From positions 9,576 through 73,575 of the forward strand of contig JBQTGV010000011.1 in assembly GCA_052390515.1 (NCBI GenBank): a stretch of 64,000 bases of DNA, written 5' to 3'. The position numbers and the translations under genes are program-made. The notes under the pieces are model-generated. The model saw nothing but the letters and a program-made list of their open reading frames with translations, made no database searches and was not told the origin of the DNA. Of this stretch, positions 1-64,000 are shown piece after piece; the stretch's first letter is position 1, and each line of letters begins with the position of its first letter. The stretch is from Candidatus Eiseniibacteriota bacterium. Its GTDB lineage: Bacteria; ARS69.

Positions 1-1
1 C

Positions 2-358
2 GCGGAGCTCAAGAACCAGCTCGCGTGGTTCCTGCAGAAGTACGGCGGAGATCTCGACCTGGCACTGACACGAGCGAACGAGGCGGTGCAGTGGGCGCCG
101 CGCGATCCGTACTTCCGCGACACGCGCGCGATGGTACACCTTCGCCGCGGCGATCTGCGCGCCGCGATGGCCGACATCGACACGACGCTCTCGCTGCCGG
201 ACGGCGATCTCGCCGCGGTCCACTGGCACAGGGCCCTCGTGCTCGACGCCATGGGCCGACGCCGCGAGGCGGAGGACGCGGCGAACGAGGCGCTGGCGCG
301 GGAAGGGGTCGACGACGAGCTGATCAACGAGATCGGGGAGTGGTTCGGAGGGCGGTAG
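2..358 (+). CDS. TPR-repeat protein, 5'-truncated at the window edge (C-terminal fragment)
   Basis: Open frame from the window start. TPR-like helical repeats (e.g. 'AMVHLRRGDLRAAMADIDTTLSL', 'HRALVLDAMGRRREAEDAANEAL'). High-GC codon usage. Confidence 0.45.
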   Translation, partial: AELKNQLAWFLQKYGGDLDLALTRANEAVQWAPRDPYFRDTRAMVHLRRGDLRAAMADIDTTLSLPDGDLAAVHWHRALVLDAMGRRREAEDAANEALAREGVDDELINEIGEWFGGR

Positions 359-403
359 GGAAGCGCCCCGGCTCCTTGACGCGCTCGACGGGAGAGGACG
401 ATC

Positions 404-2857
404 ATGCCGGATCGTCCGCGCGCCTGGCGACGTGAAACGGGAGCGATGATCATGTCCGAGGTCGAGGCCCGCGGCCCTCTCGTCGTGCAGCTCGGCCGTC
501 GACTGATGCGGGACAGGCATCGCTGGGCGCCGCCGAACACCCTGCGCGACCGAGCCGTGCGGCTCGCGGGCCGCGCGTTCCGCGTCTGGCAGCGGGAAGG
601 CGCGCGAGGTGTCCTTCACCGGCTGAAAGTCCGGATCATCCCGACGCCCACCCCCGGTGGGAGCGACGTGAAGGTTCTGTTCCACGAGACGTACTATCTC
701 GCTCAGTGCGGGGACGTGGCCGACACGATCGGCGATCCGCTGCGGCACTATCTGAGCGTGGGGTGGCGGCAGGGTCTCAACCCGCATCCGCTCTTCGACA
801 CCCGGTACTACCTGGAGTCCAATCCCACGGTCGCGCGGGCGGATATCAACCCGCTCGTGCACTACGCCACGACCGGCTGGCGGGAGGGGCGCAGCCCATG
901 CGCGGACTTCACGCACTATCTCTGGCTGAATCCAGACATCCGGAACTGGGCGCGAAGTCCGCTCGCGCACTACGTGCTGCACGGATTCCGCGAGGGTCGG
1001 CCCTACCGCCTGCCGTCCGCCGTCGAAGTCGACCGCGGCAACGTCGAGCTGAGGCTGCCGACCGCCCGCGGTTCGCGGCGTGTGCCCGCGGATCGTGTCA
1101 CGCTGGCTCCGGCACCCCGGGTGCTGGTGCACGTGCACGCGTACTACGTCGAGCAGTGGGAGCTGGTGGCGGAGCGGTTGGCGGCGATCCCGGTGCCCTT
1201 CGACCTCGTCGTCACCAGCGACTCGCAGAGCAAGCTGGACGAAGTCGCGTCTTCACCCGGCCTGAAGAAGCTGGGATGCCCGGTGCGGTTCCTGGTGGGA
1301 CCCAACCGCGGCCGCGATCTCGCTCCGCTGCTCGTCTCGCTGGGCCGGACGGCGCTGCAGTACGACCTGGCCCTGCATCTCCACGTCAAGAAGTCCGTCG
1401 AGCGCGATCCGACGTTCGCGGACCGGTGGATGCGCCACAACCTGGATTGCCTGCTGTACGACCGCGAGTACGTGGCCGCCGTCCTGTCCCTCTTCCGGAA
1501 CGAGGCGCGTTGCGGAATCATTCAGCCGGTGCCCTTCGGACCGATCCGGCCCTACCTCGACTGGGGCGGAGACCTGCCCGTCGCGCGCGGCCTCCTGCAG
1601 CGGCTGGGGCTCCCCGACATCGCCCCCGAGGAAGGACCGCTCTCGTTTCCGGCGGGGAGCATGTTCTGGTTCAGGCCGGCCGCGATCGCGCGCATGCTCG
1701 ACGACGCGTTCGGTTTCGACGATTTCCCCGAGGAGCCGATCCCGGACGACGGGACCCTCGCGCACGCCATCGAGCGGTGCTTCGTGCCGGTTGCGGCACA
1801 CCACGGCTATCACGAGCGGAGTGTGGCGCCGCTCCCGCCGGATGAGGTTCCGAACGGCTCTCGCCATCCGGTCGTGTCCGTGGTGATTCCGGTGCGTGAC
1901 GGGGCCGAGTACCTGCACGCCGCCGTGCAGTCCGCCGTGCGGCAGCGGTACGGCACCGTGCCGCTCGAGATCCTGATCGTCGACAACGGATCGACCGACG
2001 CCTCTGCCGAGATCGCCGCGTTCTACGCGGAGAGCTTTCCCAACCTCAAGCTGCTGCGACGGTCCGGGGGCGGGGCCGGCGCCGCGCGCAACCTCGGCCT
2101 GGAGAACGCAACCGGCAAGTACGTCTTCTTCCTCGACGCCGACGATCTGCTGGCCGCGGACGGCATCGAGCAGCTGCATCGGACGGCGGTCCGGACCGAG
2201 GCGCAGGTCGTGGTGTCGCGACTGCGGATGTACGACGAGCGGCAGTCGCGGGCCCCTCTCCCGGCGACGTACGGCGCCTGGGGCGGCCGGCACGATCTGG
2301 TGGACCTGTGCTCCCGACCGGACCTCGCCGGCCTGCCCGCCGACGCGCTCGCCGAACTGAACGGCCTGTTCTCGGACTTCGGCCCGTGCGCCAAGCTCTA
2401 CGAGCGGGACTTTCTCCAAAGGCACGCCGTCCGGTTCCCGGAGTCTGGGAATTACGAGGACAACACGTTCGTCTACGACGCGTACCTGAAGGCGCAGCGG
2501 CTCCACCAGGTCCGGAGCGTCACCTACCTGTACCGGAAGCTCGGCGCGCGCGAGGGCCGTAGTCAGTCCACCGAGATGCGGCTTCGGGACGTGCAGGATC
2601 AGATCGCGCGGCTCGACGAGCTGACCGCCCGAGCGGAGCAGATCCGGAACGCGGATCTCGCGCGGCTCATCAAGAAGTGCCTGCTGGCGAAGCTCTCGTG
2701 GCTTCTGGACGCGGACCCCGCCGTGGCCGAGCACCTGCACGCGCTTCGCTCCGACACGGAGGCGCTGCTCCGGCGGCTCGACGCCGCGAAGAACGTCCCT
2801 CCGGGCGGAGCGCTGCAGGCATTCATGACGCGCAAGAAGGCGAGAGCCGCGGTCTAG
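404..2857 (+). CDS. Bifunctional glycosyltransferase: N-terminal tandem repeats, an RgpF-like rhamnan-synthesis domain and a GT2 (family 2) domain
   Basis: 817-aa ORF. The central region 'VLVHVHAYYVEQWELVAERLA...FLVGPNRGRDLAPLL' resembles rhamnan synthesis protein F. The C-terminal 'VSVVIPVRDGAEYL...LEILIVDNGSTD...FFLDADDLL' is a classic GT2 DxD-type motif. Three 'NPLxHY..GW.EGR.P...FD..YY' repeats sit at the N-terminus. Confidence 0.8.
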   Translation: MPDRPRAWRRETGAMIMSEVEARGPLVVQLGRRLMRDRHRWAPPNTLRDRAVRLAGRAFRVWQREGARGVLHRLKVRIIPTPTPGGSDVKVLFHETYYLAQCGDVADTIGDPLRHYLSVGWRQGLNPHPLFDTRYYLESNPTVARADINPLVHYATTGWREGRSPCADFTHYLWLNPDIRNWARSPLAHYVLHGFREGRPYRLPSAVEVDRGNVELRLPTARGSRRVPADRVTLAPAPRVLVHVHAYYVEQWELVAERLAAIPVPFDLVVTSDSQSKLDEVASSPGLKKLGCPVRFLVGPNRGRDLAPLLVSLGRTALQYDLALHLHVKKSVERDPTFADRWMRHNLDCLLYDREYVAAVLSLFRNEARCGIIQPVPFGPIRPYLDWGGDLPVARGLLQRLGLPDIAPEEGPLSFPAGSMFWFRPAAIARMLDDAFGFDDFPEEPIPDDGTLAHAIERCFVPVAAHHGYHERSVAPLPPDEVPNGSRHPVVSVVIPVRDGAEYLHAAVQSAVRQRYGTVPLEILIVDNGSTDASAEIAAFYAESFPNLKLLRRSGGGAGAARNLGLENATGKYVFFLDADDLLAADGIEQLHRTAVRTEAQVVVSRLRMYDERQSRAPLPATYGAWGGRHDLVDLCSRPDLAGLPADALAELNGLFSDFGPCAKLYERDFLQRHAVRFPESGNYEDNTFVYDAYLKAQRLHQVRSVTYLYRKLGAREGRSQSTEMRLRDVQDQIARLDELTARAEQIRNADLARLIKKCLLAKLSWLLDADPAVAEHLHALRSDTEALLRRLDAAKNVPPGGALQAFMTRKKARAAV

Positions 2858-2876
2858 CCGCGGCGGAGCGAAACGC

Positions 2877-3941
2877 ATGGGAAGCACGATCGTCTTCACG
2901 TCCGTCACCGGGTCGTACCTGCCGAATGCGCGCGTCCTCGCCCGGTCGGTGAAGCGGCACCATCCCGGCTGGACGATGGTCCTGCTGCTCAACGACCTGG
3001 AGCCGCCGGGCGTGCGGTGGGACGAAGAGCCGTTCGACTCGGTGTTCCTCGCCCACTGGCTGCCGGTGCCGGATTTCCGGCGCTGGGCGTTCGACCACAC
3101 CATCGTGGAGTTCTGCACGGCGACGAAGGGCGTGATGACGGAGGTTCTCTTCGACGACTTCGGCGCGGACCGCGTGATCTACCTGGATCCGGACGCGGTC
3201 GTGTTCTCGGCGCTCTCAGAGGTGGAGCGGCTGCTCGACGAGCATTCCGTGATCCTGACGCCGCACCTGACGGATCGGGAGTCGGTCGACGAGGCGATCG
3301 AGAGCCACGAGATCGCCGCGTTGAAGCACGGGACGCTCAACCTGGGGTTCTACGCCGTGGCGAACCGGCCGGCGGGGCGAGATTACTTGCGGTGGTGGAC
3401 CGACCGCTGCCTGCGCTTCAGCCGGATCGACTTCCAGGCCGGTCTGTTCACGGACCAGAAGTGGTGCAACCTCGCCCCGTACCTGTTCGACGACATCCAC
3501 GTGCTGACGGACCGCGCGTACAACGTCGCGACGTGGAACATGACCAACCGCACGATGACGCGGGATGGAGCGGCCTGGCAGATCAACGCCCGGCCGCTCC
3601 GCTTCTATCACTTCTCCGGCTTCGGCAACGACTTCTACTGGGCGGACCGGGAGCTCTCGATGTTCGCGGAGGCCGGTTCGCCGCTCGTCGACCTCTGGAC
3701 CTGGTACAAGGCCGAACTCGCCGCGAACCGGCTGCGAGAAGTCCCGCCGTGGAGGTGGGGGCACTTCGAGCACGGACCGCCGGTGGAGGCGGCGCATCGC
3801 AGGATCTACCGCGAGGACGAGCGGCTGCGCGAGGAGCACCCGGATCCGTACTCGGTGCCGTGCTACCTGGCGCTGGCCACGGCCAATCCGGCCGACTTCC
3901 GCCGACTGGGGGCGGACGGTCTCAGGATCGCCGACGCCTGA
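2877..3941 (+). CDS. Putative glycosyltransferase (nucleotide-diphospho-sugar transferase fold)
   Basis: 354-aa ORF immediately downstream of the GT fusion. The N-terminal 'IVFTSVTGSYLPNARVLARSVKRHHP' resembles GT8-like/GT-A transferases. Consistent high GC3. Confidence 0.5.
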   Translation: MGSTIVFTSVTGSYLPNARVLARSVKRHHPGWTMVLLLNDLEPPGVRWDEEPFDSVFLAHWLPVPDFRRWAFDHTIVEFCTATKGVMTEVLFDDFGADRVIYLDPDAVVFSALSEVERLLDEHSVILTPHLTDRESVDEAIESHEIAALKHGTLNLGFYAVANRPAGRDYLRWWTDRCLRFSRIDFQAGLFTDQKWCNLAPYLFDDIHVLTDRAYNVATWNMTNRTMTRDGAAWQINARPLRFYHFSGFGNDFYWADRELSMFAEAGSPLVDLWTWYKAELAANRLREVPPWRWGHFEHGPPVEAAHRRIYREDERLREEHPDPYSVPCYLALATANPADFRRLGADGLRIADA

Positions 3942-4527
3942 TCCGTCCGGCCAGCCCCTGCTTCTCCTCGAGGCCGAGTATGTCCTCCGGTGTGTTCACG
4001 CTTCGCCAGGCTCTCGCCAGCTCCGCGGGCGGCACGGGCGAAAGCACGCCCGCATGCCCGGCAAGCGCCGACGGCCCGAGCCGACCCTGGACGGCCAGCT
4101 CCTCCAGCAGCTCCCGCGCCGCGGGCTCGTAGACGGCGAGCAGCGGCTCGACGCCGCCCTCGCCCCGCGGCATCACCGCCCAGGCCTCCGGCCGGCGCTC
4201 CCCGAGCAGCCAATCCACCGCCGCCGCCGAGATCAGCGGCTGATCGCACGCGGCGATGATCCAGGCCGCGTCCGGCCGCCAGCGCATCGCCGCGAGGATC
4301 CCCGCCAGCGGCCCGGCCAGCCCCGGGGCGTCGGCCAGCCTCCGCAGCTCGGAGAGCGCCTCCGGCACCTCGCCCGACCCCAGCAGCACGATTTCGCCCG
4401 CCCGGGGCGAGAGCGCATCCACGGCGCGCTCCAGGAAGGAGTGGCCTCCCAACTCGAGAAGGTGCTTCGGCCGGCCCATGCGCCGGCTCGCCCCGCCGAT
4501 CAGGATGCCCGCCGGGAGCCGTTCCAT
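3922..4527 (-). CDS. mobA: Molybdenum cofactor guanylyltransferase MobA
   Basis: 201 aa. 'AGILIGGASRRMGRPKHLLELGG' is the MobA N-terminal nucleotide-binding motif. It carries 'AACDQPLIS' and overall MobA-like architecture. Confidence 0.85.
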   Translation of the reverse strand: MERLPAGILIGGASRRMGRPKHLLELGGHSFLERAVDALSPRAGEIVLLGSGEVPEALSELRRLADAPGLAGPLAGILAAMRWRPDAAWIIAACDQPLISAAAVDWLLGERRPEAWAVMPRGEGGVEPLLAVYEPAARELLEELAVQGRLGPSALAGHAGVLSPVPPAELARAWRSVNTPEDILGLEEKQGLAGRIRRRRS

Positions 4528-4579
4528 GACCGCAGCATACGCGGCTCAAGGGGGCCGCGCGAAGCGCCGATGCCGGGGG

Positions 4580-5101
4580 ATGAACCAGGAAAGGTCCGCG
4601 GTCACCCCCTTCTTCCAGCTCGACCGGCGACGCAAGGTCGTCATCGATCCCGCGCTGCAGCGCAAGATCGTGCTCTCCGTCTCGCTGCCCATGGTCGTGG
4701 TCCTGCTGATCGTGCTCGGCGCCCAGGTCGTCTTCGACTGGAACGTGCGTCACGGCACGCTCGACGTCGACGGCCGCGTCCTCGGTTTCCCCGAGCGGGC
4801 GCTCTCAGCGGCGCTGTTCTTCGTCTTCGCCACGCTGTGGCAGGTGATCCACGCGCTCAAGGTCTCGCAGCGCATCGCCGGTTCGGTGCACCGCATCCGC
4901 GAGGACCTGCGGGCCTACCGCAGCGGCGACCGCGACGTCCGCGTGCGGCTCCGCGCCAACGACCTGCACTCCGACCTGGCGGCGGAGATCAACGCCACGC
5001 TGGACTGGGTGGGCAACGAGGCCGGGCAGTTCCGCGGCGACCGGATCAGGCCGTCTTCGCCGCTCGCACCCGATCGCTCGCCTTCAGAAACCGCTTCCTG
5101 A
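4580..5101 (+). CDS. Small membrane protein with two TM helices and a HAMP-like domain but no output domain
   Basis: The internal ATG at 4580 matches the onset of hydrophobic TM1 'IVLSVSLPMVVVLLIVLGAQVV'. TM2 is 'ALFFVFATLWQVIHAL'. HAMP-like amphipathic helices follow ('LKVSQRIAGSVHRIREDLRAYRSGD...DLAAEINATLD'). The 5' extension to 4256 has no support. Confidence 0.55.
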   Translation: MNQERSAVTPFFQLDRRRKVVIDPALQRKIVLSVSLPMVVVLLIVLGAQVVFDWNVRHGTLDVDGRVLGFPERALSAALFFVFATLWQVIHALKVSQRIAGSVHRIREDLRAYRSGDRDVRVRLRANDLHSDLAAEINATLDWVGNEAGQFRGDRIRPSSPLAPDRSPSETAS

Positions 5102-6860
5102 GGCGAATCGACTTCGGCGTCACCTCGACGAGCTCATCGTCGTCGAGGAACTCCAGCGCTTCCTCCAGACTCGTGCGGATGGCCGGCGTCAGGATGACGG
5201 CCTCGTCGCGGCCGGCGGCGCGCATGTTGGTGAGCTTCTTGCCCTTCAGAGGATTCACCGTCAGGTCGTCGTCCCGGGTGTGGATGCCGACGATCTGCCC
5301 CTCGTAGACCTCGTCGCCGGGATCGATGAAGAGCCTGCCTCGTTCCTGCAGGTTGTACAGCGCGTAGGCCAGCGCCTTTCCCTGCGCCATGGAGACCAGC
5401 ACTCCGTTCGTGCGCCGCCCGATGCGCTCCGGCCGCGACGGCGCGTAGTGGTCGAAGACGTGGTGCATGAGCCCGGTGCCGTTGGTGAGCGTGCGGAACA
5501 TGGTCTGGAAGCCGATCAGTCCGCGCGTCGGAATCACGTAGTCGAGCCGCACCCGGCCGCGTCCGTCGGGCTGCATCTTCTCGAGGCGGCCGCCGCGGCT
5601 GCCCAGCGCCTCCATCATGGCGCCCTGGTGGCGCTCCTCGATGTCCACGGCGAGCGCCTCGTGCGGCTCGTGCTCCACGCCGTCCACCACCTTGCGGATC
5701 ACCCGCGGCCTGGACACGGCCAGCTCGTATCCCTCGCGGCGGAGGTTCTCCAGCAGGATGGAGAGGTGCAGCTCGCCACGCCCGGCCACGAGGAAGCGGT
5801 CCGGATCCACGGTCTCCTCGACCGTGAGCGCGACGTTGTGGATGGTTTCGCGGAAGAGACGCTCGCGGAGCTGGCGACTGGTGACGTACTTGCCCTCCGT
5901 CCCGGCGAAGGGTGACGTGTTCACCTCGAAGGTCATTCGGATCGTCGGCTCGTCGACGTGTAGGCGGGGCAGCGGCTCCACGTGCTCCGGATCGCAGATC
6001 GTGTCGGAGATGCGAGGGCTCTCGATGCCGGTGAAGGCGACGATGTCGCCGGCGTGCGCCTCCTCGCGCTCGACGCGGTTGAGCCCCTCGAAGCCGAACA
6101 CCTGCAGGATCTTGCCCTCGCGCGTCGCGCCCTCTCTGTCGACGACCACGACCGGACTGCCCCGCCGGAGCGTCCCGCGCGCGATCCGCCCGACGCCGAT
6201 GGCGCCGACGTAGGGCGAGTAGTCCAGCGAGCTGATCTGCAGCCGCAGCGGCCCATCGGGATCGACCGGGGGATGCGGGCAACGCGTACGGATCGTCTCG
6301 AAGAGCGGCGTCATGTCGTCCCCGGGACGGGCGAGGTCCAGCGTGGCCCAGCCTTCGAGGGCCGACGCGTACACGACGGGGAAGTCGAGCTGCTCCTCGG
6401 TGGCGCCGAGGCGGTCGAACAGCTCGAAGGTCTGGTCCACGACCCAGTCGGGGCGCGCCTCCGCTCGGTCCACCTTGTTCACCACGACGATGGGGCGAAG
6501 ACCGTGGGCGAAGGCCTTCTGCGTCACGAAGCGGGTCTGCGGCATGGGACCGTCCACGGCATCCACGAGCAGCAGTACGGAGTCCACCATGGAGAGGATG
6601 CGCTCCACCTCGCCGCCGAAGTCGGCGTGCCCTGGCGTGTCCACGATGTTGATGAAGTGGCCGTTCCACCGCAGCGCGGTGTTCTTCGCCAGGATGGTGA
6701 TACCGCGTTCCCGCTCCAGGTCGTTCGAGTCCATCAGCCGGTCGGGGACCGGCGCGCGTTCGCCGAGGATCCCGGACTGCTGCAGCAGGCGGTCCACGAG
6801 CGTCGTCTTGCCGTGGTCCACGTGCGCGATGATGGCGATGTTGCGGACGAATTCGATCAT
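5046..6860 (-). CDS. typA: Translational GTPase TypA/BipA
   Basis: 604 aa. '[22 protein letters not shown]', 'DTPGH', 'NKVD' are G-domain motifs. The full-length BipA domain organisation is present. Confidence 0.95.
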
Positions 6861-6927
6861 GGCGAACCCGGGGCTCCGTTCAGGAAGGCGCGGGAATATA
6901 CCGGAAGGGTCGCCGCCGCGGTAGCGG

Positions 6928-7566
6928 TCACGGGTGGCGAGGCGGCCGCGGCCGGGCGAAGTTCGCCAGGGCCCTTTCCGACGTGCCGCTCCGGTCGAGC
7001 GCGTGGATGATGCGAAGAGCCGCCTCGACCAACCGCTCGCGCGCCTCGTCCAGCAGGTCCGGCTGCGACCGGCGCAGCAGGGCGCGAAGGTCGGCGAACC
7101 GTGCCGCTTCCGGCGCGGGCAGGTCGAGGCCGGCCAGGGCGCTCTCGTGCGCCGGGATCACCGTGGCCTCGGGCAGGACCTCGCGCAGGTACGCGCGGGT
7201 GCGGGCGGCGTGGTACGGGTGGGTCACGGCGAGGAGCTTCGCGGCACCGGCCTCGGCGCACAGATCGCGGAGCGCGCGCACCTCGACGAACGTGCAGTGG
7301 GAGATCCGGCGGGTGACGAGCCGGTCGGGCGGGACTCCCCAGCGGTCCAGCAGGGCGGACCGGACTGCCGGGACGTCGTGCTCGGCCGCGTACAGGAGGA
7401 GAGGCTTGGGCTCGGGCGACGCGTGCCACAGCGCGGCCCCCAGCGCGAGCCGCGCCTCGAGCTGCCGATTGTGCGGCTTCGTGCCCTGGCTCTTTCCCAG
7501 CACGGCGACGGCGGCGGAGGCTTGCATGGCGCGAAGGAGGAAACCCGCTCGACGGCCGGCCGGCAA
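6928..7566 (-). CDS. DUF218 (YdcF/ElyC/SanA-like) domain protein
   Basis: 212 aa. The 'LLLYAAEHDVPAVRSALLDRWGVPPDRLV...VTHPYHAARTRAYL' pattern is typical of DUF218. It sits upstream of typA on the same strand. The start is uncertain; an alternative Met 13 codons downstream is possible. Confidence 0.6.
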   Translation of the reverse strand: MPAGRRAGFLLRAMQASAAVAVLGKSQGTKPHNRQLEARLALGAALWHASPEPKPLLLYAAEHDVPAVRSALLDRWGVPPDRLVTRRISHCTFVEVRALRDLCAEAGAAKLLAVTHPYHAARTRAYLREVLPEATVIPAHESALAGLDLPAPEAARFADLRALLRRSQPDLLDEARERLVEAALRIIHALDRSGTSERALANFARPRPPRHP

Positions 7567-7649
7567 TTGTCAAATCGTGCAACGGCGGCCGGGGTGGGCA
7601 AGGCGCCGGGGCGGTCCGCGGGCTATGGTCGCGGCGGCATGTTCCGGAG

Positions 7650-8426
7650 GTGACCATGAAGAGCTCCCGCAGGTACGCGCTGGCCGCCGGTGCCGCTGTG
7701 GTGGTCGCGCTTTCCGTCCAGCAGGTCCGCTCGCAGCCGCGGTGGCAGTGGCCCGAGAAGGCCACGAACCTCAAGGTGCTCGAGCCCGACACGTCCTCCG
7801 AGCGCCTTCGCGACATCATGCTCGGCTTCTGCAACGCGCTCGGTGTGCGGTGCAACCACTGCCACGTCGGCGAGCCGGGCGCGGACCTCTCCACCTACGA
7901 CTTCGCGTCCGACGAGAAACCGGCGAAGAACACCGCGCGGGCCATGTACACCATGCTCGGCGACATCAACGGGCACCTGGACAAGATAGAGCCGTCCGGG
8001 CCGCACCGGGTGAACATGTGGTGCCACACCTGCCATCGCGGGCAGGCGCGGCCGATGAACCTCTTCGAGGATCTCGGCGAAGCGCAGGCTGCCGCAGGGA
8101 CCGACTCGACGGTCGCGCGGTACCGGTACTTGCGGGAGCGGTTCTACGGCCGCGGCGGCTATGACTTCGGCGAGGAGGAGGTGCTCAACGCGCTCGGGTA
8201 CGAGCAGCTCGGCAAGGGGCTCGTCGAGGACGCTGTCACCCTCTTCGCCCTCAACACGGAGCACTTTCCCGGATCCGCGAACGCGTGGGACAGCCTGGCC
8301 GAGGCGCACCGCAAGGCGGGGCACCGGGATCTCGCCATCGAGTACTACCGCAAGTCCCTGGAGCTCGACCCGGAGAACCACAATGCAGCCGAGATGCTGA
8401 AGGAGATGGAGGCGGAGCAGAAGTAG
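7650..8426 (+). CDS. Secreted diheme c-type cytochrome with a C-terminal TPR-like region
   Basis: N-terminal signal peptide 'MTMKSSRRYALAAGAAVVVALSVQQ'. Two CxxCH heme motifs ('CNHCH', 'CHTCH'). C-terminal 'AEAHRKAGHRDLAIEYYRKSLELDPEN' is TPR-like. A GGAGG Shine-Dalgarno sequence lies upstream. Confidence 0.75.
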   Translation: MTMKSSRRYALAAGAAVVVALSVQQVRSQPRWQWPEKATNLKVLEPDTSSERLRDIMLGFCNALGVRCNHCHVGEPGADLSTYDFASDEKPAKNTARAMYTMLGDINGHLDKIEPSGPHRVNMWCHTCHRGQARPMNLFEDLGEAQAAAGTDSTVARYRYLRERFYGRGGYDFGEEEVLNALGYEQLGKGLVEDAVTLFALNTEHFPGSANAWDSLAEAHRKAGHRDLAIEYYRKSLELDPENHNAAEMLKEMEAEQK

Positions 8427-8520
8427 GGATCGGCAGGGATCGGCTACGAGACCGGGCGGAGCAGGCGATTCCACGGAGGAGATCGAGGCGGCTCCGTCGT
8501 AGAATCGGCGCGGTGCCCGA

Positions 8521-9570
8521 ATGCCGATCAATCCGTCGCCCGAGTACAAGGAAGCCGAGGCGCAGTATCGCAAGGCCCGCCAGCCGCACGAGCGGCTGCG
8601 CTGCCTGCAGGAAATGCTTCGCACCATCCCGAAGCACAAGGGGACCGAGCGGCTCCAGGCGGACCTCAAGACGAAGATCAAGCAGCTCACCGAGGAGCTG
8701 GCCGGTCCGCGAAAGGGCGGCGGCCGCTCCGGTCCGACGCACGCGGTCCGTCCGGAAGGCGCCGCGCAGGTGGCGCTCATCGGGCCGCCGAACGCCGGCA
8801 AGTCGAGCCTGATGAACCGGCTCACGGGCTCCGCGTCCGAGGTCGGGCCGTATCCCTTCACGACCAAGCAGCCCGTTCCCGGCATGCTGCCGTTCGAGGA
8901 CGTGCACATCCAGCTGGTGGACCTGCCGCCGGTGTCCGCGGAGTTCATCGAGCCCTGGTACACGAACGCCCTGCAAGCGGCCGACGCGGCGCTGCTGGTC
9001 GTCGACCTGGCCGACGCGGAGTGTCTGGATCACGTCGCGGCCATCCGGGACCGCCTCGACGAGCGGCGCGTCACGTTGGAAGAGCGCTGGCCGGGGTCCG
9101 AGGCAGAGGGCGAAGCGCCGGCGCCGCCGCGCGCCGCCGACGATGACGACGGCGAAGAGCCGGACCCGTTCCGGCTGCGCATTCCGGCGCTGCTCGTCGC
9201 CAACAAGAGCGACCTCGACCCGGACCCCGACGAGGTGAAGGTGCTCGAGGAGCTGCTGGGGGTCCGCTACCCGGCCCTCGCCGTGTCGGCGAAGACCGGT
9301 GCCGGCCTCGGGGAGATCGCGCCGTTCCTGTTCCGCAACCTCGGCATCGTGCGCGTGTACACGAAGGTTCCCGGCAAGCCGTCCGACCGCGAGCGCCCGT
9401 ACACGCTGCGCGCCGGCGCCACGGTGCACGACGTCGCCCGGCTCGTGCACAAGGACGTGGCGCAGCGCCTGCGCTTCGCGCGCGTCTGGGGAAGCGGCCT
9501 GTTCGAAGGGCAACAGGTGGGACCGGAGCACCGGGTGGCCGACCAGGACGTCGTCGAGCTGCACTCCTGA
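8521..9570 (+). CDS. Obg-like/DRG-family GTP-binding protein with a C-terminal TGS domain
   Basis: 349 aa. 'VALIGPPNAGKSSLMNRLTG' is G1, 'FTT' is G2, 'DLPP' is G3, 'ANKSD' is G4. The C-terminal 'IVRVYTKVPGKPSDRERPYTLRAGATVHDVARLVHKD' is a TGS-like fold. Confidence 0.85.
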   Translation: MPINPSPEYKEAEAQYRKARQPHERLRCLQEMLRTIPKHKGTERLQADLKTKIKQLTEELAGPRKGGGRSGPTHAVRPEGAAQVALIGPPNAGKSSLMNRLTGSASEVGPYPFTTKQPVPGMLPFEDVHIQLVDLPPVSAEFIEPWYTNALQAADAALLVVDLADAECLDHVAAIRDRLDERRVTLEERWPGSEAEGEAPAPPRAADDDDGEEPDPFRLRIPALLVANKSDLDPDPDEVKVLEELLGVRYPALAVSAKTGAGLGEIAPFLFRNLGIVRVYTKVPGKPSDRERPYTLRAGATVHDVARLVHKDVAQRLRFARVWGSGLFEGQQVGPEHRVADQDVVELHS

Positions 9571-9879
9571 AGCGGACGGCGGATCGGGGATGTTCCGGCC
9601 GCCGATCATGGGCGAAAAAGACGACGGGAGAGGGTCACTGGAGGAACGGGGCTCGTTCTTGCGTTCCCCGCGGTGACCACTCTCCCGCGTATTTCCCGGA
9701 ATTCTCCGGGTCGGGCCGGCAAGGGGGCGAACTCCTCGCCGCAGTCTTCCTCCCTGCCCCGAGGGATGAAGGAGGAGGCGCCACCTTGCCCGCGCCCTTT
9801 CAGACGCCCCAAAGTGTGGCGGCCGGCGAAACCCTGCCATGACATCGGTCAGTCTCGATGATGATTGTTGCGGGGGCGG

Positions 9880-11313
9880 TCAGATGCGGTGCTCGAGCCA
9901 GCTCCCCCGCCGCAGCAGGTGCACGGAGAGCAGCGCGCCGAGCGCCTGCCCGAGCGAGTGGCCGGCCAGCATGCCGGACGGACCGAGATGCAGCAGGTGG
10001 CCGAAGGCGAGCATGAACGGCACGACCAGTGCCCAGCCGATGAACACCTGCATCCAGAACGCCGGCACGTTGCGGCCCGCTCCCGCGTAGGCCTGCTCCG
10101 CCGCCATCGTCAGCCCGAAGAACGGAAGCCCGACGGCCAGGAGGCGAAGGTAACGGGCTCCCTCCGGCGCCAGCGCCGGATCGTCGAAGAAGAAGTGGAT
10201 GAGCCAGGGCGCGCCGAGGACCACGCCGACCGCGAAGGCCAGCATGGAGTACGCCGCGAGACGGGCGTTGATCACCCCGGCGAGCCACGCCTTGTCGAGC
10301 TCGCGGGATCCGAGGTACTGGCCGATGAGCGCGCTGGTGCCGAGCCCCAGGCCGCCGATCAGCATGCCGCCGAAGCGCACGATCTTCTGACCCGCGCCGA
10401 ACAGCGCGACCGTGGTCGTGCCGAACACCGCCACGAGCTTCACGATCACCGACGCGAGAATGGCGAAGGAGAGCGCGCTCAGCGCCGAGGGCAGGCTGAT
10501 TCGCATCATTCGCCATGTGTCACGCAGGTCGGGCCACGGGCGGCCGAACCAGCGGACCCGCACGGGCGAACGATGGCTGGCCAGCGCGATCATGCCCACG
10601 CCGGTCACGGTGGTGAAGCCCGCCATCGAGGCGATGGCCGCCCCGGCGATGCCCAGCTTCGGGAACGGCCCGATCCCGAAGATCAGCAGGGGATCGAGCA
10701 CCAGGTTGATGACGGCGCCGACGAGGCTCGTCCACATCCCGAAGCTCGGCCGGCCGATGCCGCGCAGGGCCGTGTACACCGAGAAGCTGGCCAGCGAGAT
10801 GCCGAGACCGGCGCACTGGATCCAGCCGTAGGAGACGCCGAGGTCACGGACCTCGGGCGTGGCACCCAGGAACGTCAGCGAGAAAGGCAGCAGGGGGATC
10901 GCGATTACCCCCATGACTCCGCCGAGGACGAACTTGCCGAGGAACGTGTTCTTGATGGCGACTTCGGTCCCGACGGCGTTTCCTTCGCCGAAGCGCCGGC
11001 TGATCACGGCCACGCTTCCCGTGCCGATCAGCTGGTTCGGGAAGGACATCACCGCGATGAACGCACTGAAGACGGTCACCGCCGCGACCGGCTCTTCGCC
11101 CAGGCGCGCCAGCCAGAACATGTTGGTCAGGTCATAGATGGTGAGCAGCAGGAAGCTGGCGACGGAAGGAAGTCCCATCGAGAGCACCCGGCCGAGGACG
11201 TGCTTCCGGGCGGCTCGATCCAGCGCGTCCTCCCCTCCGCGGCCCGCCCGGACGAGGATCTCGAGGACGCGGGCCGTGGGACGAGTCGGGACCATCGAGG
11301 CAGGATAATCCAT
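9880..11313 (-). CDS. MATE family efflux transporter
   Basis: 477 aa with 12 predicted TM helices. 'LGLPSVASFLLLTIYDLTNMFWLARLG' is a typical MATE N-terminus and the two-lobed repeat structure is present. Confidence 0.9.
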   Translation of the reverse strand: MDYPASMVPTRPTARVLEILVRAGRGGEDALDRAARKHVLGRVLSMGLPSVASFLLLTIYDLTNMFWLARLGEEPVAAVTVFSAFIAVMSFPNQLIGTGSVAVISRRFGEGNAVGTEVAIKNTFLGKFVLGGVMGVIAIPLLPFSLTFLGATPEVRDLGVSYGWIQCAGLGISLASFSVYTALRGIGRPSFGMWTSLVGAVINLVLDPLLIFGIGPFPKLGIAGAAIASMAGFTTVTGVGMIALASHRSPVRVRWFGRPWPDLRDTWRMMRISLPSALSALSFAILASVIVKLVAVFGTTTVALFGAGQKIVRFGGMLIGGLGLGTSALIGQYLGSRELDKAWLAGVINARLAAYSMLAFAVGVVLGAPWLIHFFFDDPALAPEGARYLRLLAVGLPFFGLTMAAEQAYAGAGRNVPAFWMQVFIGWALVVPFMLAFGHLLHLGPSGMLAGHSLGQALGALLSVHLLRRGSWLEHRI

Positions 11314-11344
11314 CCCTGGCGAGGTCGCAGGCGCTCACGCTACA

Positions 11345-12202
11345 ATGACCGCCGGCAGCAGCCGAAAAACCGGGAGTACCCCAGAGGAAGCCCGAGGACG
11401 CCCCCCGAATCCTGGAGCGCCGAACGCCTTGTCCACATCCGACACCTCGAGTCGCCCGACTCCGGTGGTCGACGTCATCATCCCGGTCTACAACGAAGAG
11501 AAGATCCTCCCGCAGAGCATCAAGACGCTCGTGGGGTTCCTCCGGGAAAACGTCGACGTCCCGTGGCGCGTGCTCATCACCGACAACGCCTCGATCGACC
11601 GGACGGAGGAGGTCTCGCGCGCGCTGACGAAGGAGTATCCGGAGGTCGACTACGTGCGCCTGCCGCGCAAGGGTCGTGGCGGCGCGCTGAAGCAGGTGTG
11701 GCTGGCCAGCCCGGCGCAGTACGTCACCTACATGGACGTGGACCTCTCCACGCACCTGCGGGCGTTCAACCAGATGCTGGACCTGCTGCGCAACGGCAGC
11801 GACGTCGTCATCGGGTCCCGGCTTCGCCCGGATGCGAACACGACACGCAGCCTGAAGCGCGAGATCCTCTCCCGCGGGTACAACGTGCTCGTGCGCATCT
11901 TCTTCCGCACGCGGTTCACCGACGCGCAGTGCGGCTTCAAGGGAATGCGCCGCGAGGCCTGCCAGCTCCTCGTCCCCCACGTCGAGGACATCAAGTGGTT
12001 CTGGGACACGGAGCTCCTGGTCATCGCCGAGAAGTCGGGTCACCACATCGGCGAAGTGGCCGTCGAATGGATCGAGGATCTCGATACGCGCGTGAAGCTG
12101 GTCCAGACGATCTACGACGACATGGTCGCGCTGTTCCGACTGAGCGGTACGCTGTCCGACGTGTTGAAGCGCATCGATGAATCGCGCCCGCGTGGCGGCT
12201 GA
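11345..12202 (+). CDS. GT2 polyprenol-phosphate glycosyltransferase (dolichol-P-mannose/glucose synthase-like)
   Basis: 'VVDVIIPVYNEEKIL', 'VLITDNASIDRT', 'YVTYMDVDLS' and 'QCGFKGMRREA' are motifs of Ppm1/ArnC-like GT2 enzymes. Confidence 0.85.
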   Translation: MTAGSSRKTGSTPEEARGRPPNPGAPNALSTSDTSSRPTPVVDVIIPVYNEEKILPQSIKTLVGFLRENVDVPWRVLITDNASIDRTEEVSRALTKEYPEVDYVRLPRKGRGGALKQVWLASPAQYVTYMDVDLSTHLRAFNQMLDLLRNGSDVVIGSRLRPDANTTRSLKREILSRGYNVLVRIFFRTRFTDAQCGFKGMRREACQLLVPHVEDIKWFWDTELLVIAEKSGHHIGEVAVEWIEDLDTRVKLVQTIYDDMVALFRLSGTLSDVLKRIDESRPRGG

Positions 12203-14213
12203 GGAGCTTACCCGGAGCACATCGGCCGCGGCGCACGGCGTGCTCGCCGCCGCGGGACTCGCCTACCTGCCGCTGATCGCCGCGGCAGCCCTGACCTTCG
12301 CGTGCGCTGCCGCCGACCGCGTCTCCTTCGACGACGTCGTGCTGCTTTCGCCGGTAGGTGCGGCCGCGGGGCGCTTCGCCGCGGCTCTCGCGGCCATGGC
12401 GGCCGGATACTTCGCCGTCTTCTTCGCTCCCGGGCTTCTCATCCTGCGTGCGCTGCGCTGGCGGGCAGCGACGCCGGTCGGCGGTGTCGTGGCTGCGTTC
12501 GCGCTCTCGCAGCTCGGCATGGCGCTGGCGTGGATTGCGGCGCAGGCGGTGACGGAGGGCGTGGCCGGGCGGACGTGCGTGTACCTGACGGCGGCATCGC
12601 TCGACGCGGCCGCGTTGCTCGCGGCGGTCTTCGTGCGGCGGCGGGAGGGCGAAGGTCCGGCAGCCGGCGGCGAAGTTCCGGTGAGCGAAGGTCCGACGCT
12701 TCGCAGCCGCGAGGTGCTGGCGCCGGCGGCGGCGGCCGTGCTCGTGATCGCGGCGGCCTGGCTTTTCATGCCGGGCAAGATCACGACCGAAGCTCTCGAG
12801 GGCGACGCCACCGAAGTGCACGGCTTCGCCACGAGCCTCGTGGAGCGGGCGCTTCCGGAGTGGGATCTGGAGTCGGGCGCGTGGGGCTTCTACCCGACGT
12901 TCATGTACGTCGGGTACCCGGTGTTCTGGTCGATCGCGCTGGGTGGGGACTCGGAGGCGGCGGTGCGGCTCCCGGCGCTGCTCTTCCTCGGCATGCTGCT
13001 CGTCATGCTGGCGGAGCTCGCGGGGAGGAAGAGCGTAGGGACGGCGGACGGCGACCTGCGTGGGACCGCCGCGCGGGGGGGCGGCGCGCTCGGGGTGCTG
13101 CTGCCGCTCGCCTTCGTGGCGTACCTCTCCGTGCAGGTCGGCGCGTACTACTGCGGCTACCATCCCGTGCACGGCGATCTCGGAAGCTCGCCGCTCGAGG
13201 AGTGGATGGTGACCGCGCTCGCGGTGTGCGCCATCGTGCTGCTCCGCGACGGGGCGCCGGCGCTGGCCGTGATCCCGGCGTTCCTCTCGGTGCTGACGTT
13301 TCCGAGCGGACTGATGTTCGTGGCGCTCGTGGGGGTGGCCGGTGTCATGTCGGCGAGGGGTGCACAGCGCCGCGAGGTCATCAGGTGGGGCCTGCTGCTC
13401 GCCGCGGTGCTCGCCGTCTACGCCGTCTCTCTCGTCGTGCAGACGAAGGCGAACGGCACGTTCGACGCGATGATCGGCGAATGGCACCGCAAGTACTTCG
13501 CGCGGCGCGCGAGCTTCGGCGCGGAGGAGCCGGCGCGCATGGCGGCGGCGGTCGGCTGGTACGCGCTGCTTGCCGGAGGTGTCCCCGTGCTCGGGTACCT
13601 GCTCGCGCCGCGCTGGGACCGCGTGGCGAAGTGGCTCGCGCTGCTGGGCGTTGCCTGGACGCTCTTCTTTGTGCTCTCGCCCGGCAAGAACGTGCACTAC
13701 TTCCTGCCGTCGGCGCTCCTGCCGGCGGCGGTGCTGCTACGCTGCACGTCGTCGCGGTGGGTGCCGGCGGCGGTGGCGGCGTCGGCGCTCACGTGTATCG
13801 CGCTGTGTCGGCCGTCTTCGCCCGAGATCTACACCGCCGACCGCCAGTTCGGCCGGCGCACGCTCTTCCTCACGAACAGCTACCAGGAGGCGGTGCGCTG
13901 GTCGCACGTGATCTACAACCTGGTGGAGTACGGCCCGCACTGGGATCCGGGGAAGTCGTGGTCCATCGGGCACCACACCTGGGTGCTGTACGCCGACCGT
14001 GGCTTCGACGTGGACGGCGACTACCAGTTCTTCGTCAGCGACGGCCCGGCGCCGCGGCCCGAACTCACCGAGATCACGCGGCTGCCGCTCGAGGGCGGGA
14101 AGTCGGCGGTTCTATGGTCTCGGGAAGGCCGCGCGACGCTTCGCCCATGGAAGGACCGCACGTTCGCGACGAAGCGCGAGTTGAGCCGGTTCGACTTCGA
14201 CATGGGGAAGTGA
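12177..14213 (+). CDS. Polytopic membrane protein, putative GT-C fold glycosyltransferase coupled to the upstream GT2
   Basis: 678 aa with more than 12 hydrophobic helices. The start overlaps the stop of the GT2 gene by 26 nt. GT2 plus GT-C pairing is typical of lipid-linked sugar donor/acceptor systems. Confidence 0.6.
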   Translation: MNRARVAAEELTRSTSAAAHGVLAAAGLAYLPLIAAAALTFACAAADRVSFDDVVLLSPVGAAAGRFAAALAAMAAGYFAVFFAPGLLILRALRWRAATPVGGVVAAFALSQLGMALAWIAAQAVTEGVAGRTCVYLTAASLDAAALLAAVFVRRREGEGPAAGGEVPVSEGPTLRSREVLAPAAAAVLVIAAAWLFMPGKITTEALEGDATEVHGFATSLVERALPEWDLESGAWGFYPTFMYVGYPVFWSIALGGDSEAAVRLPALLFLGMLLVMLAELAGRKSVGTADGDLRGTAARGGGALGVLLPLAFVAYLSVQVGAYYCGYHPVHGDLGSSPLEEWMVTALAVCAIVLLRDGAPALAVIPAFLSVLTFPSGLMFVALVGVAGVMSARGAQRREVIRWGLLLAAVLAVYAVSLVVQTKANGTFDAMIGEWHRKYFARRASFGAEEPARMAAAVGWYALLAGGVPVLGYLLAPRWDRVAKWLALLGVAWTLFFVLSPGKNVHYFLPSALLPAAVLLRCTSSRWVPAAVAASALTCIALCRPSSPEIYTADRQFGRRTLFLTNSYQEAVRWSHVIYNLVEYGPHWDPGKSWSIGHHTWVLYADRGFDVDGDYQFFVSDGPAPRPELTEITRLPLEGGKSAVLWSREGRATLRPWKDRTFATKRELSRFDFDMGK

Positions 14214-14219
14214 AGCGGG

Positions 14220-14738
14220 TCACGCCGGCTCGGCGGGTGCTGCGGTGTGCAGCTCGCCCGGAGCGACGGCGCCGACGCCGGCACCCTCGCCGGTGACGAC
14301 GCGGCGGTGATAGTCGACCTGCCCGAGATGGTAGGCCAGGTGCGCTTCGAGGTGGATCAGGAAGTCCAGCGTGCGCAGGCGGGAGCCGGCCACCTCCAGC
14401 GGATACATCGCGTCGAGCTGCGCCGGCGTGATTCGACGCAACGCGCGCTCCACGTCGGACGAAGCGCGGCGGATCAGGTCGATCAGGTCGGAACGCGGGA
14501 CGTCCCGGTCGGCGAACTCGGCCGGCCGGTTGCGGACGTAGCCGCTGCCGCCGAGCACGCCGCCGATGAAGTGGCGGAGGTTGCCGACCAGATGCAGGGC
14601 GAGCGTTCCCGCGGAGTTCGTGATCCCGGGCGGCGTGTGCCAGATGTCGCGCTCGTCGGCGTAGGCCTGGAGCTCGCGCTCGAGCGCGGCGAGCTCCCGC
14701 TGGATCATCCGGCTCAGGATCTCGACGACCGTCATCAT
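14220..14738 (-). CDS. DinB-family (DinB_2/DUF664-like) metal-dependent protein
   Basis: 172 aa. Four-helix-bundle His pattern ('LHLVGNLRHFIGG', 'HLEAHLAYHLGQV') typical of DinB/YfiT. Confidence 0.8.
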   Translation of the reverse strand: MMTVVEILSRMIQRELAALERELQAYADERDIWHTPPGITNSAGTLALHLVGNLRHFIGGVLGGSGYVRNRPAEFADRDVPRSDLIDLIRRASSDVERALRRITPAQLDAMYPLEVAGSRLRTLDFLIHLEAHLAYHLGQVDYHRRVVTGEGAGVGAVAPGELHTAAPAEPA

Positions 14739-14803
14739 CCGCTCCGGATCCGCTCCGGCCGGCAGTATACCGCGGTGGTATAGTCCGCGGCGGAGGGGAA
14801 GTC

Positions 14804-15646
14804 GTGAGGGATCCTCGTGGGGTCTGGATGGCTGCCGGCCCCGTTGCCGTCGTCATCGCCGCTGCCACCGCCGCCCTGCTCTTTTCCACGCAGGGCGCCC
14901 GGGCCGAGGAGGGCTGGCTCGGCGTCGTCTTCGCCGATCAGGCGGTGGAGCTGTCGGCCGAGGCGGCCGGGACCGTCGCCGCGTATCACGCCCGTCTCGG
15001 GGACCTTGTCCGCACGGGTCAGCCGGTCGTCGCTCTCGAGTCGGAGGAGCTGCGCTCCGCGCGGGCCGGGTCCCAGGCCGCGCTCGACGCGGCGCGAGCG
15101 CGGGCGGAGAAGGCCGACGCCGAGCTCGGCGACGCCACGCGGATGGTCGAGCGGCGTCGCGAAGCGCCGGATCTCTTTTCCAGCGAGGAGATCGCGAAGC
15201 TCGAGTCCCGGCACCGCGTGGCCGAGGCGGAGCTGGCCGCGGCGCGGTCCGCGGTGGCCGAGCGGGAGGCCGCGCTTCAGGAGATCGAGAGACAGCTCGG
15301 CGGGATGACGCTGCGCGCGCCGTTCGACGGATCCGTGGCGCTCGCCCTGCGCGAGGTCGGCGACCGCGTCGCCGCGGGCGAGGCGCTCGTCCGGCTCATC
15401 AGCCGCGGCGATCCGTGGATCCGCTTCGCCGTGCCGTCGAGCGAGGCGGCGGGCGTGGCGGCGGGTGGCGCCGTGCGCGTGACGCTTCCGGGCGGCGCGC
15501 AGAGCTGGAGCGCTCAGGTGCGGCGCGTGGCGCCCGAGATCGATCCCGCGACCGACATGATCTTCGCGGAGGCGGTGCTGACGCTCGCGGCGGGGGAGGC
15601 GGGGCCGAGGGCGGGGGAGGTGGTGCGGGTGAGGGCCGGAGGCTGA
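14804..15646 (+). CDS. HlyD-family periplasmic adaptor (membrane-fusion protein), short form
   Basis: N-terminal TM 'MAAGPVAVVIAAATAALLF'. A lipoyl-like 'GDLVRTGQPVVALES' hairpin. A long coiled coil. A C-terminal beta-barrel 'LRAPFDGSVALALREVGDRVAAGEALVRL'. Confidence 0.65.
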   Translation: MRDPRGVWMAAGPVAVVIAAATAALLFSTQGARAEEGWLGVVFADQAVELSAEAAGTVAAYHARLGDLVRTGQPVVALESEELRSARAGSQAALDAARARAEKADAELGDATRMVERRREAPDLFSSEEIAKLESRHRVAEAELAAARSAVAEREAALQEIERQLGGMTLRAPFDGSVALALREVGDRVAAGEALVRLISRGDPWIRFAVPSSEAAGVAAGGAVRVTLPGGAQSWSAQVRRVAPEIDPATDMIFAEAVLTLAAGEAGPRAGEVVRVRAGG

Positions 15647-15664
15647 CGGCGTCGGGTCACGCGC

Positions 15665-17872
15665 TCATATCGCCCGCGCGCCGACCAGCTCGGCGTAGTG
15701 CCCCCCCCGCGCCACGAGCTCGTCATGAGTCCCCCGCTCCACGAGCTGCCCGCGGTCCATCACCAGGATCACGTCGGAGTCCAGGATCGAGCTGAGCCGG
15801 TGCGCGATGACGATGCGCGTGCAGTCCAGCGCCCGCAGGTTCTGCTGGATCTTGCGCTCGGCCAGCGCGTCCAGGTGGCTGGTGGCCTCGTCCAGCACCA
15901 GGATCGGCGGTCGCCTGAGCAGCGCCCTCGCCAGCGCGATCCGCTGTCGCTGTCCGCCCGCCAAGCTCCCGCCGCCGGACGCCACCGGCGTCTCGTAGCG
16001 CAGCGGCATCTCCAGGATGTCGTCGTGGATGTGCGCCAGCTCCGCCGCCCGCTGGATGTCGGCCAGCGGCGTCGCGGCGTCCACCATGGCGATGTTCGTG
16101 CGGATGGTCCCTGCGAAGAGGAACGGATACTGCGGCACGAAGCCGACCTGCCGCCGGATCGAGCCGAACTCGTAGTGCGAGAGATCCCGGTCGTCGTACA
16201 GGATCTTGCCCTTGACCGGCTCGTACAGCCCGACCAGCAGCCGCGCCAGCGTCGACTTGCCCGACCCGCTGCGCCCGACGATGGCCACCTGCGCTCCGCG
16301 CGGGATCGTGAGGCTCACGCCGTCCACCGCCCAGGGCGCGGCCTCGCTGTAGCGGAACGAAACGTCGCGCAGCTCGATTCCCCCGGCGAGCGGCGGCGCC
16401 GCCGTCGTCGTCGTGCCCTGCTGCTCCGGCGCGTTCTCCAGCACGTCGTCGACGCGCTCCACGTAGCTCCCGAGGAGCTGGAACTGCAGCGCGGTCTGCA
16501 CCAGCGACGACAACGGCCCCAGGAACCCCGCGGCCAGCGCGTTCATGGCCAGCATGGTGCCCAGCGTGAGCTCACCCGCGAGCGTCAGGTGCGCGCCGTA
16601 GCCGAGCAGCACGAGCGGCGAGGCGGTCGCCAGCGCACTCAATGACGAATCCACCAGCGCCGCGAGCTTCGCCCTGCGGATGGAGATGTTCATCACGTCC
16701 ACGAGCAGGTTGGACGACTGCTCCAGCGCCCTTCGCTCCGCGCCCGTCGTCTTCAAGGTCTCGATGCCCTCGATCATCTGCACCTGGAAGTTGGACGACG
16801 CCGCCTGCGCCTGCAGGTTTTCGGTCATGAGCTCCCGGTAGCGGCGGCGCGTCCCCAGGTAGATGGCCACGCGCAGCGCTCCCAGCGCCAGCACGACGAG
16901 CCCGAGCCCGGCGTGGGTGAGCAGCAGCACGATCAGGTAGCCCGTCACGAGCAGTCCGTCGAGCACCGCCGACATCGCCCCGGAAGTGAGCATCTCGCGG
17001 ATGGCGGCGTTACTGTTGAGGCGCATCACCAGGTCGCCGGTCTGTCGGAGCTGGAAGTACGAGAACGGTAGGCGCAGGAGGTGCTCGAGGAAGTCCAGCG
17101 TCATCTGCACGTCGAGCGCCGTTCGCAAGTGCAGCAGGAGGTGCGCGCGCAGGAACGAGGCGAAGAAGCTGAACAACGTGATCCCGGCGATGCCCACGGC
17201 CAGCACCTGCAAGAGGTGCAGGTCGGCGCGCGGGACGACGCGGTCGACGACGGCACCGGTGAGCACCGGCAGCGCCAGTGCCAGCACCTGGGCGAAGAGC
17301 GAGACGACGACGATGCGGCTCAGGAGCCCGGAGTGCGCCAGTACCTTCGCCACGTAGCGGCGCACGCGAGACTCCCCGCGCGGCACCGCCTCGAAGCCGT
17401 GCGACGGCTCGAGCTGCAGCGCCACGCCGGTGAACGCCTTGCTGAAGTCGTCGTGCGGGATGAGGCGGCGGCCGGCCGCGGGATCCACGATCTCGACGCC
17501 CTTGCGGCCGATGCGGTCGAGCACCACGAAATGCTTCATCTGCCAGTGCAGGATGGAACCGGTCTTCAAGTAGTCGAGGTCCGAGACGTCCAGGCGCACC
17601 GCCTGCCCGCGCAGACCGAACTGGGCCGCGCACTCCACGATGGCGAGCGCGTTCACGCCGTCGCGGCCGGCGAACAGCTTGTCGCGCACTTCGTCCAGCG
17701 TCGTCTCCCGACCGTGGTAGCGCAGGACCATGGCCAGGCATGCCGCGCCGCAGTCGGTGACGTGGAGCTGCTGCACGTAGGGAACGTGCCGGCGCTTCGC
17801 GCGCGCTTCACCGATGCGCTTGACCGCGGGGAATCGATCCGCGAGCGAGCCCTTCGCCGGGCCGTCGGTCAC
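15665..17872 (-). CDS. Peptidase-C39-domain ABC transporter (bacteriocin/double-glycine peptide processing exporter)
   Basis: 735 aa. The N-terminal C39 domain has catalytic Cys and His ('VTDCGAACLAMVLRYHG', 'HFVVLD'). Six TM helices follow, then an ABC ATPase (Walker A 'GRSGSGKST', signature 'LAGGQRQR', Walker B 'ILVLDEATS'). Confidence 0.9.
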   Translation of the reverse strand: MTDGPAKGSLADRFPAVKRIGEARAKRRHVPYVQQLHVTDCGAACLAMVLRYHGRETTLDEVRDKLFAGRDGVNALAIVECAAQFGLRGQAVRLDVSDLDYLKTGSILHWQMKHFVVLDRIGRKGVEIVDPAAGRRLIPHDDFSKAFTGVALQLEPSHGFEAVPRGESRVRRYVAKVLAHSGLLSRIVVVSLFAQVLALALPVLTGAVVDRVVPRADLHLLQVLAVGIAGITLFSFFASFLRAHLLLHLRTALDVQMTLDFLEHLLRLPFSYFQLRQTGDLVMRLNSNAAIREMLTSGAMSAVLDGLLVTGYLIVLLLTHAGLGLVVLALGALRVAIYLGTRRRYRELMTENLQAQAASSNFQVQMIEGIETLKTTGAERRALEQSSNLLVDVMNISIRRAKLAALVDSSLSALATASPLVLLGYGAHLTLAGELTLGTMLAMNALAAGFLGPLSSLVQTALQFQLLGSYVERVDDVLENAPEQQGTTTTAAPPLAGGIELRDVSFRYSEAAPWAVDGVSLTIPRGAQVAIVGRSGSGKSTLARLLVGLYEPVKGKILYDDRDLSHYEFGSIRRQVGFVPQYPFLFAGTIRTNIAMVDAATPLADIQRAAELAHIHDDILEMPLRYETPVASGGGSLAGGQRQRIALARALLRRPPILVLDEATSHLDALAERKIQQNLRALDCTRIVIAHRLSSILDSDVILVMDRGQLVERGTHDELVARGGHYAELVGARAI

Positions 17873-18810
17873 GAGCCGCGCTCCAGCAGCTCACGCAGTC
17901 CTGGCACGAGCGCGACGAGCAGCTTCTCGCGGCGCACCGCGACTTCCGCCTCCGCGGCCATGCCGGGAAAGAAGCGATGCTCCCGCCCTCCGGCGCGGAA
18001 GGTGGGGTCGACCAGCGGCGCGTGCGCGAAGACCACCGGTCCGGAGATCGACACGGCGTCCCCGAGCTCGGTGCCGAGGTAGCGCTGCACCGCGCCCGGA
18101 CCGACCACCTCCTCGCCGACGGTGGCGATCTCCGCGTCGACGTACGCGTGCGAGTAGCCCGGTACTTCCAGCCGCATGACGAGACCGGGGCGAAGCAGCG
18201 GGCGGTAGCTTCCCGGCAGGAACGCGACGACCGCGAGCCCGCCCTCTTCCGTGGAGAGCGTGAGCACGCGGTCGCCGGCGGAGAGGAGCTGGCCCGGACG
18301 GATGCGAAGGTCCTGGACGCGGCCGTCGTGCGGTGCCGCGACAATGCGCTCCTCGAGCCGTGCGAGCGCTTCCACCATCGCGGGGCGGGCGGCGGCGGCG
18401 GCGGCTCGCGCGGCCTGATCCCCCGGATCCCGTAGCACGCGCACGAGCTGCATCTCGAAGTCGGACCGCGCCGCGTCGGCCGCGCTGCGCTCCGCGCCGG
18501 CGTAGAACCGCACCAGCTCCTGTCCGGCGGTGACGGCGTCCCCCGGCGCGACGAGCACCTCGTCCACCGTCCCGGCGACGCGCGCGGTCAGGTCGATCTG
18601 TCCCTCGGTGCGCACCACCGCCGGACCGGACGCGTACTCGTCCACGCTGCCGAAGAAGCCGTAACCGAGCGCCGCCACGAACGCGACGACCAGGACGTGG
18701 TACGTCCACCGCGTCCAGCGGTCTGAGTTCCGCAGAACGGCGCCTTCGCCTTCCCGGCCGCGCGCCGCTTCGCGCAGCGCTTCCTCGCGGAAGAGGTCGC
18801 TCGGAGTCAC
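17869..18810 (-). CDS. HlyD/CvaA-family secretion adaptor for the C39-ABC exporter
   Basis: 313 aa. N-terminal 'LFREEAL' followed by TM 'YHVLVVAFVAALGYGFF', a coiled coil, and C-terminal 'GYSHAYVDAEIATVGEEVV'. A 4-nt ATGA overlap with the ABC gene. Confidence 0.8.
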   Translation of the reverse strand: MTPSDLFREEALREAARGREGEGAVLRNSDRWTRWTYHVLVVAFVAALGYGFFGSVDEYASGPAVVRTEGQIDLTARVAGTVDEVLVAPGDAVTAGQELVRFYAGAERSAADAARSDFEMQLVRVLRDPGDQAARAAAAAARPAMVEALARLEERIVAAPHDGRVQDLRIRPGQLLSAGDRVLTLSTEEGGLAVVAFLPGSYRPLLRPGLVMRLEVPGYSHAYVDAEIATVGEEVVGPGAVQRYLGTELGDAVSISGPVVFAHAPLVDPTFRAGGREHRFFPGMAAEAEVAVRREKLLVALVPGLRELLERGS

Positions 18811-18881
18811 AGCTCCGGGATTCTAAGGACTCCCGGTCGGCCTTGCGAGCCCTGCTTCGCGGCGGCGGTCTCGATCGGCCG

Positions 18882-19355
18882 TCAGCCCTGCGAGCCCTGC
18901 TTCGCCATCTCCGCCATACGCCGGTCCAGCTCCTCCGGGCTGACGTCCTCGACGTGCGTGGCCAGCGTCCAGCGGTGGCCGAAGGGGTCGGTGAACGTGC
19001 CGGAGCGGTCGCCGTAGAACTGATCCTGCACCGGGCGCTCCTCCTTCGCTCCGGCGCGGACGGCGCGGGCGAAGGCCTCGTCCACCTTCTCCACGTAGAT
19101 CATCAAGTGCACGGGCGTCCCGCCGAGGGTCTTCGCGCTGCGAACGTTCATCGCGGGATGCTCGTCGGCCAGCATGATGCGCGCGTCCCGGATGAGCAGC
19201 TCGGCGTGGCCGACCTTCCCTCCCGGCGAAGGGATCCGCATGAGCTCCGTCGCTCCGAGGGCCTTTCCGTAGAACTCGATCGCGGCGTTGGCGTCGTGAA
19301 CGATGAGATACGGCGTGACGGTCTGGTACTCGTCGGGAATCGGCTTGACTGTCAT
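18882..19355 (-). CDS. VOC-family protein (glyoxalase / bleomycin-resistance / PhnB-like)
   Basis: 157 aa. 'VTPYLIVHDANAAIEFYGKALGATE...GKVGHAELLIRDARIMLADEHP' is typical of PhnB/VOC proteins. Confidence 0.85.
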   Translation of the reverse strand: MTVKPIPDEYQTVTPYLIVHDANAAIEFYGKALGATELMRIPSPGGKVGHAELLIRDARIMLADEHPAMNVRSAKTLGGTPVHLMIYVEKVDEAFARAVRAGAKEERPVQDQFYGDRSGTFTDPFGHRWTLATHVEDVSPEELDRRMAEMAKQGSQG

Positions 19356-19367
19356 GGATGACCTCCT

Positions 19368-19730
19368 TCAGCGCCCTGCGGCGGGCGCGTGTCCGTACTT
19401 CTGCGTGGCGAAACCGACGATCAGCCCGAGCACGGTGCCCGGCAGCATGATCTCCAGGTAGTAGTGGTTGCCGCTCGCGTCGGGCATCGCGGCGACGAGC
19501 CAGGATAGCAGGAGCCCGACCACGAGTCCCGCGCCGAGCCCCACGGCGAGCGACTTCACGCGGCGGGAGACCGCGCCGACGACGAGACCGGTGATCAGCC
19601 CCTTCGCCGTCGAGCCGATGACGATTCCGGTGAGCATCGGCTTGACTTCCGGTGCCGAGAGCAGCGCGGAGAATCCGTCGATGATCCCGAGAATGCCGCC
19701 GAGCACGAGGCCGAGGACGGGCTTGCTCAT
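19368..19730 (-). CDS. Small glycine-zipper membrane protein, paralog B (120 aa)
   Basis: The internal ATG overlaps the stop of paralog A (ATGA). Paralogous over its full length to the upstream gene: 'LGLVLGGILGIIDGFSALLSAPEV...GIVIGSTAKGLITGLVVG' versus 'LGILLGTALGALDGSTAFVSAPEL...GIVLGSTAKGLVVGLVTG'. Confidence 0.6.
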   Translation of the reverse strand: MSKPVLGLVLGGILGIIDGFSALLSAPEVKPMLTGIVIGSTAKGLITGLVVGAVSRRVKSLAVGLGAGLVVGLLLSWLVAAMPDASGNHYYLEIMLPGTVLGLIVGFATQKYGHAPAAGR

Positions 19731-20098
19731 CGGGACACCGCGGGGCGGCCCCAGCGAACGGCCGCGTAACCGGTCAAGAGGCCCGTCAGGCATCCCGGCA
19801 AAATGATCTTCCAGTAGTACGACGCGTTCTCGTAGTACGTCGCGTTCATGTGCGCGATCGGAGCCGCCAACGCGAGCGCCACGACGAGTCCGACGAGCGC
19901 GCCGGTCGGGAACGAGCCCGTCTTGCGCACGAGGAATCCGGTGACGAGTCCCACGACGAGCCCCTTCGCCGTCGAGCCCAGCACGATGCCGAGCAGCTCG
20001 GCGCGCAGCTCCGGCGCAGAGACGAACGCGGTGCTGCCGTCGAGCGCCCCGAGCGCCGTACCGAGCAGGATTCCGAGGAGCGGTCGATTCATCCCCAC
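19727..20098 (-). CDS. Small glycine-zipper membrane protein, paralog A (123 aa)
   Basis: A strong GGAGGTGGGGA Shine-Dalgarno sequence lies 7 nt upstream. Three predicted TM helices rich in GxxxG/AxxxG. Tandem paralog of the next gene. Confidence 0.6.
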   Translation of the reverse strand: MGMNRPLLGILLGTALGALDGSTAFVSAPELRAELLGIVLGSTAKGLVVGLVTGFLVRKTGSFPTGALVGLVVALALAAPIAHMNATYYENASYYWKIILPGCLTGLLTGYAAVRWGRPAVSR

Positions 20099-20137
20099 CT
20101 CCTTCCGAGCTTCCTTTCCACGACGCGCCGGATTCGT

Positions 20138-21052
20138 TTACGTCCCGGCGAACAAAAAGACGAGAGCGCGCACGACGACGTAGGCGAGCACGAGCAGGAT
20201 GGCCGTCCGGTACCTTCGCGCCCAGCGCCCGAGGCGGTCCAGCACTCCCTCGCGGTAGGCGCTGACCGGGTCCCCGTCGATGAAGCGGGTGACGTCCCTG
20301 GCCAGCTCGTCGACGCTCTCGTAGCGCCGTGCCGGATCGTCGGCTCCGGCACGCTCGCGGATGGCCCGCGCCGCCCTGGGGGCCGGGCCTGCCCCGTCCA
20401 GCAAGTGCCCGAGAATGGCGCCCAGGGCGAAGATGTCGCTCTTGGCGTCGGCCAGGTCGGAGCGCCCGCGGGCCTGCTCCGGCGCCATGTACCCGGGCGT
20501 GCCCAGCACGGTGCCGGGCTCCTCGCCGTCGCGCGCGCCCAGCACCCTCGCGACGCCCCAGTCCATGATCAGCACTTCCCCGAACCGCCCGACCATCACG
20601 TTCGCGGGCTTCAAGTCCCGGTGCACGACGCCGTGCGCGTGCGCGAACGCGACCGGCTCGCAGATGCGCAGGAAGAGCCGGAGCCGCTCCGGAAGGCTGT
20701 CGATCCCGCGCACGTGCTCGTCGAGCCGGCTCCCGCGAACGAGCTTCATCGAGTACCACGCGCGCCCGTCCCCGAGGCGCCCGAAGTCATGCACCGGAAC
20801 GATGCCGGGATGTTCGAGCCGCGCCAGGATTCTCGCCTCGTGCAGCAGTGGCGGATGTCCGGCGTTGCCGCGAGGATCGTTCAGCACCTTGATCGCCACG
20901 TCCCGGTCGAGCTGCCGGTCGGTGGCGCGGTAGACGGCGCCCATGCCCCCACGCCCGATCGGCTCGCGGATCTCGTAACGCGGATCCTCGAGCTCCGGCC
21001 AATCGAGGGCGGCGCGGAGGTGCCGGACCGTGTCGTCGGAGAGCCAGGTCAC
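20138..21052 (-). CDS. Tail-anchored Ser/Thr protein kinase (Hanks-type), no sensor domain
   Basis: The GTG start overlaps the sigma-factor stop (GTGA). It carries 'IGRGGMGAVYRA', 'VAIKVL', 'HRDLKPANV', 'DWG', 'GTPGYMAPE' and a C-terminal TM 'TAILLVLAYVVVRALVFLFAGT'. The long upstream extension of the ORF (to 21985) lies in the sigma gene's alternate frame and is rejected. Confidence 0.85.
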   Translation of the reverse strand: MTWLSDDTVRHLRAALDWPELEDPRYEIREPIGRGGMGAVYRATDRQLDRDVAIKVLNDPRGNAGHPPLLHEARILARLEHPGIVPVHDFGRLGDGRAWYSMKLVRGSRLDEHVRGIDSLPERLRLFLRICEPVAFAHAHGVVHRDLKPANVMVGRFGEVLIMDWGVARVLGARDGEEPGTVLGTPGYMAPEQARGRSDLADAKSDIFALGAILGHLLDGAGPAPRAARAIRERAGADDPARRYESVDELARDVTRFIDGDPVSAYREGVLDRLGRWARRYRTAILLVLAYVVVRALVFLFAGT

Positions 21053-21804
21053 GGGTTCTCGCTCCCGAGGAGGTCGCGCGCTTCCTCCCGGAACTCCGCG
21101 TCGCTCGCGCACAGCTCCCGCAGGCGGTCCAGGACGATGCCGCGGAAGCGCTTGCGCACGGCGTGCAGCCGGTTCGTCACTGTGGTCACGTCCAGCCCGT
21201 GCTCGCGTGCGAGGTCGCCGTACGATACGCGCTCCGAGGCACCCGGCCCCTCCAGATCGTAGCGGCGGAACATGGCGAAGGCCGACTGCCTGCCTTCGGC
21301 CTCGCAGCGCGCGCGGAGCTCGTCCACCGCCAGCGCGAGGAGGCTGCGGACCCACTCGCGGTGGAAGAGCGTCTCCGGATCGGCGAAGTCCGGGACGGCG
21401 TGCGCGGCCAGCTCGCCTTCCGCCGTCTCGAAGTCGAGCGGCACGTGGCGAACGTCGCCGCCGCGCTTCAAGCGCCGCAGGGCCTTGCGCTCGTTGGAGA
21501 CGTAGCCGTCGAGACAGGTGCGCAGCCAGGTGCGGAACTTCGCCTTGCCCGGGTCGTACCGGGCGAGGATCTCGCGATCGATGGCCGAGGCGAAGAAGCC
21601 CTGCGTCAGGTCCTTCGCCTCCTCGTTGTCGGCCTTCCAGCAGAGGCGAAGGTACTTGTAGACCGGCTTCCAGTAGCTCGCCACCAGCACGTCGAGCGCG
21701 CGCCGGCGCTCGTCCGAATCGGGGCTGCCGGTGGCGCGGACGACGGAAAGCCGGGTCTCCGGAAAGCGGTCCCGGGCGCCGCCCATGTCGGTGTCGCGCT
21801 CCAT
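21049..21804 (-). CDS. ECF-type RNA polymerase sigma-70 factor, translationally coupled to the Ser/Thr kinase
   Basis: Sigma2 region 'DLTQGFFASAI...FRTWLRTCL' and sigma4 HTH 'SYGDLAREHGLDVTTVTNRLHAVRKRF'. No anti-sigma gene is adjacent. The STK gene follows immediately. Confidence 0.85.
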   Translation of the reverse strand: MERDTDMGGARDRFPETRLSVVRATGSPDSDERRRALDVLVASYWKPVYKYLRLCWKADNEEAKDLTQGFFASAIDREILARYDPGKAKFRTWLRTCLDGYVSNERKALRRLKRGGDVRHVPLDFETAEGELAAHAVPDFADPETLFHREWVRSLLALAVDELRARCEAEGRQSAFAMFRRYDLEGPGASERVSYGDLAREHGLDVTTVTNRLHAVRKRFRGIVLDRLRELCASDAEFREEARDLLGSENP

Positions 21805-21893
21805 GAGTCCTCAGGGTAGCACGCTCCGGGGGCGCGTCACGGCATCCGGTGATATCCTGCCGCGGGCGATTGGCCGGAGGGACTCCCGTGAGC

Positions 21894-22760
21894 ATGATCC
21901 AGACCGCGCCTCGCCTGGCCGCGCTCTTCACCGATCCGCGCAGCCGCCCGATCGGCGTCTTCGATTCCGGCGTCGGCGGGCTCACCGTGCTGTCCGCGCT
22001 CCGTGACGCGCTTCCCGGAGAGTCGCTGATCTACCTCGGCGACACGGCGCGGCTGCCCTACGGCACGAAGAGCTTCTCCACGGTCACGCGCTACGCGATC
22101 CAGGCCGCGCGCGTGCTCGTGGATCAGGGGATCAAGCTGCTGGTGGTGGCGTGCAACACCGCGTCGGCGCTGGCGCTCGACGATCTGGCCATCGAGTTCT
22201 ACGACGTTCCGGTGATCGGCGTGCTGCGTCCCGGGGCGGACGCCGCCTGTCTCGGCTCGCCGACCGGGCGAATCGCGGTCATCGCCACGGAGAGCACGAC
22301 GTCCCACGGCGCCTACGAGCGCGAGATCCGCCGCATCCGCCCCGAGGCGCGCGTCGTGTCCCGCGCGTGCTCGCTCTTCGTGGCACTGGTGGAGGAGGGC
22401 TGGACCAAGGGGCCGATCGTGAAGGCCGTCGCGCACGAGTACCTGGATCCGATCTTTGCCGGGGTGGGCGGCGGGGTGGGCGCGCCCGACTGTCTCGTGC
22501 TGGGCTGCACGCACTTCCCGGTGCTCGCCGAGCTGCTGCAGGAAGTGACCGGCCCGGACGTCATCATCGTGGACTCCGCGCGGACCACCGCGGAGGCGGT
22601 GCGCGAGGAGCTGCGCAAGCGCAACCTCGGGCGCACCGACGAGGCCCCGGCCACGATCCGGCTGATGGCGACCGATTCGCCGGCGCGCTTCGCGCGCGTC
22701 GCCGCCAACCTCATCCCGCGGGAGATCCTCCCGGACACGATCGAGCTCGTCGATCTCTGA
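21894..22760 (+). CDS. murI: Glutamate racemase
   Basis: 'PIGVFDSGVGGLTV', 'LVVACNTAS', 'LGCTHFP' catalytic motifs. A GGAGGG Shine-Dalgarno sequence lies upstream of the ATG at 21894. The ORF start at 21849 is possible but less supported. Confidence 0.9.
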   Translation: MIQTAPRLAALFTDPRSRPIGVFDSGVGGLTVLSALRDALPGESLIYLGDTARLPYGTKSFSTVTRYAIQAARVLVDQGIKLLVVACNTASALALDDLAIEFYDVPVIGVLRPGADAACLGSPTGRIAVIATESTTSHGAYEREIRRIRPEARVVSRACSLFVALVEEGWTKGPIVKAVAHEYLDPIFAGVGGGVGAPDCLVLGCTHFPVLAELLQEVTGPDVIIVDSARTTAEAVREELRKRNLGRTDEAPATIRLMATDSPARFARVAANLIPREILPDTIELVDL

Positions 22761-23335
22761 TGAACCACCTCGCGCACGCGCTGATCGCGGTCCGCTCGCG
22801 CGGGTCGATTCCCGGCCATCTGCTCGGCGACTTCGTGAAGGGAGCACCGGAAGGCCGCTACCGGGGCGAGCTGCTCGAGGGGGTCCGCATCCACCGCCGG
22901 GTCGACGCGTTCACCGACGCCCATCCGCGCATCGCCCTGAGCCTGCGGCGCTTCGACCCGCCGTACCGCCGCTTCGCGGGGATCCTCGTGGACCTCTTCT
23001 TCGACCACTTGCTGGCACGCTCGTGGGAGGAGTGGTCGGGCGAGCCGCTGCGGGCCTTCGCCGACCGCGTGTACGCGGAGCTCGGCGCCGCCCGCGGGGA
23101 GCTGCCCGCGGAGATGCAGCACTTCGCCGACTACATGACGGCGAGCGACCTGCTCGTGTCCTACCGGGAGCCCGCGGGACTGGCGCGGGCGCTCGTCGGA
23201 ATGTCCCGGCGAATGCACCGCCCGAACCCGTTGGCCACCGCCGCCGGGGCGATGGAGCGCAGCCGCGGTGGCCTGGAGACCGACTTTCGCGTCTTCTTCC
23301 CGGAGCTGCTCCGGGAGTTCGCGCCTGATGCGTGA
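22760..23335 (+). CDS. acpH: Acyl carrier protein phosphodiesterase (AcpH-family)
   Basis: 'MNHLAHALIAVRS...HLLGDFVKG...RIHRRVDAFTDAHP' is the N-terminal HD-like motif characteristic of ACP phosphodiesterase. The ATG overlaps the murI stop (TGATG). The long upstream ORF extension is rejected. Confidence 0.8.
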   Translation: MNHLAHALIAVRSRGSIPGHLLGDFVKGAPEGRYRGELLEGVRIHRRVDAFTDAHPRIALSLRRFDPPYRRFAGILVDLFFDHLLARSWEEWSGEPLRAFADRVYAELGAARGELPAEMQHFADYMTASDLLVSYREPAGLARALVGMSRRMHRPNPLATAAGAMERSRGGLETDFRVFFPELLREFAPDA

Positions 23336-23379
23336 GCGGACCACTTGCGTTTCCGGTTTCGCACGGCTATGAGGATGGC

Positions 23380-24036
23380 ATGGCCACCGACTCACGTCTG
23401 ATCGAGTACTACGCGCGCCGGGCGGGCGAGTACGACCGCATCTACGAGAGGCCCGAGCGGCAGGCGGACCTTGCCGAGCTGACTGAGCTGGTCTGCGGCT
23501 GGGCTCGGGGGGAGCGGATCCTGGAGCTGGCCTGCGGGACCGGCTGGTGGACGGAGAGGCTGGCCGGAGTCGCCGAGTTCGTGGTGGCCACGGATGCTTC
23601 GCCCGAGGTCCTGGCGGTGGCGGCCGCGAGAACGTACGCGCCCGCCCCGGTCGAGCTGCGCCGCGGGGACGCTCTTCGCCCCGGGTCCATCGAGGGGAGC
23701 TTCTCCGCGGTCGTGGCGGGGTTCTTCCTCTCGCACCTGCCGAGGGCGGACGTGGCGGCGTACCTCGAAGCGCTCGCGCGGCGCGTGGGGCCCGCGGGCA
23801 GCGTGATCCTCTTCGACAACCGCTTCGCCGAGGGGAGCAGCACGCCGCTGTCACGTCGGGACGAAGCGGGGGACACGTGGCAGATGCGCCGGCTCGAGGA
23901 CGGCAGCGAGTTCGAGGTGCGCAAGAACTTCTTCGACGCGGACGAGTTGCGCGGCCTCGTGCCGGGCGATGCCGTGGCGGTCGAGATCCGGGAGCTGGGC
24001 CACTACTGGGCCTTGCGCTGGCGTGTCGGGCGATGA
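23380..24036 (+). CDS. Class I SAM-dependent methyltransferase
   Basis: 'RILELACGTGWWTERLA' is motif I (GxGxG) and 'VILFDN' is a post-I-like motif. Start chosen at Met 17 'MATDSRLIEYY'. Confidence 0.75.
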   Translation: MATDSRLIEYYARRAGEYDRIYERPERQADLAELTELVCGWARGERILELACGTGWWTERLAGVAEFVVATDASPEVLAVAAARTYAPAPVELRRGDALRPGSIEGSFSAVVAGFFLSHLPRADVAAYLEALARRVGPAGSVILFDNRFAEGSSTPLSRRDEAGDTWQMRRLEDGSEFEVRKNFFDADELRGLVPGDAVAVEIRELGHYWALRWRVGR

Positions 24037-24074
24037 GGGCGATGCTATGAGGGCCGAGCGATGAGGGCCGAGCG

Positions 24075-24575
24075 ATGAAGATCCGCATCCTCACGACCGG
24101 CGGCACCATCGACAAGGACTACTTCGACGAGCAGAGCGCCTACGAGGTCGGGGAATCGCACGTGCCGGACATCCTTCGCGACTCCAACGTGACGTTCGAC
24201 TACGACGTGGTCAACCTGATGCGCAAGGACAGCCTGCACATGACCGACGCCGACCGCCGGATCATCCGCGAGGCCATTGCCGCCAGCGACGTCCCTCGCA
24301 TCGTGGTGACCCACGGCACCGACACCATGGTGGAGACCGCGAAGGCGCTGATCGGCGTCCCGGGGCGGGTCGTCGTGCTGACGGGATCGCTGAATCCGGC
24401 GCGCTTCAAGACGTCCGACGCGGTGTTCAACGTCGCGGCGGCGGTGACGGCCGCGCAGACGCTGGCGGAAGGCGTCTACATCGCGATGAACGGGCGTATC
24501 TTCGAACCGCACGAGGTGCGCAAGAACCGGGAGCGAAACCGATTCGAGAAGATCGAGGGCGAGGGTTCCGCGTGA
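24075..24575 (+). CDS. Asparaginase N-terminal-domain-only protein (166 aa)
   Basis: 'ILTTGGTIDK' matches the asparaginase/glutaminase 'TGGTIAG' threonine motif, with 'VVTHGTDTM' as the second motif. The protein ends after the N-domain. Confidence 0.6.
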   Translation: MKIRILTTGGTIDKDYFDEQSAYEVGESHVPDILRDSNVTFDYDVVNLMRKDSLHMTDADRRIIREAIAASDVPRIVVTHGTDTMVETAKALIGVPGRVVVLTGSLNPARFKTSDAVFNVAAAVTAAQTLAEGVYIAMNGRIFEPHEVRKNRERNRFEKIEGEGSA

Positions 24576-24609
24576 AGACCTTCGAGGAGACCGCCGGCGA
24601 GGGGCGCGC

Positions 24610-25080
24610 GTGAAGAACTTCGAGAGAGCGCTGCGCTACGAGAGCTGGGCGAATCGCCGGGTGCTGGCCTGCCTGCGCGAGCACCCCGGCGAAGCGCGCG
24701 GCTGGCGCATCTTCGCGCACGTCCTGGCTGCGCAGGAGCTGTGGCTGGCGCGGCTTCGGGGAGATGACTCCGACGGGATGGAGGTCTGGCCGGAGTGGGG
24801 GGCGGACCGGTGCGAGGAGGCGCTGGACCGCGCGGAGGCGGGCCTCGCGGAGTTCGAGCGTGGCATCGGTCCGGAGCTCCTCGAGCAGCGGGTGCTCTAC
24901 CGGAACACCCGGGGTACGCCGTACACGACGCGCGTGCACGACATACTCCGGCACCTGAACCGGCACGGCGTCTATCACCGCGGGCAGGTCGCGCTGGCGG
25001 TCCGACTCGGCGGAGGGTCGCCCGTGAACACGGACTACATCGCGTGGGTCCGGGAGCTCGAAGGGCAGCCGCTGCGATGA
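24610..25080 (+). CDS. DinB-family protein
   Basis: 'YESWANRRVLACL', 'FAHVLAAQELWLARL', 'HLNRHGVYHRGQVALAVR' are the DinB superfamily His-triad pattern. Confidence 0.8.
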   Translation: MKNFERALRYESWANRRVLACLREHPGEARGWRIFAHVLAAQELWLARLRGDDSDGMEVWPEWGADRCEEALDRAEAGLAEFERGIGPELLEQRVLYRNTRGTPYTTRVHDILRHLNRHGVYHRGQVALAVRLGGGSPVNTDYIAWVRELEGQPLR

Positions 25081-25448
25081 GCCGCTTCTCCCGCGACGAC
25101 ATGATCCGCGAGTTCGGCGAGCCGGGCGTTCAGAATCCGCGCGTGGTGGACCTCATCCGCCCGGACCGCGGGCGTGTCCACCTGGTGATGGTCGAGCATC
25201 GCCCCTGGACGTCGGAGGAGCAGCTCCGCCAGCTCGAGGAGAAGATCAACCGCTACCTCGGCTACGTGCTGGACGGGTACTTCCTCGACCACTACTCCGA
25301 GTATCGCGGCGTGCCGGTCGTCCTGGAGCTCGAGTGCGTCCAGACTCCCCACGGCGAAGTCGTCGAGTTCCTCGAAGAGGCGACCCGGGCGGTCGAGGAA
25401 GTCGGCCTCCGCTTCCAGGTCCGCGTCCTGGACGCGCCCGCGGCCTGA
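25077..25448 (+). CDS. Hypothetical protein (123 aa), translationally coupled to the upstream DinB gene
   Basis: An ATGA overlap. High GC3. An acidic protein ('RPWTSEEQLRQLEEKINRYLGYVLDGYFLDHY'). Confidence 0.5.
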   Translation: MSRFSRDDMIREFGEPGVQNPRVVDLIRPDRGRVHLVMVEHRPWTSEEQLRQLEEKINRYLGYVLDGYFLDHYSEYRGVPVVLELECVQTPHGEVVEFLEEATRAVEEVGLRFQVRVLDAPAA

Positions 25449-25571
25449 CGGCGGCGCGCCGCCCCGCTCGAACGGCCACGCCGGCCCGACCACGGTCTCC
25501 GACCCGCCCCGGCCCTCGAACCTGATTTTCGATTCGCCTACAGGACAGTTCATTCACAGTCGATTCACCTG

Positions 25572-25600
25572 TTGACATGGCCGATTCGTAGTTCTATCGT
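25572..25600 (+). promoter_or_regulatory. Sigma-70-like promoter upstream of the Lrp-family regulator (TTGACA, 17 nt spacer, TATCGT)
   Basis: An exact -35 hexamer and a 17-nt spacer. The -10 hexamer matches TATAAT at 4 of 6 positions. It lies in a locally AT-richer stretch 25 nt upstream of the ATG at 25625. Flanked by three GATTCG/GATTCA direct repeats. Confidence 0.4.
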
Positions 25601-25624
25601 CACTCAATCCACGGGGCTCGTTGA

Positions 25625-26158
25625 ATGATCGACGCAACCGACCGCGAGATCCTCTCGCTCCTGCGCACGAACTCCTGCACGCCGAAGGCGGAGATCGCCC
25701 GGCGGGTCGGGCTCACCCCCACGGCGGTCTTCGAGCGGATCCGCAAGCTGGAGGACAAGGGCGTCATCGCCGGCTACCACGCGCACCTGGATCCCAAGGC
25801 GTTCGGCCGGAGCCTCCTCGCGTTCGTGTTCGTGACCGACGAGCGTCCCGCGCAGGGCCCCGAGCTCGGCCGTACGCTCGCCGCGATTCCCGGAGTCGAG
25901 GAGACGCACGTGATCGCCGGCGAGGACTGCTTCCTGCTGAAGGTGCGCGCCGCGGATACCGAGGCCCTGTACCGGCTGCTCCGCGAGCGCATCGGCTCCA
26001 TCCCCTCGGTCCGCGGCATCCGCACCACGATCGTGCTCGAGACCGTGAGCGAGGGCGGCGGTGTTTCCCTGAACGAGACGGACGAGGAGGAGGTGGGCGC
26101 AGTGCCGCGTCCCACACTGCTGAGCCTCGTCGAGAAGAGGTGCCGGGAGGCGGACTGA
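25625..26158 (+). CDS. Lrp/AsnC-family transcriptional regulator
   Basis: N-terminal HTH 'REILSLLRTNSCTPKAEIARRVGLTPTAVFERIRKLE'. C-terminal RAM domain 'FVFVTDE...THVIAGEDCFLLKV'. Confidence 0.9.
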   Translation: MIDATDREILSLLRTNSCTPKAEIARRVGLTPTAVFERIRKLEDKGVIAGYHAHLDPKAFGRSLLAFVFVTDERPAQGPELGRTLAAIPGVEETHVIAGEDCFLLKVRAADTEALYRLLRERIGSIPSVRGIRTTIVLETVSEGGGVSLNETDEEEVGAVPRPTLLSLVEKRCREAD

Positions 26159-26170
26159 GGCGAGGACGCG

Positions 26171-26701
26171 ATGAGCGCGAATCCCGTTCCGTGGCTCGAG
26201 AGGACGTTCGAGGTCGATCCGTCGGCCGACCGGGAGGGCCTGCTGCGGCGGCTCCGCGGCGCGCCGGATCGGCTGATGACGCTCGTCGCCGGGCTCTCCC
26301 GTGAGCAGCTCATCCACCGCCCCGGCGAGGCCTGGTCGATCCAGGAACACGCCGGGCACCTGCTCGACCTCGAGGACCTTCATCTCGGCAGGCTCCGCGA
26401 CCTCGCCCGAGGAGCGAAGGAGCTTCGCCCGGCGGATCTGTCGAACCGCCGCACCTACGAAGCGCACCACAACGACGACACGATCGGCTCGATCCTCGCC
26501 GACTTCCGCTTCACGCGCGAGGTTCTCGCCGAGCGGTTCGAGGAGGCGGATCCGGTGTTCCGTGCCGTCCACCCCCGGCTCGGCACGTCGATGGGCGCGG
26601 TGGATCTGCTGCGTTTCGTGGTCGAACACGACGACCATCACCTGCAGGTCGCCGAGCGGTTGGCGGAACGCTGGACCGCGGGAGACCCCGATGGCGACTG
26701 A
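26171..26701 (+). CDS. DinB-family protein (third paralog in the window)
   Basis: 'EHAGHLLDLEDLHLGRL', 'VVEHDDHHLQVAERL' are DinB-type His motifs. Confidence 0.8.
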   Translation: MSANPVPWLERTFEVDPSADREGLLRRLRGAPDRLMTLVAGLSREQLIHRPGEAWSIQEHAGHLLDLEDLHLGRLRDLARGAKELRPADLSNRRTYEAHHNDDTIGSILADFRFTREVLAERFEEADPVFRAVHPRLGTSMGAVDLLRFVVEHDDHHLQVAERLAERWTAGDPDGD

Positions 26702-27203
26702 GCGGTTCGTGGCGTCCGAGCGCTCGCTGGAGATCCGGGGCAAGACCTACGTGGACGCTGCGCCGACTCGTGTCTGGGAAGCGTTTGCCACCGCCGAGGG
26801 TCTCGACGGCTGGTTCACGCGCGGCGCGAGCGCGAACGTTCGCCCGATGGGCCACATCCACTTCCGCTGGCGGGCGTGGGGTCCGGACCGCGTGAACCTG
26901 GACGCGTACTGCCCGGTGCTCGACGCGCAGCCGCCGTCACGCCTCGTGTTCCAGTGGGCGCCGCTGCCGGGAGCACCGGACCGGCCCACGACGATCGAGA
27001 TCGACTTCGAGCGGCGCGGCAGCGGCACCATCGTGCACCTCAAGGAGCACGGCTACCCGCTCACCGCGGAAGGGCTGCGCGCGCACCGCGAGTGCGCGGT
27101 GGGCTGGGGCGAAGCGCTGACGCTGCTCAAGTTCTGGGTCGAACACGGCTTGCGCTACGAGAGCCCCCCGATCGTCCGGCCGAGGCGTCGCGCGCACCGC
27201 TGA
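26691..27203 (+). CDS. SRPBCC-superfamily protein (AHSA1 / activator-of-Hsp90-ATPase-like)
   Basis: 'RVWEAFATAEGLDGWFT...HIHFRWRAWGP...RLVFQW' resembles the AHSA1/START-like fold. A 10-nt out-of-frame overlap with the preceding DinB gene. Confidence 0.75.
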   Translation: MATERFVASERSLEIRGKTYVDAAPTRVWEAFATAEGLDGWFTRGASANVRPMGHIHFRWRAWGPDRVNLDAYCPVLDAQPPSRLVFQWAPLPGAPDRPTTIEIDFERRGSGTIVHLKEHGYPLTAEGLRAHRECAVGWGEALTLLKFWVEHGLRYESPPIVRPRRRAHR

Positions 27204-27264
27204 CGCCGTTCGACGTCGTCGCCGCGGCAGGGTGCCCATCCGACCTTCGTCGATCCGCCCCTCG

Positions 27265-29265
27265 TCAATTCGACGACGCCGGCTCCGATGCCTCCGACTT
27301 CTCGGCGCGGTCGCCGTCGTCGAGCAGATACGTCTCCCAGAACAGGGCCTGCGCCCAGAGCATCCAGTCCGAGTTCGACTTCTTCGCGAACCCGTGACCC
27401 TCGTCCTTGGCGAGCATGTACCAGGCGGGGTTGCCGTTGCGGCGGACGGCCGCGACGATCTGCTCCGCCTCCGACGCCGGCACGCGCGGATCGTTCGCGC
27501 CCTGGACCACGAAGAGCGGCACGTCGATCCGGTCCACGTTGTTCGTGGGCGAGATGCGCTGCAGGAACTCGTTCATCGCCGGGTCACGCTCGTCGCCGTA
27601 CTCCACGCGCCGCAGATCGCGCCGGTACTCGGCGGTGTTGGTCAGGAACGTCACGAAGTTGGAGATGCCCACCTGGTCGATGCCCGCGCGGATGCGGCTG
27701 CCGTAGTGCATCAGCACGGCCAGGGCCATGTAGCCGCCGTAGGATCCGCCGGTCACGCCGACGCGGGTGGCGTCCAGATCCGGCTGCGTCTCGATCCAGT
27801 CGAGCAGCGCTCCGATGTCCTTGACCGAGTCTTCGCGAAGGAATCCGTCGTCCAGCTTGAGGAACGTCTTGCCGTAGCCGGAGGAGCCGCGCACGTTCGG
27901 GTAGATGACCGCGCAACCGAGCTCGGCGACCTCGTACTGGCTGGTGTACGAGAACCAGGCGCCGGCCTGGCTCTCCGGCCCGCCGTGAATGCGGATCACC
28001 ACGGGGAACGGCCCGTCGCCTCGCGGCTTGTACACGAACGCCGGGATCGTGCGACGCTCGCCGTCGGCGTCGGTGTCGAACGTCGGGACGTGGACGAGCT
28101 GCGACGGCACGAACTCGGAGGGATCGAGCCCGCCGACCTCCGCGGTCGTCCACCGCGTCGTCTCGCCGCGCTCGAGATCGACGGTGTACACGTCCTTCGG
28201 GCTGAGCGGGGACTCGAGCGAGAGAGCGAGCTGCCGTCCGTCCGGGCTGAAAGCGAGGTTGGTCACGATGCCTTCGGGAAGATCGATCCGCTCGGGGTCA
28301 CGGCCGCGCGTCTTCATGACGTACGCTCCGTACCGCCCGCCCTCGTTGACCGTGAACGCTATGCGCGACCGGTCCCGCGACGCCGCCAGCGAGTGCACGT
28401 CCCAGGGAATGTCCGCCGTGATCGGCACCTGCTCGGTCGAGCCGATCTTCGTCCAGCGCAACGTGCGGTTCTCGGAGCGTTCATCCGACACGAAGTACAC
28501 GCCGGTGCCCTTGGCGTCGAACACGGCGCTCTCGTAGTAGATCGGTGCCCCGTCCACGACCGCGTGACTCGCGACCGGTGTCCGTGCTCCGGACTCCACG
28601 TCGACGACCCACACGTAGGTCTCCGTGGCGGACACCGAGTGCATCACCAGCACGCGGCGATCGTCCGGCGACCAGTCCAGCGCCGTCCAGTATCCCTCCG
28701 CCTCGACCAGCAGGCGCTTCTCCTCGGCGCGGAGCGGATCCATCATCCATACGTCGTGGTCCTTTCCGTTGCGCGCCGTGCTCCGCCAGGCCACGCGGTC
28801 CCTGCGGTTGGACCAGGTCGGCGTCCCGTTCTGGCTCTTTCCGTCGGTGAGCAGCGTCTCGCGGCCGCGGCGAAGATCGAAGCGGAAGATCTGCGCGTAC
28901 TCGTTGCCGCCGGAGTCGCGGTTGAACAGCAACCAGTCCGAGGATCGGCCGAACGAACCGCCGTCGACCGGATCGGAGAAGAACGTCAACTGACGGCGGG
29001 CGCCGCCGGGTACGGCGACGTGGTGCAGCTGGTCGGACTCGGCGAACCGCGTGCGGATCAGGACACCGCCGTCGGGTGCCCAGTCGGCGAAGGTGGCGCC
29101 GCGCACGTTCTGGTACTGGTTCGTACGTTCGACGATCCGCTGCGGGATCTCCGGGATCCCGTCCAGCACGAGCTGTCCGACCTCTCGGACGTCCGGCCGC
29201 GCTTCCGTCGTGACACCCATCAGGATGGCGACGGCGAGACGGACCGTTCCGGGCACGTTTCTCAT
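27265..29265 (-). CDS. Secreted S9-family serine peptidase (prolyl oligopeptidase / acylaminoacyl-peptidase-like, beta-propeller plus alpha/beta hydrolase)
   Basis: Signal peptide 'MRNVPGTVRLAVAILMGV' with a GAGGAG Shine-Dalgarno sequence upstream. Nucleophile 'GGSYGGYM' (GxSxGG). C-terminal Asp/His ('GANDPRV', 'EGHGF'). Confidence 0.85.
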   Translation of the reverse strand: MRNVPGTVRLAVAILMGVTTEARPDVREVGQLVLDGIPEIPQRIVERTNQYQNVRGATFADWAPDGGVLIRTRFAESDQLHHVAVPGGARRQLTFFSDPVDGGSFGRSSDWLLFNRDSGGNEYAQIFRFDLRRGRETLLTDGKSQNGTPTWSNRRDRVAWRSTARNGKDHDVWMMDPLRAEEKRLLVEAEGYWTALDWSPDDRRVLVMHSVSATETYVWVVDVESGARTPVASHAVVDGAPIYYESAVFDAKGTGVYFVSDERSENRTLRWTKIGSTEQVPITADIPWDVHSLAASRDRSRIAFTVNEGGRYGAYVMKTRGRDPERIDLPEGIVTNLAFSPDGRQLALSLESPLSPKDVYTVDLERGETTRWTTAEVGGLDPSEFVPSQLVHVPTFDTDADGERRTIPAFVYKPRGDGPFPVVIRIHGGPESQAGAWFSYTSQYEVAELGCAVIYPNVRGSSGYGKTFLKLDDGFLREDSVKDIGALLDWIETQPDLDATRVGVTGGSYGGYMALAVLMHYGSRIRAGIDQVGISNFVTFLTNTAEYRRDLRRVEYGDERDPAMNEFLQRISPTNNVDRIDVPLFVVQGANDPRVPASEAEQIVAAVRRNGNPAWYMLAKDEGHGFAKKSNSDWMLWAQALFWETYLLDDGDRAEKSEASEPASSN

Positions 29266-29370
29266 GACTCCGCTCCTCGAAAAGTACGCGGCAAGGGATC
29301 GATCCTGAACGGAACTTGACACTCCTCCGTCCGAACATCAAGCGGCCCATCGGCCGGACGGGACGTGGTA

Positions 29371-29396
29371 GAACTTCCTCACGGGTGAGGAGTTTC
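29371..29396 (+). promoter_or_regulatory. 26-nt near-perfect palindrome (GAACTTCCTCAC-GG-GTGAGGAGTTTC) upstream of the RND operon; candidate operator
   Basis: Inverted repeat 45 nt upstream of the adaptor gene start. A similar GAACTTGACAC half-site lies 55 nt further upstream (29312-29322). No regulator gene is adjacent. Confidence 0.35.
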
Positions 29397-29440
29397 CAGC
29401 GCGCGGACCTTCACCCGTTCCTCGAACAGCGGTAAGGACC

Positions 29441-30613
29441 ATGCCCCTGCATCGTTCCGCTCTCCTCCCACGCTGGAAGGCTCCCGCGGGTTTGCTCTTC
29501 GCCGTGGTGCTTGCCGGCGGATGCGGCCGTTCCGAAGACCAGGCCCCGGCCGGCCACGGCGCCCCCGGAGCGGCCGCGGCAGGCGAGAGCGGACCCCCCG
29601 GCGAGGGCGATCGCCCCGCGGTCCCGGTCGCCGTGGAGCGCGCCAAGGTCGGTCAGGCCGCCTCCTACTACAGCGCCACCGCCACCCTCGAAGCCGCGAG
29701 CCACGCCGAGATCCTCTCCCGTACCACCGGTGTCGTCCGCGAGATCCAGCGGGAGGAAGGGGACCTGGTTCGCGAAGGTGACACTCTTTTACTTCTGGAA
29801 GACGACGAGGCGAGGCTCCGTGTTCAGCAGGCGGAGGCGAACCATCGGCTGGCGAAGGCGGACTTCGACCGCCGCAGCGCGATGCTGGAGGGCGGGCTCC
29901 TCTCCGCGGGAGAGTTCGAGACGACGCAGGGAACGCTCGAGGTCCGCGAGGCGGAGCTCGGGCTGGCCCGCGTGGCCCTGGCGCACACGCGCATCGTCGC
30001 GCCGTTCACCGGCCGCGTCGTCCGCCGGCACGCCGAGCTCGGCGCGAACGTGAGCGCCGGCGCGCCGCTGTTCGAGATGATGGACGTGACCCCGTTGCTC
30101 GCGCGCATCCACATCCCGGCGAAGCGGATGGGGTACGTCGTCGTCGGACAGCCCATCGAGATCCGCGTGGATTCGATCGACGACACGCTCGACGGGGTCG
30201 TGAGCCTGGTCAGTCCGATCGTCGACGCCGCCACCGGAACCGTGAAGGTCACCGCCGAGATCGCCCGCTATCCGGAGGACACTCGCCCCGGAGACTTCGC
30301 CGAGGTTCGCATCGTCACGGCGAGGCACGACAACGCCGTTCTCGTTCCCAGCACGTCTCTCTTCGAGGAGCAGGGCGAGAGCGTCCTGTTCGTCGTCCAG
30401 GACGGCAAGGCGGCGCGGCGCGTGGTCGAGCAGGGCTTCATCGACGGCGACTTCACCGAAATCGCCCAGGGCGTGAGCGAAGGCGACCTCGTGGTGACCA
30501 AGGGGCAGCGCCAGATCCAGGACGGGGCCGCGGTCAGCATTCTGGAAGGGCCGCCGGACGTGATCGCGAAGTCGGCGGAACCGGAGGCAGGCGCGAAGCG
30601 GGACGCGTCGTGA
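29441..30613 (+). CDS. Efflux RND periplasmic adaptor subunit (lipoprotein), MdtA/AcrA-like
   Basis: Lipobox 'LAGGCG'. Biotinyl/lipoyl hairpin. Coiled coil 'EARLRVQQAEANHRLAKADFDR'. 'RIVAPFTGRV' beta-barrel motif. Confidence 0.9.
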   Translation: MPLHRSALLPRWKAPAGLLFAVVLAGGCGRSEDQAPAGHGAPGAAAAGESGPPGEGDRPAVPVAVERAKVGQAASYYSATATLEAASHAEILSRTTGVVREIQREEGDLVREGDTLLLLEDDEARLRVQQAEANHRLAKADFDRRSAMLEGGLLSAGEFETTQGTLEVREAELGLARVALAHTRIVAPFTGRVVRRHAELGANVSAGAPLFEMMDVTPLLARIHIPAKRMGYVVVGQPIEIRVDSIDDTLDGVVSLVSPIVDAATGTVKVTAEIARYPEDTRPGDFAEVRIVTARHDNAVLVPSTSLFEEQGESVLFVVQDGKAARRVVEQGFIDGDFTEIAQGVSEGDLVVTKGQRQIQDGAAVSILEGPPDVIAKSAEPEAGAKRDAS

Positions 30614-33600
30614 TCTCGGCGGTCGTCGCCTTCGCGGTCCGAAGGCGCGTGACCGTCCTCATGGTGGCGCTGGCGGTCATCGCCTTCGGCGGCGTCGGTT
30701 TCTCTCGCCTGCCCCTCGACCTGCTTCCGGACATCAGCTACCCGTCGATCACCATCCAGACGGAGTTCCCGGACACCGCGCCCGGCGAGGTGGAGACACT
30801 CGTCACTCGCCCCGTCGAAGAGGCGGTCGGCGTCCTCCGCGGATTGCAGGAGATCCACTCCGTCACGCGGGCCGAGCGGTCCGAGGTGACCCTCCAGTTC
30901 GACTGGGGCGCGGACATGGACGACCTCTCGCTGGAAGTGCGCGAGAAGCTGGACCGCCTGGAGTTCCCCGAGGAGGTGCAGGCTCCGGTCGTGCTTCGCT
31001 ACGACCCGGCGCTCGATCCCATCATCCGGCTCGCGTTGACCGGGCCGGACGATCTGCGCCTGCTCCGGCGCGTGGCCGAGAAGGAAGTGAAGGAGGATCT
31101 GGAAACGCGCGAGGGTGTCGCCGCCGCCGTCGTGAAGGGCGGCGAGGAGGAGGAGATCCAGATCGAAGTCGATCAGGGGAAACTCTCCGCCATCGGCATC
31201 ACTCCGGAAACGCTCGGCGAGATCCTCGCGACGTCCAACATCAACCGCCCCGGCGGCTCGCTGGAGTCGGTCGAGAACCGGTACCTCGTCCGCACGCTGA
31301 ACGAGTTCGATTCGCTCGACGAGATCCGGGAGCTGCCGGTCAACCCGCCGGGCACGCCCCCGGTGCGGCTCGCGGACGTGGCCACGGTCACCTGGGGAGT
31401 GAAGGAGCGCGAGGAGATCACCCGGGTCGACGGCCGCGAGTCGGTGGAGATCGCCGTCTACAAGGAGGGCGACGCGAACACCGTCGCCGTGGCGGACGCG
31501 GTGGCGGAGGCGCTGGAGTGGCTCGGCGAGGAGCTGCCCAAGGGCATGGAGCTGACCGTGCTCTTCGACCAGTCGCGCTTCATCCGCCAGTCCATCGACG
31601 AGGTGCAGAGCGCGCTGTGGATCGGCGGCGGCCTCGCCATCCTGGTGCTGTATCTCTTCCTTCGCAGCATCCGGCCCACGCTGATCATCGCCACGTCCAT
31701 CCCGCTCTCGATCCTGTTCACGTTCATGCTGATGTACCGGCTCGACGTTTCGCTCAACATCATGTCGCTCGGCGGTCTGACGCTCGGGATCGGCATGCTG
31801 GTGGATGCGTCCATCGTGGTGCTGGAGTCGATCCACCGGCGTCGCCAGGAGGGGTTGCCGCTGGCGAAGGCCGCCATCGAAGGAACCGCGGAGGTCGGGG
31901 GCGCGGTCGCCGCCACCGTCCTCACGACCGTCGCGGTCTTCTTCCCCATCGTGTTCGTCGAGGGCATCGCCGGACAGCTCTTCCGGGACCAGGCGCTCAC
32001 GGTGACGTTCAGCCTGCTCGCTTCGATGGTGGTGGCGGTGACGATCATCCCCATGTTCTCGTCGATCGGGGACGCGAACGTGGGGACGGAGCCGTCGCGT
32101 CGCAAGAGCCGCCCGGCCAAGTCCGAGAAAGCTACGCTCGGCCGACTGTCGCAGCGTTACGAGCGCGTCATCCGGGGAGCGCTGGCGCGGCCGGGGCTCA
32201 CGCTGACCATCGCAGGCGTGCTGTTCCTCGCTTCCCTCGCGGTGATCCCGACCCTCGGCACCGAGCTCATCCCGGTGCTGACCGAGGGCGAGTTCTACTT
32301 CGAGGCGGTCCTTCCCGAGGGCACGCCGCTGGCCGCCACCGATCGTGTGATCGCGCGCATGGACGAGGCCGCGCGCGCGGAGCCGGCCGTCGAGCAGACC
32401 TTCGCGACGATCGGCAGCCGGCTGGTCTCGGGTGGGCTCGCGCTGAAGACGAGGGACGAGAACCTCGGCCAGCTCAACCTCGTCGTCGGCGACCGCTCGG
32501 ACGAGACCCAGGAGCTGGCCATCGCGGACCGCCTGCGCGAGCAGTTCTCCCGCATCCCCAATCTGGTCACCAAGTTGGGCCGGCCGTCGTTCTTCAGCTT
32601 GAAGACCCCGGTGGAGCTCGTCTTCTACGGAGAGAACCTGGAGGAGCTACGCGACTACACGCTCGGACTCCTCCCCGCGGTCCGCGAGGTACCCGGGCTG
32701 GTCGACGTGCGAGCCTCGCTCGAGTCGGGTAACCCCGAGCTGACCGTGCAGTTCGACCGCGACCGGCTCGCCGCGCTCGGTCTGTCCATCGCCGACGTCT
32801 CCTCCGGACTCCACGACCGCGTGAACGGTACGGTGGTTTCGCGGTTCCGCGAGGAGGATCGCGACATCGACATCCGGCTGCGCAACCGCGAGCAGGACCG
32901 GGACACGGTCGGCGACATCGAGAACCTGGTCGTCGCCGAGCGCGACGGAGTCCCGGTCACGCTGGCCGCCGTCGCCGACATCACGCCGGCGCGCGGTCCT
33001 GCGGAGATCCACCGCATCCAGCAGAGCCGCGCGGCGATCGTGACCGGGGAAGTCGCCGGGCGAAGCGTCGGCGCGGTGAACGAGGATCTGGAAGCGCTGG
33101 TCCTCGCCAATCGGCCGCCGGCATCCATCACCTGGGAGCTCGCCGGGCAGAACCGCGAGATGGAGCGCTCCTTCGCGAGCCTGCGCTTCGCACTCCTGCT
33201 GGCGATCTTCCTCGTCTACCTGGTCATGGCCGCGACGTTCGAGAACCTGGTGCATCCGTTCATCATCCTGTTCACCATTCCGCTGGCGCTCGTCGGCGTG
33301 GTGCTGGGACTCGTGGTGGGCGGTTTCACGCTCAGCGTGATCGCCATGCTCGGCGCGATCCTGCTGGCCGGCGTCGTCGTGGACAACGCGATCATCCTGG
33401 TGGATGCGATCAACCGCTTCCGCAGGGACGGCGTGGACAAGCGCGAGGCGATCGTCGCCGCGTGCCACGTCCGGCTGCGCCCGATCTTGATGACGACGCT
33501 CACCACCATTCTCGGCCTCGTCCCCATGGCAATAGGCTTCGGGGAGGGCGCGGAGCTGCGCCAGCCGCTCGCCGTGGTGGTCATCTTCGGACTGGCCGTC

Positions 33601-33747
33601 GGAACGGCGCTCACGCTGCTCGTCATCCCCGCCGCGTACCTCGTGGTCCCGACGTCCGTCGCCGTGGAACACGAGGAGGATGCGCCGGAGCCGGGGCGAA
33701 TCCCGCGCGTCACCGGAGGCGAGCCTCTCCCGGAGCGTGCCACATGA
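30610..33747 (+). CDS. RND efflux permease (HAE1 family), first of two tandem paralogs (MdtB-like)
   Basis: 1045 aa with 12 TM helices and two large periplasmic loops. 'MISAVVAFAVRRRVTVLMV' is a typical AcrB-family N-terminus. An ATGA overlap with the adaptor gene. Confidence 0.95.
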   Translation: MISAVVAFAVRRRVTVLMVALAVIAFGGVGFSRLPLDLLPDISYPSITIQTEFPDTAPGEVETLVTRPVEEAVGVLRGLQEIHSVTRAERSEVTLQFDWGADMDDLSLEVREKLDRLEFPEEVQAPVVLRYDPALDPIIRLALTGPDDLRLLRRVAEKEVKEDLETREGVAAAVVKGGEEEEIQIEVDQGKLSAIGITPETLGEILATSNINRPGGSLESVENRYLVRTLNEFDSLDEIRELPVNPPGTPPVRLADVATVTWGVKEREEITRVDGRESVEIAVYKEGDANTVAVADAVAEALEWLGEELPKGMELTVLFDQSRFIRQSIDEVQSALWIGGGLAILVLYLFLRSIRPTLIIATSIPLSILFTFMLMYRLDVSLNIMSLGGLTLGIGMLVDASIVVLESIHRRRQEGLPLAKAAIEGTAEVGGAVAATVLTTVAVFFPIVFVEGIAGQLFRDQALTVTFSLLASMVVAVTIIPMFSSIGDANVGTEPSRRKSRPAKSEKATLGRLSQRYERVIRGALARPGLTLTIAGVLFLASLAVIPTLGTELIPVLTEGEFYFEAVLPEGTPLAATDRVIARMDEAARAEPAVEQTFATIGSRLVSGGLALKTRDENLGQLNLVVGDRSDETQELAIADRLREQFSRIPNLVTKLGRPSFFSLKTPVELVFYGENLEELRDYTLGLLPAVREVPGLVDVRASLESGNPELTVQFDRDRLAALGLSIADVSSGLHDRVNGTVVSRFREEDRDIDIRLRNREQDRDTVGDIENLVVAERDGVPVTLAAVADITPARGPAEIHRIQQSRAAIVTGEVAGRSVGAVNEDLEALVLANRPPASITWELAGQNREMERSFASLRFALLLAIFLVYLVMAATFENLVHPFIILFTIPLALVGVVLGLVVGGFTLSVIAMLGAILLAGVVVDNAIILVDAINRFRRDGVDKREAIVAACHVRLRPILMTTLTTILGLVPMAIGFGEGAELRQPLAVVVIFGLAVGTALTLLVIPAAYLVVPTSVAVEHEEDAPEPGRIPRVTGGEPLPERAT

Positions 33748-36700
33748 CGCTTCCCGAACTGGCCATCCGGCGCCCGATCACCGTCCTGATGCTGCTCGTC
33801 TCGCTCGTGGTGATCGGTTCGATCGCGCTGAACCGCCTGCCGCTCGCGTTCCTCCCGGAAGGCGAAGAGCCGCAGATCTGGGTCGTCGTCCCCTACCCGA
33901 ACGCTTCGCCGAAGACCATGGAGCGGTCCATCCTGCGGCCGATCGAGGACGCGCTCGGTTCCATCGGCGGGCTGCAGCACATGTGGTCCACCTGCGACGG
34001 GAACGAGGCGAGGGTCAGCCTCTTCTTCCGGTGGGACGAGGACATGGCCACCAAGCGGGTCGAAGTCCGCGAGCGTCTCGACCGCGTACGCCCAGACCTG
34101 CCCGAGGACGTCGACCAGATCCACATCTCCCGCAACTGGGACGTGGGCCGCACCGGGGAGACCATCCTGGAAGCGCGCATCGCTTCGGGACGGGACCTCA
34201 GCCACGGTTACGAGCTGCTGCACACGCGCATCGTGAAGCCGCTGGAGCGCATCCCCGGCGTCGCGTCGGTGAACCTGGACGGGGTCAACCCGCGCGAGGT
34301 CCGCGTGAATCTGAAGCTCGCCGAGCTGGCCCGCTACAACGTGGACGTCCGCGACGTCATGACCGCCCTGCGCGAGAACAACGAGGACCGCTCGATCGGC
34401 GAGCTGCGCGGGAGCGACCGCGTGCTGATGGTCCGTGTGGACGGTTCGTTCGGGAAGCTTTCGGACATCTCCGACCTCGTCGTCGGAGAGGGCGGGATCC
34501 GGCTCTGCGACGTCGCCGACGTCTCCTACGAGGAACCGCCACTGGAGTACGGGCGGCACCTGGACGGGCAGTTCGCGCTGGGGATCGACGTCGCCCGCGA
34601 GGCCGGCGCGAACACCGTGGAGATCTCCCAGGCGATCAAGGAACGCGTCGCGCAGATGGCCGAGGACCCGGAGCTGGAGGGCGTCAACTTCCTGATCTGG
34701 GAGGATCAGGGCGCGGAGATCCTCAAGACCATGCGCGACCTGCGCAACACCGGGATCATCGGCGCGCTGCTGGCTTCGGTCGTCCTGTACGTGTTCCTTC
34801 GCCGGTTCTCGTCGACGGTCTTCGCCGTGCTGTCCATTCCCTTCTCGCTCATCGTGGCGTGCGGCATCGTCTGGGCGAAGGGTGGCACGCTCAACACGCT
34901 GACGCTGCTGGGCCTGATCGTCGGCGTCGGCATGCTGGTGGACAACGCCATCGTGGTGATGGAGAACATCAATCGCCACCGGGAGAACGGTCTGCCGCCA
35001 CGCCAGGCCGCTCTGATCGGCGCGCGGGAGGTCTCGGTGGCGGTGGTGTGCGGGACGGCCACGTCGGTGATCGTCTTCCTGCCGATCATCTTCAACCGGC
35101 CGGATGAGATGAACCGCTACCTGCGGGAGCTCGGCCTCACCGTCACCTTCACCCTGATCGCCTCGTTGTTCGTGAGCCAGACGCTCATTCCGCTGGCCAT
35201 GAGCCGCTTCGTGCGGGTCAAGAACATGCCCCCCACGCGGTGGATGGTGGCGCTGCAGGACGGCTACAGCAACCTCCTCGCTCTGACCTTGCGGCATCGC
35301 TGGATCGCGCCGGTGGTCGGATTGGCGGTGATCGGTTCCGGCTGGTACCCGTACGGCAAGGTGGACAAGAACTTCGAGGCCAGCGAGGCCGAGATGTTCG
35401 TCAGCATGAACTACCGGATCGACCAGCCGATGTCGCTCGAGCGGAAGGAAGAGCTCGTCACTCGGGTCGAGAGCCTGCTGGAGCCGTATCGGAAGGAGCT
35501 GCACGTCGACTCGATCTACAGTTTCTGGAGCGAGAACTGGGCGATGACCCGCTGCTACATGGAGGACGGGCACACCAACGAGGAGGAGATGAACCGCGTC
35601 CGCCAGAAGCTGCGCGAGGTGGCGCCGGAGATCCCGGGCGTGCGCCTGGAGGTGCAGGACTCCGGCCGGTTCTGGGAACGCAACAGCGGAAAGAGGCTGG
35701 GTTTCCGCCTCTCCGGTCCGGACAGCGAGGTGCTCACGGAGCTGGCGCTGGACGCGCGCCGGCGCCTGGAGACGCTCGACGGGCTCTTCGACTTCTACAC
35801 CACGGCGGAGGGCGGTCGGTACGAGGTGCAGACGCGCATCGACCGGGACCTGGCGCGGGAGTACGGCGTGGGCGTGACGCAGGCCGCCGACGTCGTCGAC
35901 TACACGTTCCGGGGCCGGCGGCTGCCGCGGTACCGGGGGCACGAAGCGGTGGAGGAAGTGGAGATGAGCCTGACGCTCGACGAGCGCGAGGACGAGAGCA
36001 TCGAGCAGCTCAAGAACCTGCCGCTCGTGCAGGGCGGCGCGGAGGATCGCCGCGCGATCCCGCTGGCCACGGTGGCGGACTTCGCCGTGGTGCAGGGCCC
36101 CGAGGACATCCAGCGCGACAATCGCGTGACCGGCGTGTGGATCGGCGCGCGGTTCGAGGAGGACACCGAGGAGGAGCACATGGCTCGGTCGGAAGCCGTC
36201 CTCGACGACATCATCCTCCCGTACGGATACGAGTGGGACCATCACCAGTTCATTCGGCACGAGGAGGAAAGCCAGACGGAGTTCCTGATCACGCTGCTGC
36301 TCGCGCTCGGACTCATCTTCGCGGTGATGGCGGCGCTGTTCGAGTCGATGCGGCAAGCGCTGTCCCTGATGGTGTCGCTGCCCTTCGCCGTGGCCGGCGC
36401 GGCGTGGACGCTGTGGCTCACCGGGACGGACTTCGACCAGCCGGCGTCGGTGGGCCTGCTGCTTCTCCTCGGCATCGTGGTGAACAACGGCATCGTGATG
36501 ATCTCGCACATCAACCACTATCGCCGGGAAGGCATGCCGCGCGAGGCAGCCATGGTGCGCGGCGGCCGCGAGCGCCTGCGGCCCGTGATCATGACCGCCT
36601 TGACCACGCTGCTGGGACTCCTGCCCATGGTCGTGCAGCGGCCGAGCCTCGCCGGCGTCTACTACTACTCGATGGCGCTCGTCATCATGGGCGGTCTCAT

Positions 36701-36845
36701 CATCTCGACGATCCTCACGACGATCCTGCTGCCCACCACAGTCTGCCTGACCGAGGACGCACTCGGTGCGATCAGCCGGTTCAGCCGGTGGCTCGCGCGC
36801 TCGTTCCGAGGAGTCGTGCTGCGCGCGCCGGCGCGGGCGAGCTGA
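33744..36845 (+). CDS. RND efflux permease (HAE1 family), second tandem paralog (MdtC-like)
   Basis: 'MTLPELAIRRPITVLMLLVSLVVIGSIALNRLPLAFLP' and full AcrB-like topology. An ATGA overlap with the preceding RND gene. Confidence 0.95.
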   Translation: MTLPELAIRRPITVLMLLVSLVVIGSIALNRLPLAFLPEGEEPQIWVVVPYPNASPKTMERSILRPIEDALGSIGGLQHMWSTCDGNEARVSLFFRWDEDMATKRVEVRERLDRVRPDLPEDVDQIHISRNWDVGRTGETILEARIASGRDLSHGYELLHTRIVKPLERIPGVASVNLDGVNPREVRVNLKLAELARYNVDVRDVMTALRENNEDRSIGELRGSDRVLMVRVDGSFGKLSDISDLVVGEGGIRLCDVADVSYEEPPLEYGRHLDGQFALGIDVAREAGANTVEISQAIKERVAQMAEDPELEGVNFLIWEDQGAEILKTMRDLRNTGIIGALLASVVLYVFLRRFSSTVFAVLSIPFSLIVACGIVWAKGGTLNTLTLLGLIVGVGMLVDNAIVVMENINRHRENGLPPRQAALIGAREVSVAVVCGTATSVIVFLPIIFNRPDEMNRYLRELGLTVTFTLIASLFVSQTLIPLAMSRFVRVKNMPPTRWMVALQDGYSNLLALTLRHRWIAPVVGLAVIGSGWYPYGKVDKNFEASEAEMFVSMNYRIDQPMSLERKEELVTRVESLLEPYRKELHVDSIYSFWSENWAMTRCYMEDGHTNEEEMNRVRQKLREVAPEIPGVRLEVQDSGRFWERNSGKRLGFRLSGPDSEVLTELALDARRRLETLDGLFDFYTTAEGGRYEVQTRIDRDLAREYGVGVTQAADVVDYTFRGRRLPRYRGHEAVEEVEMSLTLDEREDESIEQLKNLPLVQGGAEDRRAIPLATVADFAVVQGPEDIQRDNRVTGVWIGARFEEDTEEEHMARSEAVLDDIILPYGYEWDHHQFIRHEEESQTEFLITLLLALGLIFAVMAALFESMRQALSLMVSLPFAVAGAAWTLWLTGTDFDQPASVGLLLLLGIVVNNGIVMISHINHYRREGMPREAAMVRGGRERLRPVIMTALTTLLGLLPMVVQRPSLAGVYYYSMALVIMGGLIISTILTTILLPTTVCLTEDALGAISRFSRWLARSFRGVVLRAPARAS

Positions 36846-36983
36846 CGGGGCGGCACCGCTCGCTTCGTGGCGGCTCCGCTCCGCCGTCCGTGGCTCCTGG
36901 GCCGCGACGACGCTCGTGCGAACGAAGCGGAACCTGCCGCCCCCGAGCGAGGCGAGCGGAGCGAGTTCCGCGGTCCGGAAGCT

Positions 36984-37973
36984 CTAGCCGCCGATCGCCG
37001 GCGCGGCCGATCGGCCAGGCGGCACCTGACCGTACGCGCGCCACTCGTCGATCGCCGAGGCGCGGCGAACGCAGCCGATCGTGCAGCGCGCCTCGCAGCC
37101 CTTGCGCTCGAAGAACGCCCGGCGCAGGTCGTCCCTGGTGTAGTCCATGAGACGGATCCCCGGTTCCCCGCGCCGCTGGCTGCAGTAGTTCACGAAGCCG
37201 TCCTCGTCGATGTACAGATAGCGGCTTCCGGCCCGGCACTTCCACGATGACTCACCCTCGAGCAGCATCCGCCGCTCCCACCCTTCGCCGAACTGGTGGA
37301 AGAAACTCTTGCGCAGGCCCTTGCGGATCTCCTGCCAGAACCCGGCGAGGTCCGATCCGATCAGGCCCGGATCGAGCTGGCCGTTCCCGTCGTGCAGCAT
37401 CTGCACGGTCATGTAGAAGCCCATGGACTGGATCTCGGTGACCAGCAGACGCGTCTGTTCCTTGGTGCACGAACCGAGCACCGCGTTCACGTTCGTCGGG
37501 AACTTCGCGTGCTCGGCGAGCAGCGCCAGCTTCGGTTTCAACACGGACCAGGACTTCTGCGACGTCTCGTTCGGCTCGAGGTTGTCGATCGAGATCTGCA
37601 GCAGCGTGAGCCGGGCGTCGTTGAGCAGCTCGATGCGCTTCTTCGTCAGGCAGTAGCCGTTGGTGATCGACGTGCAGATCATGCCTCGCCCGACCGCATG
37701 AGCGATGATCTCGTGCACCTTCGGATGCATCAGCGGCTCGCCGCCGGTGAGCGTGAGCACCAGCGTGCCCAAGTCGGCGAGCCGGTCGAGGCGCGCCTTC
37801 AGCTCGTCCAGGGGAACGGGCGCCGAGACGTGGTCGTACTCGTTGCAGTACCCGCAGGACAGGTTGCAGCGCCGCGTGACCACGAACTGCACGTGCGACG
37901 GCGTGACGTACGGGCGAAGGATGACGCGTGCCGCGCGGGCCAGCGCTCCGGGAAGTGGTTTGGGAACGAGCAT
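36984..37973 (-). CDS. Radical SAM enzyme with a C-terminal SPASM/twitch-like Cys cluster
   Basis: 'VTRRCNLSCGYCNE' is the CxxxCxxC radical-SAM cluster and 'LTGGEPLMHP' is the SAM-binding GGE motif. The C-terminal 'CRAGSRYLYIDEDGFVNYC...GCEARCTIGC' is an auxiliary Fe-S cluster Cys pattern. Start at internal Met 'MLVPKPL'; the 190-aa upstream extension is low complexity and rejected. Coordinates are accurate to about 1 nt. Confidence 0.8.
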   Translation of the reverse strand: MLVPKPLPGALARAARVILRPYVTPSHVQFVVTRRCNLSCGYCNEYDHVSAPVPLDELKARLDRLADLGTLVLTLTGGEPLMHPKVHEIIAHAVGRGMICTSITNGYCLTKKRIELLNDARLTLLQISIDNLEPNETSQKSWSVLKPKLALLAEHAKFPTNVNAVLGSCTKEQTRLLVTEIQSMGFYMTVQMLHDGNGQLDPGLIGSDLAGFWQEIRKGLRKSFFHQFGEGWERRMLLEGESSWKCRAGSRYLYIDEDGFVNYCSQRRGEPGIRLMDYTRDDLRRAFFERKGCEARCTIGCVRRASAIDEWRAYGQVPPGRSAAPAIGG

Positions 37974-38011
37974 CGGCGGATTGTGCTTCGGATCCGTCGA
38001 AGGGGCAAGCG

Positions 38012-39016
38012 CTACCGGAGCGAAAGTTCGAGGCGCCCGCGCGCGGCGAGCGCCTGGGTGGCGATACAGCGCCAGGAGAGAGCGGCGGAACGCGTAGCCG
38101 AGCGGCTGCGCGCGCGGGACAACGCGAGGGCCGGAACGGCCAGGCGAAGCACGTCCGCCGGAGTTCCGCACTCCGTGAGACAGTCCTCCAGAAAGCCGAG
38201 GACCAGCGTGCGAAGCGGTCCGTCGTCGAGGAAGGCGCGGCGGAATCCGCCGGCCGCGTCGTCGCCGCGGAGCTGGCCGAGGCGGACTGCGATGTCGAGC
38301 GCGAACGCGACCGGATCGATCCACGAGAACTGGTGCAGCCGCCCGTGCTCCCAGTCGACAGCGCCGAGCTCGCCCGAGTCCCCGAGGAGATTCCCGGCGC
38401 CGAGGTCCCCGTGCGAAACGGCGGCGAGGCACGTCGTCCCGGCGCGCGCTTCGATGGCGGCGATGAGCGTCTCGATGTCGCGGGTCTTCGCGCCGCCGCC
38501 CTCGCTCTCCAGCGCCGCCAGCGCGGCGCGCAGCACCGGTTCCCACATCGCGGCCTCGCCGGCCTCGAAGAGGCCCGTCGCGCGCCAGATCTGTCCGAGC
38601 CAGTCCCTCGCGTCGTCGAACAGACGGCGGGCGTCGTCGACGTCGGCGAAGGCGCGAAGTTGGTCGGCGAGCGGCTCGCCCGGGATCACGGACTGCACCG
38701 TGAAGAGCCGGTCCCCGTCGTCTTCGAGCAGGAGCGCCCGCGGGAAGCGCCGCCCGGCCAGCCGCGGCGCGGCCTCCTCGAGCTCGCGGAGGAGCCGGTG
38801 CTCCCTCTCCGCGCGGGCACGCGCGGCTCCGCTGCGCGGGAACTTGGCGATCAGCGCCGGATGCGAATCACCGGAGGGAAAGACGCGGACCAGGGCGCGG
38901 CCGGCCCGCCCCATTCCGTCGTCGCAGAGGTGGAAGGAGAGATCTCGCGGCGCCGCTCCGGGGATTCCGAGCTCCCGCCAGCGGCCGAGAACGGCGCCAC
39001 GCAAGCGGTCGATCAT
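38012..39016 (-). CDS. Phosphotransferase-enzyme-family (APH/choline-kinase-like) small-molecule kinase
   Basis: 'VSHGDLGAGNLL' is the Brenner HxDxxxxN catalytic motif and 'VDWEH' is a DxE/D-like motif. Start chosen at 'MIDRLRGAV', giving an ATGA overlap with the upstream methyltransferase. Confidence 0.65.
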   Translation of the reverse strand: MIDRLRGAVLGRWRELGIPGAAPRDLSFHLCDDGMGRAGRALVRVFPSGDSHPALIAKFPRSGAARARAEREHRLLRELEEAAPRLAGRRFPRALLLEDDGDRLFTVQSVIPGEPLADQLRAFADVDDARRLFDDARDWLGQIWRATGLFEAGEAAMWEPVLRAALAALESEGGGAKTRDIETLIAAIEARAGTTCLAAVSHGDLGAGNLLGDSGELGAVDWEHGRLHQFSWIDPVAFALDIAVRLGQLRGDDAAGGFRRAFLDDGPLRTLVLGFLEDCLTECGTPADVLRLAVPALALSRARSRSATRSAALSWRCIATQALAARGRLELSLR

Positions 39017-39876
39017 GCGCCCTTCCCCGAGCGCGCGACGACCGCGAAGTGAGGCACGAGCCGCGCGGCGATTCCACCGCGCAAGCGGTGTCCGAGACGC
39101 GAGCGTTTCGCCAGCCACCAGTCCAGCGCCTCCGGGCCGTCGAGCGGCAGCAGCTCACGCGGCTGATGCGCATCCGGAAACGCGGCGTGGAAGCGGAGCG
39201 CCTCGAATCCGGCCGTGCGGAAGATCTTCGCCCATCCGTCGAGTCCATGAGGGGCGTGACGCGGGGCGGCGTGCTCCCGGCGGCCGGGGAAGAGCGCGCC
39301 GAACCGGTTCGCGACCGGGGCGAAGAGCGCGCCCCCGGGCAGGAGCTTCCGGCGGATGCGGCGGAGCCGCGCGATCTGCTCGCCGTTCGTGCCGCCGAGG
39401 AGGTCTCCGCCGAGCACCGCAAGGTCGAACTTCCCGTCGCGGAAGGGGATCGCTTCGGCGCGGGAGACGACCGCCACGATGTTCGCGCCGCCGATCGACC
39501 GCGCCCGCTGGAGACTGCGCTCCACCACCCCGACCTGCTCGGCTTCGCCGGCGATGACGCGCGTCACGCCTCCCGCGACCGACCCGATGACCAGGACGCG
39601 CACTGCATCGGCGGGAAGCAGGAAGCGCCAATCCGCGTGCGCGTCGTCGTCCTCTTCGGCTGCGTCTCCGCCGGCGGCGTTTGCTGCGGCGTCGGCCGCT
39701 GCTGCGGGCGGTTCCTCCGACGGCACGGCGAAGAGGGGCACTCCGTCCCGGCACTCCCACTCGTCGCCGCAACGCAGGCAAGCGATGCCGGCCTCGTCAC
39801 GGTGGAGCAGGGTGCCGTCGTCGGGGCAGACGAGGTCGGTGGCGCGAGGCAGGGCGGCGAGCTCGGCGAGGGCCAT
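39013..39876 (-). CDS. Methyltransferase with an N-terminal Trm112-like zinc ribbon
   Basis: 'LVCPDDGTLLHRDEAGIACLRCGDEWECRDGVPLF' is a Trm112/DUF343 ribbon. It is followed by an acidic linker and an MT-like core 'VRVLVIGSVAGG'. A GGAGG Shine-Dalgarno sequence lies upstream of the ATG at 39876. Confidence 0.6.
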   Translation of the reverse strand: MALAELAALPRATDLVCPDDGTLLHRDEAGIACLRCGDEWECRDGVPLFAVPSEEPPAAAADAAANAAGGDAAEEDDDAHADWRFLLPADAVRVLVIGSVAGGVTRVIAGEAEQVGVVERSLQRARSIGGANIVAVVSRAEAIPFRDGKFDLAVLGGDLLGGTNGEQIARLRRIRRKLLPGGALFAPVANRFGALFPGRREHAAPRHAPHGLDGWAKIFRTAGFEALRFHAAFPDAHQPRELLPLDGPEALDWWLAKRSRLGHRLRGGIAARLVPHFAVVARSGKGA

Positions 39877-39972
39877 GATTCCTCCGGGTCGACGCTCTTG
39901 CTTCGGCAAACGGGGCGGGCGACTTTCGTCAGGACTTGCGGGGTTTCAGCGGGATCGGCAAGCCCTGGCGGC

Positions 39973-42867
39973 TCAAGGAGTTGAGGCGACCTTCCGCCGC
40001 ACCCGGGCCAGGTCCTCGGCGGCCTGTCGCAGGATCTGGGAATCCGGGTGCCGCGCCCGGCCGGCCGCGAAGATCGAGTCCGCGCGGTCGTGCTCGGAGA
40101 GCTTCACGAGGACGTCGCCGAGCGCGAGGAATCCGTCGTGGCACGACGGATCGAGGCGAAGCGACTCGAGCGCGTCCTCGTGTGCGGGCTCGAGGTCCCG
40201 CGCCCGCGTCCGCACGCGCGCGCGCAACGCGTGGAATTCGGCGCGGCGCGGTTCGCGACGGAGCGCCTCGGAGATCGCGACCTCCGCGGCCTCGAGATCG
40301 CCGGCCTCGAGGTACAGCCGCGCGACGTTCGCCGGCGGATCGCCGTACTCGGGATCCACTTCGGCCGCGCGCCGGTACAGCGCGAGGGCCTCGGCCACGC
40401 CGCCGTGCCGCGCGCGTGCTTCTCCCCTCCCGTTGAGCGCCTGGGAGAGCACGTCGGCGACGGCGGGGTCTCCGCTTCGGAGCCGCCACGCTTCCTCGGC
40501 GGCGGCGAGGCCCGCCTCGCCCTCGCCCGCGCGGAAGGCCAGGCGCGCCTGCGACTCGAGCTCCCGCACGCGCCGTGCCGCCGGAAGCTGCGCAAGCAGA
40601 CCCTCCGGCGCGGCCGCCACGAGCTGCTCGACCCCTCCGGCCGCCGCGTGCAGCCCCGTGTACAGCTCGGGAAGCGTGTCGCGGTAAAGCAGCTTCGGCG
40701 CCTGGAACTCGAGCAGCAGGTTGTCGTCGGTGTTCGCCGCGGCTCCGCCGACGTAACGGTCCAGCGCCTCTCCGGCGAGCAAGCATCGGGATGCGAACGT
40801 CACGAGATCCGGCGTGCCGCTCTCTCGAAGCAGTCGGCGGATGTCCTCGTGCTGCGCAGCTTTCGCCAGGACGCGCTGTGCATCGATGGAGAGAGTCTCG
40901 TCGCCGGCCAGGATGACGAGGTCGCCCCAGCCGGCGCTCCACAGCGTCACCCGGGCGAAGTGCAGGCGGGCGGCGGCGAGCACGCCGCGGAGCGCCTCCG
41001 GGGAGAGTGAGTAACCTTGGAGCCAGGACGCGAAGAGCCCGCCCGGCGAAAGGCCCTCACGACACGCGGCGAAGAACTCCGCGGTGAGCAGCGACGACGC
41101 TCCCGAGACCCATACGTTCGACGGATGCGAGATCACCGCGTCGAAGGTCCGGCCGGACAGCGCGAGGTGGTTGCGTCCGTCTCCCACCACGATGCGCGCG
41201 CGCGGATCGTGCAGCAAGCCGCGATTCGACTCCTCGAACCACGCGGCACCACGCACGACCGACTCGGAGATCTCCACGCACTCCAGCGTCTCCACGCCGG
41301 GATGGCCGCCCGCGGCGGCCGCGGTGATGCCGCTGCCCAGCCCGATGACGAGGATGTCGCGGGGGGCGGGATGCAGGATGACCGGCAGCGCGCCGAGGAA
41401 CACCTGCGTGGCGTAGTCGCCGGTGTTGCTGGCCTCGGTCACGCCGTTCATCTGCATGGTGAGCTCGTGGCCGGAGCGGCGCACCGAGACCGTCGTGGTG
41501 ACGCCCTCCTCGAAGAAGACGAGCTCGGCGCGGTCCGGAGACAGCTCGTCGACGGCGAGACGGCGCATCTCCGACGCCACGGCGAAGCCGCCGCGAGTGA
41601 GCGCGGCCGGGTTCCATTCGGGCAGGAGGAGCGCGCCGGCCGCAGCCGCCGCGGCGATCCCGAGCGCGAAACGCGGCGCACCCCGTCGAACGAGCAGCAG
41701 CACGCTCGTGGCGGCAAGCAGCAGCGAGACGCAGACGATTCCGCCGCGCAGGCCGAGGAGACGGATGAGCACGAATCCGGCGCCCCAGGAACCGAGGATG
41801 GCGCCGAGGGTGTTGGCCGCGTAGAGGTCGCCGACGGTGCGCCCCGTACCCCGGGTTGCACGGTCGATGCCGATGGCGAGAGGAAGCGCCGCGCCGGACA
41901 CCAGCGTCGGCAGCAGCATGGGCAGCGCGGCGATGGCGAAGTTCACGGCGAGCCCGTCGAGCCAGGTGCCACCCGCGCGCGCCGCGAGGCGAAGGAAGAG
42001 CGCCGGCAGCCGGTCGAAGAGCGGCACCGCGGCGAGCGCCAGCAACCCGACCGCGGCGGGAGCCAGCACGAAGAGCCGTGCGGCCGAGGCCGGGCGGCGC
42101 AGGATGCGGGCGGCGAGCGCGCTGCCCCCGGCGATGCCGGCGAGGAAGGTGCTCAGCACGACGGCGAACGCGTACACGGTGGCGCCCAGCGCGAGCGACA
42201 GCGTCCGGGTCCAGAGGACCTCGAGCGCGAGCGCGGCGAAGCCGAGCACGCCGGCGGTCGCGAGGAGAGCGGGGCGCGGTACGTCGGGTCCCGGAGCGTG
42301 CACGGCGGCACCGTCCTCGTCCGGGACGGGACGCGCGGCACGGGAGAGCAGTACCGCGACGAGGCCGACGCCGAGGTTGACGCCCATGGCGAGCCGCAGC
42401 GTCCCGGAGAGGCCGAACGCCGGGAGGAGGGCGAAGCTCGCCGCGACGGTTCCGCACACGGCCCCGAGCGTGTTCGCCGCGTAGAGATGCGCGACGCGCC
42501 GCCGGCCGGTGGACGGTCCCACGTGACTGGCCAGCAGCGGGAGCGTCGCGCCGAGGAGGAACGTGGGCGGCAGCAGCACGAGGACGCCCACGGCGAAACG
42601 CACGCCGGACAGCGCCCAGAACGAGTCGGCGAGCTTCGGGTAGAGCGCGGCGTAGAGCGACTGCGCGCTGCCGAGGAGCGCGGGGACGCACGCGGCGAGG
42701 GCGGCCAGCACGATCTCGGCGATGCCGTAGGCGAGGAGCGGGTTTCGGACGCGGTGCACGACCCGTCCCGCCGCGAACCCTCCCAGGGCGAGGCCGCCCA
42801 TGAAAGCCGAGAGGACCGTGGACACGGCGAGCACGGTCGCGCCGAGCTCGTGCACGAACCAGCGCAC
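39973..42867 (-). CDS. Fused MFS-like polytopic membrane domain, spermidine-synthase-like aminopropyltransferase domain, and C-terminal TPR
   Basis: 964 aa. The N-terminal ~430 aa has about 12 TM helices (MFS-like). The centre 'ILVIGLGSGITAAAA...VETLECVEISESVV...ARIVVGDGRNHL...FDAVISH' is a SpeE-type SAM fold. The C-terminal 'EALALYRRAAEVDPEYGDPPANVARLYLEAGDLEAA' is TPR. Confidence 0.8.
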   Translation of the reverse strand: MRWFVHELGATVLAVSTVLSAFMGGLALGGFAAGRVVHRVRNPLLAYGIAEIVLAALAACVPALLGSAQSLYAALYPKLADSFWALSGVRFAVGVLVLLPPTFLLGATLPLLASHVGPSTGRRRVAHLYAANTLGAVCGTVAASFALLPAFGLSGTLRLAMGVNLGVGLVAVLLSRAARPVPDEDGAAVHAPGPDVPRPALLATAGVLGFAALALEVLWTRTLSLALGATVYAFAVVLSTFLAGIAGGSALAARILRRPASAARLFVLAPAAVGLLALAAVPLFDRLPALFLRLAARAGGTWLDGLAVNFAIAALPMLLPTLVSGAALPLAIGIDRATRGTGRTVGDLYAANTLGAILGSWGAGFVLIRLLGLRGGIVCVSLLLAATSVLLLVRRGAPRFALGIAAAAAAGALLLPEWNPAALTRGGFAVASEMRRLAVDELSPDRAELVFFEEGVTTTVSVRRSGHELTMQMNGVTEASNTGDYATQVFLGALPVILHPAPRDILVIGLGSGITAAAAGGHPGVETLECVEISESVVRGAAWFEESNRGLLHDPRARIVVGDGRNHLALSGRTFDAVISHPSNVWVSGASSLLTAEFFAACREGLSPGGLFASWLQGYSLSPEALRGVLAAARLHFARVTLWSAGWGDLVILAGDETLSIDAQRVLAKAAQHEDIRRLLRESGTPDLVTFASRCLLAGEALDRYVGGAAANTDDNLLLEFQAPKLLYRDTLPELYTGLHAAAGGVEQLVAAAPEGLLAQLPAARRVRELESQARLAFRAGEGEAGLAAAEEAWRLRSGDPAVADVLSQALNGRGEARARHGGVAEALALYRRAAEVDPEYGDPPANVARLYLEAGDLEAAEVAISEALRREPRRAEFHALRARVRTRARDLEPAHEDALESLRLDPSCHDGFLALGDVLVKLSEHDRADSIFAAGRARHPDSQILRQAAEDLARVRRKVASTP

Positions 42868-43003
42868 CCAGACGACCTGGTAGACGAGGCCGGTGGCGCC
42901 GGAGAGGAAGAACAGCAGCAGGATGACGGCCAGCGGACCACCCCCGGCGAACGGACCGGGGGATTATGCGGCTTGCCGCGTGGGGATCAACAGGTCCGGA
43001 CCG

Positions 43004-44422
43004 TCAGGGGCCTCGAAACGTGACCTCGGCGCTTCGCCGTTCCCCGGAAGCGGAGTCGGCGACCGTGATCGTCAGCGGGAACGTGCCCGCGTAGCTGCCG
43101 CGGGGCAGCCGCGCGATCATTGAAGTCGTGACGTCGGCGAGGCTCTCCACCGCGAGCCGCGGCGTGGCCAGTACCAGCTCCGGGCGCGCGTCCCCCGTGC
43201 TCTCGGCTTCGACGAAGTAGACCGCGGAGCTTTCGCCCTTGTTCTGGATGCGGAAGTTGTAGACGTTGCGGATCTCGTCCTCTTCGAGCACGTAGGGCAT
43301 GCCGCGAACCCGGAGGACGTGCACCTCGAACGAGCTGCGCTTCGCCAGCGTGAACCCGAACGCGGCCAGCCCGGCGAGCGCGGCCGCGACATAGGCGATC
43401 GTCCGCGGCCGGATCAGCTTGCGTCGGCCCTCGGAATCGAAGCCGCCTTTCGAGTCGTAACGGATGAGTCCTTTGGGCAATCCCACCTTGTCCATGATCT
43501 CGTCGCAGGCGTCGACGCAGTTCGCGCAGCCGACGCACTCCATCTGCAGGCCGTTGCGGATGTCGATCCCGGTGGGGCACACCGCCACGCAGCGGAAGCA
43601 GTCGATGCAGTCGCCGCCCTCCTCGGCCCTGCGCGAGCGCGGTTCTCCGCGGCCGGAGTCGTACCCGATGATCATCGTGTCGGCGTCGACCAGCGCGGAC
43701 TGCGCGCGGCCGTAGGGGCAGACGATCAGGCAGACCTGCTCGCGGAACCACGCGTAGTCGAAGTACAGGATTGCAGTCCAGATGACGACCCAGAGGAACG
43801 TGGTCCAGTGCTCCGCCGGGCTGCCGCCGAGCCACGCCAGCAGTTCCTTCGGCGGAACGAAGTACGCGACGAAGATGTGCGCGTTGGCGAACGCGAGCGC
43901 CACGAAGACGGCGTGCTTGACCCCCTTCCGCCAGCTCTTGTCCCAGGTCCAGGGTCCCAGGTTGCGCTTGATCCTCGTGTCCCGCGGCCCCTCGATCCGT
44001 CGTTCGATCTTCCGGTACACGCCCTCCAGGAAGACGGTCTGAGGGCACGCGTAGCCGCACCAGATTCGCCCCCAGAGGCTGGTGACGACGAACAGCGCGA
44101 AGCCCAGGCCCGACACGAGGAAGAACAGCAGGTGGAAGTCGTTGTTCGTGAAGGTGTGGCCGGCGAGGTAGGCCGCACGTCCGGGAAGGTCGATGCTCAC
44201 GAGCGGGTGACCGCCGACCTGGATCCAGGGAACGACGGCGTAGATGACGAGCAGCGCGGCGAAGACCAGGTTCTTGCGGCGCTGGAACCGGCCGCGTACG
44301 TCCGCGGGATGGAGGAAGTTCCTGCTTCCGTCCGGGTTGATCGTGTAGACCGTGTCGAGGTCGGGCAGACGCCGCTCGAGCTTGCGGGGCCTGGAGTGCC
44401 GTGGCGGCGACGTCGTACTCAT
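43004..44422 (-). CDS. ccoG: cbb3 oxidase accessory ferredoxin CcoG/FixG
   Basis: 'CGYACPQ', 'CLIVCPYGR', 'CIDCFRCVAVCPTGIDIRNG...CVGCANCVDAC' are multiple 4Fe-4S Cys motifs. Five TM helices. Start at an internal Met overlapping the ccoP stop (ATGA). The upstream 172-aa extension lies in ccoP's alternate frame and is rejected. Confidence 0.85.
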   Translation of the reverse strand: MSTTSPPRHSRPRKLERRLPDLDTVYTINPDGSRNFLHPADVRGRFQRRKNLVFAALLVIYAVVPWIQVGGHPLVSIDLPGRAAYLAGHTFTNNDFHLLFFLVSGLGFALFVVTSLWGRIWCGYACPQTVFLEGVYRKIERRIEGPRDTRIKRNLGPWTWDKSWRKGVKHAVFVALAFANAHIFVAYFVPPKELLAWLGGSPAEHWTTFLWVVIWTAILYFDYAWFREQVCLIVCPYGRAQSALVDADTMIIGYDSGRGEPRSRRAEEGGDCIDCFRCVAVCPTGIDIRNGLQMECVGCANCVDACDEIMDKVGLPKGLIRYDSKGGFDSEGRRKLIRPRTIAYVAAALAGLAAFGFTLAKRSSFEVHVLRVRGMPYVLEEDEIRNVYNFRIQNKGESSAVYFVEAESTGDARPELVLATPRLAVESLADVTTSMIARLPRGSYAGTFPLTITVADSASGERRSAEVTFRGP

Positions 44423-45012
44423 CCGGTTCCTTGCTGCGTCCATCCCGGCGCTGCGTTCCCCGCGGCGTCCATTCCCTGCGGTGCTTTCCCGGAGAGGTTC
44501 TTGTCGCGGAGCGTCAGCAGGTACGCGACGACGTCCTGGATGCGCTGCGGCCCGAGCTGGTTCATCCACGCCACCATTCCCTTGTCGGGCACGCCGTTCG
44601 TCACGGTTCGATGGATCTGCAGCGGTGAGCCGCCGTGGATCCAGTACTCGTCCGTCAGATTCGGACCGATGTCGCCGGAGGCGTCGGGCCGGTGGCAGGT
44701 CGCGCAGATCTGGCCGAACACGGCGCCACCTGCGGCGACCCTCTCCGGCACCTGCGACACGAGCAGCAGCGTCTCGTCGGAAAGCTCCTGCCCGGACATC
44801 CTGGCGAGCTGGAGCTCGGCGGCGGCTGCCATCTCCGCGGCGTACGCGTCCCGGGGGAGGTGGCCCAGGCGCCAGGTGTGGAAGAACAGCCAGTACCCGA
44901 CGGCGAAGACGATCGCGCCGTACAGCGTCCACAGCCACCAGTTGGGGAGACGGTTGTCGAACTCGTGGATCCCGTCGTACTCGTGCTCGCGGAGCTTGTC
45001 CTGATCCGCCAT
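44419..45012 (-). CDS. ccoP: cbb3 oxidase subunit III CcoP, monoheme variant
   Basis: 'EYDGIHEFDNRLPNWWLWT' is the CcoP/FixP N-terminal signature plus TM. There is a single 'CATCH' heme motif (typical CcoP is diheme). Confidence 0.8.
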   Translation of the reverse strand: MADQDKLREHEYDGIHEFDNRLPNWWLWTLYGAIVFAVGYWLFFHTWRLGHLPRDAYAAEMAAAAELQLARMSGQELSDETLLLVSQVPERVAAGGAVFGQICATCHRPDASGDIGPNLTDEYWIHGGSPLQIHRTVTNGVPDKGMVAWMNQLGPQRIQDVVAYLLTLRDKNLSGKAPQGMDAAGNAAPGWTQQGTG

Positions 45013-45013
45013 G

Positions 45014-45196
45014 TCAGACCTCCTCCCGCCCGTCCGCTTCGAGAGGCAGACGCGCCACGTGGTCCATACGCTCGTGCCGGCGGAGACCTCGGATCTCGCG
45101 GACCAGCACCACGGTGAACGCGACGAGGAAGATCGCGAGCGCGACGAGCGGCCACGCCAGCAGATCGCTCTTCGCGAACCAGCTCTCGAACATCAT
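45014..45196 (-). CDS. ccoQ: cbb3 oxidase small subunit CcoQ/FixQ-like (60 aa)
   Basis: 'MMFESWFAKSDLLAWPLVALAIFLVAFTVVLV' is a single-TM peptide in CcoQ position. The ATGA overlap with the ccoNO stop. Confidence 0.6.
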   Translation of the reverse strand: MMFESWFAKSDLLAWPLVALAIFLVAFTVVLVREIRGLRRHERMDHVARLPLEADGREEV

Positions 45197-47742
45197 CGAC
45201 CCTCCGGGAGCTGGATCGCGGCTGCGGACGCGAGCGGTTCGCCGGCGTCCGGCGGGGCGGCCTGCGCGGAGGCCGCGGACGGTGCCGCAGCCGGTACCGG
45301 CTCGGCGCCCGTCGGCTGGGGTCCCCGCCCGAGGCGCTGCAGGTACGCGATCAGAGCCACGAGCCGGCTGCGCTCGGAGACCGTGACCGCGTTGGCCTCC
45401 AAGTCCCGGCGGATCAGCGCCGCCTGCGAGAGCGCGGTTCGTTCCGCCGCCATGATCTCCTCGGCCGAATAGGGGACGCCGAGCCGCCGCATCGCGTCGA
45501 GCTTGCCGGCCGTCTTCGAGTAGTCCACCTCGGTGTCGTCGAGCCACGAGTACGCCGGCATCAGCGATCCAGGAGACGTGGAGCGCGGATCCAGCAGGTG
45601 CTGGTAGTGCCACAGGTTCGGCAGCTTCCCGCCAACCCGATGCAGGTCCGGACCGGTGCGTTTCGATCCCCACTGGAACGGATGATCGTAGACGTACTCC
45701 TCGGCGCGGGAGAAGTCGCCGTAGCGCAGCGTTTCGTGGCGGAACGGCCGGATCATCTGGCTGTGGCAGACGTAGCAGCCCTCGCTCACGTAGACGTCGC
45801 GGCCCTCGAGCTCCAGCGGGCTGTACGGCAGCTGCACGCGCTTGGGATCCGGGGTCGACTCGAATCCGGCCGGGCCGCGCATTCCTTCGGTGGATCCGCC
45901 TCGCGTGACCGCGTCGCGGAGCATCGAGCCGCCGGACTCGCTCGCCTCGGGCGCGGTCGCGGGGGCGGCCTCGACGGCGGGAGTGAGCGGGATCCGCTGC
46001 TTCAGCACCACGGAGGGGATCAGCTCCGCCACGCCGCCCGCCAGGACGGCGAAGAGCACCAGTACGGTGAAGGCCAGCGGCCTGCCCTCCAAGAGCGCGT
46101 GCCACGTTCGCCCTTCACGACGCCAGATCCCGCCGCTCACGATCGCCGCGACGACCACCATGGTCGCGAGCGTCAGGACGACCGGGCTCATCACCGGCGA
46201 GGAGATGCCCAGGATCACCGCCACCGCGACGACCAGCGCCGACAGGACGGCGGGTCCGCCCGCGAGGACTCTCCAACCGGAGACCGCCGGCCGGGCGGCG
46301 CGCGCCTTCACCGGCACGGTGACCCGTCCGTCGACGGGATGACCCTGACGCACCGTGGCGAAGATGTTGACGGCGAAGAGCACGAACCCGACGAGGTACG
46401 CCGACCCGCCCACCAGTCGCATCATGTACATGGCCCGCTGCGCGAGCAGACCCTCGACGAAGTCCGGGTATTTGAGGAAACCGTCCGCGTCGAGCGCGCG
46501 CCAGTAGAGTCCCTGGCCGATTCCCGAGACCCACATCGACGTGATGTATAGCAGGATGCCGAACGTCCCGATCCAGAAGTGCGCGTCCGCCAAGCGCAAC
46601 GACCACAGCTTCGTGCCCCAGAGTCGCGGGACGAGCCAGTACAGCATTCCGGCGGCCATGAAGCCGTTCCAGCCCAGGGCACCGCCGTGCACGTGCCCGA
46701 TGATCCAGTCCGTGTAGTGGGCCAGTGCGCTCACGCCCTTGATCGAGAGCAGAGGTCCCTCGAAGGTCGACATGCCGTAGAACGTCACCGCCATGATGAA
46801 GAACTTGATCACCGGATCGGTGCGCAGCTTGTCCCACGCGCCACGAAGCGTGAGCAGGCCGTTGAGCATGCCGCCCCAGGACGGCGCCCAGAGCATCAGG
46901 CTGAAGACCATGCCGAGCGTCTGCGCCCAGTCCGGCAGCGCGGTGTAGAGCAGGTGATGAGGTCCGGCCCAGATGTACACGAACACCAGGCCCCAGAAGT
47001 GCACCACGGAGAGCCGGTACGAGTACACGGGGCGGTCGGCGGCCTTGGGCAGGAAGTAGTACATGATGCCCAGGATCGGCGTGGTCAGGAAGAACCCGAC
47101 CGCGTTGTGTCCGTACCACCACTGCACGATCGCGTCCTGCACGCCGGCGAACAGGGGATAGCTGTGGGTCAGCGACGTCGGCAGGTGCAGGCTGTTCACG
47201 ATGTGCAGCACCGCGATCGTCACGATCGTGGCGATGTAGAACCACAGCGCTACGTAGAGGTTCTTCTCGTTGCGGACTGCCAGCGTCCAGAAGAAGTTCA
47301 CGCCGAACGCGACCCACACCACGGCCACGGCGATGTCGATCGGCCAGATGAGCTCCGCGTACTCCTTCCCCTGCGTGAGGCCGAGCGGCAGGGTGAGCGC
47401 GGCAGAGACGATGATGGCCTGCCAGCCCCAGAAGTTGAAGCGGCTCAGGAAGTCCGAGGCCATGCGGGTCTTCGCCAGCCGCTGCGTCGAGTAGTAGATC
47501 CCGGCGAACATCATGTTGCCGACGAAGGCGAAGATCGCCGCGTTGGTGTGCAGCGGGCGAAGGCGGCTGAAGGTCAGCCACGGCGTGCCCAGGTTCGCCT
47601 GCCACCACACGAGCTGGGAGGCGATGACGGCGCCCAGCAGCAGCGCGACGAGCGCCCAGATGACCGTGGCGAGCGAGAACGCTCGTACGATCCAGTCGTC
47701 GTAGGTGATCTGCCGCGTGGGAGCGGTGCGGCTATCGGTCAT
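45193..47742 (-). CDS. ccoNO: Fused cbb3-type cytochrome c oxidase subunits I+II (CcoN-CcoO fusion)
   Basis: The N-terminal ~470 aa is heme-copper oxidase subunit I ('WWYGHNAVGFF', 'HHLLYT', 'HYTDWIIGHVHGGALGW'). The C-terminal ~220 aa is CcoO ('CYVCHSQMIRPFRHETLRYGDFSRAEEYVYDHPFQWGSKRTGPDL') after a TM and a Pro/Ala-rich linker. Confidence 0.9.
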   Translation of the reverse strand: MTDSRTAPTRQITYDDWIVRAFSLATVIWALVALLLGAVIASQLVWWQANLGTPWLTFSRLRPLHTNAAIFAFVGNMMFAGIYYSTQRLAKTRMASDFLSRFNFWGWQAIIVSAALTLPLGLTQGKEYAELIWPIDIAVAVVWVAFGVNFFWTLAVRNEKNLYVALWFYIATIVTIAVLHIVNSLHLPTSLTHSYPLFAGVQDAIVQWWYGHNAVGFFLTTPILGIMYYFLPKAADRPVYSYRLSVVHFWGLVFVYIWAGPHHLLYTALPDWAQTLGMVFSLMLWAPSWGGMLNGLLTLRGAWDKLRTDPVIKFFIMAVTFYGMSTFEGPLLSIKGVSALAHYTDWIIGHVHGGALGWNGFMAAGMLYWLVPRLWGTKLWSLRLADAHFWIGTFGILLYITSMWVSGIGQGLYWRALDADGFLKYPDFVEGLLAQRAMYMMRLVGGSAYLVGFVLFAVNIFATVRQGHPVDGRVTVPVKARAARPAVSGWRVLAGGPAVLSALVVAVAVILGISSPVMSPVVLTLATMVVVAAIVSGGIWRREGRTWHALLEGRPLAFTVLVLFAVLAGGVAELIPSVVLKQRIPLTPAVEAAPATAPEASESGGSMLRDAVTRGGSTEGMRGPAGFESTPDPKRVQLPYSPLELEGRDVYVSEGCYVCHSQMIRPFRHETLRYGDFSRAEEYVYDHPFQWGSKRTGPDLHRVGGKLPNLWHYQHLLDPRSTSPGSLMPAYSWLDDTEVDYSKTAGKLDAMRRLGVPYSAEEIMAAERTALSQAALIRRDLEANAVTVSERSRLVALIAYLQRLGRGPQPTGAEPVPAAAPSAASAQAAPPDAGEPLASAAAIQLPEGR

Positions 47743-47908
47743 CGGTCGTGCCTCCTTGCGGCAGCGGGGATTCGTCGGCCTCGAGCGGCAGGAGAGACAG
47801 GCGGTCGCCGTGCTCGAAGTCCCCGCCGTGGATGCGGGAGAAGAGCAGGATCAGCGCCGCGCCCACGAGCCCCAGGCTGATGAAGACGAGCACCACGATC
47901 ACTTCCAT
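47732..47908 (-). CDS. ccoS: cbb3 oxidase maturation protein CcoS/FixS (58 aa)
   Basis: 'MEVIVVLVFISLGLVGAALILLFSRIHGGDFEHGD' is a typical CcoS single-TM peptide. It overlaps the ccoI stop (10 nt) and the ccoNO start (11 nt). Confidence 0.7.
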   Translation of the reverse strand: MEVIVVLVFISLGLVGAALILLFSRIHGGDFEHGDRLSLLPLEADESPLPQGGTTDDR

Positions 47909-50358
47909 GAGAGACGCCTCTCGGAGAGCCGCCAGGCGGTGACGGAGACGATTGCGGCGGAGGAGAGCGGCATCAGCACGGCAGCGTGCACGGGCGTGAC
48001 CAGCCCGGCGAAACACAGCGCGAGCGCGGCGACGTTGTAGGCGACGGCCACGACCAGGTTGTCGCGAACGACGGACCTGAGCACCCGCGGCAGCTCGATC
48101 GCGGCGCGGACGGCTCCGAGCCCGCCGCCGAGGAAGTAGAAGTCGGCGCGCGCGGGCAGCGAGGCGTGGTCCACGGCCGGCGTGCCCGAAGTCCAGGCTG
48201 CGGACAGGCTCGGCGCGTCGTTCAGCCCGTCGCCGATCATCAGCGTGTCGCGGCGGTCGAGCGAAGCCACGAGCGCGGCCTTGTCTTCGGGGGAGAGCCG
48301 TGCCCTGGCGCGGTCCGCGGGGATTCCCAGCTCGCGCGCGGCTGCTTCGACGCGATCGGGTGCGTCGCCGCTCAACAGGTGCACTTCGAGGCCGCGGCCC
48401 GCGAGCGCGGCGAGCTCCTCGGCGGCATCGTCGCGCAGGTCTTCGCCCCAGGGAATCGCCGCGAGCAGCCGGCCGTCGGCGGAGAGGACCGCCTCGGACC
48501 GCCAGCCGAGCGGCGAACCGTTCGCCGCACTGCCGCTGCCGAGGGCGAAGTCCCGCCGGCCGAGGCGCCACATCCGTTCGCCGTCGGACCACTCGAGGCC
48601 GAGCCCGGCCACCTCGCGGACCGCGGCGCCGCGGAGCACGTCGGGAGCGTCGTCCTCGGCCAAGGCGGCAGCCAGGGCCACGCTCACCGGATGGTTGCTG
48701 CGGACGGCGAGATTGTAGAGCGCACCGCGGGCTTCGCCCGTCAGCGAACCGATGACGCGACGGCCTTCGCTGGTGACGCGCAAGCCGCTGCGGGTCAGCG
48801 TCCCGGTCTTGTCGAACAGCACCTTGCGGATGCCGAGGGCGCGATCGGTGAACGTGGCGCTGCGCACGAACACGCCGCGACGGCGCAGCGCCGCGTGGAT
48901 CATCTCGTGCGCCAGCGGCGTCGCTAGGCCGAGCGCGCAGGGGCACGTCACTACCAGGATGGAGACGGTGACCTGGAACGCGCGTTCCACGCCGGCCGGC
49001 GACCAGGAGAGGAACCCGACCACCGCCAGCGCCAGAACCGCGGCGACGTACCCGGTGCTCACCCGGTGCCACCACGCGCCCGATCGCCGCGCGTCGTCCG
49101 CTTCGGGCATCGCGGCCAGCAGATCCACGAGCCGCGACTCGCCGAAGCCCTGCAGCGCGAGGAGGCGGATCGCCGCATCGCCGGCGTTGAACGAACCCGC
49201 GCGCACCGTGCCGCCGGCCTCGACCGACCCGACCCGGGATTCGCCGTCGATCCAGTCGAGGGAGACGAGCGCCGGTCCCTCGAGGAGACGACCGTCGAGC
49301 GGCACGAGGTCGCCGGGGACGACCCACACCTCGTCGCCTTTGCGGAGCTCGGATGCCGGAACGGACCCGAGGCGGCCGTCGCGCAGCCGCCTCGCGGAGA
49401 GGCCGTCCACACCTTCGGCGGCGAGCAGCGCGCGGCGGTTGCGCTCCAGCACTCGCTCCTGCAGCCAGCGACCGAGCAGCATCAGAGTCACGAACGCGGC
49501 GAGCGAGTCGAAGTACGCGGCCTGCGGGCCGCGCGCGAAGTGCTCCCACACCGAGCCGCCCCACGCCAGCAGGATGCCGAGCGAAATGGGCAGGTCGAGG
49601 TGGACGAGCCGGCGGCGCACGCCGAGCCACGCGCCGCGGAAGAAGACCGGTCCTGCTGCGGCCACCGCCACGGTCCCCAGCGCGAGGTTCAGCCACCCGA
49701 AGTACGGATAGACGACGCCGTCTTGCGGCGAGAGCCCGAAGTAGTAGCTCAGGCTGAACATCATCACGTTCATCGCTGCGGCGGTGGAGATGCCGAGGCG
49801 GAGGAGCAGACCGCGGCTCCTCGTCGTCGCCTGCTTGCGCGCCGGCCCGAATCGGTAGCCGAAGCGAAGGGCCTCGGCCAGGAACACGCGCAGATCGCCG
49901 CCCGCCGGCGACCACGACACGTCCGCCGTGCCGGCCGCCGGGTTGACCCGAAGGTGTACCGCGCCCGGCGTGCGCGCGAACAGCTCCTGCAGCAGCCAGA
50001 CGCACGCCGCGCAGTGCACACCCTGGACGTCGAGCGCGAGGCGCCGGACTCCGGGCGCTTCGCCCTCCGTGAGGCGGTCGAGCCATGCGAATGAATCCGC
50101 TCGGTCGCGGGCCGGCGGGGCGATCGCCCCACGACGCAAGTCATAGAAACGAGCGAGCCCGGACTCCCCAATGAGGTCGTGAACGCTCCGGCAGCCGGAG
50201 CAGCAGAAAGGGTCCGCGCGGCGCCGGCGCTCCCGGGGGACAGGGAGGCCGCAGTGCCGGCATTCGGAGGGGGTGGCCGCCGCGCCCGGGAGGACGGCCA
50301 GCGCCGGGAGAGGGGCGATATCGGCCGTGCGAGCCACCGGAGCGGGAATCGAGCCCAT
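47899..50358 (-). CDS. ccoI: Copper-translocating P1B-type ATPase CcoI/FixI
   Basis: N-terminal CxxC metal-binding motifs. 'TCPCALGLATP' is the CPC motif, 'DKTGTLT' the phosphorylation site, 'MIGDGLNDAP' the hinge. Eight TM helices. Confidence 0.9.
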   Translation of the reverse strand: MGSIPAPVARTADIAPLPALAVLPGAAATPSECRHCGLPVPRERRRRADPFCCSGCRSVHDLIGESGLARFYDLRRGAIAPPARDRADSFAWLDRLTEGEAPGVRRLALDVQGVHCAACVWLLQELFARTPGAVHLRVNPAAGTADVSWSPAGGDLRVFLAEALRFGYRFGPARKQATTRSRGLLLRLGISTAAAMNVMMFSLSYYFGLSPQDGVVYPYFGWLNLALGTVAVAAAGPVFFRGAWLGVRRRLVHLDLPISLGILLAWGGSVWEHFARGPQAAYFDSLAAFVTLMLLGRWLQERVLERNRRALLAAEGVDGLSARRLRDGRLGSVPASELRKGDEVWVVPGDLVPLDGRLLEGPALVSLDWIDGESRVGSVEAGGTVRAGSFNAGDAAIRLLALQGFGESRLVDLLAAMPEADDARRSGAWWHRVSTGYVAAVLALAVVGFLSWSPAGVERAFQVTVSILVVTCPCALGLATPLAHEMIHAALRRRGVFVRSATFTDRALGIRKVLFDKTGTLTRSGLRVTSEGRRVIGSLTGEARGALYNLAVRSNHPVSVALAAALAEDDAPDVLRGAAVREVAGLGLEWSDGERMWRLGRRDFALGSGSAANGSPLGWRSEAVLSADGRLLAAIPWGEDLRDDAAEELAALAGRGLEVHLLSGDAPDRVEAAARELGIPADRARARLSPEDKAALVASLDRRDTLMIGDGLNDAPSLSAAWTSGTPAVDHASLPARADFYFLGGGLGAVRAAIELPRVLRSVVRDNLVVAVAYNVAALALCFAGLVTPVHAAVLMPLSSAAIVSVTAWRLSERRLSWK

Positions 50359-50428
50359 TCAGGACCCCCGAAACAGGGTTCCGGCACGCTACCGGTATCG
50401 GATCAGTCGGTCAAGTTAGCCGCCGGAA

Positions 50429-51166
50429 TTACCACAGGGTCACCTTGAATAGCTCAAAGTGAGGCAGGATCGACAAGGCGGCGAGCCCTCTGAGAGCCAG
50501 CTGGACGGCGAGCCCCAGGACCAGGATTGACGCGAGGCGATTCAGCCGGCGCCGGCCGGCCGGGCTCAGAAGAGACCCGCCGAGGCCCAGGACGACCAGC
50601 GCCGGTACCGTTCCGAGGCCATAGAGCAGCAGGGCGGCGCCTCCGCGAAGCGGGTCGGGTGCGGCTGCAGCAGACAGCGTCACCACCGCCACGGGGCCGC
50701 ACGGCAGGAGCCCGTTGGCGAGCCCCAGAGCGAAGTGACTGCCGGGTCGGTTCGCCCCGAGGAGGGCCTGGATCCGCCGCAACACGGGCCGCGCGAGAGA
50801 GGACTGCTCGATCCAGGACCGTGTCGGCAGGATCCCGAGCAGACCCAGCCCGAGCAGCGTCATCAGGAGGCCGACCGAAAGGGAGACGGCGCCCTGAGCG
50901 GCCGCCACCGCGACCGTGGCGCCGGCGAGCGAGAGCACGGTTCCGAGCAGCGCGTAGCTCAGGATGCGGCCGGAGTGGTAGAGAGTCGTCGCCCGCGCCA
51001 GCGCCGCTGCGGTAGCGCCCCGGGACCGTTGCGCCGCTGCGAATCCCATGACGAGCGGCCCGCACATCCCCGCGCAGTGCCCGAGGCTCACCGCGAGTCC
51101 GGTGCCGAACAGCATGACGCCGTGCAACGGCTCCGCCGGATCGAGTCCGGCGCAGCAGGGCTCCAT
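50429..51166 (-). CDS. DsbD_2/TauE-like membrane protein with paired-Cys motifs, commonly linked to cbb3 assembly clusters
   Basis: 245 aa with six or more TM helices. 'GHCAGMCGPLV' and 'LLPCGPVAV' are conserved Cys motifs in TM1/TM4. Located directly upstream of ccoI on the same strand. Confidence 0.6.
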   Translation of the reverse strand: MEPCCAGLDPAEPLHGVMLFGTGLAVSLGHCAGMCGPLVMGFAAAQRSRGATAAALARATTLYHSGRILSYALLGTVLSLAGATVAVAAAQGAVSLSVGLLMTLLGLGLLGILPTRSWIEQSSLARPVLRRIQALLGANRPGSHFALGLANGLLPCGPVAVVTLSAAAAPDPLRGGAALLLYGLGTVPALVVLGLGGSLLSPAGRRRLNRLASILVLGLAVQLALRGLAALSILPHFELFKVTLW

Positions 51167-51279
51167 GCGCGCAGGATACGCCCCGCGGCGGGGAGGCGCC
51201 AGGACGCGCCCGTCCCGCGCGCGAGGCAGTTTCGCGGTATGTTGGCCGTCGCTCCTCGCCCCGAAACCCCGGAGACCTC

Positions 51280-51825
51280 ATGTCCCGCTCGCGCTTCTTC
51301 GCCTCATCGTTGCTTCCCTGGATCGCCCTCGCCGTCCTCGCGGTCCGCCCGACCGCCGCCACGGAGCTTCCGACCGGCAGCTTCACGTTCGAGAAGCAGA
51401 TCGTCGTGCCGGGCGCGCCCGCGGTCATCTACGACGCGATGACCGGCGACGTCTCCGGCTGGTGGGACCATCACTTCTCGGAGCATCCCAAAGCGCTGTA
51501 CATCGAGGCGAAGCCGGGGGGCGGCTTCTACGAGATCTTCGACGACTCCGGGGACGGGGCGAAGCACGCCGAAGTCATCTTCGCGAAGCGCGGCGAGATC
51601 CTCAAGATGCGCGGGCCGCTGGGCTTCTCCGGCAACGCGATCGACCTCGTGCACACGTTCCGCTTCGCGGCGGAGGACGACTCGACGCGCGTGACCCTCA
51701 CGCTCAACGCCGTCGGCCAGCTCGAGGAGGGCTGGCAGCAGGCCGCCGAGCAGGTCTGGGATCACTTCCTCGTCGAGCAGTTCAAGACCTGGGTCGAGGC
51801 CGGCCGACACCTCGCCGAAGAGTGA
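51280..51825 (+). CDS. Secreted SRPBCC (START/polyketide-cyclase-like) protein
   Basis: Signal peptide 'MSRSRFFASSLLPWIALAVLAVRPTAA'. The 'GWWDHHFSEHPKALYIEAKPGGGFYEIFDD' pattern resembles AHSA1/SRPBCC. Confidence 0.65.
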   Translation: MSRSRFFASSLLPWIALAVLAVRPTAATELPTGSFTFEKQIVVPGAPAVIYDAMTGDVSGWWDHHFSEHPKALYIEAKPGGGFYEIFDDSGDGAKHAEVIFAKRGEILKMRGPLGFSGNAIDLVHTFRFAAEDDSTRVTLTLNAVGQLEEGWQQAAEQVWDHFLVEQFKTWVEAGRHLAEE

Positions 51826-51837
51826 CGGCCGCGCCTT

Positions 51838-52293
51838 CTACGGCCAGCGCTTGGCCAGCTGCTCGATCGCCGCGTCCAGCGCGGCCGCGGACTCCAGGCT
51901 GGAACCCTGCTTCGTCTTCATGGCCGCGCGCATCACCTGATGGTGATCCGCCAGCGCGGCCAGGTAGTCGGCGTGCCCCTCGGCTCCCGCGGCGACGTCC
52001 TTCAGCTTCTGCGTCAGGAAGTACACGGACACGACCTCGATGATGTGCGAAGCGTGCTCTTCCTTCGTCATGATCCAGCGCGTGGCCTGATTCACCGACT
52101 CGGCGTCACGCTTGCCGGCCAGATCGTTGATGTTGGTGATGGCCTTGGAGATGGTCGCTGCGTCCTCGCGGAGCTGGACGAGGCGCGCGGCGTCGTCGTA
52201 GATGCCGCAGGGGACCTGGCAGTGGGCATGTACGCCGGCGGCGGCGAGCACCGGTAGCGCGAACGCGACGAGCCAGGCTGTGGCCTTCTTCAT
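51838..52293 (-). CDS. sodN: Nickel-containing superoxide dismutase (Ni-SOD) with a Sec-type signal peptide
   Basis: 'HCQVPCGIYDD' matches the Ni-hook (His1-Cys2-x-x-Pro-Cys6-Gly-x-Tyr9). It is preceded by 'MKKATAWLVAFALPVLAAAGVHA', with a GGAGG Shine-Dalgarno sequence upstream. The four-helix-bundle remainder is about 125 aa. The long upstream ORF extension is rejected. Confidence 0.8.
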   Translation of the reverse strand: MKKATAWLVAFALPVLAAAGVHAHCQVPCGIYDDAARLVQLREDAATISKAITNINDLAGKRDAESVNQATRWIMTKEEHASHIIEVVSVYFLTQKLKDVAAGAEGHADYLAALADHHQVMRAAMKTKQGSSLESAAALDAAIEQLAKRWP

Positions 52294-52539
52294 GATCGGC
52301 TCCTCCATCGAGAGTCGGGTGCAACGTCTTTGAGGCGGCATTCTTTCCGGCCGCGGTGGGGCTGTCAACACGGCGAAGTTTTCGCTGTTCCGCCGAGGGT
52401 GGGATGTGCTTATCATTCGCTCGGGCCCGCGGTGATCCACGAGTACGGAGGCCGCGGCGGCCGGCGCAGGCGGGGCGACCTGCGCGGCCGGGCGGGTTGG
52501 GTCCCGCCGTGATGGGCGCGCCCGGAAGGAGGTGATCCA

Positions 52540-52584
52540 GTGGGTTGTACCAAATACGGCTCGGCAGAGGTGACGTCCCCTTAG
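52540..52584 (+). other. 14-codon ORF (MGCTKYGSAEVTSP, GTG start) preceded by a perfect AAGGAGGTGATCC Shine-Dalgarno sequence; candidate small peptide or leader inside a structured intergenic region
   Basis: A 13-nt exact complement of the 16S 3' end, 7 nt upstream of GTG. It lies in a 430-nt non-coding gap with reduced GC and is followed by stable hairpins. Confidence 0.25.
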
Positions 52585-52668
52585 GGGGCCCTTCCTGAGC
52601 GTAGGCGGCTCCACGGATGGACACCCCTCTTCGGGGGGTACCCAACGTCGCGGATGCCCAGACCGAAC

Positions 52669-52706
52669 GGCCCCGGCGCGATTCGTCGCGCCGGGGCCTC
52701 TTCCTC
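52669..52706 (+). terminator. Putative intrinsic terminator: 12-bp GC stem (GGCCCCGGCGCG/CGCGCCGGGGCC), 6-nt loop, then TCTTCCTC
   Basis: A perfect inverted repeat read directly from the sequence. The pyrimidine/T-rich tail is on the plus strand only. A C(UUCG)G-type hairpin lies 30 nt upstream (52625-52638). Confidence 0.3.
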
Positions 52707-52724
52707 GGAGGCGGTTCACGGAAC

Positions 52725-55034
52725 TCAGAGCCGACGCTTCACTCCGAGGTGCAGCGTGACGTCATCCTCGCCGCGCTCGGGGACGCGAAGGAACGCGCCC
52801 GATTCCACCTTCCAGTCCGCGCTGATCGGCGCGCGCACGACGAGCCCCGCGGAACGGGACCGAACTCTGCCGGGCTCGAGTGCAGCGCCGGTGAAGTAGC
52901 TCTCGCCACCGGTCAGCGCGAGGAAGCGCATCTCCGTTCCACGGAACGGGGCGGAGAGGATCAGGCTCGCGCCGCCGAGCGAGTCATCTCCGCCGGCGTC
53001 GAAGCTCGTGCGCACGACGTGGCCGCGGAGCCCCATCCAGGCATCGGCCGGCAGGTACACGATGGCGCCGGTAACGAGCTCGAGCACCGACGCGTCGGTG
53101 AAGCGGGACGTGCGCGCGATCCAGGTGACCGACACCGGTGAGACCGCGGCGGCCTCTCCCTCGAGCGAAGCCGACCACCGCGCCGACGCGTCCGCTCCGG
53201 GTGCGGCGCGGAGCTCGAGCCCCGCCCCGGCGGTCGACCACAGAGCGGTCTCCGTCCCGAGGACGAAGCCGGCGTCGCGCTCGTCGTTCCGCTCCAGCGT
53301 GTAGGCGCCGGCGGTCACGCCGAGGAGCCGACGACCCCCGCTTCGCTCCCATCCCCAACGGTGCCGGCCCTCGAACCAGGTGGCGTGCAGTCCCCCCTCG
53401 CGGTGCTCGGTCGCGGCGAAGAGCGCGGCCTCCCGGGAAACCGGCGACCCTTCCGCCGGCCCGGCACCGAGCAGAGCGAGGGCGAACGTGGCGATCCTCG
53501 CCGTGGACGATGCCGCGGTGCGGAATCCGCGACGCTCCATGTCGCCCCAGGCGTGGATTCCGCGCAGGTACTCCCACGTGCCCTGCAGCCGCCACCACAC
53601 CGTGGCCTGGCGGTAGCCGAGCTCGCCGAGCGCACACGCGGCGACGAGACGCAGCCGATCACGCCACGAGTCCATGCCGAGCAGCGAACGCATGTGCGTG
53701 CGTGCCGGCACCACGGGTTCGAGCCAGGTGGCGCAGAGCACTGAGACCAGCGAGTGCAGCATGCCGAACCCCAGCGCGACCGCCGCCAGTAGAACGGCGC
53801 GCTCCACGTCGAGCGCGCCGAGCAGCACCACGAAGGGCAGCAACAGGTAGCCGAGCGCCTCGACGTACGGCCCGCAGAACTCGAACGCGACGACATAGGG
53901 GAACGCCAGCAGACCGACGCGCCCGTAGGCCGGGTTCAGCAGCATCGTCCGGTGGTAGCGCACGATCTCGAGCAGGCCGCGATGCCACCGCCGCCGCTGC
54001 CGGGCGAGCACGCGAACACTCGAAGGCACTTCGGTCCAGCAGACCGGAAGCGGCGTGTGCACGATCTTCGCCGGGCGTCCGGTCTCGCGACCATAGCGGT
54101 GCAGGCGCACGATGAGCTCCATGTCCTCGCCCACCGTTCCGCGTCCCGCACCCGAGTACTCCGCCAGCAGCCGCGAACGCACGCGTCCCGTGAGGAAGCC
54201 GCCGACCGCGAGCGCCGTCTCGCGCCGCGTCACCAGGAACGCACCCGACAGGATCAGCAGGCACCCGAGGCGGCTCCACCCGGTCCGCGCGGTCGTGAAC
54301 GAGCGCACGTACTCGAGCGCCTGGCAGAGCGGAAGGTAACGGCGCGGCACGCGCACCTGCGTGACGCGTCCGCCTTCCAGCACCGAGTCGTTCACGATCC
54401 CGATCTGCCCGCCCACCGCGTCGACCGAGGGATCGTCCTGGAACACTCTCGTCACCAGCTTGAGCGACGACGGATCGAGGATCGAATCGGCGTCCACGGT
54501 CACGAAGTACGGTGACCGGCAGGTGTTGAGCGCGCAGTTCAGGGCGTCGGCGCGACCGCCGTTCTCCTTGTCGACGACGATGAGACGCTCCACGTTCGCC
54601 GGAAGAGGCACGCCGCACTCGTACACGCCCCGCACCGCGGCGGTGTGCAGCCGGCCCTGCTCGCTGGAATCGTGCAGGCGCAGGCGGAACGCGCTACGCA
54701 AAGCCGCGAGCGTCCCGTCCTTCGAGCCGTCGTTGACGACGATGACCTCGAGCCGCGGGTAGTCGAGCTGCAGGAACGTGCGGACGGAGTCGACGATCCC
54801 GCGCTCCTCGTTGTAGGCCGGCACGAGCACGGCGATCGGCGCGCAGCCCGGGTCGTCGTCCATCATGTCCAGGTCGTGGTAGGCGAGCGCCCGCACGTGC
54901 TCCCGCGCGGGGCGGAAGCCCAGCAGGACGAGTGCGCTGTTTACGACCGCGTAGACGACGGTGAAGCCGAGGGCGAAGTACTCGGCGACGAGGAGGACGG
55001 CCAGGACGGGCGAGAGTTCGCCGAGGGAAGTCAC
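52725..55034 (-). CDS. PgaC/HAS-like processive GT2 polysaccharide synthase with a ~300-aa C-terminal extension
   Basis: The GTG start overlaps the HEAT-gene stop (GTGA). It has N-terminal TMs. The GT2 core is 'IAVLVPAYNEERG...VIVVNDGSKDGT...VDADSIL...QRRRWHRG' (a QxxRW-like processive motif). Several C-terminal TM helices follow, then a beta-rich 270-aa tail. The frame upstream of 55034 overlaps the HEAT gene and is rejected. Confidence 0.8.
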   Translation of the reverse strand: MTSLGELSPVLAVLLVAEYFALGFTVVYAVVNSALVLLGFRPAREHVRALAYHDLDMMDDDPGCAPIAVLVPAYNEERGIVDSVRTFLQLDYPRLEVIVVNDGSKDGTLAALRSAFRLRLHDSSEQGRLHTAAVRGVYECGVPLPANVERLIVVDKENGGRADALNCALNTCRSPYFVTVDADSILDPSSLKLVTRVFQDDPSVDAVGGQIGIVNDSVLEGGRVTQVRVPRRYLPLCQALEYVRSFTTARTGWSRLGCLLILSGAFLVTRRETALAVGGFLTGRVRSRLLAEYSGAGRGTVGEDMELIVRLHRYGRETGRPAKIVHTPLPVCWTEVPSSVRVLARQRRRWHRGLLEIVRYHRTMLLNPAYGRVGLLAFPYVVAFEFCGPYVEALGYLLLPFVVLLGALDVERAVLLAAVALGFGMLHSLVSVLCATWLEPVVPARTHMRSLLGMDSWRDRLRLVAACALGELGYRQATVWWRLQGTWEYLRGIHAWGDMERRGFRTAASSTARIATFALALLGAGPAEGSPVSREAALFAATEHREGGLHATWFEGRHRWGWERSGGRRLLGVTAGAYTLERNDERDAGFVLGTETALWSTAGAGLELRAAPGADASARWSASLEGEAAAVSPVSVTWIARTSRFTDASVLELVTGAIVYLPADAWMGLRGHVVRTSFDAGGDDSLGGASLILSAPFRGTEMRFLALTGGESYFTGAALEPGRVRSRSAGLVVRAPISADWKVESGAFLRVPERGEDDVTLHLGVKRRL

Positions 55035-58000
55035 GCAGTCTCGCCCTTTCCGGCCGGCGCTCCGGCGTCGATCCGCGCGAGGGCCTTGGCGGCGGCGGCG
55101 GACACGCGCGACGAGGGATCGCGGCGCGCCTGCACCAGCGCCTGTCGCCGATCGCCCTCCCGCTCCCCGAGGTCCGTGCGCGGACTCCCCAGCAGCCGGA
55201 CGGACGCGTGGCGAACCGCGGGCGACGGATCGGCCAGGGCGTCGAGCAAGGTGCCGGCGCCCGCCGCTCCGAGCCGCGGTAGGACGTGTGCGCAGGCTGC
55301 GGCGCGCACGGAGGCCCAGCGGTGCTCCAGCAGCAGGCGGACCACCTCGGGCGGCGGCACCGCGCTCGTGCGGGCAATGATCCGGGCGAGCGCGCAGAGC
55401 GTACGTTCGCTCTCGGGCCGGGCGGCGACGGCGCGGAGGATCGTGTCGAGGTGCTCTTCGGCGCGCCGACCGAGCGCGTCGGTCACGGCGATGTGGAAGC
55501 GTCGCCGTCCCGTCTCGAGATGCCGCAGAAGGAGCGGGATCGCCTCTTCCGGCAGCAGCTCGTCGGACTTGCGCGCGGCACGGACCGCCACCGACTCGTC
55601 GGGGTCCCGCAGCGCGTGCTCGAGGATGCCCACCTTCTGGGGCAGACGGCTCCGAGTCACCAGGAACTCCAGCGCGGCCGACCGCACCGGCGGCGCGGGG
55701 TCCATCAGGCAGACACCGAGCAGCACGACCTCGGCGCGCCGCGAGTCGAGCGAGCGCAGACCCTGCACGCAGCGGAGCCGCGTGGCCGCGTCGGGAGAGC
55801 GCTCCAGCTCGTGAAGCAGCATGAGCTCGGCGTAGTAGGGTGAGTCGGCTCCGAGCAGTCGGGCGAGGAACGGCGCCCCCGGCCGCTCCGCGTTCGAGCG
55901 CAGCGCCGCGAGCAACGGGTGTCCCTCGTCGCGCCAGTGGTGCAGGATGCGCAGGCGCTCCTCGTCGCGGAGCGCGGCGAGCCACTCCGGGAGCGCCTCC
56001 TCGTGCCCCTGATAGAGGCACGCCGCAGTCACCGCGAGCCGCACTTCCGGCTGCGGCCCGGAGCGAGCCTCGAGGCGTTCGCACAGCTCCCTCGGGAGCG
56101 CGCCGCGCAGCCCCAGGGCGAAGGCCACGTCGACCGCGACGCGCACGTCGCCGGACGACAGTGCGGCGACGATCTGCCGCCCGATGCGTTCGCCGGGAAC
56201 GAGCGCCACGGCGCGAACCGCCGCGGATGCGACGAGCGGGGACGGGTCCGTCGTGCACGCCGCCACGATCGGGGTCAGCTCGTCGGCGGCTGCTCCCGAG
56301 TGGACGGCAGCGGGGAAGGCGGTGGTCCGTACGCGGTCGTCGGCATCGGTCAGCAGTCGCGCGAGACCGAGGCGTTCCGCGCGGCCCGGCAGGACGAGCG
56401 CCGCAGCGGCCCGAGCCCAGCGCGCCGCCGCATCGTCCCGGGCTTCGAGGTGGAGAAGCACGTCGTCCGCAAGCGAGCTCGCCACGTCCCGGACCACCGC
56501 GGCCAGTCGATCGAGATCGCGGTCCGCGGTGCGGGGAAGGAGGGCCATGGCGAGATCCACCGACGGCAGCCCGACGCCCGCACCGAGGCCGTGCACCAGC
56601 GCGTCGAGATCGGCACCGTTCCACTCCGCGACGCCGTTCGCGAGCAAGAGGTCGTGGCGTCCGAGCGCCGCCAGCGCGCGGGCGCCTGCGCCGCGCACCA
56701 GGGCATCGGAATCGGAGAGCGAGGGCAGCACGGCCTCGACCGGGAGTCGCGGCGTCCGCATGGTCTCGACGAGGCGAAGCGCCGCCCGACGCACGCCGGG
56801 ATTCGCGTCGGCGAGCAGGGCGGTCACGTCGGGCACGCGAGCCGGGCTCCCGAGGGCCTCGTAGTACTCGAGGCACGCGAGGCGAACCCACTCGTCCGCG
56901 GAGGCGAGATACGGTGCGACCTCCGCGTCGAACCCGCCGGCGCGCACGCCGCGGAGCGCCTCCAGGACTCGCGCTTCGAGGGCGGGGTCGTCGGTCCGGG
57001 CGAGCAGGTCGACGAGTGCCGGTCCGGCGCGCCGATCACCCACGCGCCCGAGCACGCGGATGAGCTGCGTGACGAGCGCCGAATCGGGGTCGCGCAGGCC
57101 GTCGAGCAGCGCGTCCAGGCTGCCTGCCTTGCCGAGATCGTGCAGCAGCTCCGCCACTTCCGGCGTGTACCCCTCGCGGCGCAGCGACTCGATCGCCTCG
57201 GTCACGACGCCGATTCGGTCCAGGCCGCGCGCCGCCTCGCGGGCCACGTGCGGGTCGCGGTCGTGCAACGCACCGAGCAGCGAGTCGCGGGCCGGCGATC
57301 CGAGGTTCGCCAGCGACTCGACGGCTCGCAAGCGCACCCACCACTCGGGATCGGAGAGAGCGCGCGCCAGGAACTCGACGGTCTCGCGCGCGGGCAGCGA
57401 GCCGAGCGCGCGCGCCACCGCGGTGCGCACGAACGAGCTCGGGTCGGTGAGCAGGCGATCGAGGAGCGGCCCGACCGAAGAGGAGTCACGCAGGCGGCCG
57501 AGGGCTTTCGCGGAGCGAGCGCGCAGCTCCGGATCGACGTCGGCCAGCGCGTCGTGCAGCGGGCGAACCGCGCGGCGATCCCCGATCTCCCCGAGGATGG
57601 CCGCCGCCCAGCGCCGGCTCGCGGCGGGCCGCGCAGGATCGGCCAGCTCGCGCACCAGCGGCTCGACGGCACCGGACCCGATTCGCCCGAGCGCGGCGGC
57701 GGCGCGCGGAGGGAACCACGTCTCCGCGGAGCTGAGCGCCTCGATCAGCACCGGTGCCGCGTCCGGATGGCGGACGCGCTCCAGGGACCGCAGCGCGACG
57801 GCGCGCACCGGCGGCGGCTCGCCGACCGCGTCGAGCGCCACCTCGAGGAGCGCGGGGACGACGCGGGGGCTTCCCGTCCAGCCCAGCATCTCCGCCGCCG
57901 CCGCCCGACGTACCCAGCGCTTCTCCGTGCGAAGAGCGCGCAGGTAGCGGTCGACGATTCCGGAGGCTTCGTACTCGCCGGGAGAGAGGTTCGCGGGATC

Positions 58001-58267
58001 TTCGCCCCGCTTCACGACGAGGTCGAGCCACTGGTCCAGCGTGCGCAGGTCCGCGAGCAGCGAGTTCCGCGCCAGCTCCCCTTGGAGCAGGGCGCTTCCG
58101 CCGGCGCCCATGTCATCGAACATGTGCCCGAGCAGCGGCGAACGCGCGCGCAGCCGCCGCAAGCGCCACGCCACCCACGCGTTGCGCGCGACAAGCACGG
58201 CGACGATCGCCACCTGGGTGGCTGCGATCGTCAAGACCGACCAGAAGAGCCAGGTTCTGGAAATCAA
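55031..58267 (-). CDS. Membrane-anchored giant HEAT-repeat (PBS-lyase HEAT-like) protein
   Basis: 1078 aa. N-terminal TM 'WLFWSVLTIAATQVAIVAVLVA', then more than 25 'xxVRxxAxxALGxLGxxxAxxxLxxxLxDxDxxVR' HEAT-like repeats. Translationally coupled to the GT2 synthase. Confidence 0.8.
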   Translation of the reverse strand: MISRTWLFWSVLTIAATQVAIVAVLVARNAWVAWRLRRLRARSPLLGHMFDDMGAGGSALLQGELARNSLLADLRTLDQWLDLVVKRGEDPANLSPGEYEASGIVDRYLRALRTEKRWVRRAAAAEMLGWTGSPRVVPALLEVALDAVGEPPPVRAVALRSLERVRHPDAAPVLIEALSSAETWFPPRAAAALGRIGSGAVEPLVRELADPARPAASRRWAAAILGEIGDRRAVRPLHDALADVDPELRARSAKALGRLRDSSSVGPLLDRLLTDPSSFVRTAVARALGSLPARETVEFLARALSDPEWWVRLRAVESLANLGSPARDSLLGALHDRDPHVAREAARGLDRIGVVTEAIESLRREGYTPEVAELLHDLGKAGSLDALLDGLRDPDSALVTQLIRVLGRVGDRRAGPALVDLLARTDDPALEARVLEALRGVRAGGFDAEVAPYLASADEWVRLACLEYYEALGSPARVPDVTALLADANPGVRRAALRLVETMRTPRLPVEAVLPSLSDSDALVRGAGARALAALGRHDLLLANGVAEWNGADLDALVHGLGAGVGLPSVDLAMALLPRTADRDLDRLAAVVRDVASSLADDVLLHLEARDDAAARWARAAAALVLPGRAERLGLARLLTDADDRVRTTAFPAAVHSGAAADELTPIVAACTTDPSPLVASAAVRAVALVPGERIGRQIVAALSSGDVRVAVDVAFALGLRGALPRELCERLEARSGPQPEVRLAVTAACLYQGHEEALPEWLAALRDEERLRILHHWRDEGHPLLAALRSNAERPGAPFLARLLGADSPYYAELMLLHELERSPDAATRLRCVQGLRSLDSRRAEVVLLGVCLMDPAPPVRSAALEFLVTRSRLPQKVGILEHALRDPDESVAVRAARKSDELLPEEAIPLLLRHLETGRRRFHIAVTDALGRRAEEHLDTILRAVAARPESERTLCALARIIARTSAVPPPEVVRLLLEHRWASVRAAACAHVLPRLGAAGAGTLLDALADPSPAVRHASVRLLGSPRTDLGEREGDRRQALVQARRDPSSRVSAAAAKALARIDAGAPAGKGETA

Positions 58268-58466
58268 AGGCCAGGAGCGGCAGGTCCGGGGCCGGGGTGC
58301 GCTCTCTTGGGAAGGTTCGGCAAAGAATGACTTCGGTCTTAGCTTCCCCCCCTCGGCCCCCCGACGGTTCCAACTTCAGGTCCCGGCGACCTCCGCACGC
58401 CGATTCGGACTTCGGCCCGGTGACCCTCTCGGCGCCAGTCGTGTACCTTTCGCCGAGGGAGGAACC

Positions 58467-59168
58467 ATGGAGCTCTGCGTCGGGACGAGCGGCTACGCCT
58501 ATAAGGAGTGGAAGGGGAAGTTCTATCCCGAGAAGCACCCCGACAAGGAGATGCTGTCGTACTACGCGGGCAAGCTCGGCGCGGTGGAGATCAACAACAC
58601 GTTCTACCGGATGCCGACCGAGAGCCTCCTCGCCGGGTGGGCGGGCCAGGTGCCGCCCGGGTTCCGCTTCGCGTTGAAGGCGCCGCAGCGCATCACGCAC
58701 ATCCGGCGGCTCAAGGACGTCGGGCAGGAGACAGCGCATCTCGCGACGATGGCGCGCACGCTCGGCGAACGACTCGGCGTGATTCTCTTCCAGCTGCCGC
58801 CCAACTTCCGCAAGGACGTCGCGCGGCTCGATGAGTTCTTCGAGGGCGCACTGCCGGCGGACGTGCCCGCGGCCATCGAGTTTCGCCACGAGGGTTGGTT
58901 CGACGACGAGGTCTTCGCCAGGCTGCGCGCTCGGGGCGTAGCGCTGTGCGTCGCCGACACCGACGAGGGAGACACGCCGCTCGTCGGGACCGCCGGGATC
59001 GGGTACCTGCGGCTCCGGCGCGCGAACTACACGGACGACGACCTCGTCGCCTGGGCGAAGAAGATCGCGGCGCAGGATTGGGCGAAGGCCTTCGTGTTCT
59101 TCAAGCACGAGGACGCGGCCGCGGGTCCGCTCATGGCCATGCGGTTCCGGGAGATCGCCGGGCGGTAG
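58467..59168 (+). CDS. DUF72 (UPF0759) family protein
   Basis: 'CVGTSGYAYKEWKGKFYP...YYAGKLGAVEINNTFYRMP...FRFALKAPQRITH' is the canonical DUF72 pattern. A GAGGGAGG Shine-Dalgarno sequence lies upstream of the ATG at 58467. Confidence 0.8.
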   Translation: MELCVGTSGYAYKEWKGKFYPEKHPDKEMLSYYAGKLGAVEINNTFYRMPTESLLAGWAGQVPPGFRFALKAPQRITHIRRLKDVGQETAHLATMARTLGERLGVILFQLPPNFRKDVARLDEFFEGALPADVPAAIEFRHEGWFDDEVFARLRARGVALCVADTDEGDTPLVGTAGIGYLRLRRANYTDDDLVAWAKKIAAQDWAKAFVFFKHEDAAAGPLMAMRFREIAGR

Positions 59169-59171
59169 GCG

Positions 59172-59942
59172 TCAGGCGCGGGCCAGCAGATCCGGCAAGT
59201 CACGCACGGACTCGAGCACGTGGTGCGGCCGATGCTCCGCCGGCAAGCCGGCCAGCTGCCGCGCGTCGGTCTTCCCGGTGAGAACCAGGTACGTCGTCAT
59301 CCCCGCGGCGCGCCCGCCGGCGATGTCCGCCTCCAAGTCGTCCCCGGCGATGGACATCTCCTCGATGCGCTCTCCGAGCATCGCCGCGGCCATGCCAAAG
59401 AAGCCGGGCGACGGCTTACCGATGACCTCGGCCGCGACTCCGGCCGCGTACTCGAGTGCCGCGACGAAGGCGCCGGCGTCGAGCGTCCACTCGCCGTCGT
59501 CGTTCTTCCAGAAGCGGTTCGTGTGCGTGGCCACGAGGCGAGCGCCGCCGCGCAGGTTGCGGAATGCGGCGTTCAGCACGTCGAAGGTGACTTCGCGCCC
59601 CATGTCGCCCAGCACCACCGCCTCTGGCGCGTCTCCGGTCACGTCGAAGTCCGTCCAGTCGGCGCGCGACGACGCGGTCAACAGCAGCTGCACGCGGCGG
59701 ATGCGGAGCTCGCGGAGCCGGGCCGCGGCGGCCCAGCTCGCGGAGAGGATCTCCTCGTCGGCCGCCTCGATCCCCGCGCGGCGAATGGACGCTGCCACCT
59801 CGGCGCGGGACCTGCGGCTCGTGTTCGTGGCGAAGAGCAGGCGGACTCCGCGCCGGCGAAGCTCGGCGACGGCCTCGGGAGCGCCGTCGATGGCCCGGCC
59901 GGCGTCGAGCAGCGTTCCGTCGATGTCGAGGAGCACGCCCAT
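59172..59942 (-). CDS. HAD-IIA family hydrolase (NagD/PGP-like)
   Basis: 'LLDIDGTL' is motif I (DxD), 'LFATNTS' is motif II, and 'GKPSPGFF...IAGDDLEADIAGGRAAGM' is motif III/IV. Confidence 0.8.
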   Translation of the reverse strand: MGVLLDIDGTLLDAGRAIDGAPEAVAELRRRGVRLLFATNTSRRSRAEVAASIRRAGIEAADEEILSASWAAAARLRELRIRRVQLLLTASSRADWTDFDVTGDAPEAVVLGDMGREVTFDVLNAAFRNLRGGARLVATHTNRFWKNDDGEWTLDAGAFVAALEYAAGVAAEVIGKPSPGFFGMAAAMLGERIEEMSIAGDDLEADIAGGRAAGMTTYLVLTGKTDARQLAGLPAEHRPHHVLESVRDLPDLLARA

Positions 59943-59953
59943 CCCGGCAGCGT

Positions 59954-60310
59954 GTGGAGCCGCGGCGGGGCTGTCAAGCGGGCGGCTTGAATCCTGGCGG
60001 CGTTCTCGCGTTCAGCGGGCCGCCCGGAGTGGCATACATCCCCGGAACCAGGCTCGTCTTCCCGGGATGTCCCACGGCGCCGGTGGTGCTGGGTCACTTC
60101 CTGATACTGAGCCTCCCGGGACAGTTCTGTCTGGTTCCGACGACGAGCAGCGAGGTCGTGACGCTCGACTGTCAGGCCACGCCGCAGGCTCTCGCGACTT
60201 CCTGGGTCGGATTCTCGAACTCCGCCGGCGCACCGTGCATGGATGGAACCCCCTGTCCCCTGTCCGTCGATCCGACGCCGTGGGGGTCGGTGAAGGGTCT
60301 GTACCGCTAG
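59954..60310 (+). CDS. Hypothetical small Cys/Pro/Gly-rich protein (118 aa, GTG start); doubtful
   Basis: It fills a 390-nt reduced-GC gap. GC3 is lower than in neighbouring genes. Six Cys. No signal peptide and no recognisable motif. Confidence 0.3.
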   Translation: MEPRRGCQAGGLNPGGVLAFSGPPGVAYIPGTRLVFPGCPTAPVVLGHFLILSLPGQFCLVPTTSSEVVTLDCQATPQALATSWVGFSNSAGAPCMDGTPCPLSVDPTPWGSVKGLYR

Positions 60311-60334
60311 CGCCGCGTCGCGCAGAATCGGCGC

Positions 60335-61360
60335 ATGGAGCGACGTCATCCGCGCGCCTTCCCGCGCGACGACCAGCGGGTCTACGACGCCTACATCGCC
60401 GGGCGGCAGAGCGCGGCCGTCGCGGCAGCGGTGCGCATCGGGCTCTTCGAGCTGATCGCCCGCGAGGGACCGCTGAGCGAGGCGGCGGTCGGCGAACGGC
60501 TCCGCTTCCACGCGCGGCCGCTGCGCGCACTGCTCGCGGCGCTCTTCGCCATGGGACTGCTCGAGCGGAAGGGCGAACGCTTCGCTCTGTCCGCGGACGC
60601 AGCCGACTACCTCGTCCGCGGAAGGCCCGGATGGCTCGGCGGTCTGATCGACATGGAAGTGGAGCAGTTCCTCTCGCCGGCGTCGATGATCGAGGCGCTG
60701 GAAAAGGGGCGTCCCACGATCTACGGCGACGTCGATCCGTGGGAGGTCCACCGAGCCGATCACGCGCGCGCGCGCGCCTTCACCGCCGCCATGCACAGCA
60801 TCAGCGAGCGGCCGGCGGCGGGCTTCGCCGAGGTCGTGGACTTCTCCCGCGTGCGCAGGCTGCTCGACGTCGGCGGCGGATCGGGCGCGCTCTCGCTCGC
60901 CGTCGCCCGCGCGTGGCCGCAGGTGTGCTGCGTCATCTTCGATCTCGCCGTCGTCTGCGACATCGCCCGGGAGTATGCCGCGGCGGCGAGTCTGGCGGAG
61001 CGTGTCACCGCGGAGCCCGGAGACATGTTCGCCGACGAGCTCCCGTCGGGCTTCGACGCCGTCCTCTACTCGCAGATCCTGCACGACTGGCCGCCGGAAA
61101 AGGACGCCTTCCTCCTGGCGAAGGCGCACGCCGCGCTTCCGCCCGGCGGCATCGTTCTCGTGCATGAGAAGCTGGTCGAGGACGACGGGCGCGGTCCCCT
61201 GGCGAACGCGCTCGTGAACCTGGACATGGCGCTGTGGACCGAAGGCCAGCAGTTCTCCGAGGCCGAGCTTCGCGAGTTGCTCGGGGCGGCCGGCTTCGTC
61301 GACGTGGAGCGACGGCCCACGGCCGGCTACTGGAGCGTCGTCATCGGGCGAAAGGCCTGA
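60335..61360 (+). CDS. Class I SAM-dependent O-methyltransferase (Methyltransf_2 / COMT-like, with N-terminal dimerisation domain)
   Basis: 'RLLDVGGGSGALSLAVARAWP' (motif I), 'VIFDL', 'GDMFADELPSGFDAVLYSQILHDW', 'GGIVLVHEKL' are plant/bacterial OMT family motifs. Confidence 0.85.
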   Translation: MERRHPRAFPRDDQRVYDAYIAGRQSAAVAAAVRIGLFELIAREGPLSEAAVGERLRFHARPLRALLAALFAMGLLERKGERFALSADAADYLVRGRPGWLGGLIDMEVEQFLSPASMIEALEKGRPTIYGDVDPWEVHRADHARARAFTAAMHSISERPAAGFAEVVDFSRVRRLLDVGGGSGALSLAVARAWPQVCCVIFDLAVVCDIAREYAAAASLAERVTAEPGDMFADELPSGFDAVLYSQILHDWPPEKDAFLLAKAHAALPPGGIVLVHEKLVEDDGRGPLANALVNLDMALWTEGQQFSEAELRELLGAAGFVDVERRPTAGYWSVVIGRKA

Positions 61361-61433
61361 TTCGTTCCGCCGGGCCGTCCCGATCCGCTACAATCGGGGG
61401 AGGCCCGCGCCGGGCCACCTGGGAGAAAGCCCC

Positions 61434-64000
61434 ATGCGATTCCGATACCACCGGCCCGCACGGCTCTGCGTCGTGCTGGCACTCGCCGCGGGTCCCGCGT
61501 TCGCGTTCGTTCCGCACGCCGAGAATCACGGCCTCGAGTTCCCGCTCCTGTACGATGCCGTACCGCAGGCCTACCCCACGGCTCGCGCCGCGGACGTCGG
61601 ACTCGTCCGGTCCTCGAGCCTGGATCCGACCTGGATGATCCAGGCGAACCCGCGGACGGGGACGATCCAATCGGCGTACGGCGGCAGGGCGCAGCTGGCC
61701 GCGGCTGTAACCAGCGAGGCCCAGGCGGAGACCCTCGCCCGGGGCTTCCTCCTCGGCCACACGGATCTGCTGGGCGTGCGCAACGAGAACATGCAGCTGC
61801 GCAGCGTTCGCCACTGGAACGGCAAGTACGCGGTGCACTACCGGCAGGTGCTCTTCGGCCTTCCGGTCCACACCGCGACGGCATGGGTGCTGATGCGCGC
61901 CGACGGTCGCGTGGCCGGGTTCGGCTCGGACTTCATTCCCGAAACCGGTGACATTCCCGCGCACGCCACGCTGTCCGAGGCGCAGGCTGTGGAGCGCGCC
62001 GCGGCGGCTCTCGGGACGACGCCACGCACCGATGCGCCCGTGGAGGTCTCGCAGCTCTACGTGCCTGCACCGGCTGGCGAGCTGCTCGAGCTGACCATCG
62101 CCTATCGCGTGGTCTTCGAGTCCGAGGAGCCGTTCGGCAAGTGGGAGAGCACCGTCCACGGAATCACCGGCGAGGTCCTCGCGCGGCGGAACCTCTACTT
62201 CCCGATCAACGTGATCGGGAACGTGGACGGCGACGTGCAGAACCAGCTGCCGACGCTGGCGTACTGCGATGGACCCGGCACGGAGCCGCTATCGAATCTC
62301 ACGGTCAGCGTCTCCGGCGGCAACAGCGACGCCACGGACGCGTCCGGTACGTTCAACGTCAATCACGGCGGTGCTTCCGCCGTCAACGTGACCGCCACGC
62401 TGAGCGGTCCGTACATCAATGTCAACCGCGTCTCCGGGATCGGCTCCGACGCGAGCATCACCCAGAGTGTCACCCCGGGTACGCCGGCCACCTTCTCGTT
62501 CACCACCGGCAACGCCCGCCGCGACGAGATGGACACGTTCTTCCACGGCAACCGTATCCGCGACTTCATGATCGGGCTGGACCCGACGTTCACGAACCTG
62601 GACGTGCCCGTGGTCAGCAATGTCGGCAACGCTCCCGGCGTCGGCTTCTGCCCCGGCAACGCTTGGTGGAACATCGGCGGCGCGAACATGAACTTCTGCA
62701 TCGCGGACGCCACCTATGGCAACACCGGCGAGATGGGGAACGTGATCTACCACGAGTACGGCCACGGAATCACCGAGATGGTGTACTCGCGGAACGGCCA
62801 GAGCCAGCCGGTCGGGGACCTGCACGAGGGGAACTCGGACGTCGTCGCGAACTTCCTGGATCGCAACCCCCACATCGGGCTGGGATTCTTCCTGGGCAAC
62901 TGCACGTCGGGCATTCGCAACGCCAGCAACACGCTGCAGTGGCCCGCGGACAACAACGGCGGGCACTTCGGCGGCCAGATCATCGCCGGGTTCCACTGGG
63001 ATGCCTGGCAGTCGATGCTCGGCTCGATGCCGCAAGCGCAGGCCGACTCCATCGCGTTCCACACCTGGCACTACGCACGGGACATGGGGACGCCGACGAA
63101 TCAGGCGGCGCAGGTGTTGTGGACCTTCATGATGGACGACGACGACGCGGACGTGACCAACGGGACGCCGAACCATGATCACTTCTGCCTCGCGGCGGCG
63201 AATCACGGGTTCTCGTGCACCGAGATCCTCGCGGTGGGGATCACGCACACGCCGCTCCCGACCACGACCGACGACTCGATCGGCTACACCGTCGTGGCTC
63301 AGTGCACGTCCTCCGTCGCGGCGATCGATCCTGCGGAGGTCAAGCTGACCTACCAGGTGGACGGCGGCCCGGACACCGAGCTGCTGATGACCGCCACCGG
63401 GAACCCCGACGAGTACAGCGCAACGATTCCCGCGCAGGATCAGCACAGCGAGATCGAGTACTTCATCTCGGCGATGGACCTGGCCGCGAACGGGAACGAG
63501 GAGCCGTTCCTCACCGAGCTGACCGGCAAGCGGTTCGCGTTCGACGTGGTCATGACTCTCGAGTCGATGGAGACGGGTGCCGCCGGCTGGACGACGATCG
63601 ACGCGGCGAGCAGCGGCGAGTGGGGTCTCTTCAATCCGGTCGGCACGGCCGCGCAGCCCGAGGACGACTCGACTCCCGCCCCGGGCACTCTGTGCTTCAT
63701 CACCGGACAATGCGGGGCAGGTCACGGAACGTGCACCGCCGCCTGCGGCTCGGGCGATCTGGGCTGCAACGACGTCGACGCCGGGACCGTGACGCTGCTG
63801 TCGCCGGTCTACGACCTCAGCGCATTCGACCAGGTCACGGTCAAGTACGACCGTTGGTACTCGAACAACACCGGCGCGGATCCCAACAACGACTTCTGGT
63901 TGGTGGAGATTTCCAACGACGCTGGGGCGAGCTGGACGACCGTGGAGAACACGTCGGTGTCGGCGGCGTCCTGGACGAGCGTCGGGTTCGACGTGGACGC
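61434..64000 (+). CDS. Secreted zinc metalloprotease (HEXXH; M4/M36 fungalysin-thermolysin-like) with a C-terminal accessory domain, 3'-truncated by the window
   Basis: Signal peptide 'MRFRYHRPARLCVVLALAAGPAFAF'. An FTP/PepSY-like propeptide region. 'VIYHEYGHGITE' is HExxH and 'HEGNSD' is the downstream Glu motif. The continuous open frame to the window end was translated manually. Confidence 0.7.
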   Translation, partial: MRFRYHRPARLCVVLALAAGPAFAFVPHAENHGLEFPLLYDAVPQAYPTARAADVGLVRSSSLDPTWMIQANPRTGTIQSAYGGRAQLAAAVTSEAQAETLARGFLLGHTDLLGVRNENMQLRSVRHWNGKYAVHYRQVLFGLPVHTATAWVLMRADGRVAGFGSDFIPETGDIPAHATLSEAQAVERAAAALGTTPRTDAPVEVSQLYVPAPAGELLELTIAYRVVFESEEPFGKWESTVHGITGEVLARRNLYFPINVIGNVDGDVQNQLPTLAYCDGPGTEPLSNLTVSVSGGNSDATDASGTFNVNHGGASAVNVTATLSGPYINVNRVSGIGSDASITQSVTPGTPATFSFTTGNARRDEMDTFFHGNRIRDFMIGLDPTFTNLDVPVVSNVGNAPGVGFCPGNAWWNIGGANMNFCIADATYGNTGEMGNVIYHEYGHGITEMVYSRNGQSQPVGDLHEGNSDVVANFLDRNPHIGLGFFLGNCTSGIRNASNTLQWPADNNGGHFGGQIIAGFHWDAWQSMLGSMPQAQADSIAFHTWHYARDMGTPTNQAAQVLWTFMMDDDDADVTNGTPNHDHFCLAAANHGFSCTEILAVGITHTPLPTTTDDSIGYTVVAQCTSSVAAIDPAEVKLTYQVDGGPDTELLMTATGNPDEYSATIPAQDQHSEIEYFISAMDLAANGNEEPFLTELTGKRFAFDVVMTLESMETGAAGWTTIDAASSGEWGLFNPVGTAAQPEDDSTPAPGTLCFITGQCGAGHGTCTAACGSGDLGCNDVDAGTVTLLSPVYDLSAFDQVTVKYDRWYSNNTGADPNNDFWLVEISNDAGASWTTVENTSVSAASWTSVGFDVD

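What the first reader, a model, noticed from the sequence alone, without database searches (positions are those of the whole stretch)
39973..42867. A 964-aa fusion protein: transporter-like membrane domain, spermidine-synthase fold and TPR
The SpeE-like SAM-binding motifs ('VIGLGSGITA', 'ECVEISESVV', 'VVGDGRNHL') sit between an N-terminal polytopic membrane domain and a C-terminal TPR array. This suggests a membrane-embedded aminopropyl/alkyl transferase whose substrate is delivered or exported through its own membrane domain. The biochemical role of this family is, to my knowledge, unknown. Its position at the head of the tailoring-enzyme operon gives a testable context.
Basis: partly seen in the sequence, partly recalled or inferred. 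Interest (0 to 1): 0.5.

Follow-up and report, generated by a model that had tools for sequence, protein, structure and literature searches.

The report
Membrane-fused spermidine-synthase look-alike enzyme
This gene encodes an ordinary member of a very large, already named but functionally untested bacterial family, in which a transporter-type membrane domain is fused to a spermidine-synthase-shaped domain that lacks the residues needed to make spermidine; it probably transfers something else, most likely a methyl group, at the outer face of the cell membrane.

Summary
A 964-codon ORF lies on the minus strand at 39973-42867. It encodes an MFS-fold membrane domain, a SpeE-fold domain with the three quoted motifs, and about five TPR repeats.

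The identical protein is already in NCBI as "fused MFS/spermidine synthase" (NF037959), from a Ca. Eiseniibacteriota MAG. The family has about 8,600 50%-identity clusters.

The residues that define aminopropyl transfer are replaced: GxGDG becomes GLGSG, D-S-T-D-P becomes H-P-S-N-V, and Tyr becomes Thr. The motif-I Asp is absent in all 313 relatives checked. The adenosyl-binding residues are invariant, and new family motifs are conserved (DGR, S-x-P-S-N-x-W, TDDxxxLE).

So this is not a spermidine synthase. It most likely uses SAM for methyl or other alkyl transfer, as the SpeE-fold N-terminal methyltransferases METTL13-C and fungal NHMT do.

Positive-inside analysis gives N-in, 13 TM, C-out. 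The catalytic and TPR domains are therefore predicted to be periplasmic, which would give the MFS domain a donor- or acceptor-supply role. That role is inferred, not shown.

The "tailoring operon" context is lineage-specific and not conserved. The annotated start clips a conserved TM1, and a CTG start at 42933 is likely. Function remains untested.

The parts
39973..42933 (-). Whole gene with the proposed CTG start (986 aa); the annotated and first-reader version is 39973..42867 (964 aa, GTG start).
   Evidence: ORF and translation. 100% identical to the NCBI protein P0001, 'fused MFS/spermidine synthase', Ca. Eiseniibacteriota. The upstream in-frame sequence encodes conserved TM1. The extended AF2 model has pLDDT 95.1.
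41680..42933 (-). MFS-fold membrane domain: 12 TM helices made of two homologous 6-TM halves. Each half carries Y(E/Q)xxWxR, PTxLxGAxxP and LYAxNTxGA motifs.
41617..41679 (-). Thirteenth transmembrane helix (APRFALGIAAAAAAGALLLPE), predicted to carry the chain from the cytoplasm to the periplasm.
   Evidence: It follows the K/R-rich loop RRGAPR. The uncharged run has median length 20 residues, is at least 17 residues in 93% of 98 relatives, and has mean Kyte-Doolittle hydropathy 2.0. The positive-inside pattern supports the orientation. It is helical in both AF2 models.
40633..41550 (-). SpeE-fold (spermidine-synthase-like) domain, including the N-terminal beta domain and a family-specific C-terminal extension.
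41329..41343 (-). Motif I, G-L-G-S-G (residues 509-513). The Asp that binds the aminopropyl amine of dcSAM in SpeE is Ser512 here.
   Evidence: Alignment to 3o4f, 1inl and 1iy9. In the family this position is S/T/G/C/A and never D/E: 116 homologues, 57 genome loci, 140 diverse representatives.
41173..41181 (-). D563-G564-R565. The SpdS-type 'DG' adenine-binding motif is followed by a family-invariant Arg that SpeE lacks.
   Evidence: D563 is present in 140/140 and R565 in 139/140. The role of the DG motif is taken from PMC6109062.
41110..41130 (-). Post-II (post-beta4) loop S-H-P-S-N-V-W (residues 580-586), replacing the SpeE motif D-S-T-D-P. The family consensus is S-E-P-S-N-P-W.
   Evidence: Alignment. 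S580, P582, S583, N584 and W586 are nearly invariant; position 581 varies by clade (E/Q/H/L/D/A).
40696..40731 (-). Family-specific motif T-D-D-N-L-L-L-E-F-Q-A-P (residues 713-724), of unknown role.
   Evidence: D714 is present in 138/140, D715 in 118/140 and E720 in 138/140. The motif is invariant in alignments A1 and A2.
39982..40599 (-). C-terminal TPR array: 11 helices, about 5 repeats plus a cap.
42963..42990 (-). Promoter-like site TTGATC-16-CATAAT in the ccoG-target spacer. The in-frame TAA that closes the upstream reading frame lies inside the CATAAT box.
   Evidence: It is the only consensus match in 36800-45200, where 0.1 is expected. The CATAAT is conserved in L081. This is a consensus match only, not proof of function.
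43004..44422 (-). Context only: ccoG (cbb3 oxidase accessory protein), immediately upstream.
   Evidence: TIGR02745 422.9 bits against a cut-off of 316.7.
36984..39876 (-). Context only: class-I methyltransferase (39013-39876), APH-like kinase (38012-39016) and radical-SAM protein (36984-37973). They are co-directional and tightly packed, 96 nt downstream of the target.
   Evidence: Pfam and NCBIfam. Start codons. The adjacency is conserved only in relatives of at least 79% identity.

Best explanation
SHOWN. The gene encodes a typical member of the NCBIfam family NF037959, 'fused MFS/spermidine synthase'. The domain order is a 12-helix MFS-fold domain made of two duplicated halves, a 13th transmembrane helix, a complete SpeE-fold domain, and about five TPR repeats.

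The SpeE-fold domain keeps the residues that hold the adenosyl part of the cofactor: the glycine-rich motif I, Glu532 for the ribose, and Asp563-Gly564 for the adenine. It lacks every residue that defines aminopropyl transfer to a diamine. The dcSAM-amine-binding Asp is Ser512, the two Post-II Asp are His581 and Asn584, and the Tyr is Thr487. The loss of the motif-I Asp holds across the whole family.

INFERRED.
(1) It is not a spermidine or polyamine synthase. It most likely binds SAM itself and transfers a methyl group, or less likely another SAM-derived alkyl group. The two characterised SpeE-fold enzymes that lack this Asp, human METTL13 C-domain and fungal 7TM-NHMT, are both protein N-terminal methyltransferases.
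(2) Topology is N-in, 13 TM, C-out, so the catalytic and TPR domains sit on the periplasmic face, docked on the MFS domain.
(3) The periplasm has no known SAM pool, and the MFS domain is strongly conserved in polar intramembrane residues. The MFS domain is therefore not a mere anchor. It would supply the donor (SAM in, SAH out) or present an amphipathic acceptor to the fused enzyme.
(4) The TPR array would recruit a macromolecular acceptor, such as an exported protein or an envelope polymer.

The acceptor is unknown. The gene appears to stand alone, possibly with its own promoter. It is not a conserved partner of the adjacent cbb3-oxidase genes or of the downstream MTase/kinase/radical-SAM genes.
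For: - Family membership: NF037959 96.2 bits against a cut-off of 40. The identical NCBI protein carries that name.
- Family size: 8,639 50%-identity clusters at E <= 1e-30.
- Active site: residue-by-residue alignment to E. coli, T. maritima and B. subtilis SpeE.
- Family statistics: motif-I position S/T/G/C/A in 116 + 57 + 140 sequences, never D/E. E532 and D563 are present in 140/140, R565 in 139/140, D714 and E720 in 138/140.
- Precedents: the missing acidic residue in GxG(D/E)G was used to reclassify fungal AN4663 as a methyltransferase, confirmed genetically and by heterologous methylation (PMC10349129). METTL13 MT13-C is SpdS-like with the same DG motif and is an N-terminal methyltransferase (PMC6109062). 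The Pseudomonas sp. CH267 'SpeE2' (TM domain plus SpeE-like domain, with the three catalytic/substrate-binding Asp replaced by Thr, Glu and Pro) was judged unlikely to be a spermidine synthase (PMC7298707).
- Topology: K+R per loop alternates about 3-5 and about 1 across 93 sequences, and the N-terminus is positive. TM13 is uncharged, with a median of 20 residues. It follows TM12 after a 3-residue turn in the models. The periplasmic loops L3-4 and L9-10 are unusually long and constant in length. One relative carries a C-terminal arylsulfotransferase domain with no intervening TM helix. That enzyme class is typically periplasmic (my own knowledge).
- No conserved operon partner.
Against: - No experiment exists for any member that I could find.
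- A SAM-dependent domain in the bacterial periplasm has no established cofactor supply, which could mean the topology prediction or the cofactor assignment is wrong.
- I could not inspect model coordinates, so I did not check the position of the catalytic domain relative to the membrane or whether the active site lies over the MFS cavity.
- Position 581 varies (E/Q/H/L/D/A), so there is no conserved general base.
- The arylsulfotransferase-fusion argument rests on my own knowledge of where that enzyme class is located.
Confidence: 0.5

Rival explanations
1. It is a genuine polyamine aminopropyltransferase, a membrane-tethered SpeE paralogue that makes or exports a polyamine, with a divergent active site.
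For: - It matches the SpeE HMMs weakly.
- JGI names relatives 'spermidine synthase'.
- Most relatives have Glu or Asp at the catalytic-Asp position, and one clade has D-P-S-D.
Against: - The Asp that binds the dcSAM aminopropyl amine is absent in all 313 relatives examined.
- Tyr becomes Thr. In this protein both Post-II acids are gone (His581, Asn584).
- Scores are far below the SpeE equivalog cut-offs: 64.5 against 249.55, and 78.3 against 260.
- The same substitutions were taken as excluding spermidine synthase activity in NHMT and in CH267 SpeE2.
- dcSAM would be as unavailable in the periplasm as SAM.
Confidence: 0.1
2. The topology call is wrong at TM13. The SpeE-like and TPR domains are cytoplasmic, and the protein is a membrane-anchored cytoplasmic SAM-dependent transferase. 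Its product or substrate, a lipid or small molecule, is handled by the MFS domain. The fused lysophospholipid transporter-acyltransferase LplT-Aas works this way (my own knowledge).
For: - SAM is cytoplasmic, and MFS termini are normally cytoplasmic.
- TM13 is short (17 residues in the query) and Ala/Gly-rich.
- TPR domains also occur in the cytoplasm, for example the OGT matches.
Against: - The loop before TM13 is strongly positive (3.5 K/R on average), and TM13 is fully apolar and at least 17 residues in 93% of relatives.
- TM13 follows TM12 after a 3-residue turn.
- The periplasmic loops are long and of conserved length.
- One relative has a C-terminal arylsulfotransferase fusion.
Confidence: 0.2
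3. The SpeE-like domain is a catalytically dead ligand-binding or scaffold module (a pseudoenzyme). It regulates the MFS transporter or organises periplasmic partners through the TPR array.
For: - The canonical catalytic residues are lost.
- The former catalytic position is variable.
- No cofactor supply is known in the periplasm.
Against: - The cofactor-pocket residues are nearly invariant, as are additional polar residues: G509, E532, D563, R565, D576, S580, P582, S583, N584, W586, D714 and E720. This holds across about 8,600 clusters.
- That level of conservation is what a working active site would show, although a dedicated binding site would also conserve them.
Confidence: 0.15
4. It is a cbb3-oxidase biogenesis factor: a CcoA-like MFS copper importer or TPR assembly factor, as suggested by its position directly after ccoNO-ccoP-ccoG.
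For: - The adjacency to the cco cluster is conserved in relatives of 79% identity.
- CcoA is an MFS protein needed for cbb3 assembly (PMC4725013, seen).
- Another relative sits after ATP synthase and nrfHA.
Against: - None of 80 genome loci of the family has cco genes nearby.
- The context is unrelated at 53-60% identity.
- The spacer contains a promoter-like site.
- I noticed no conserved Met/His metal motif among the nearly invariant positions listed for the membrane domain, but this was not tested directly.
- This model gives no role to a conserved SAM-type pocket.
Confidence: 0.03

Closest known systems
NCBIfam NF037959, 'fused MFS/spermidine synthase' (subfamily model)
   Same: The protein scores 96.2 bits against a cut-off of 40. 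The identical protein is already named this way in NCBI. The domain order, MFS-type membrane domain then SpeE-like domain, is the same, and many members also carry C-terminal TPR repeats.
   Different: Nothing substantive; it is a regular member. Its clade has His instead of the consensus Glu at position 581 and Val instead of Pro at position 585. The family name implies an activity that the active site does not support.
Canonical spermidine synthase and polyamine aminopropyltransferases (SpeE; TIGR00417, PRK00811; PDB 3o4f, 1inl, 1uir)
   Different: The Asp of GxGDG, both Post-II Asp and the substrate Tyr are all replaced. HMM scores are far below the cut-offs. The domain is fused to 13 TM helices and TPR repeats, and is predicted to lie outside the cytoplasm.
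Fungal NHMT (A. nidulans AN4663), a 7-TM methyltransferase that methylates His1 of secreted LPMOs (PMC10349129)
   Same: A polytopic membrane domain is followed by a spermidine-synthase-annotated domain whose motif-I acid is replaced by a neutral residue. The enzyme sits in the ER and methylates secreted, signal-peptide-bearing LPMOs (PMC10349129). That its catalytic domain faces the ER lumen, the equivalent of the periplasmic side, is my inference; the paper does not state it. [quoted passage not shown]
   Different: NHMT has 7 TM helices, not 12+1, and no TPR array. Its authors found the 7TM domain only in Pezizomycotina by BLAST. The acceptor here is unknown.
Human METTL13 C-terminal domain (MT13-C; PDB 5WCJ), the eEF1A N-terminal methyltransferase (PMC6109062)
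   Different: METTL13-C is soluble and cytosolic. It keeps Asp575 and Asp577 in Post II, whereas this protein has His and Asn. It lacks the SpeE N-terminal beta domain. It is much more distant than the true SpeE enzymes.
Pseudomonas sp. CH267/UW4 'SpeE2' of the ISS locus (PMC7298707)
   Same: An N-terminal transmembrane region is followed by a SpeE-like domain, in a protein of ~847 aa. The motif-I Asp is Thr, the catalytic Asp is Glu and the second Asp is replaced; this matches the family consensus T/S ... E ... here. The authors concluded it is unlikely to be a spermidine synthase.
   Different: No TPR array is reported. It lies in an 11-gene locus with Bat-like genes. The phenotype, induced systemic susceptibility in plants, does not reveal a biochemical function. 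I did not test whether it belongs to the same family, because its sequence was not retrievable.
Membrane-domain-plus-periplasmic-transferase enzymes that bring a cytoplasmic donor across the membrane (AT3-SGNH O-acetyltransferases such as OafA/OafB), and the MFS-type Golgi SAM transporters of plants
   Same: This is a conceptual analogy only. A polytopic domain is coupled to an extracytoplasmic transferase because the donor exists only in the cytoplasm. MFS proteins can carry SAM into a lumen for methyltransferases. The plant transporters are cited in PMC10349129, reference 40; their assignment to the MFS is my own knowledge. The OafA/OafB comparison is my own knowledge.
   Different: There is no sequence or fold relationship with AT3 or SGNH domains. 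SAM transport by this MFS domain is entirely hypothetical.

Membership tests
NF037959 fused MFS/spermidine synthase | HMM score at or above the curated cut-off | tested here: met
   96.2 bits against a cut-off of 40, E = 1.9e-27.
NF037959 fused MFS/spermidine synthase | N-terminal MFS-type polytopic domain | tested here: met
NF037959 fused MFS/spermidine synthase | C-terminal spermidine-synthase-like (PF01564) domain | tested here: met
Spermidine synthase / polyamine aminopropyltransferase (TIGR00417, PRK00811, EC 2.5.1.16-type) | Equivalog HMM score above the cut-off | tested here: not met
   TIGR00417 64.5 against 249.55; PRK00811 78.3 against 260; PRK03612 109.3 against 472.
Spermidine synthase / polyamine aminopropyltransferase | Acidic residue in GxG(D/E)G that binds the aminopropyl amine of dcSAM and excludes SAM | tested here: not met
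   Ser512. Never D/E in 116, 57 and 140 relatives.
Spermidine synthase / polyamine aminopropyltransferase | Post-II Asp-x-x-Asp (human D173/D176) for amine deprotonation and binding | tested here: not met
   His581 and Asn584. The family consensus is E/Q at 581 and N at 584.
Spermidine synthase / polyamine aminopropyltransferase | Substrate-binding Tyr (T. maritima Y76, human Y79) | tested here: not met
   Thr487. This position is Thr in 123 of 140 relatives.
Spermidine synthase / polyamine aminopropyltransferase | SpeE fold with N-terminal beta domain and adenosyl-binding residues (ribose Glu, DG motif) | tested here: met
Spermidine synthase / polyamine aminopropyltransferase | Aminopropyl transfer from dcSAM to a polyamine acceptor | not testable with these tools
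   Needs delta-speE complementation or an in vitro assay.
Major facilitator superfamily transporter (Pfam MFS_1) | Sequence match above the Pfam gathering score | tested here: not met
   16.8 bits against 33.4 for this protein. Relative P0115 passes with 38.4 bits.
Major facilitator superfamily transporter (Pfam MFS_1) | 12-TM fold of two 6-TM repeats with cytoplasmic N-terminus and central loop | tested here: met
Major facilitator superfamily transporter (Pfam MFS_1) | Demonstrated solute transport | not testable with these tools
   Needs a proteoliposome or whole-cell transport assay.
SpdS-fold protein N-terminal methyltransferases (METTL13 MT13-C, fungal NHMT) | SpdS-like seven-beta-strand fold with a DG motif and a non-acidic residue at the motif-I position | tested here: met
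   The criterion is the one used in PMC10349129.
SpdS-fold protein N-terminal methyltransferases (METTL13 MT13-C, fungal NHMT) | Post-II acidic residues that position the substrate alpha-amine (METTL13 D575/D577) | tested here: not met
   His581 and Asn584 in this protein; E/Q and N in the family.
SpdS-fold protein N-terminal methyltransferases (METTL13 MT13-C, fungal NHMT) | Homology of the membrane domain to the NHMT 7TM domain | not tested
   The NHMT sequence and model were not available, and the AFDB library was not on the machine.
SpdS-fold protein N-terminal methyltransferases (METTL13 MT13-C, fungal NHMT) | SAM-dependent methylation of a protein N-terminus | not testable with these tools
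   Needs [3H]-SAM assays or methyl-proteomics.
TPR repeat proteins | TPR profile matches above the gathering score and a helical-repeat fold | tested here: met

The most novel reading that the evidence does not exclude
The family is an extracytoplasmic SAM-dependent transferase with a built-in cofactor conduit. The MFS domain passes SAM from the cytoplasm directly into a catalytic domain docked on its periplasmic face and takes SAH back. The TPR array captures exported proteins or envelope polymers, which are then methylated outside the cytoplasm. This would be a bacterial counterpart of fungal ER-resident NHMT. It would also be the first SAM-dependent enzyme that I know of to work in the bacterial periplasm.
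Probability: 0.2. Interest if true: 0.8.

Novelty: new member of a known kind. Interest (0 to 1): 0.42.

Why it matters
There are three reasons.

1. Annotation. Thousands of these proteins are labelled "spermidine synthase" (JGI) or "fused MFS/spermidine synthase" (NCBI). The active-site analysis shows they should not be counted as polyamine-biosynthesis genes in metabolic reconstructions of MAGs. The relatives retrieved here came from many phyla, including Acidobacteriota, Gemmatimonadota, Planctomycetota, NC10, Nitrospirota, Myxococcota and Eiseniibacteriota.

2. Scale. The family has about 8,600 clusters at 50% identity, usually no operon partner, and often several paralogues per genome. 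It is one of the larger bacterial membrane-enzyme families for which I found no assigned reaction in the literature I could search.

3. Mechanism. If the predicted outward-facing topology is right, a SAM-type pocket sits where no SAM pool is known. That would imply a new solution, cofactor channelling through the fused transporter domain. It would open the question of which envelope proteins or polymers are alkylated outside the cytoplasm.

The specific gene in this window is an ordinary member of the family. The interest lies in the family, not in this locus.

Tried and rejected
- **Literature.** Searches for 'fused MFS' with spermidine synthase, membrane-bound spermidine synthase, spermidine synthase-like with membrane, MFS/TPR fusion, speE2 and Rv2601 found no biochemical study of the family. 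The 2024 survey of bacterial aminopropyltransferases (PMC11107197) does not cover membrane-fused forms. Its 'SpeE2' (PA4774, 349 aa, a thermospermine synthase) is a different protein from the 847-aa CH267 SpeE2.
- **Guilt by association.** I compared the window's neighbours by tblastn with 80 genome loci of the family, and found none shared. All-against-all clustering of flanking ORFs gave only promiscuous regulators, ABC ATPases and kinases. Six look-ups of closer relatives showed the context kept only at 79% identity or above. A reverse test from the radical-SAM gene found 80 loci, none with the target, the MTase or the APH-like gene.
- **cbb3/CcoA-like role.** Considered because of the adjacency and the MFS fold. 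Rejected for lack of conserved synteny. I also noticed no Met/His metal motif among the nearly invariant membrane-domain positions, but this was not tested directly.
- **Model organisms.** I tried to identify cultured organisms among the TPR-less relatives; all were uncultured or unnamed.
- **Structure limits.** The AFDB fold search, intended for eukaryotic or NHMT-like relatives, was unavailable. Model coordinates are not exposed, so I could not check the membrane side of the catalytic domain or the path between the MFS cavity and the active site. A whole-length profile search of the PDB was swamped by TPR proteins and found no solved family member.
- **RNA scans.** Rfam and tRNA scans of the window found nothing.
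- **Terminators.** No terminator-like site lies between the target and its neighbours, so co-transcription with either flank cannot be excluded.

Full report
**1. Observation**

The ORF 39973..42867 is real but lies on the minus strand. It has 964 codons, a GTG as the first canonical start, and GC3 of 0.90 in a window of about 70% GC.

Pfam finds Spermine_synth at residues 490-634 (E = 1.2e-12). It also finds TPR_19 and TPR_2 above their gathering scores, and a weak MFS_1 match. NCBIfam places the protein in NF037959, 'fused MFS/spermidine synthase', at 96.2 bits against a cut-off of 40. All true SpeE equivalog models are far below their cut-offs.

A protein of identical sequence is already in NCBI under that family name, from a Candidatus Eiseniibacteriota MAG.

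**2. Structure**

- the C-terminus is a TPR array resembling OGT, PilF and PilW.

The membrane domain is an internal duplication. The N-half aligns to the C-half at 35% identity over 167 residues (E = 3e-17). Each half carries the same conserved motifs: Y(E/Q)xxWxR, PTxLxGAxxP and LYAxNTxGA.

**3. Start codon**

The family consensus has about 30 more N-terminal residues than the annotated protein. In the exhaustive HMMER search nearly all hits begin 30-45 residues before query residue 8.

The missing helix is encoded in frame just upstream (…PLAVILLLFFLSGATGLVYQVVW|VRW…), but no ATG, GTG or TTG precedes it. The 79%-identical relative L081 has the same layout. In both, the reading frame is closed by a TAA that lies inside a CATAAT box, followed by GGGGGT-N6-CTG. 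In L085 a CTG start would give (M)KRTPAF…, matching the TTG-started MKKTPAV… of P0012.

The upstream segment aligns to TM7 in the internal repeat. In a second AF2 model of the CTG-extended protein it forms TM1 at pLDDT 97-98, and the overall pLDDT rises to 95.1. I conclude the gene probably starts at the CTG at 42933, giving 986 aa.

A sigma-70-like TTGATC-16-CATAAT site at 42990-42963 is the only such match in 8.4 kb. This hints at an own promoter but is only a consensus match.

**4. Active site**

Residue-by-residue alignments to E. coli, T. maritima and B. subtilis SpeE show what is kept and what is lost.

Kept: the glycine-rich motif I, the ribose-binding Glu (E532), the adenine-binding Asp-Gly (D563-G564), and the Gln of the Y-Q/H-E region.

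Lost:
- the Asp of GxGDG becomes Ser512;
- the Post-II D-S-T-D-P becomes H581-P-S-N584-V;
- the substrate Tyr becomes Thr487.

These are the residues used in the literature to define aminopropyltransferases (PMC7298707; PMC10349129; PMC6109062).

The motif-I Asp is missing throughout the family. The position reads:
- S87/T17/G7/C4/A1 in 116 homologues;
- S46/T8/C3 in 57 independently retrieved genome loci;
- S123/A6/G5/T4/C2 in 140 diverse 50%-cluster representatives.

At the same time E532, D563 and D576 are present in 140/140. R565 (139/140), S580, P582, S583, N584 and W586 are nearly invariant, as is a C-terminal T-D-D-x3-L-E-F-x-A-P motif (D714 and E720 in 138/140).

Position 581, the former catalytic Asp, varies by clade: E, Q, H, L, D or A. 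This clade has His, and one clade keeps D-P-S-D.

The conservation pattern argues for a changed chemistry rather than a dead domain.

**5. Precedents**

Two characterised SpeE-fold enzymes that lack the motif-I acid are protein N-terminal methyltransferases that use SAM.
- Human METTL13 C-domain. Its structure is closest to SpdS and shares the DG motif (PMC6109062).
- Fungal NHMT (AN4663). It is annotated as a spermidine synthase and has a 7-TM domain required for activity. It resides in the ER and methylates His1 of secreted LPMOs (PMC10349129).

A Pseudomonas protein called SpeE2 (~847 aa, TM domain plus SpeE-like domain) has the three catalytic/substrate-binding Asp replaced by Thr, Glu and Pro. 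It is needed for a plant-immunity phenotype, and its authors judged it unlikely to be a spermidine synthase (PMC7298707). I could not retrieve its sequence to test whether it belongs to this family.

**6. Topology**

Hydropathy gives 13 hydrophobic segments, counting the upstream-encoded TM1. Across 93 sequences the loops alternate cleanly. L2-3, L4-5, L6-7, L8-9, L10-11 and L12-13 carry 2.5-4.8 K+R on average. L1-2, L3-4, L5-6, L7-8, L9-10 and L11-12 carry 0.5-1.7. The N-terminal tail is positive.

This matches the universal MFS topology, with both ends of the 12-TM core in the cytoplasm. The 13th helix then takes the chain out.
- Its preceding loop has 3.5 K/R on average.
- It is an uncharged run with a median of 20 residues, at least 17 residues in 93% of 98 relatives, and mean hydropathy 2.0.
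- In both models it follows TM12 after a three-residue turn.

The SpeE-like and TPR domains are therefore predicted to be periplasmic. Two weaker points agree. The periplasmic loops L3-4 and L9-10 are long (21-23 residues) and constant in length. A 60%-identical relative carries a C-terminal arylsulfotransferase domain with no intervening TM helix. That enzyme class is typically periplasmic (my own knowledge).

I could not check the geometry directly because model coordinates are not exposed.

**7. Genomic context**

On the minus strand the order is:
- DsbD_2-type protein;
- CcoI-type P-type ATPase;
- fused CcoN-CcoO;
- CcoP;
- CcoG (TIGR02745, 423 bits);
- a 70-136 nt spacer;
- the target;
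- a 96 nt spacer;
- class-I methyltransferase (287 aa);
- APH-like kinase;
- radical-SAM protein.

RND pump genes on the other strand follow.

This order is kept in relatives of 79% identity. It is lost at 60%, 55%, 53% and 49% identity. It is absent from all 80 genome loci of more distant relatives, where no specific recurrent neighbour exists at all. Conversely, 80 metagenomic loci holding homologues of the radical-SAM gene never contain the target, the methyltransferase or the kinase.

The 'tailoring operon' is therefore a lineage-specific juxtaposition. It is not a context that informs function. The family behaves as a stand-alone gene, often with paralogues in one genome (L010 and L023; two adjacent copies in L083).

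**8. Family size and literature**

A filter-only HMMER scan of 1.84 billion cluster representatives, using residues 1-740 (no TPR), finds 8,639 clusters at E <= 1e-30. Hits come from many phyla. I found no paper assigning a reaction to any member.

**9. Interpretation**

Shown:
- family membership;
- three-domain architecture;
- MFS duplication;
- retention of adenosyl-binding residues;
- loss of the aminopropyltransferase-defining residues;
- lack of conserved synteny.

Inferred, with my estimated probabilities:
- not a polyamine synthase, about 0.85;
- C-terminal domains periplasmic, about 0.65;
- SAM-dependent methyl or other alkyl transfer, about 0.4-0.5;
- MFS domain supplies the donor or acceptor rather than merely anchoring, about 0.4;
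- TPR array recruits a macromolecular acceptor, plausible but untested.

The main tension is that no SAM supply is known in the periplasm. Either the fused MFS domain solves this, which is the novel reading, or the topology or cofactor assignment is wrong. The rival explanations cover those cases.

**10. Verdict**

The finding is real and correctly described at the domain level. It concerns an ordinary member of an already named and very common family. The aminopropyltransferase reading and the operon context are not supported. The remaining interest lies in the family's unknown chemistry and its predicted outward-facing SAM-type domain.

Noticed in passing
window 42868-42966 (minus strand): The annotated GTG start clips a conserved first transmembrane helix. 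The in-frame upstream sequence has no ATG, GTG or TTG, but has GGGGGT-N6-CTG (CTG at 42933). The same layout occurs in L081 and L085. Gene callers truncated P0001, P0002, P0004, P0024 and P0025 in the same way. This suggests CTG initiation in this Eiseniibacteriota clade.
   Followed up: yes
window 42963-42990 (minus strand): A sigma-70-like TTGATC-16-CATAAT site lies in the ccoG-target spacer. It is the only such match in 8.4 kb, where 0.1 is expected. The CATAAT contains the TAA that closes the upstream frame and is conserved in L081.
   Followed up: partly
window 45193-47742 (minus strand): CcoN (COX1) and CcoO (FixO) of the cbb3 oxidase are encoded as one 849-aa fused ORF. The same fusion (838 aa) is present in relative L081. 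Small ccoQ- and ccoS-sized ORFs flank it in L081.
   Followed up: no
window 36984-39876 (minus strand): The methyltransferase, APH-like kinase and radical-SAM genes are tightly packed; the first two overlap by 4 nt. The radical-SAM protein has at least 591 relatives in soil and peat metagenomes. None of the 80 inspected has the other two genes beside it. No NCBIfam equivalog matches any of the three, so the trio's function is unknown.
   Followed up: partly
P0005 (L084 4194-8483) and P0028: Relatives of 60% identity carry an extra C-terminal arylsulfotransferase (PF05935/PF14269) beta-propeller after the TPR array, with no transmembrane helix in between.
   Followed up: partly
L083 1503-4061 (minus strand), beside P0010: A second, TPR-less paralogue (852 aa) lies about 4 kb from the TPR-bearing copy. 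It keeps GLGSG but has a different Post-II loop (SSDSKLNPHY) and lacks the Arg after DG. It appears to be a divergent subfamily.
   Followed up: partly
P0084, P0096, P0104, P0116, P0118, P0120 (alignment): One clade of the family has Thr in motif I but keeps two Asp in Post II (S-D-P-S-D-V-W), like the D-x-x-D of canonical SpeE. It may be an intermediate or ancestral state.
   Followed up: no
L085 (P0025, 49% identity): This relative lies directly after the ATP synthase operon and nrfH-nrfA (cytochrome c nitrite reductase). It is a second case where a family member follows respiratory membrane-complex genes, although the wider family shows no such association.
   Followed up: no
window 51838-52719 (minus strand): A nickel superoxide dismutase domain occupies only residues 163-291 of a 293-aa ORF. 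Either the start is over-called or there is a long N-terminal extension.
   Followed up: no
L081 9646-9873 (opposite strand), versus window 42868-43003: Relatives L081 and the P0003 contig have a 75-76-aa ORF with a LapA_dom (PF06305) hit between ccoG and the target, on the opposite strand, in a ~326 nt spacer. The window's spacer is only 136 nt, which looks too short to hold it; I did not check directly whether the ORF is present.
   Followed up: no
database annotations of relatives: JGI/IMG names most relatives simply 'spermidine synthase'. Given the active-site analysis, this probably inflates the inferred polyamine-biosynthesis capacity in metagenome-derived metabolic reconstructions.
   Followed up: partly

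What the first reader, a model, noticed from the sequence alone, without database searches (positions are those of the whole stretch)
43004..51166. Complete cbb3 oxidase locus with ccoN-ccoO fusion, inverted module order, monoheme CcoP and no ccoH
All on the minus strand, in order: a DsbD_2-like paired-Cys membrane protein, ccoI, ccoS, ccoNO (fused), ccoQ, ccoP, ccoG. Most junctions overlap by 4-11 nt.

Three features differ from the Rhodobacter/Bradyrhizobium paradigm (ccoNOQP followed by ccoGHIS):
- The maturation genes ccoI and ccoS come first.
- Subunits I and II form a single 849-aa polypeptide joined by a Pro/Ala-rich linker.
- CcoP has one CxxCH instead of two.
The assembly factor ccoH is absent from the locus.
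Basis: partly seen in the sequence, partly recalled or inferred. Interest (0 to 1): 0.5.

Follow-up and report, generated by a model that had tools for sequence, protein, structure and literature searches.

The report
Ordinary fused-type cbb3 oxidase operon
This is an intact operon for a high-affinity (cbb3-type) respiratory oxygen reductase of the widespread kind in which subunits I and II are one protein.

Summary
On the minus strand, 43004-51166 encodes DsbD_2, CcoI, CcoS, fused CcoNO (849 aa), CcoQ, monoheme CcoP and CcoG. Most junctions overlap by 4-11 nt. All heme and CuB ligands are intact.

The fusion is real. One reading frame keeps GC3 at 0.86-0.98 throughout. An independent metagenome contig carries the same locus with a 90%-identical CcoNO. 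More than 8000 database proteins share the architecture, and NCBI has a curated model for it (NF011053, passed).

The "deviations" are the rule for this class:
- Of 80 related loci from about 8 phyla, about 76 of 79 have a one-heme CcoP.
- Most Bacteroidota loci also place ccoI-ccoS upstream.
- A DsbD_2 gene is a regular member.

One correction: CcoN and CcoO are joined by two extra transmembrane helices (residues ~490-542). The Pro/Ala-rich stretch lies inside CcoO, after its membrane anchor.

No FixH/CcoH is detectable anywhere in the window. All 26 loci with the two-helix insertion form one clade and lack FixH. Verrucomicrobial members keep a probable TM-only remnant.

Verdict: new member of a known kind, low interest. 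The window comes from a Ca. Eiseniibacteriota MAG.

The parts
50429..51166 (-). DsbD_2 / CcdA-like membrane protein (245 aa). It has Cys motifs GHCAGMCGP and LLPCGP. It is a regular member of fused-type cbb3 loci; its function in the pathway is inferred, not shown.
   Evidence: PF13386 DsbD_2 138.4 bits. A homologue sits next to ccoG/FixH or ccoI in 57 of 80 related loci. The same kind of gene is reported as 'tauE' in green sulfur bacterial cbb3 operons (PMC10158934).
47899..50358 (-). ccoI: CopA2-type Cu-translocating P1B ATPase (819 aa) that supplies Cu for the CuB site.
   Evidence: Pfam ATPase-cat_bd, HMA, E1-E2_ATPase and Hydrolase. TIGR01525 scores 308.9 bits and TIGR01511 286.7 bits, both below NCBI's subfamily cut-offs. 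CPC, DKTGT and GDGLNDAP motifs are visible in the translation. It is adjacent to ccoNO in 64 related loci.
47732..47908 (-). ccoS: a 58-aa one-helix maturation protein. It overlaps ccoI by 10 nt and ccoNO by 11 nt.
   Evidence: FixS PF03597 scores 20.3 bits, E 4.6e-4, just below the gathering score of 23.1. tblastn matches lie in the same slot in L001-L009 and L018. A 56-aa gene is called in the same position in L081.
46333..47742 (-). [quoted passage not shown]
   Evidence: TIGR00780 scores 645.5 bits against a cut-off of 583. It is about 57% identical to P. stutzeri CcoN (3MK7_A). Residues H65, H212, Y256, H262, H263, E328, H350 and H352 align to H60, H207, Y251, H257, H258, E323, H345 and H347. 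Foldseek TM-score (normalised to the target length) is 0.89.
46105..46332 (-). Junction insert (residues about 471-546): two extra TM helices, TM13 and TM14. They link the cytoplasmic C-terminus of CcoN to the cytoplasmic N-terminus of CcoO.
   Evidence: Hydropathy peaks. AF2 helices 496-513 and 519-542 with pLDDT 82-93. The insert is present in 26 of 81 loci, which form one clade. It shows no profile similarity to the FixH TM.
45325..46104 (-). CcoO module (residues about 547-806). It comprises the WHxLxEG motif, the anchor helix 555-578, a lineage-specific disordered Pro/Ala-rich tether (about 580-636, nt 45835-46005), and a heme c domain with C656xxC659H660 and M728.
   Evidence: TIGR00781 scores 217.5 bits against a cut-off of 200.65; PF02433 scores 269 bits. 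It aligns to 3MK7_B. Invariant columns are C656, C659, H660 and M728. pLDDT is below 50 for residues 588-629.
45193..45324 (-). Low-complexity C-terminal tail of CcoNO (residues 807-849) plus the stop codon.
   Evidence: pLDDT is below 50 for residues 811-849. The tail is not conserved in homologues.
45014..45196 (-). ccoQ: a 60-aa one-helix subunit with a C-terminal LPLEAD motif.
   Evidence: The window copy itself has no Pfam hit. A positional orthologue is present between ccoNO and ccoP in every related locus. Of 22 aligned orthologues, 10 match Pfam FixQ, best E 2e-10.
44419..45012 (-). ccoP: monoheme variant (197 aa). It has an N-terminal FixP_N helix plus one cytochrome c domain (C103ATCH, with Met in GMVAW).
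   Evidence: FixP_N 69.5 bits and one Cytochrome_CBB3 domain. TIGR00782 scores 112.7 bits, below the cut-off of 179.95, and matches only profile positions 13-195 of 285. It aligns to the N-terminal helix and first heme domain of solved diheme CcoPs.
43004..44422 (-). ccoG: membrane-bound 2x[4Fe-4S] protein (472 aa), known elsewhere as a cupric reductase. This is the last gene of the operon.
   Evidence: TIGR02745 scores 422.8 bits against a cut-off of 316.7; Fer4_18, Fer4_5 and FixG_C domains. The start at 44422 gives an ATGA overlap with ccoP and the same 472-aa length as the gene called in L081.

Best explanation
The region is a single, translationally coupled operon. It encodes a functional C-family (cbb3-type) heme-copper cytochrome c oxidase of the fused-CcoNO class, together with its dedicated maturation factors. 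The host is a Candidatus Eiseniibacteriota bacterium.

Inferred mechanism, by homology to solved Pseudomonas and Rhodobacter enzymes:
- A c-type electron donor reduces the single heme of CcoP. That heme is equivalent to the first, CcoO-proximal heme cp1 of diheme CcoP.
- Electrons then pass to the CcoO-module heme c, then to heme b, then to the heme b3-CuB site of the CcoN module. There O2 is reduced and protons are pumped.
- CcoQ is a small stabilising helix.
- CcoI exports Cu(I) for CuB, CcoG provides Cu(II) reduction, and CcoS is needed for heme b/b3-CuB maturation.
- The DsbD_2 protein probably moves reducing equivalents to the periplasm for the thiols of the heme-c or Cu handling machinery. 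This last step is the least certain.

Shown here: gene identities, ligand conservation, authenticity of the fusion, and class-wide conservation of the layout.

Inferred: activity, electron path, and the roles of the accessory proteins.

Within the class, this locus belongs to a monophyletic sub-lineage. Its CcoNO carries two extra TM helices between the N and O modules, and its loci lack a full-length FixH/CcoH.
For: - Family assignments with scores above curated cut-offs for CcoNO (NF011053), ccoN, ccoO and ccoG.
- All six His ligands, the cross-linked Tyr, the C-family Glu, and the CcoO CxxCH/Met are conserved against 3MK7.
- The AF2 model has pTM 0.76 and matches solved CcoN chains at TM-score 0.86-0.89, normalised to the target length.
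- One coding frame with GC3 of 0.86-0.98 runs over the whole fusion gene.
- An identical gene set and gene lengths occur in an independent contig, L081, whose CcoNO is 90% identical.
- The exact CcoNO protein is in NCBI from a Ca. Eiseniibacteriota MAG.
- More than 8000 homologues carry COX1 + FixO.
- The same gene set occurs in 80 loci from Eisenbacteria, Planctomycetota, Myxococcota, Verrucomicrobiota, Bacteroidota, Bdellovibrionota, SAR324 and Acidobacteriota.
- CcoP has one heme in about 76 of 79 loci.
- CcoQ orthologues are present in all loci.
- Overlapping start and stop codons indicate co-translation.
- The canonical electron path cp2 -> cp1 -> co -> b -> b3 is taken from PMC7876108.
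Against: - There are no expression or biochemical data for this organism.
- CcoS and CcoQ in the window do not reach Pfam thresholds on their own.
- CcoI is below NCBI's subfamily cut-offs.
- CcoH is essential for assembly in Rhodobacter and Campylobacter (PMC8267372), yet it is undetectable in the window.
- No FNR/FixK-type box or convincing promoter was found upstream.
Confidence: 0.9

Rival explanations
1. The two extra TM helices (TM13/14) built into CcoNO take over the membrane-embedded stabilising and assembly role of the CcoH transmembrane helix. This would explain why CcoH was reduced to a TM-only mini-protein and then lost in this clade.
For: - All 26 loci with the insertion lack FixH, while 46 of 55 loci without it have FixH.
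- Inside the clade, Verrucomicrobiota and one Planctomycetota locus keep a 40-60-aa one-helix ORF in the FixH slot. It aligns to the FixH N-terminal helix (hhalign probability 87%, E 3.9e-6).
- Eisenbacteria and Myxococcota loci have none.
- In Rhodobacter, CcoH binds through its TM helix next to CcoN TMH9 (PMC7876108).
Against: - The insertion clade is monophyletic, so the correlation rests on essentially one evolutionary event.
- Bdellovibrionota loci L024, L025 and L038 lack both FixH and the insertion.
- TM13/14 show no profile similarity to the FixH helix or to the mini-protein.
- A CcoQ control reaches 33% probability against FixH, so helix-helix matches are noisy.
- CcoH could be encoded elsewhere in the genome, which could not be searched.
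- The position of TM13/14 relative to CcoN TMH9 could not be read from the model output.
Confidence: 0.12
2. The N-O fusion, or the single heme in CcoP, is an assembly or sequencing artefact. The cause would be a frameshift that removed the ccoN stop codon, or a truncated ccoP.
For: None found.
Against: - The coding frame is continuous, with GC3 of 0.86-0.98 in every 50-codon block across the junction.
- An independent JGI contig has an 838-aa fusion and a 197-aa CcoP.
- Thousands of homologues have the same architecture.
- The junction is a conserved two-helix segment, not read-through sequence.
Confidence: 0.01
3. The locus encodes a different heme-copper enzyme, such as a nitric oxide reductase or another C-family-like oxidase with a different substrate, rather than an O2-reducing cbb3 oxidase.
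For: Heme-copper oxidases and NORs share the fold. cNOR 3O0R is a distant structural hit (E 1.3e-7).
Against: - The protein is 57% identical to bona fide CcoN.
- It has all three CuB histidines, the helix-7 Tyr and the C-family Glu.
- It passes the equivalog models for ccoN and ccoO.
- The accompanying Cu-delivery genes ccoI, ccoG and ccoS are specific to CuB enzymes.
Confidence: 0.02
4. The operon is a decaying or non-functional remnant, because the essential assembly factor CcoH is missing.
For: CcoH deletion abolishes cbb3 assembly or activity in R. capsulatus and C. jejuni (PMC8267372).
Against: - All seven genes are intact, with strong codon bias and conserved ligands.
- The same CcoH-less layout is conserved at 57-90% identity across Eisenbacteria, Planctomycetota and Myxococcota. 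That pattern indicates purifying selection.
Confidence: 0.03

Closest known systems
Fused CcoNO-type cbb3 oxidase loci of Bacteroidota/Ignavibacteriota (NCBIfam NF011053 'bifunctional cbb3-type cytochrome c oxidase subunit I/II'; for example Melioribacter roseus MROS_1513-1515, PMC5492636)
   Same: - A single CcoN-CcoO polypeptide.
- A small CcoQ, a monoheme CcoP and CcoG downstream.
- ccoI-ccoS upstream.
- A DsbD_2 gene in the cluster.
   Different: - Bacteroidota CcoNO has a junction of about 70 aa holding only the CcoO anchor helix. The window protein has about 171 aa with two extra helices plus a disordered tether.
- Bacteroidota loci carry a full-length FixH between ccoG and DsbD_2. The window has none.
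- In the window, DsbD_2 sits at the 5' end instead of the 3' end.
Proteobacterial ccoNOQP + ccoGHIS (fixNOQP/fixGHIS) of Rhodobacter, Bradyrhizobium and Pseudomonas; structures 3MK7, 6XKW, 8SMR, 9G6B
   Same: - The same catalytic chemistry and ligands.
- About 57% identity in CcoN.
- The same accessory proteins CcoG, CcoI and CcoS, and a CcoQ-like helix.
   Different: - The subunits are separate in Proteobacteria.
- CcoP is diheme there; the window keeps only the first heme domain.
- Maturation genes follow the structural genes there.
- CcoH is present and essential there.
Green sulfur bacterial (Prosthecochloris) cbb3 operon (PMC10158934)
   Same: - CcoP with a single Cytochrome_CBB3 domain.
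- An extra conserved TauE/DsbD_2-like membrane gene in the operon.
   Different: - That operon retains ccoH and also has a second remote CcoH homologue.
- Its CcoP is shorter (138 aa).
Sister loci in the same sub-clade: Ca. Eiseniibacteriota chromosome OZ245046.1 (L001), Planctomycetota MAG.55 (L002), JGI contig Ga0394879_0006898 (L081)
   Same: - An identical order: DsbD_2-ccoI-ccoS-ccoNO-ccoQ-ccoP-ccoG.
- The two-helix insertion.
- No FixH.
   Different: - L002 has a 42-aa one-helix ORF right after ccoG (a probable TM-only CcoH remnant) that the window lacks.
- The Pro/Ala-rich tether is longest in the window lineage.

Membership tests
C-family heme-copper oxidase, subunit CcoN | Six conserved His (heme b x2, heme b3 x1, CuB x3), the helix-7 cross-linked Tyr, and the conserved Glu near the active site. 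| tested here: met
   H65, H352, H350, H212, H262, H263, Y256 and E328 align to P. stutzeri H60, H347, H345, H207, H257, H258, Y251 and E323. All are invariant in 59 homologues. TIGR00780 scores 645.5 against a cut-off of 583.15.
cbb3 subunit CcoO | An N-terminal anchor helix plus a monoheme c domain with CxxCH and a distal Met. | tested here: met
   Anchor helix at 555-578. C656xxC659H660 and M728 are invariant. TIGR00781 scores 217.5 against a cut-off of 200.65.
Fused CcoNO (NCBIfam NF011053 / PRK14485) | A single polypeptide covering both modules that scores above the curated cut-off. | tested here: met
   1145.5 bits against a cut-off of 1080. The frame is continuous. Independent confirmation comes from L081.
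Canonical diheme CcoP (TIGR00782 equivalog) | The FixP_N helix plus two cytochrome c domains (two CxxCH), with a score above the cut-off. | tested here: not met
   There is one CxxCH only. The score is 112.7 bits against a cut-off of 179.95, covering profile positions 13-195 of 285. It is therefore filed as the monoheme CcoP variant that is typical of fused loci.
CcoQ / FixQ (PF05545) | A single-helix protein of about 50-70 aa encoded between ccoO and ccoP that matches the FixQ profile. | tested here: inconclusive
   The window ORF has no Pfam hit. However, it aligns with positional orthologues from all loci (46% identity to L001), and 10 of 22 of those match FixQ.
CcoS / FixS (PF03597) | A small one-helix protein next to ccoI that matches the FixS profile. 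| tested here: inconclusive
   20.3 bits against a gathering score of 23.1. Position and tblastn matches in related loci support the assignment.
CcoI (CopA2-type P1B ATPase) | An N-terminal ATPase-cat_bd metal-binding domain, a CPC motif, DKTGT phosphorylation, and genomic linkage to cco genes. | tested here: met
   Pfam domain set. Motifs visible in the translation. Linkage in 64 loci. Caveat: it is below NCBI's cut-offs for TIGR01511 and TIGR01525.
CcoG / FixG (TIGR02745) | A membrane protein with two 4Fe-4S motifs and a C-terminal Ig-like FixG_C domain. | tested here: met
   422.8 bits against a cut-off of 316.7; Fer4_18, Fer4_5 and FixG_C domains.
ccoGHIS maturation cluster (proteobacterial paradigm) | Presence of CcoH/FixH (PF05751): one helix plus a periplasmic Ig-like domain. 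| tested here: not met
   No hit at E<=10 in any six-frame ORF of the window with two FixH profiles. One of those profiles detects proteobacterial CcoH chains 9g6b_C and 6xkw_h. Pfam on about 30 further ORFs was negative. No mini-CcoH ORF was found either. The rest of the genome could not be tested.

The most novel reading that the evidence does not exclude
In one monophyletic branch of fused cbb3 oxidases (Eisenbacteria, Planctomycetota, Myxococcota, Verrucomicrobiota), the catalytic CcoNO protein gained two transmembrane helices. In the same branch, the otherwise essential assembly factor CcoH was reduced to a helix-only mini-protein and then lost altogether, as in this window. If the built-in helices replace the membrane anchor function of CcoH, this clade would be a natural experiment showing which part of CcoH is needed for cbb3 assembly.
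Probability: 0.12. Interest if true: 0.45.

Novelty: new member of a known kind. Interest (0 to 1): 0.17.

Why it matters
As annotated, the locus adds little. It shows that this Ca. Eiseniibacteriota organism can respire at low oxygen with a standard fused-type cbb3 oxidase.

Its modest value is comparative. It is a clean example of the non-proteobacterial layout: fused subunits I and II, a one-heme CcoP, and copper-delivery genes placed first. That layout is much more common in nature than the textbook Rhodobacter arrangement.

The sub-lineage with two extra helices and no CcoH raises a narrow but testable question: how are cbb3 oxidases assembled without CcoH?

Tried and rejected
- **FNR/FixK box.** A search for TTGAT-N4-ATCAA with up to 2 mismatches gave 5 hits against 2.9 expected, and none lay upstream of the operon.
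- **Promoter and terminator scan.** The only promoter-like site lies just downstream of ccoG, and there was no significant terminator.
- **Other conserved neighbour genes.** The window ORFs between 36 and 57 kb were run with phmmer against all loci. Only the seven cco-related genes recur. The Ni-SOD, the 181-aa ORF and the MFS/spermidine-synthase gene recur only in the 90% relative.
- **Homology of TM13/14 to the CcoH helix or to the mini-protein.** None was found (hhalign probability 0.4% and 0.7%).
- **A small one-helix ORF in the window locus.** None was found downstream of ccoG or anywhere in 42.6-51.5 kb.
- **Lookup of the window's own contig.** P0001 was not on record, so the part of the 129.8-kb contig outside the window could not be read.
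- **Ducluzeau et al. 2008** (a survey of cbb3 gene clusters). The library does not hold it. I found no paper describing the two-helix insertion.
- **AF2 model coordinates.** They are not exposed, so the packing site of TM13/14 could not be compared with the CcoH site.


Full report
**What is there**

The window has about 70% GC. Its CcoNO protein is 100% identical to an NCBI protein from a Candidatus Eiseniibacteriota MAG on a 129.8-kb contig.

On the minus strand between 43004 and 51166 lie seven genes:

| Gene | Coordinates | Size and evidence |
|---|---|---|
| DsbD_2 | 50429-51166 | PF13386, 138 bits |
| ccoI | 47899-50358 | 819 aa; ATPase-cat_bd, HMA, E1-E2 and HAD domains; CPC and DKTGT motifs |
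| ccoS | 47732-47908 | 58 aa; FixS 20.3 bits, just under threshold |
| ccoNO | 45193-47742 | 849 aa |
| ccoQ-like | 45014-45196 | 60 aa, one helix |
| ccoP | 44419-45012 | 197 aa |
| ccoG | 43004-44422 | 472 aa; TIGR02745 423 bits |

- 10-nt, 11-nt, 4-nt and 4-nt overlaps.
- A 1-nt spacer between ccoQ and ccoP.
- 70 nt between DsbD_2 and ccoI.

The gene downstream of ccoG is an unrelated fused MFS/spermidine-synthase/TPR protein. A promoter-like site sits just after the ccoG stop, so the operon ends at ccoG.

**Is the fusion real and is the enzyme intact?**

- CcoNO passes NCBI's curated model for the bifunctional subunit I/II (NF011053, 1145.5 bits against a cut-off of 1080). It also passes the ccoN and ccoO equivalogs.
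- Against P. stutzeri CcoN (3MK7) it is about 57% identical. It keeps every ligand: H65/H352 (heme b), H350 (heme b3), H212/H262/H263 (CuB), the cross-linked Y256 and E328.
- The CcoO module keeps C656xxC659H660 and M728.
- GC3 stays at 0.86-0.98 in one frame in every 50-codon block, including the junction.
- An independent JGI metagenome contig (L081, CcoNO 90% identical) has the same genes with the same lengths: 838-aa fusion, 60-aa ORF, 197-aa CcoP, 472-aa CcoG.

The frameshift and 'missing second CxxCH' refutations therefore both fail.

**Corrected anatomy of the fusion**

The Pro/Ala-rich segment is not the N-O joint.
- After TM12 of CcoN (about 440-466) come two further hydrophobic helices. 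AF2 places them at 496-513 and 519-542 with pLDDT 82-93.
- Next comes the conserved CcoO N-terminal motif W547-H548-x3-E552-G, then the CcoO anchor helix (555-578).
- Only after that does the disordered Pro/Ala-rich tether appear (about 580-636, pLDDT below 50), followed by the heme domain.

Two extra helices preserve topology. The CcoN C-terminus and the CcoO N-terminus are both cytoplasmic. This is established from the solved structures and is inferred here.

**How unusual are the three 'deviations'?**

They are not unusual. A search returned more than 8000 COX1+FixO proteins. I fetched 80 loci from Eisenbacteria, Planctomycetota, Myxococcota, Verrucomicrobiota, Bacteroidota, Bdellovibrionota, SAR324 and Acidobacteriota. 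Mapping the window's proteins onto them gave three layouts:
- ccoI-(ccoS)-ccoNO-ccoQ-ccoP-ccoG-FixH-DsbD_2 is the usual Bacteroidota layout.
- The window's exact order recurs in L001, L002 and L081.
- Verrucomicrobiota place DsbD_2-ccoI after ccoG.

The CcoP reading frame has exactly one CxxCH in about 76 of 79 loci. A CcoQ-like one-helix ORF with a C-terminal LPL(D/E) motif lies between ccoNO and ccoP in every locus, and 10 of 22 aligned copies match Pfam FixQ.

The literature already describes:
- fused CcoNO in Melioribacter and Bacteroidetes (PMC5492636);
- a one-domain CcoP plus a TauE/DsbD_2-like gene in green sulfur bacterial cbb3 operons (PMC10158934).

The window's CcoP corresponds to the N-terminal helix plus the first heme domain of diheme CcoP. 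The canonical path is cp2 -> cp1 -> co -> b -> b3 (PMC7876108). The electron donor would therefore feed the cp1-equivalent heme directly. This is an inference.

**The ccoH question**

In Bacteroidota, the ORF between ccoG and DsbD_2 is FixH (Pfam E 1e-13 to 1e-29).
- A 47-sequence FixH profile built from the loci finds FixH in 46 loci. It finds nothing in the window, even at E<=10.
- A second 10-sequence profile detects the solved proteobacterial CcoH chains 9g6b_C (E 6.8e-11) and 6xkw_h (E 3e-6). It too finds nothing in the window.
- Pfam scans of about 30 other window ORFs were also negative.

CcoH is therefore absent from these 64 kb. The rest of the genome could not be searched.

**A sub-lineage pattern**

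The junction between TM12 and the CcoO heme domain falls into two groups:
- It is 124-171 aa, with the two extra helices, in 26 loci. None of these has FixH.
- It is 65-90 aa, with only the anchor helix, in 55 loci. Of these, 46 have FixH. Of the 9 without, 6 are truncated contigs and 3 are Bdellovibrionota loci that truly lack it nearby.

A neighbour-joining tree shows that the 26 form one clade. The anticorrelation is therefore essentially a single event and is not statistical evidence of compensation.

Inside the clade, ten Verrucomicrobiota loci and Planctomycetota L002 carry a conserved 40-60-aa one-helix ORF in the FixH slot.
- It aligns to the N-terminal helix of FixH (hhalign probability 87%, E 3.9e-6).
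- Controls were CcoQ against FixH at 33%, and TM13/14 against FixH or the mini-protein below 1%.
- This looks like a helix-only remnant of CcoH.
- Eisenbacteria (window, L001, L081) and the Myxococcota loci have neither form.

In Rhodobacter, CcoH binds through its helix next to CcoN TMH9 (PMC7876108) and is essential (PMC8267372). One can therefore speculate that TM13/14 substitute for it. I rate this at about 0.12. The support is one clade, Bdellovibrionota lack both features, and I could not read helix packing from the model.

**Verdict**

The locus is an ordinary, intact member of the very common fused-CcoNO class of cbb3 oxidase operons, here in an uncultured phylum. Novelty: new member of a known kind. 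Interest is low (0.17). The small residual interest lies in the CcoH-less, two-extra-helix sub-clade.

Noticed in passing
window 51841-52275 (-): A nickel superoxide dismutase (Sod_Ni, 104.8 bits). Its Ni-hook HCQVPCGIYDD is preceded by what looks like a Sec signal peptide (MKKATAWLVAFALPVLAAAGVHA|H), not by the short SodX-cleaved propeptide known from Streptomyces. This suggests a periplasmic Ni-SOD matured by signal peptidase. A Sod_Ni gene also lies near the cbb3 locus in the 90% relative L081.
   Followed up: partly
L012 14386-14610, L014 7595-7843, L017 4701-5054, L020 7503-7658, L022 5722-5967, L026 9547-9822, L029 15048-15209, L008 14472-15026, L015 12488-12721, L019 7068-7766, L002 about 14631-14756 (all + strand; the coordinates are stop-to-stop frames that contain the small gene at their 3' end): A conserved 40-60-aa one-helix ORF sits directly after ccoG, before DsbD_2, in Verrucomicrobiota and in one Planctomycetota locus. 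Its consensus is (P)W-helix-IA(V)(K/R)N.PQ.VPL. It occupies the FixH slot and aligns to the FixH N-terminal helix (hhalign 87%). It is probably a helix-only CcoH remnant. I found no description of it in the searched literature.
   Followed up: yes
L024, L025, L038 (Bdellovibrionota loci): These fused-CcoNO loci have the short junction without extra helices, and yet have no FixH between ccoG and DsbD_2. CcoH absence is therefore not confined to the two-helix clade.
   Followed up: partly
window 39973 to about 42960 (-): A large fused MFS-like/spermidine-synthase/TPR protein lies immediately downstream of ccoG. The typical N-terminal motif (FFLSGATGLVYQVVW) lies upstream of the GTG at 42867, so the true start is earlier than the listed ORF. 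The same gene follows ccoG in L081 but not in other related loci.
   Followed up: partly
window 7317-8423 (+): This is the only other c-type cytochrome candidate in the window. It has two CxxCH motifs, a weak CytoC_RC match and a C-terminal TPR. It is far from the cbb3 operon, and its relation to it is unknown.
   Followed up: no
window 51280-51825 (+): A 181-aa ORF with a signal-peptide-like N-terminus and no Pfam match lies between the DsbD_2 gene and the Ni-SOD gene. It is not conserved in related loci.
   Followed up: no
PDB entry 9g6b: A solved 'cbb3-2 NOH complex' (released 2026-01-28) contains CcoN, CcoO and a FixH-family protein. It gives a direct structural reference for where CcoH binds. 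No paper on it was found in the held library.
   Followed up: partly
window 14223-14852 (-), 24490-25077 (+), 26159-26698 (+): Three separate DinB/DinB_2-family genes occur within 12 kb. Two large adjacent AcrB-type RND transporter genes lie at 29782-36842.
   Followed up: no
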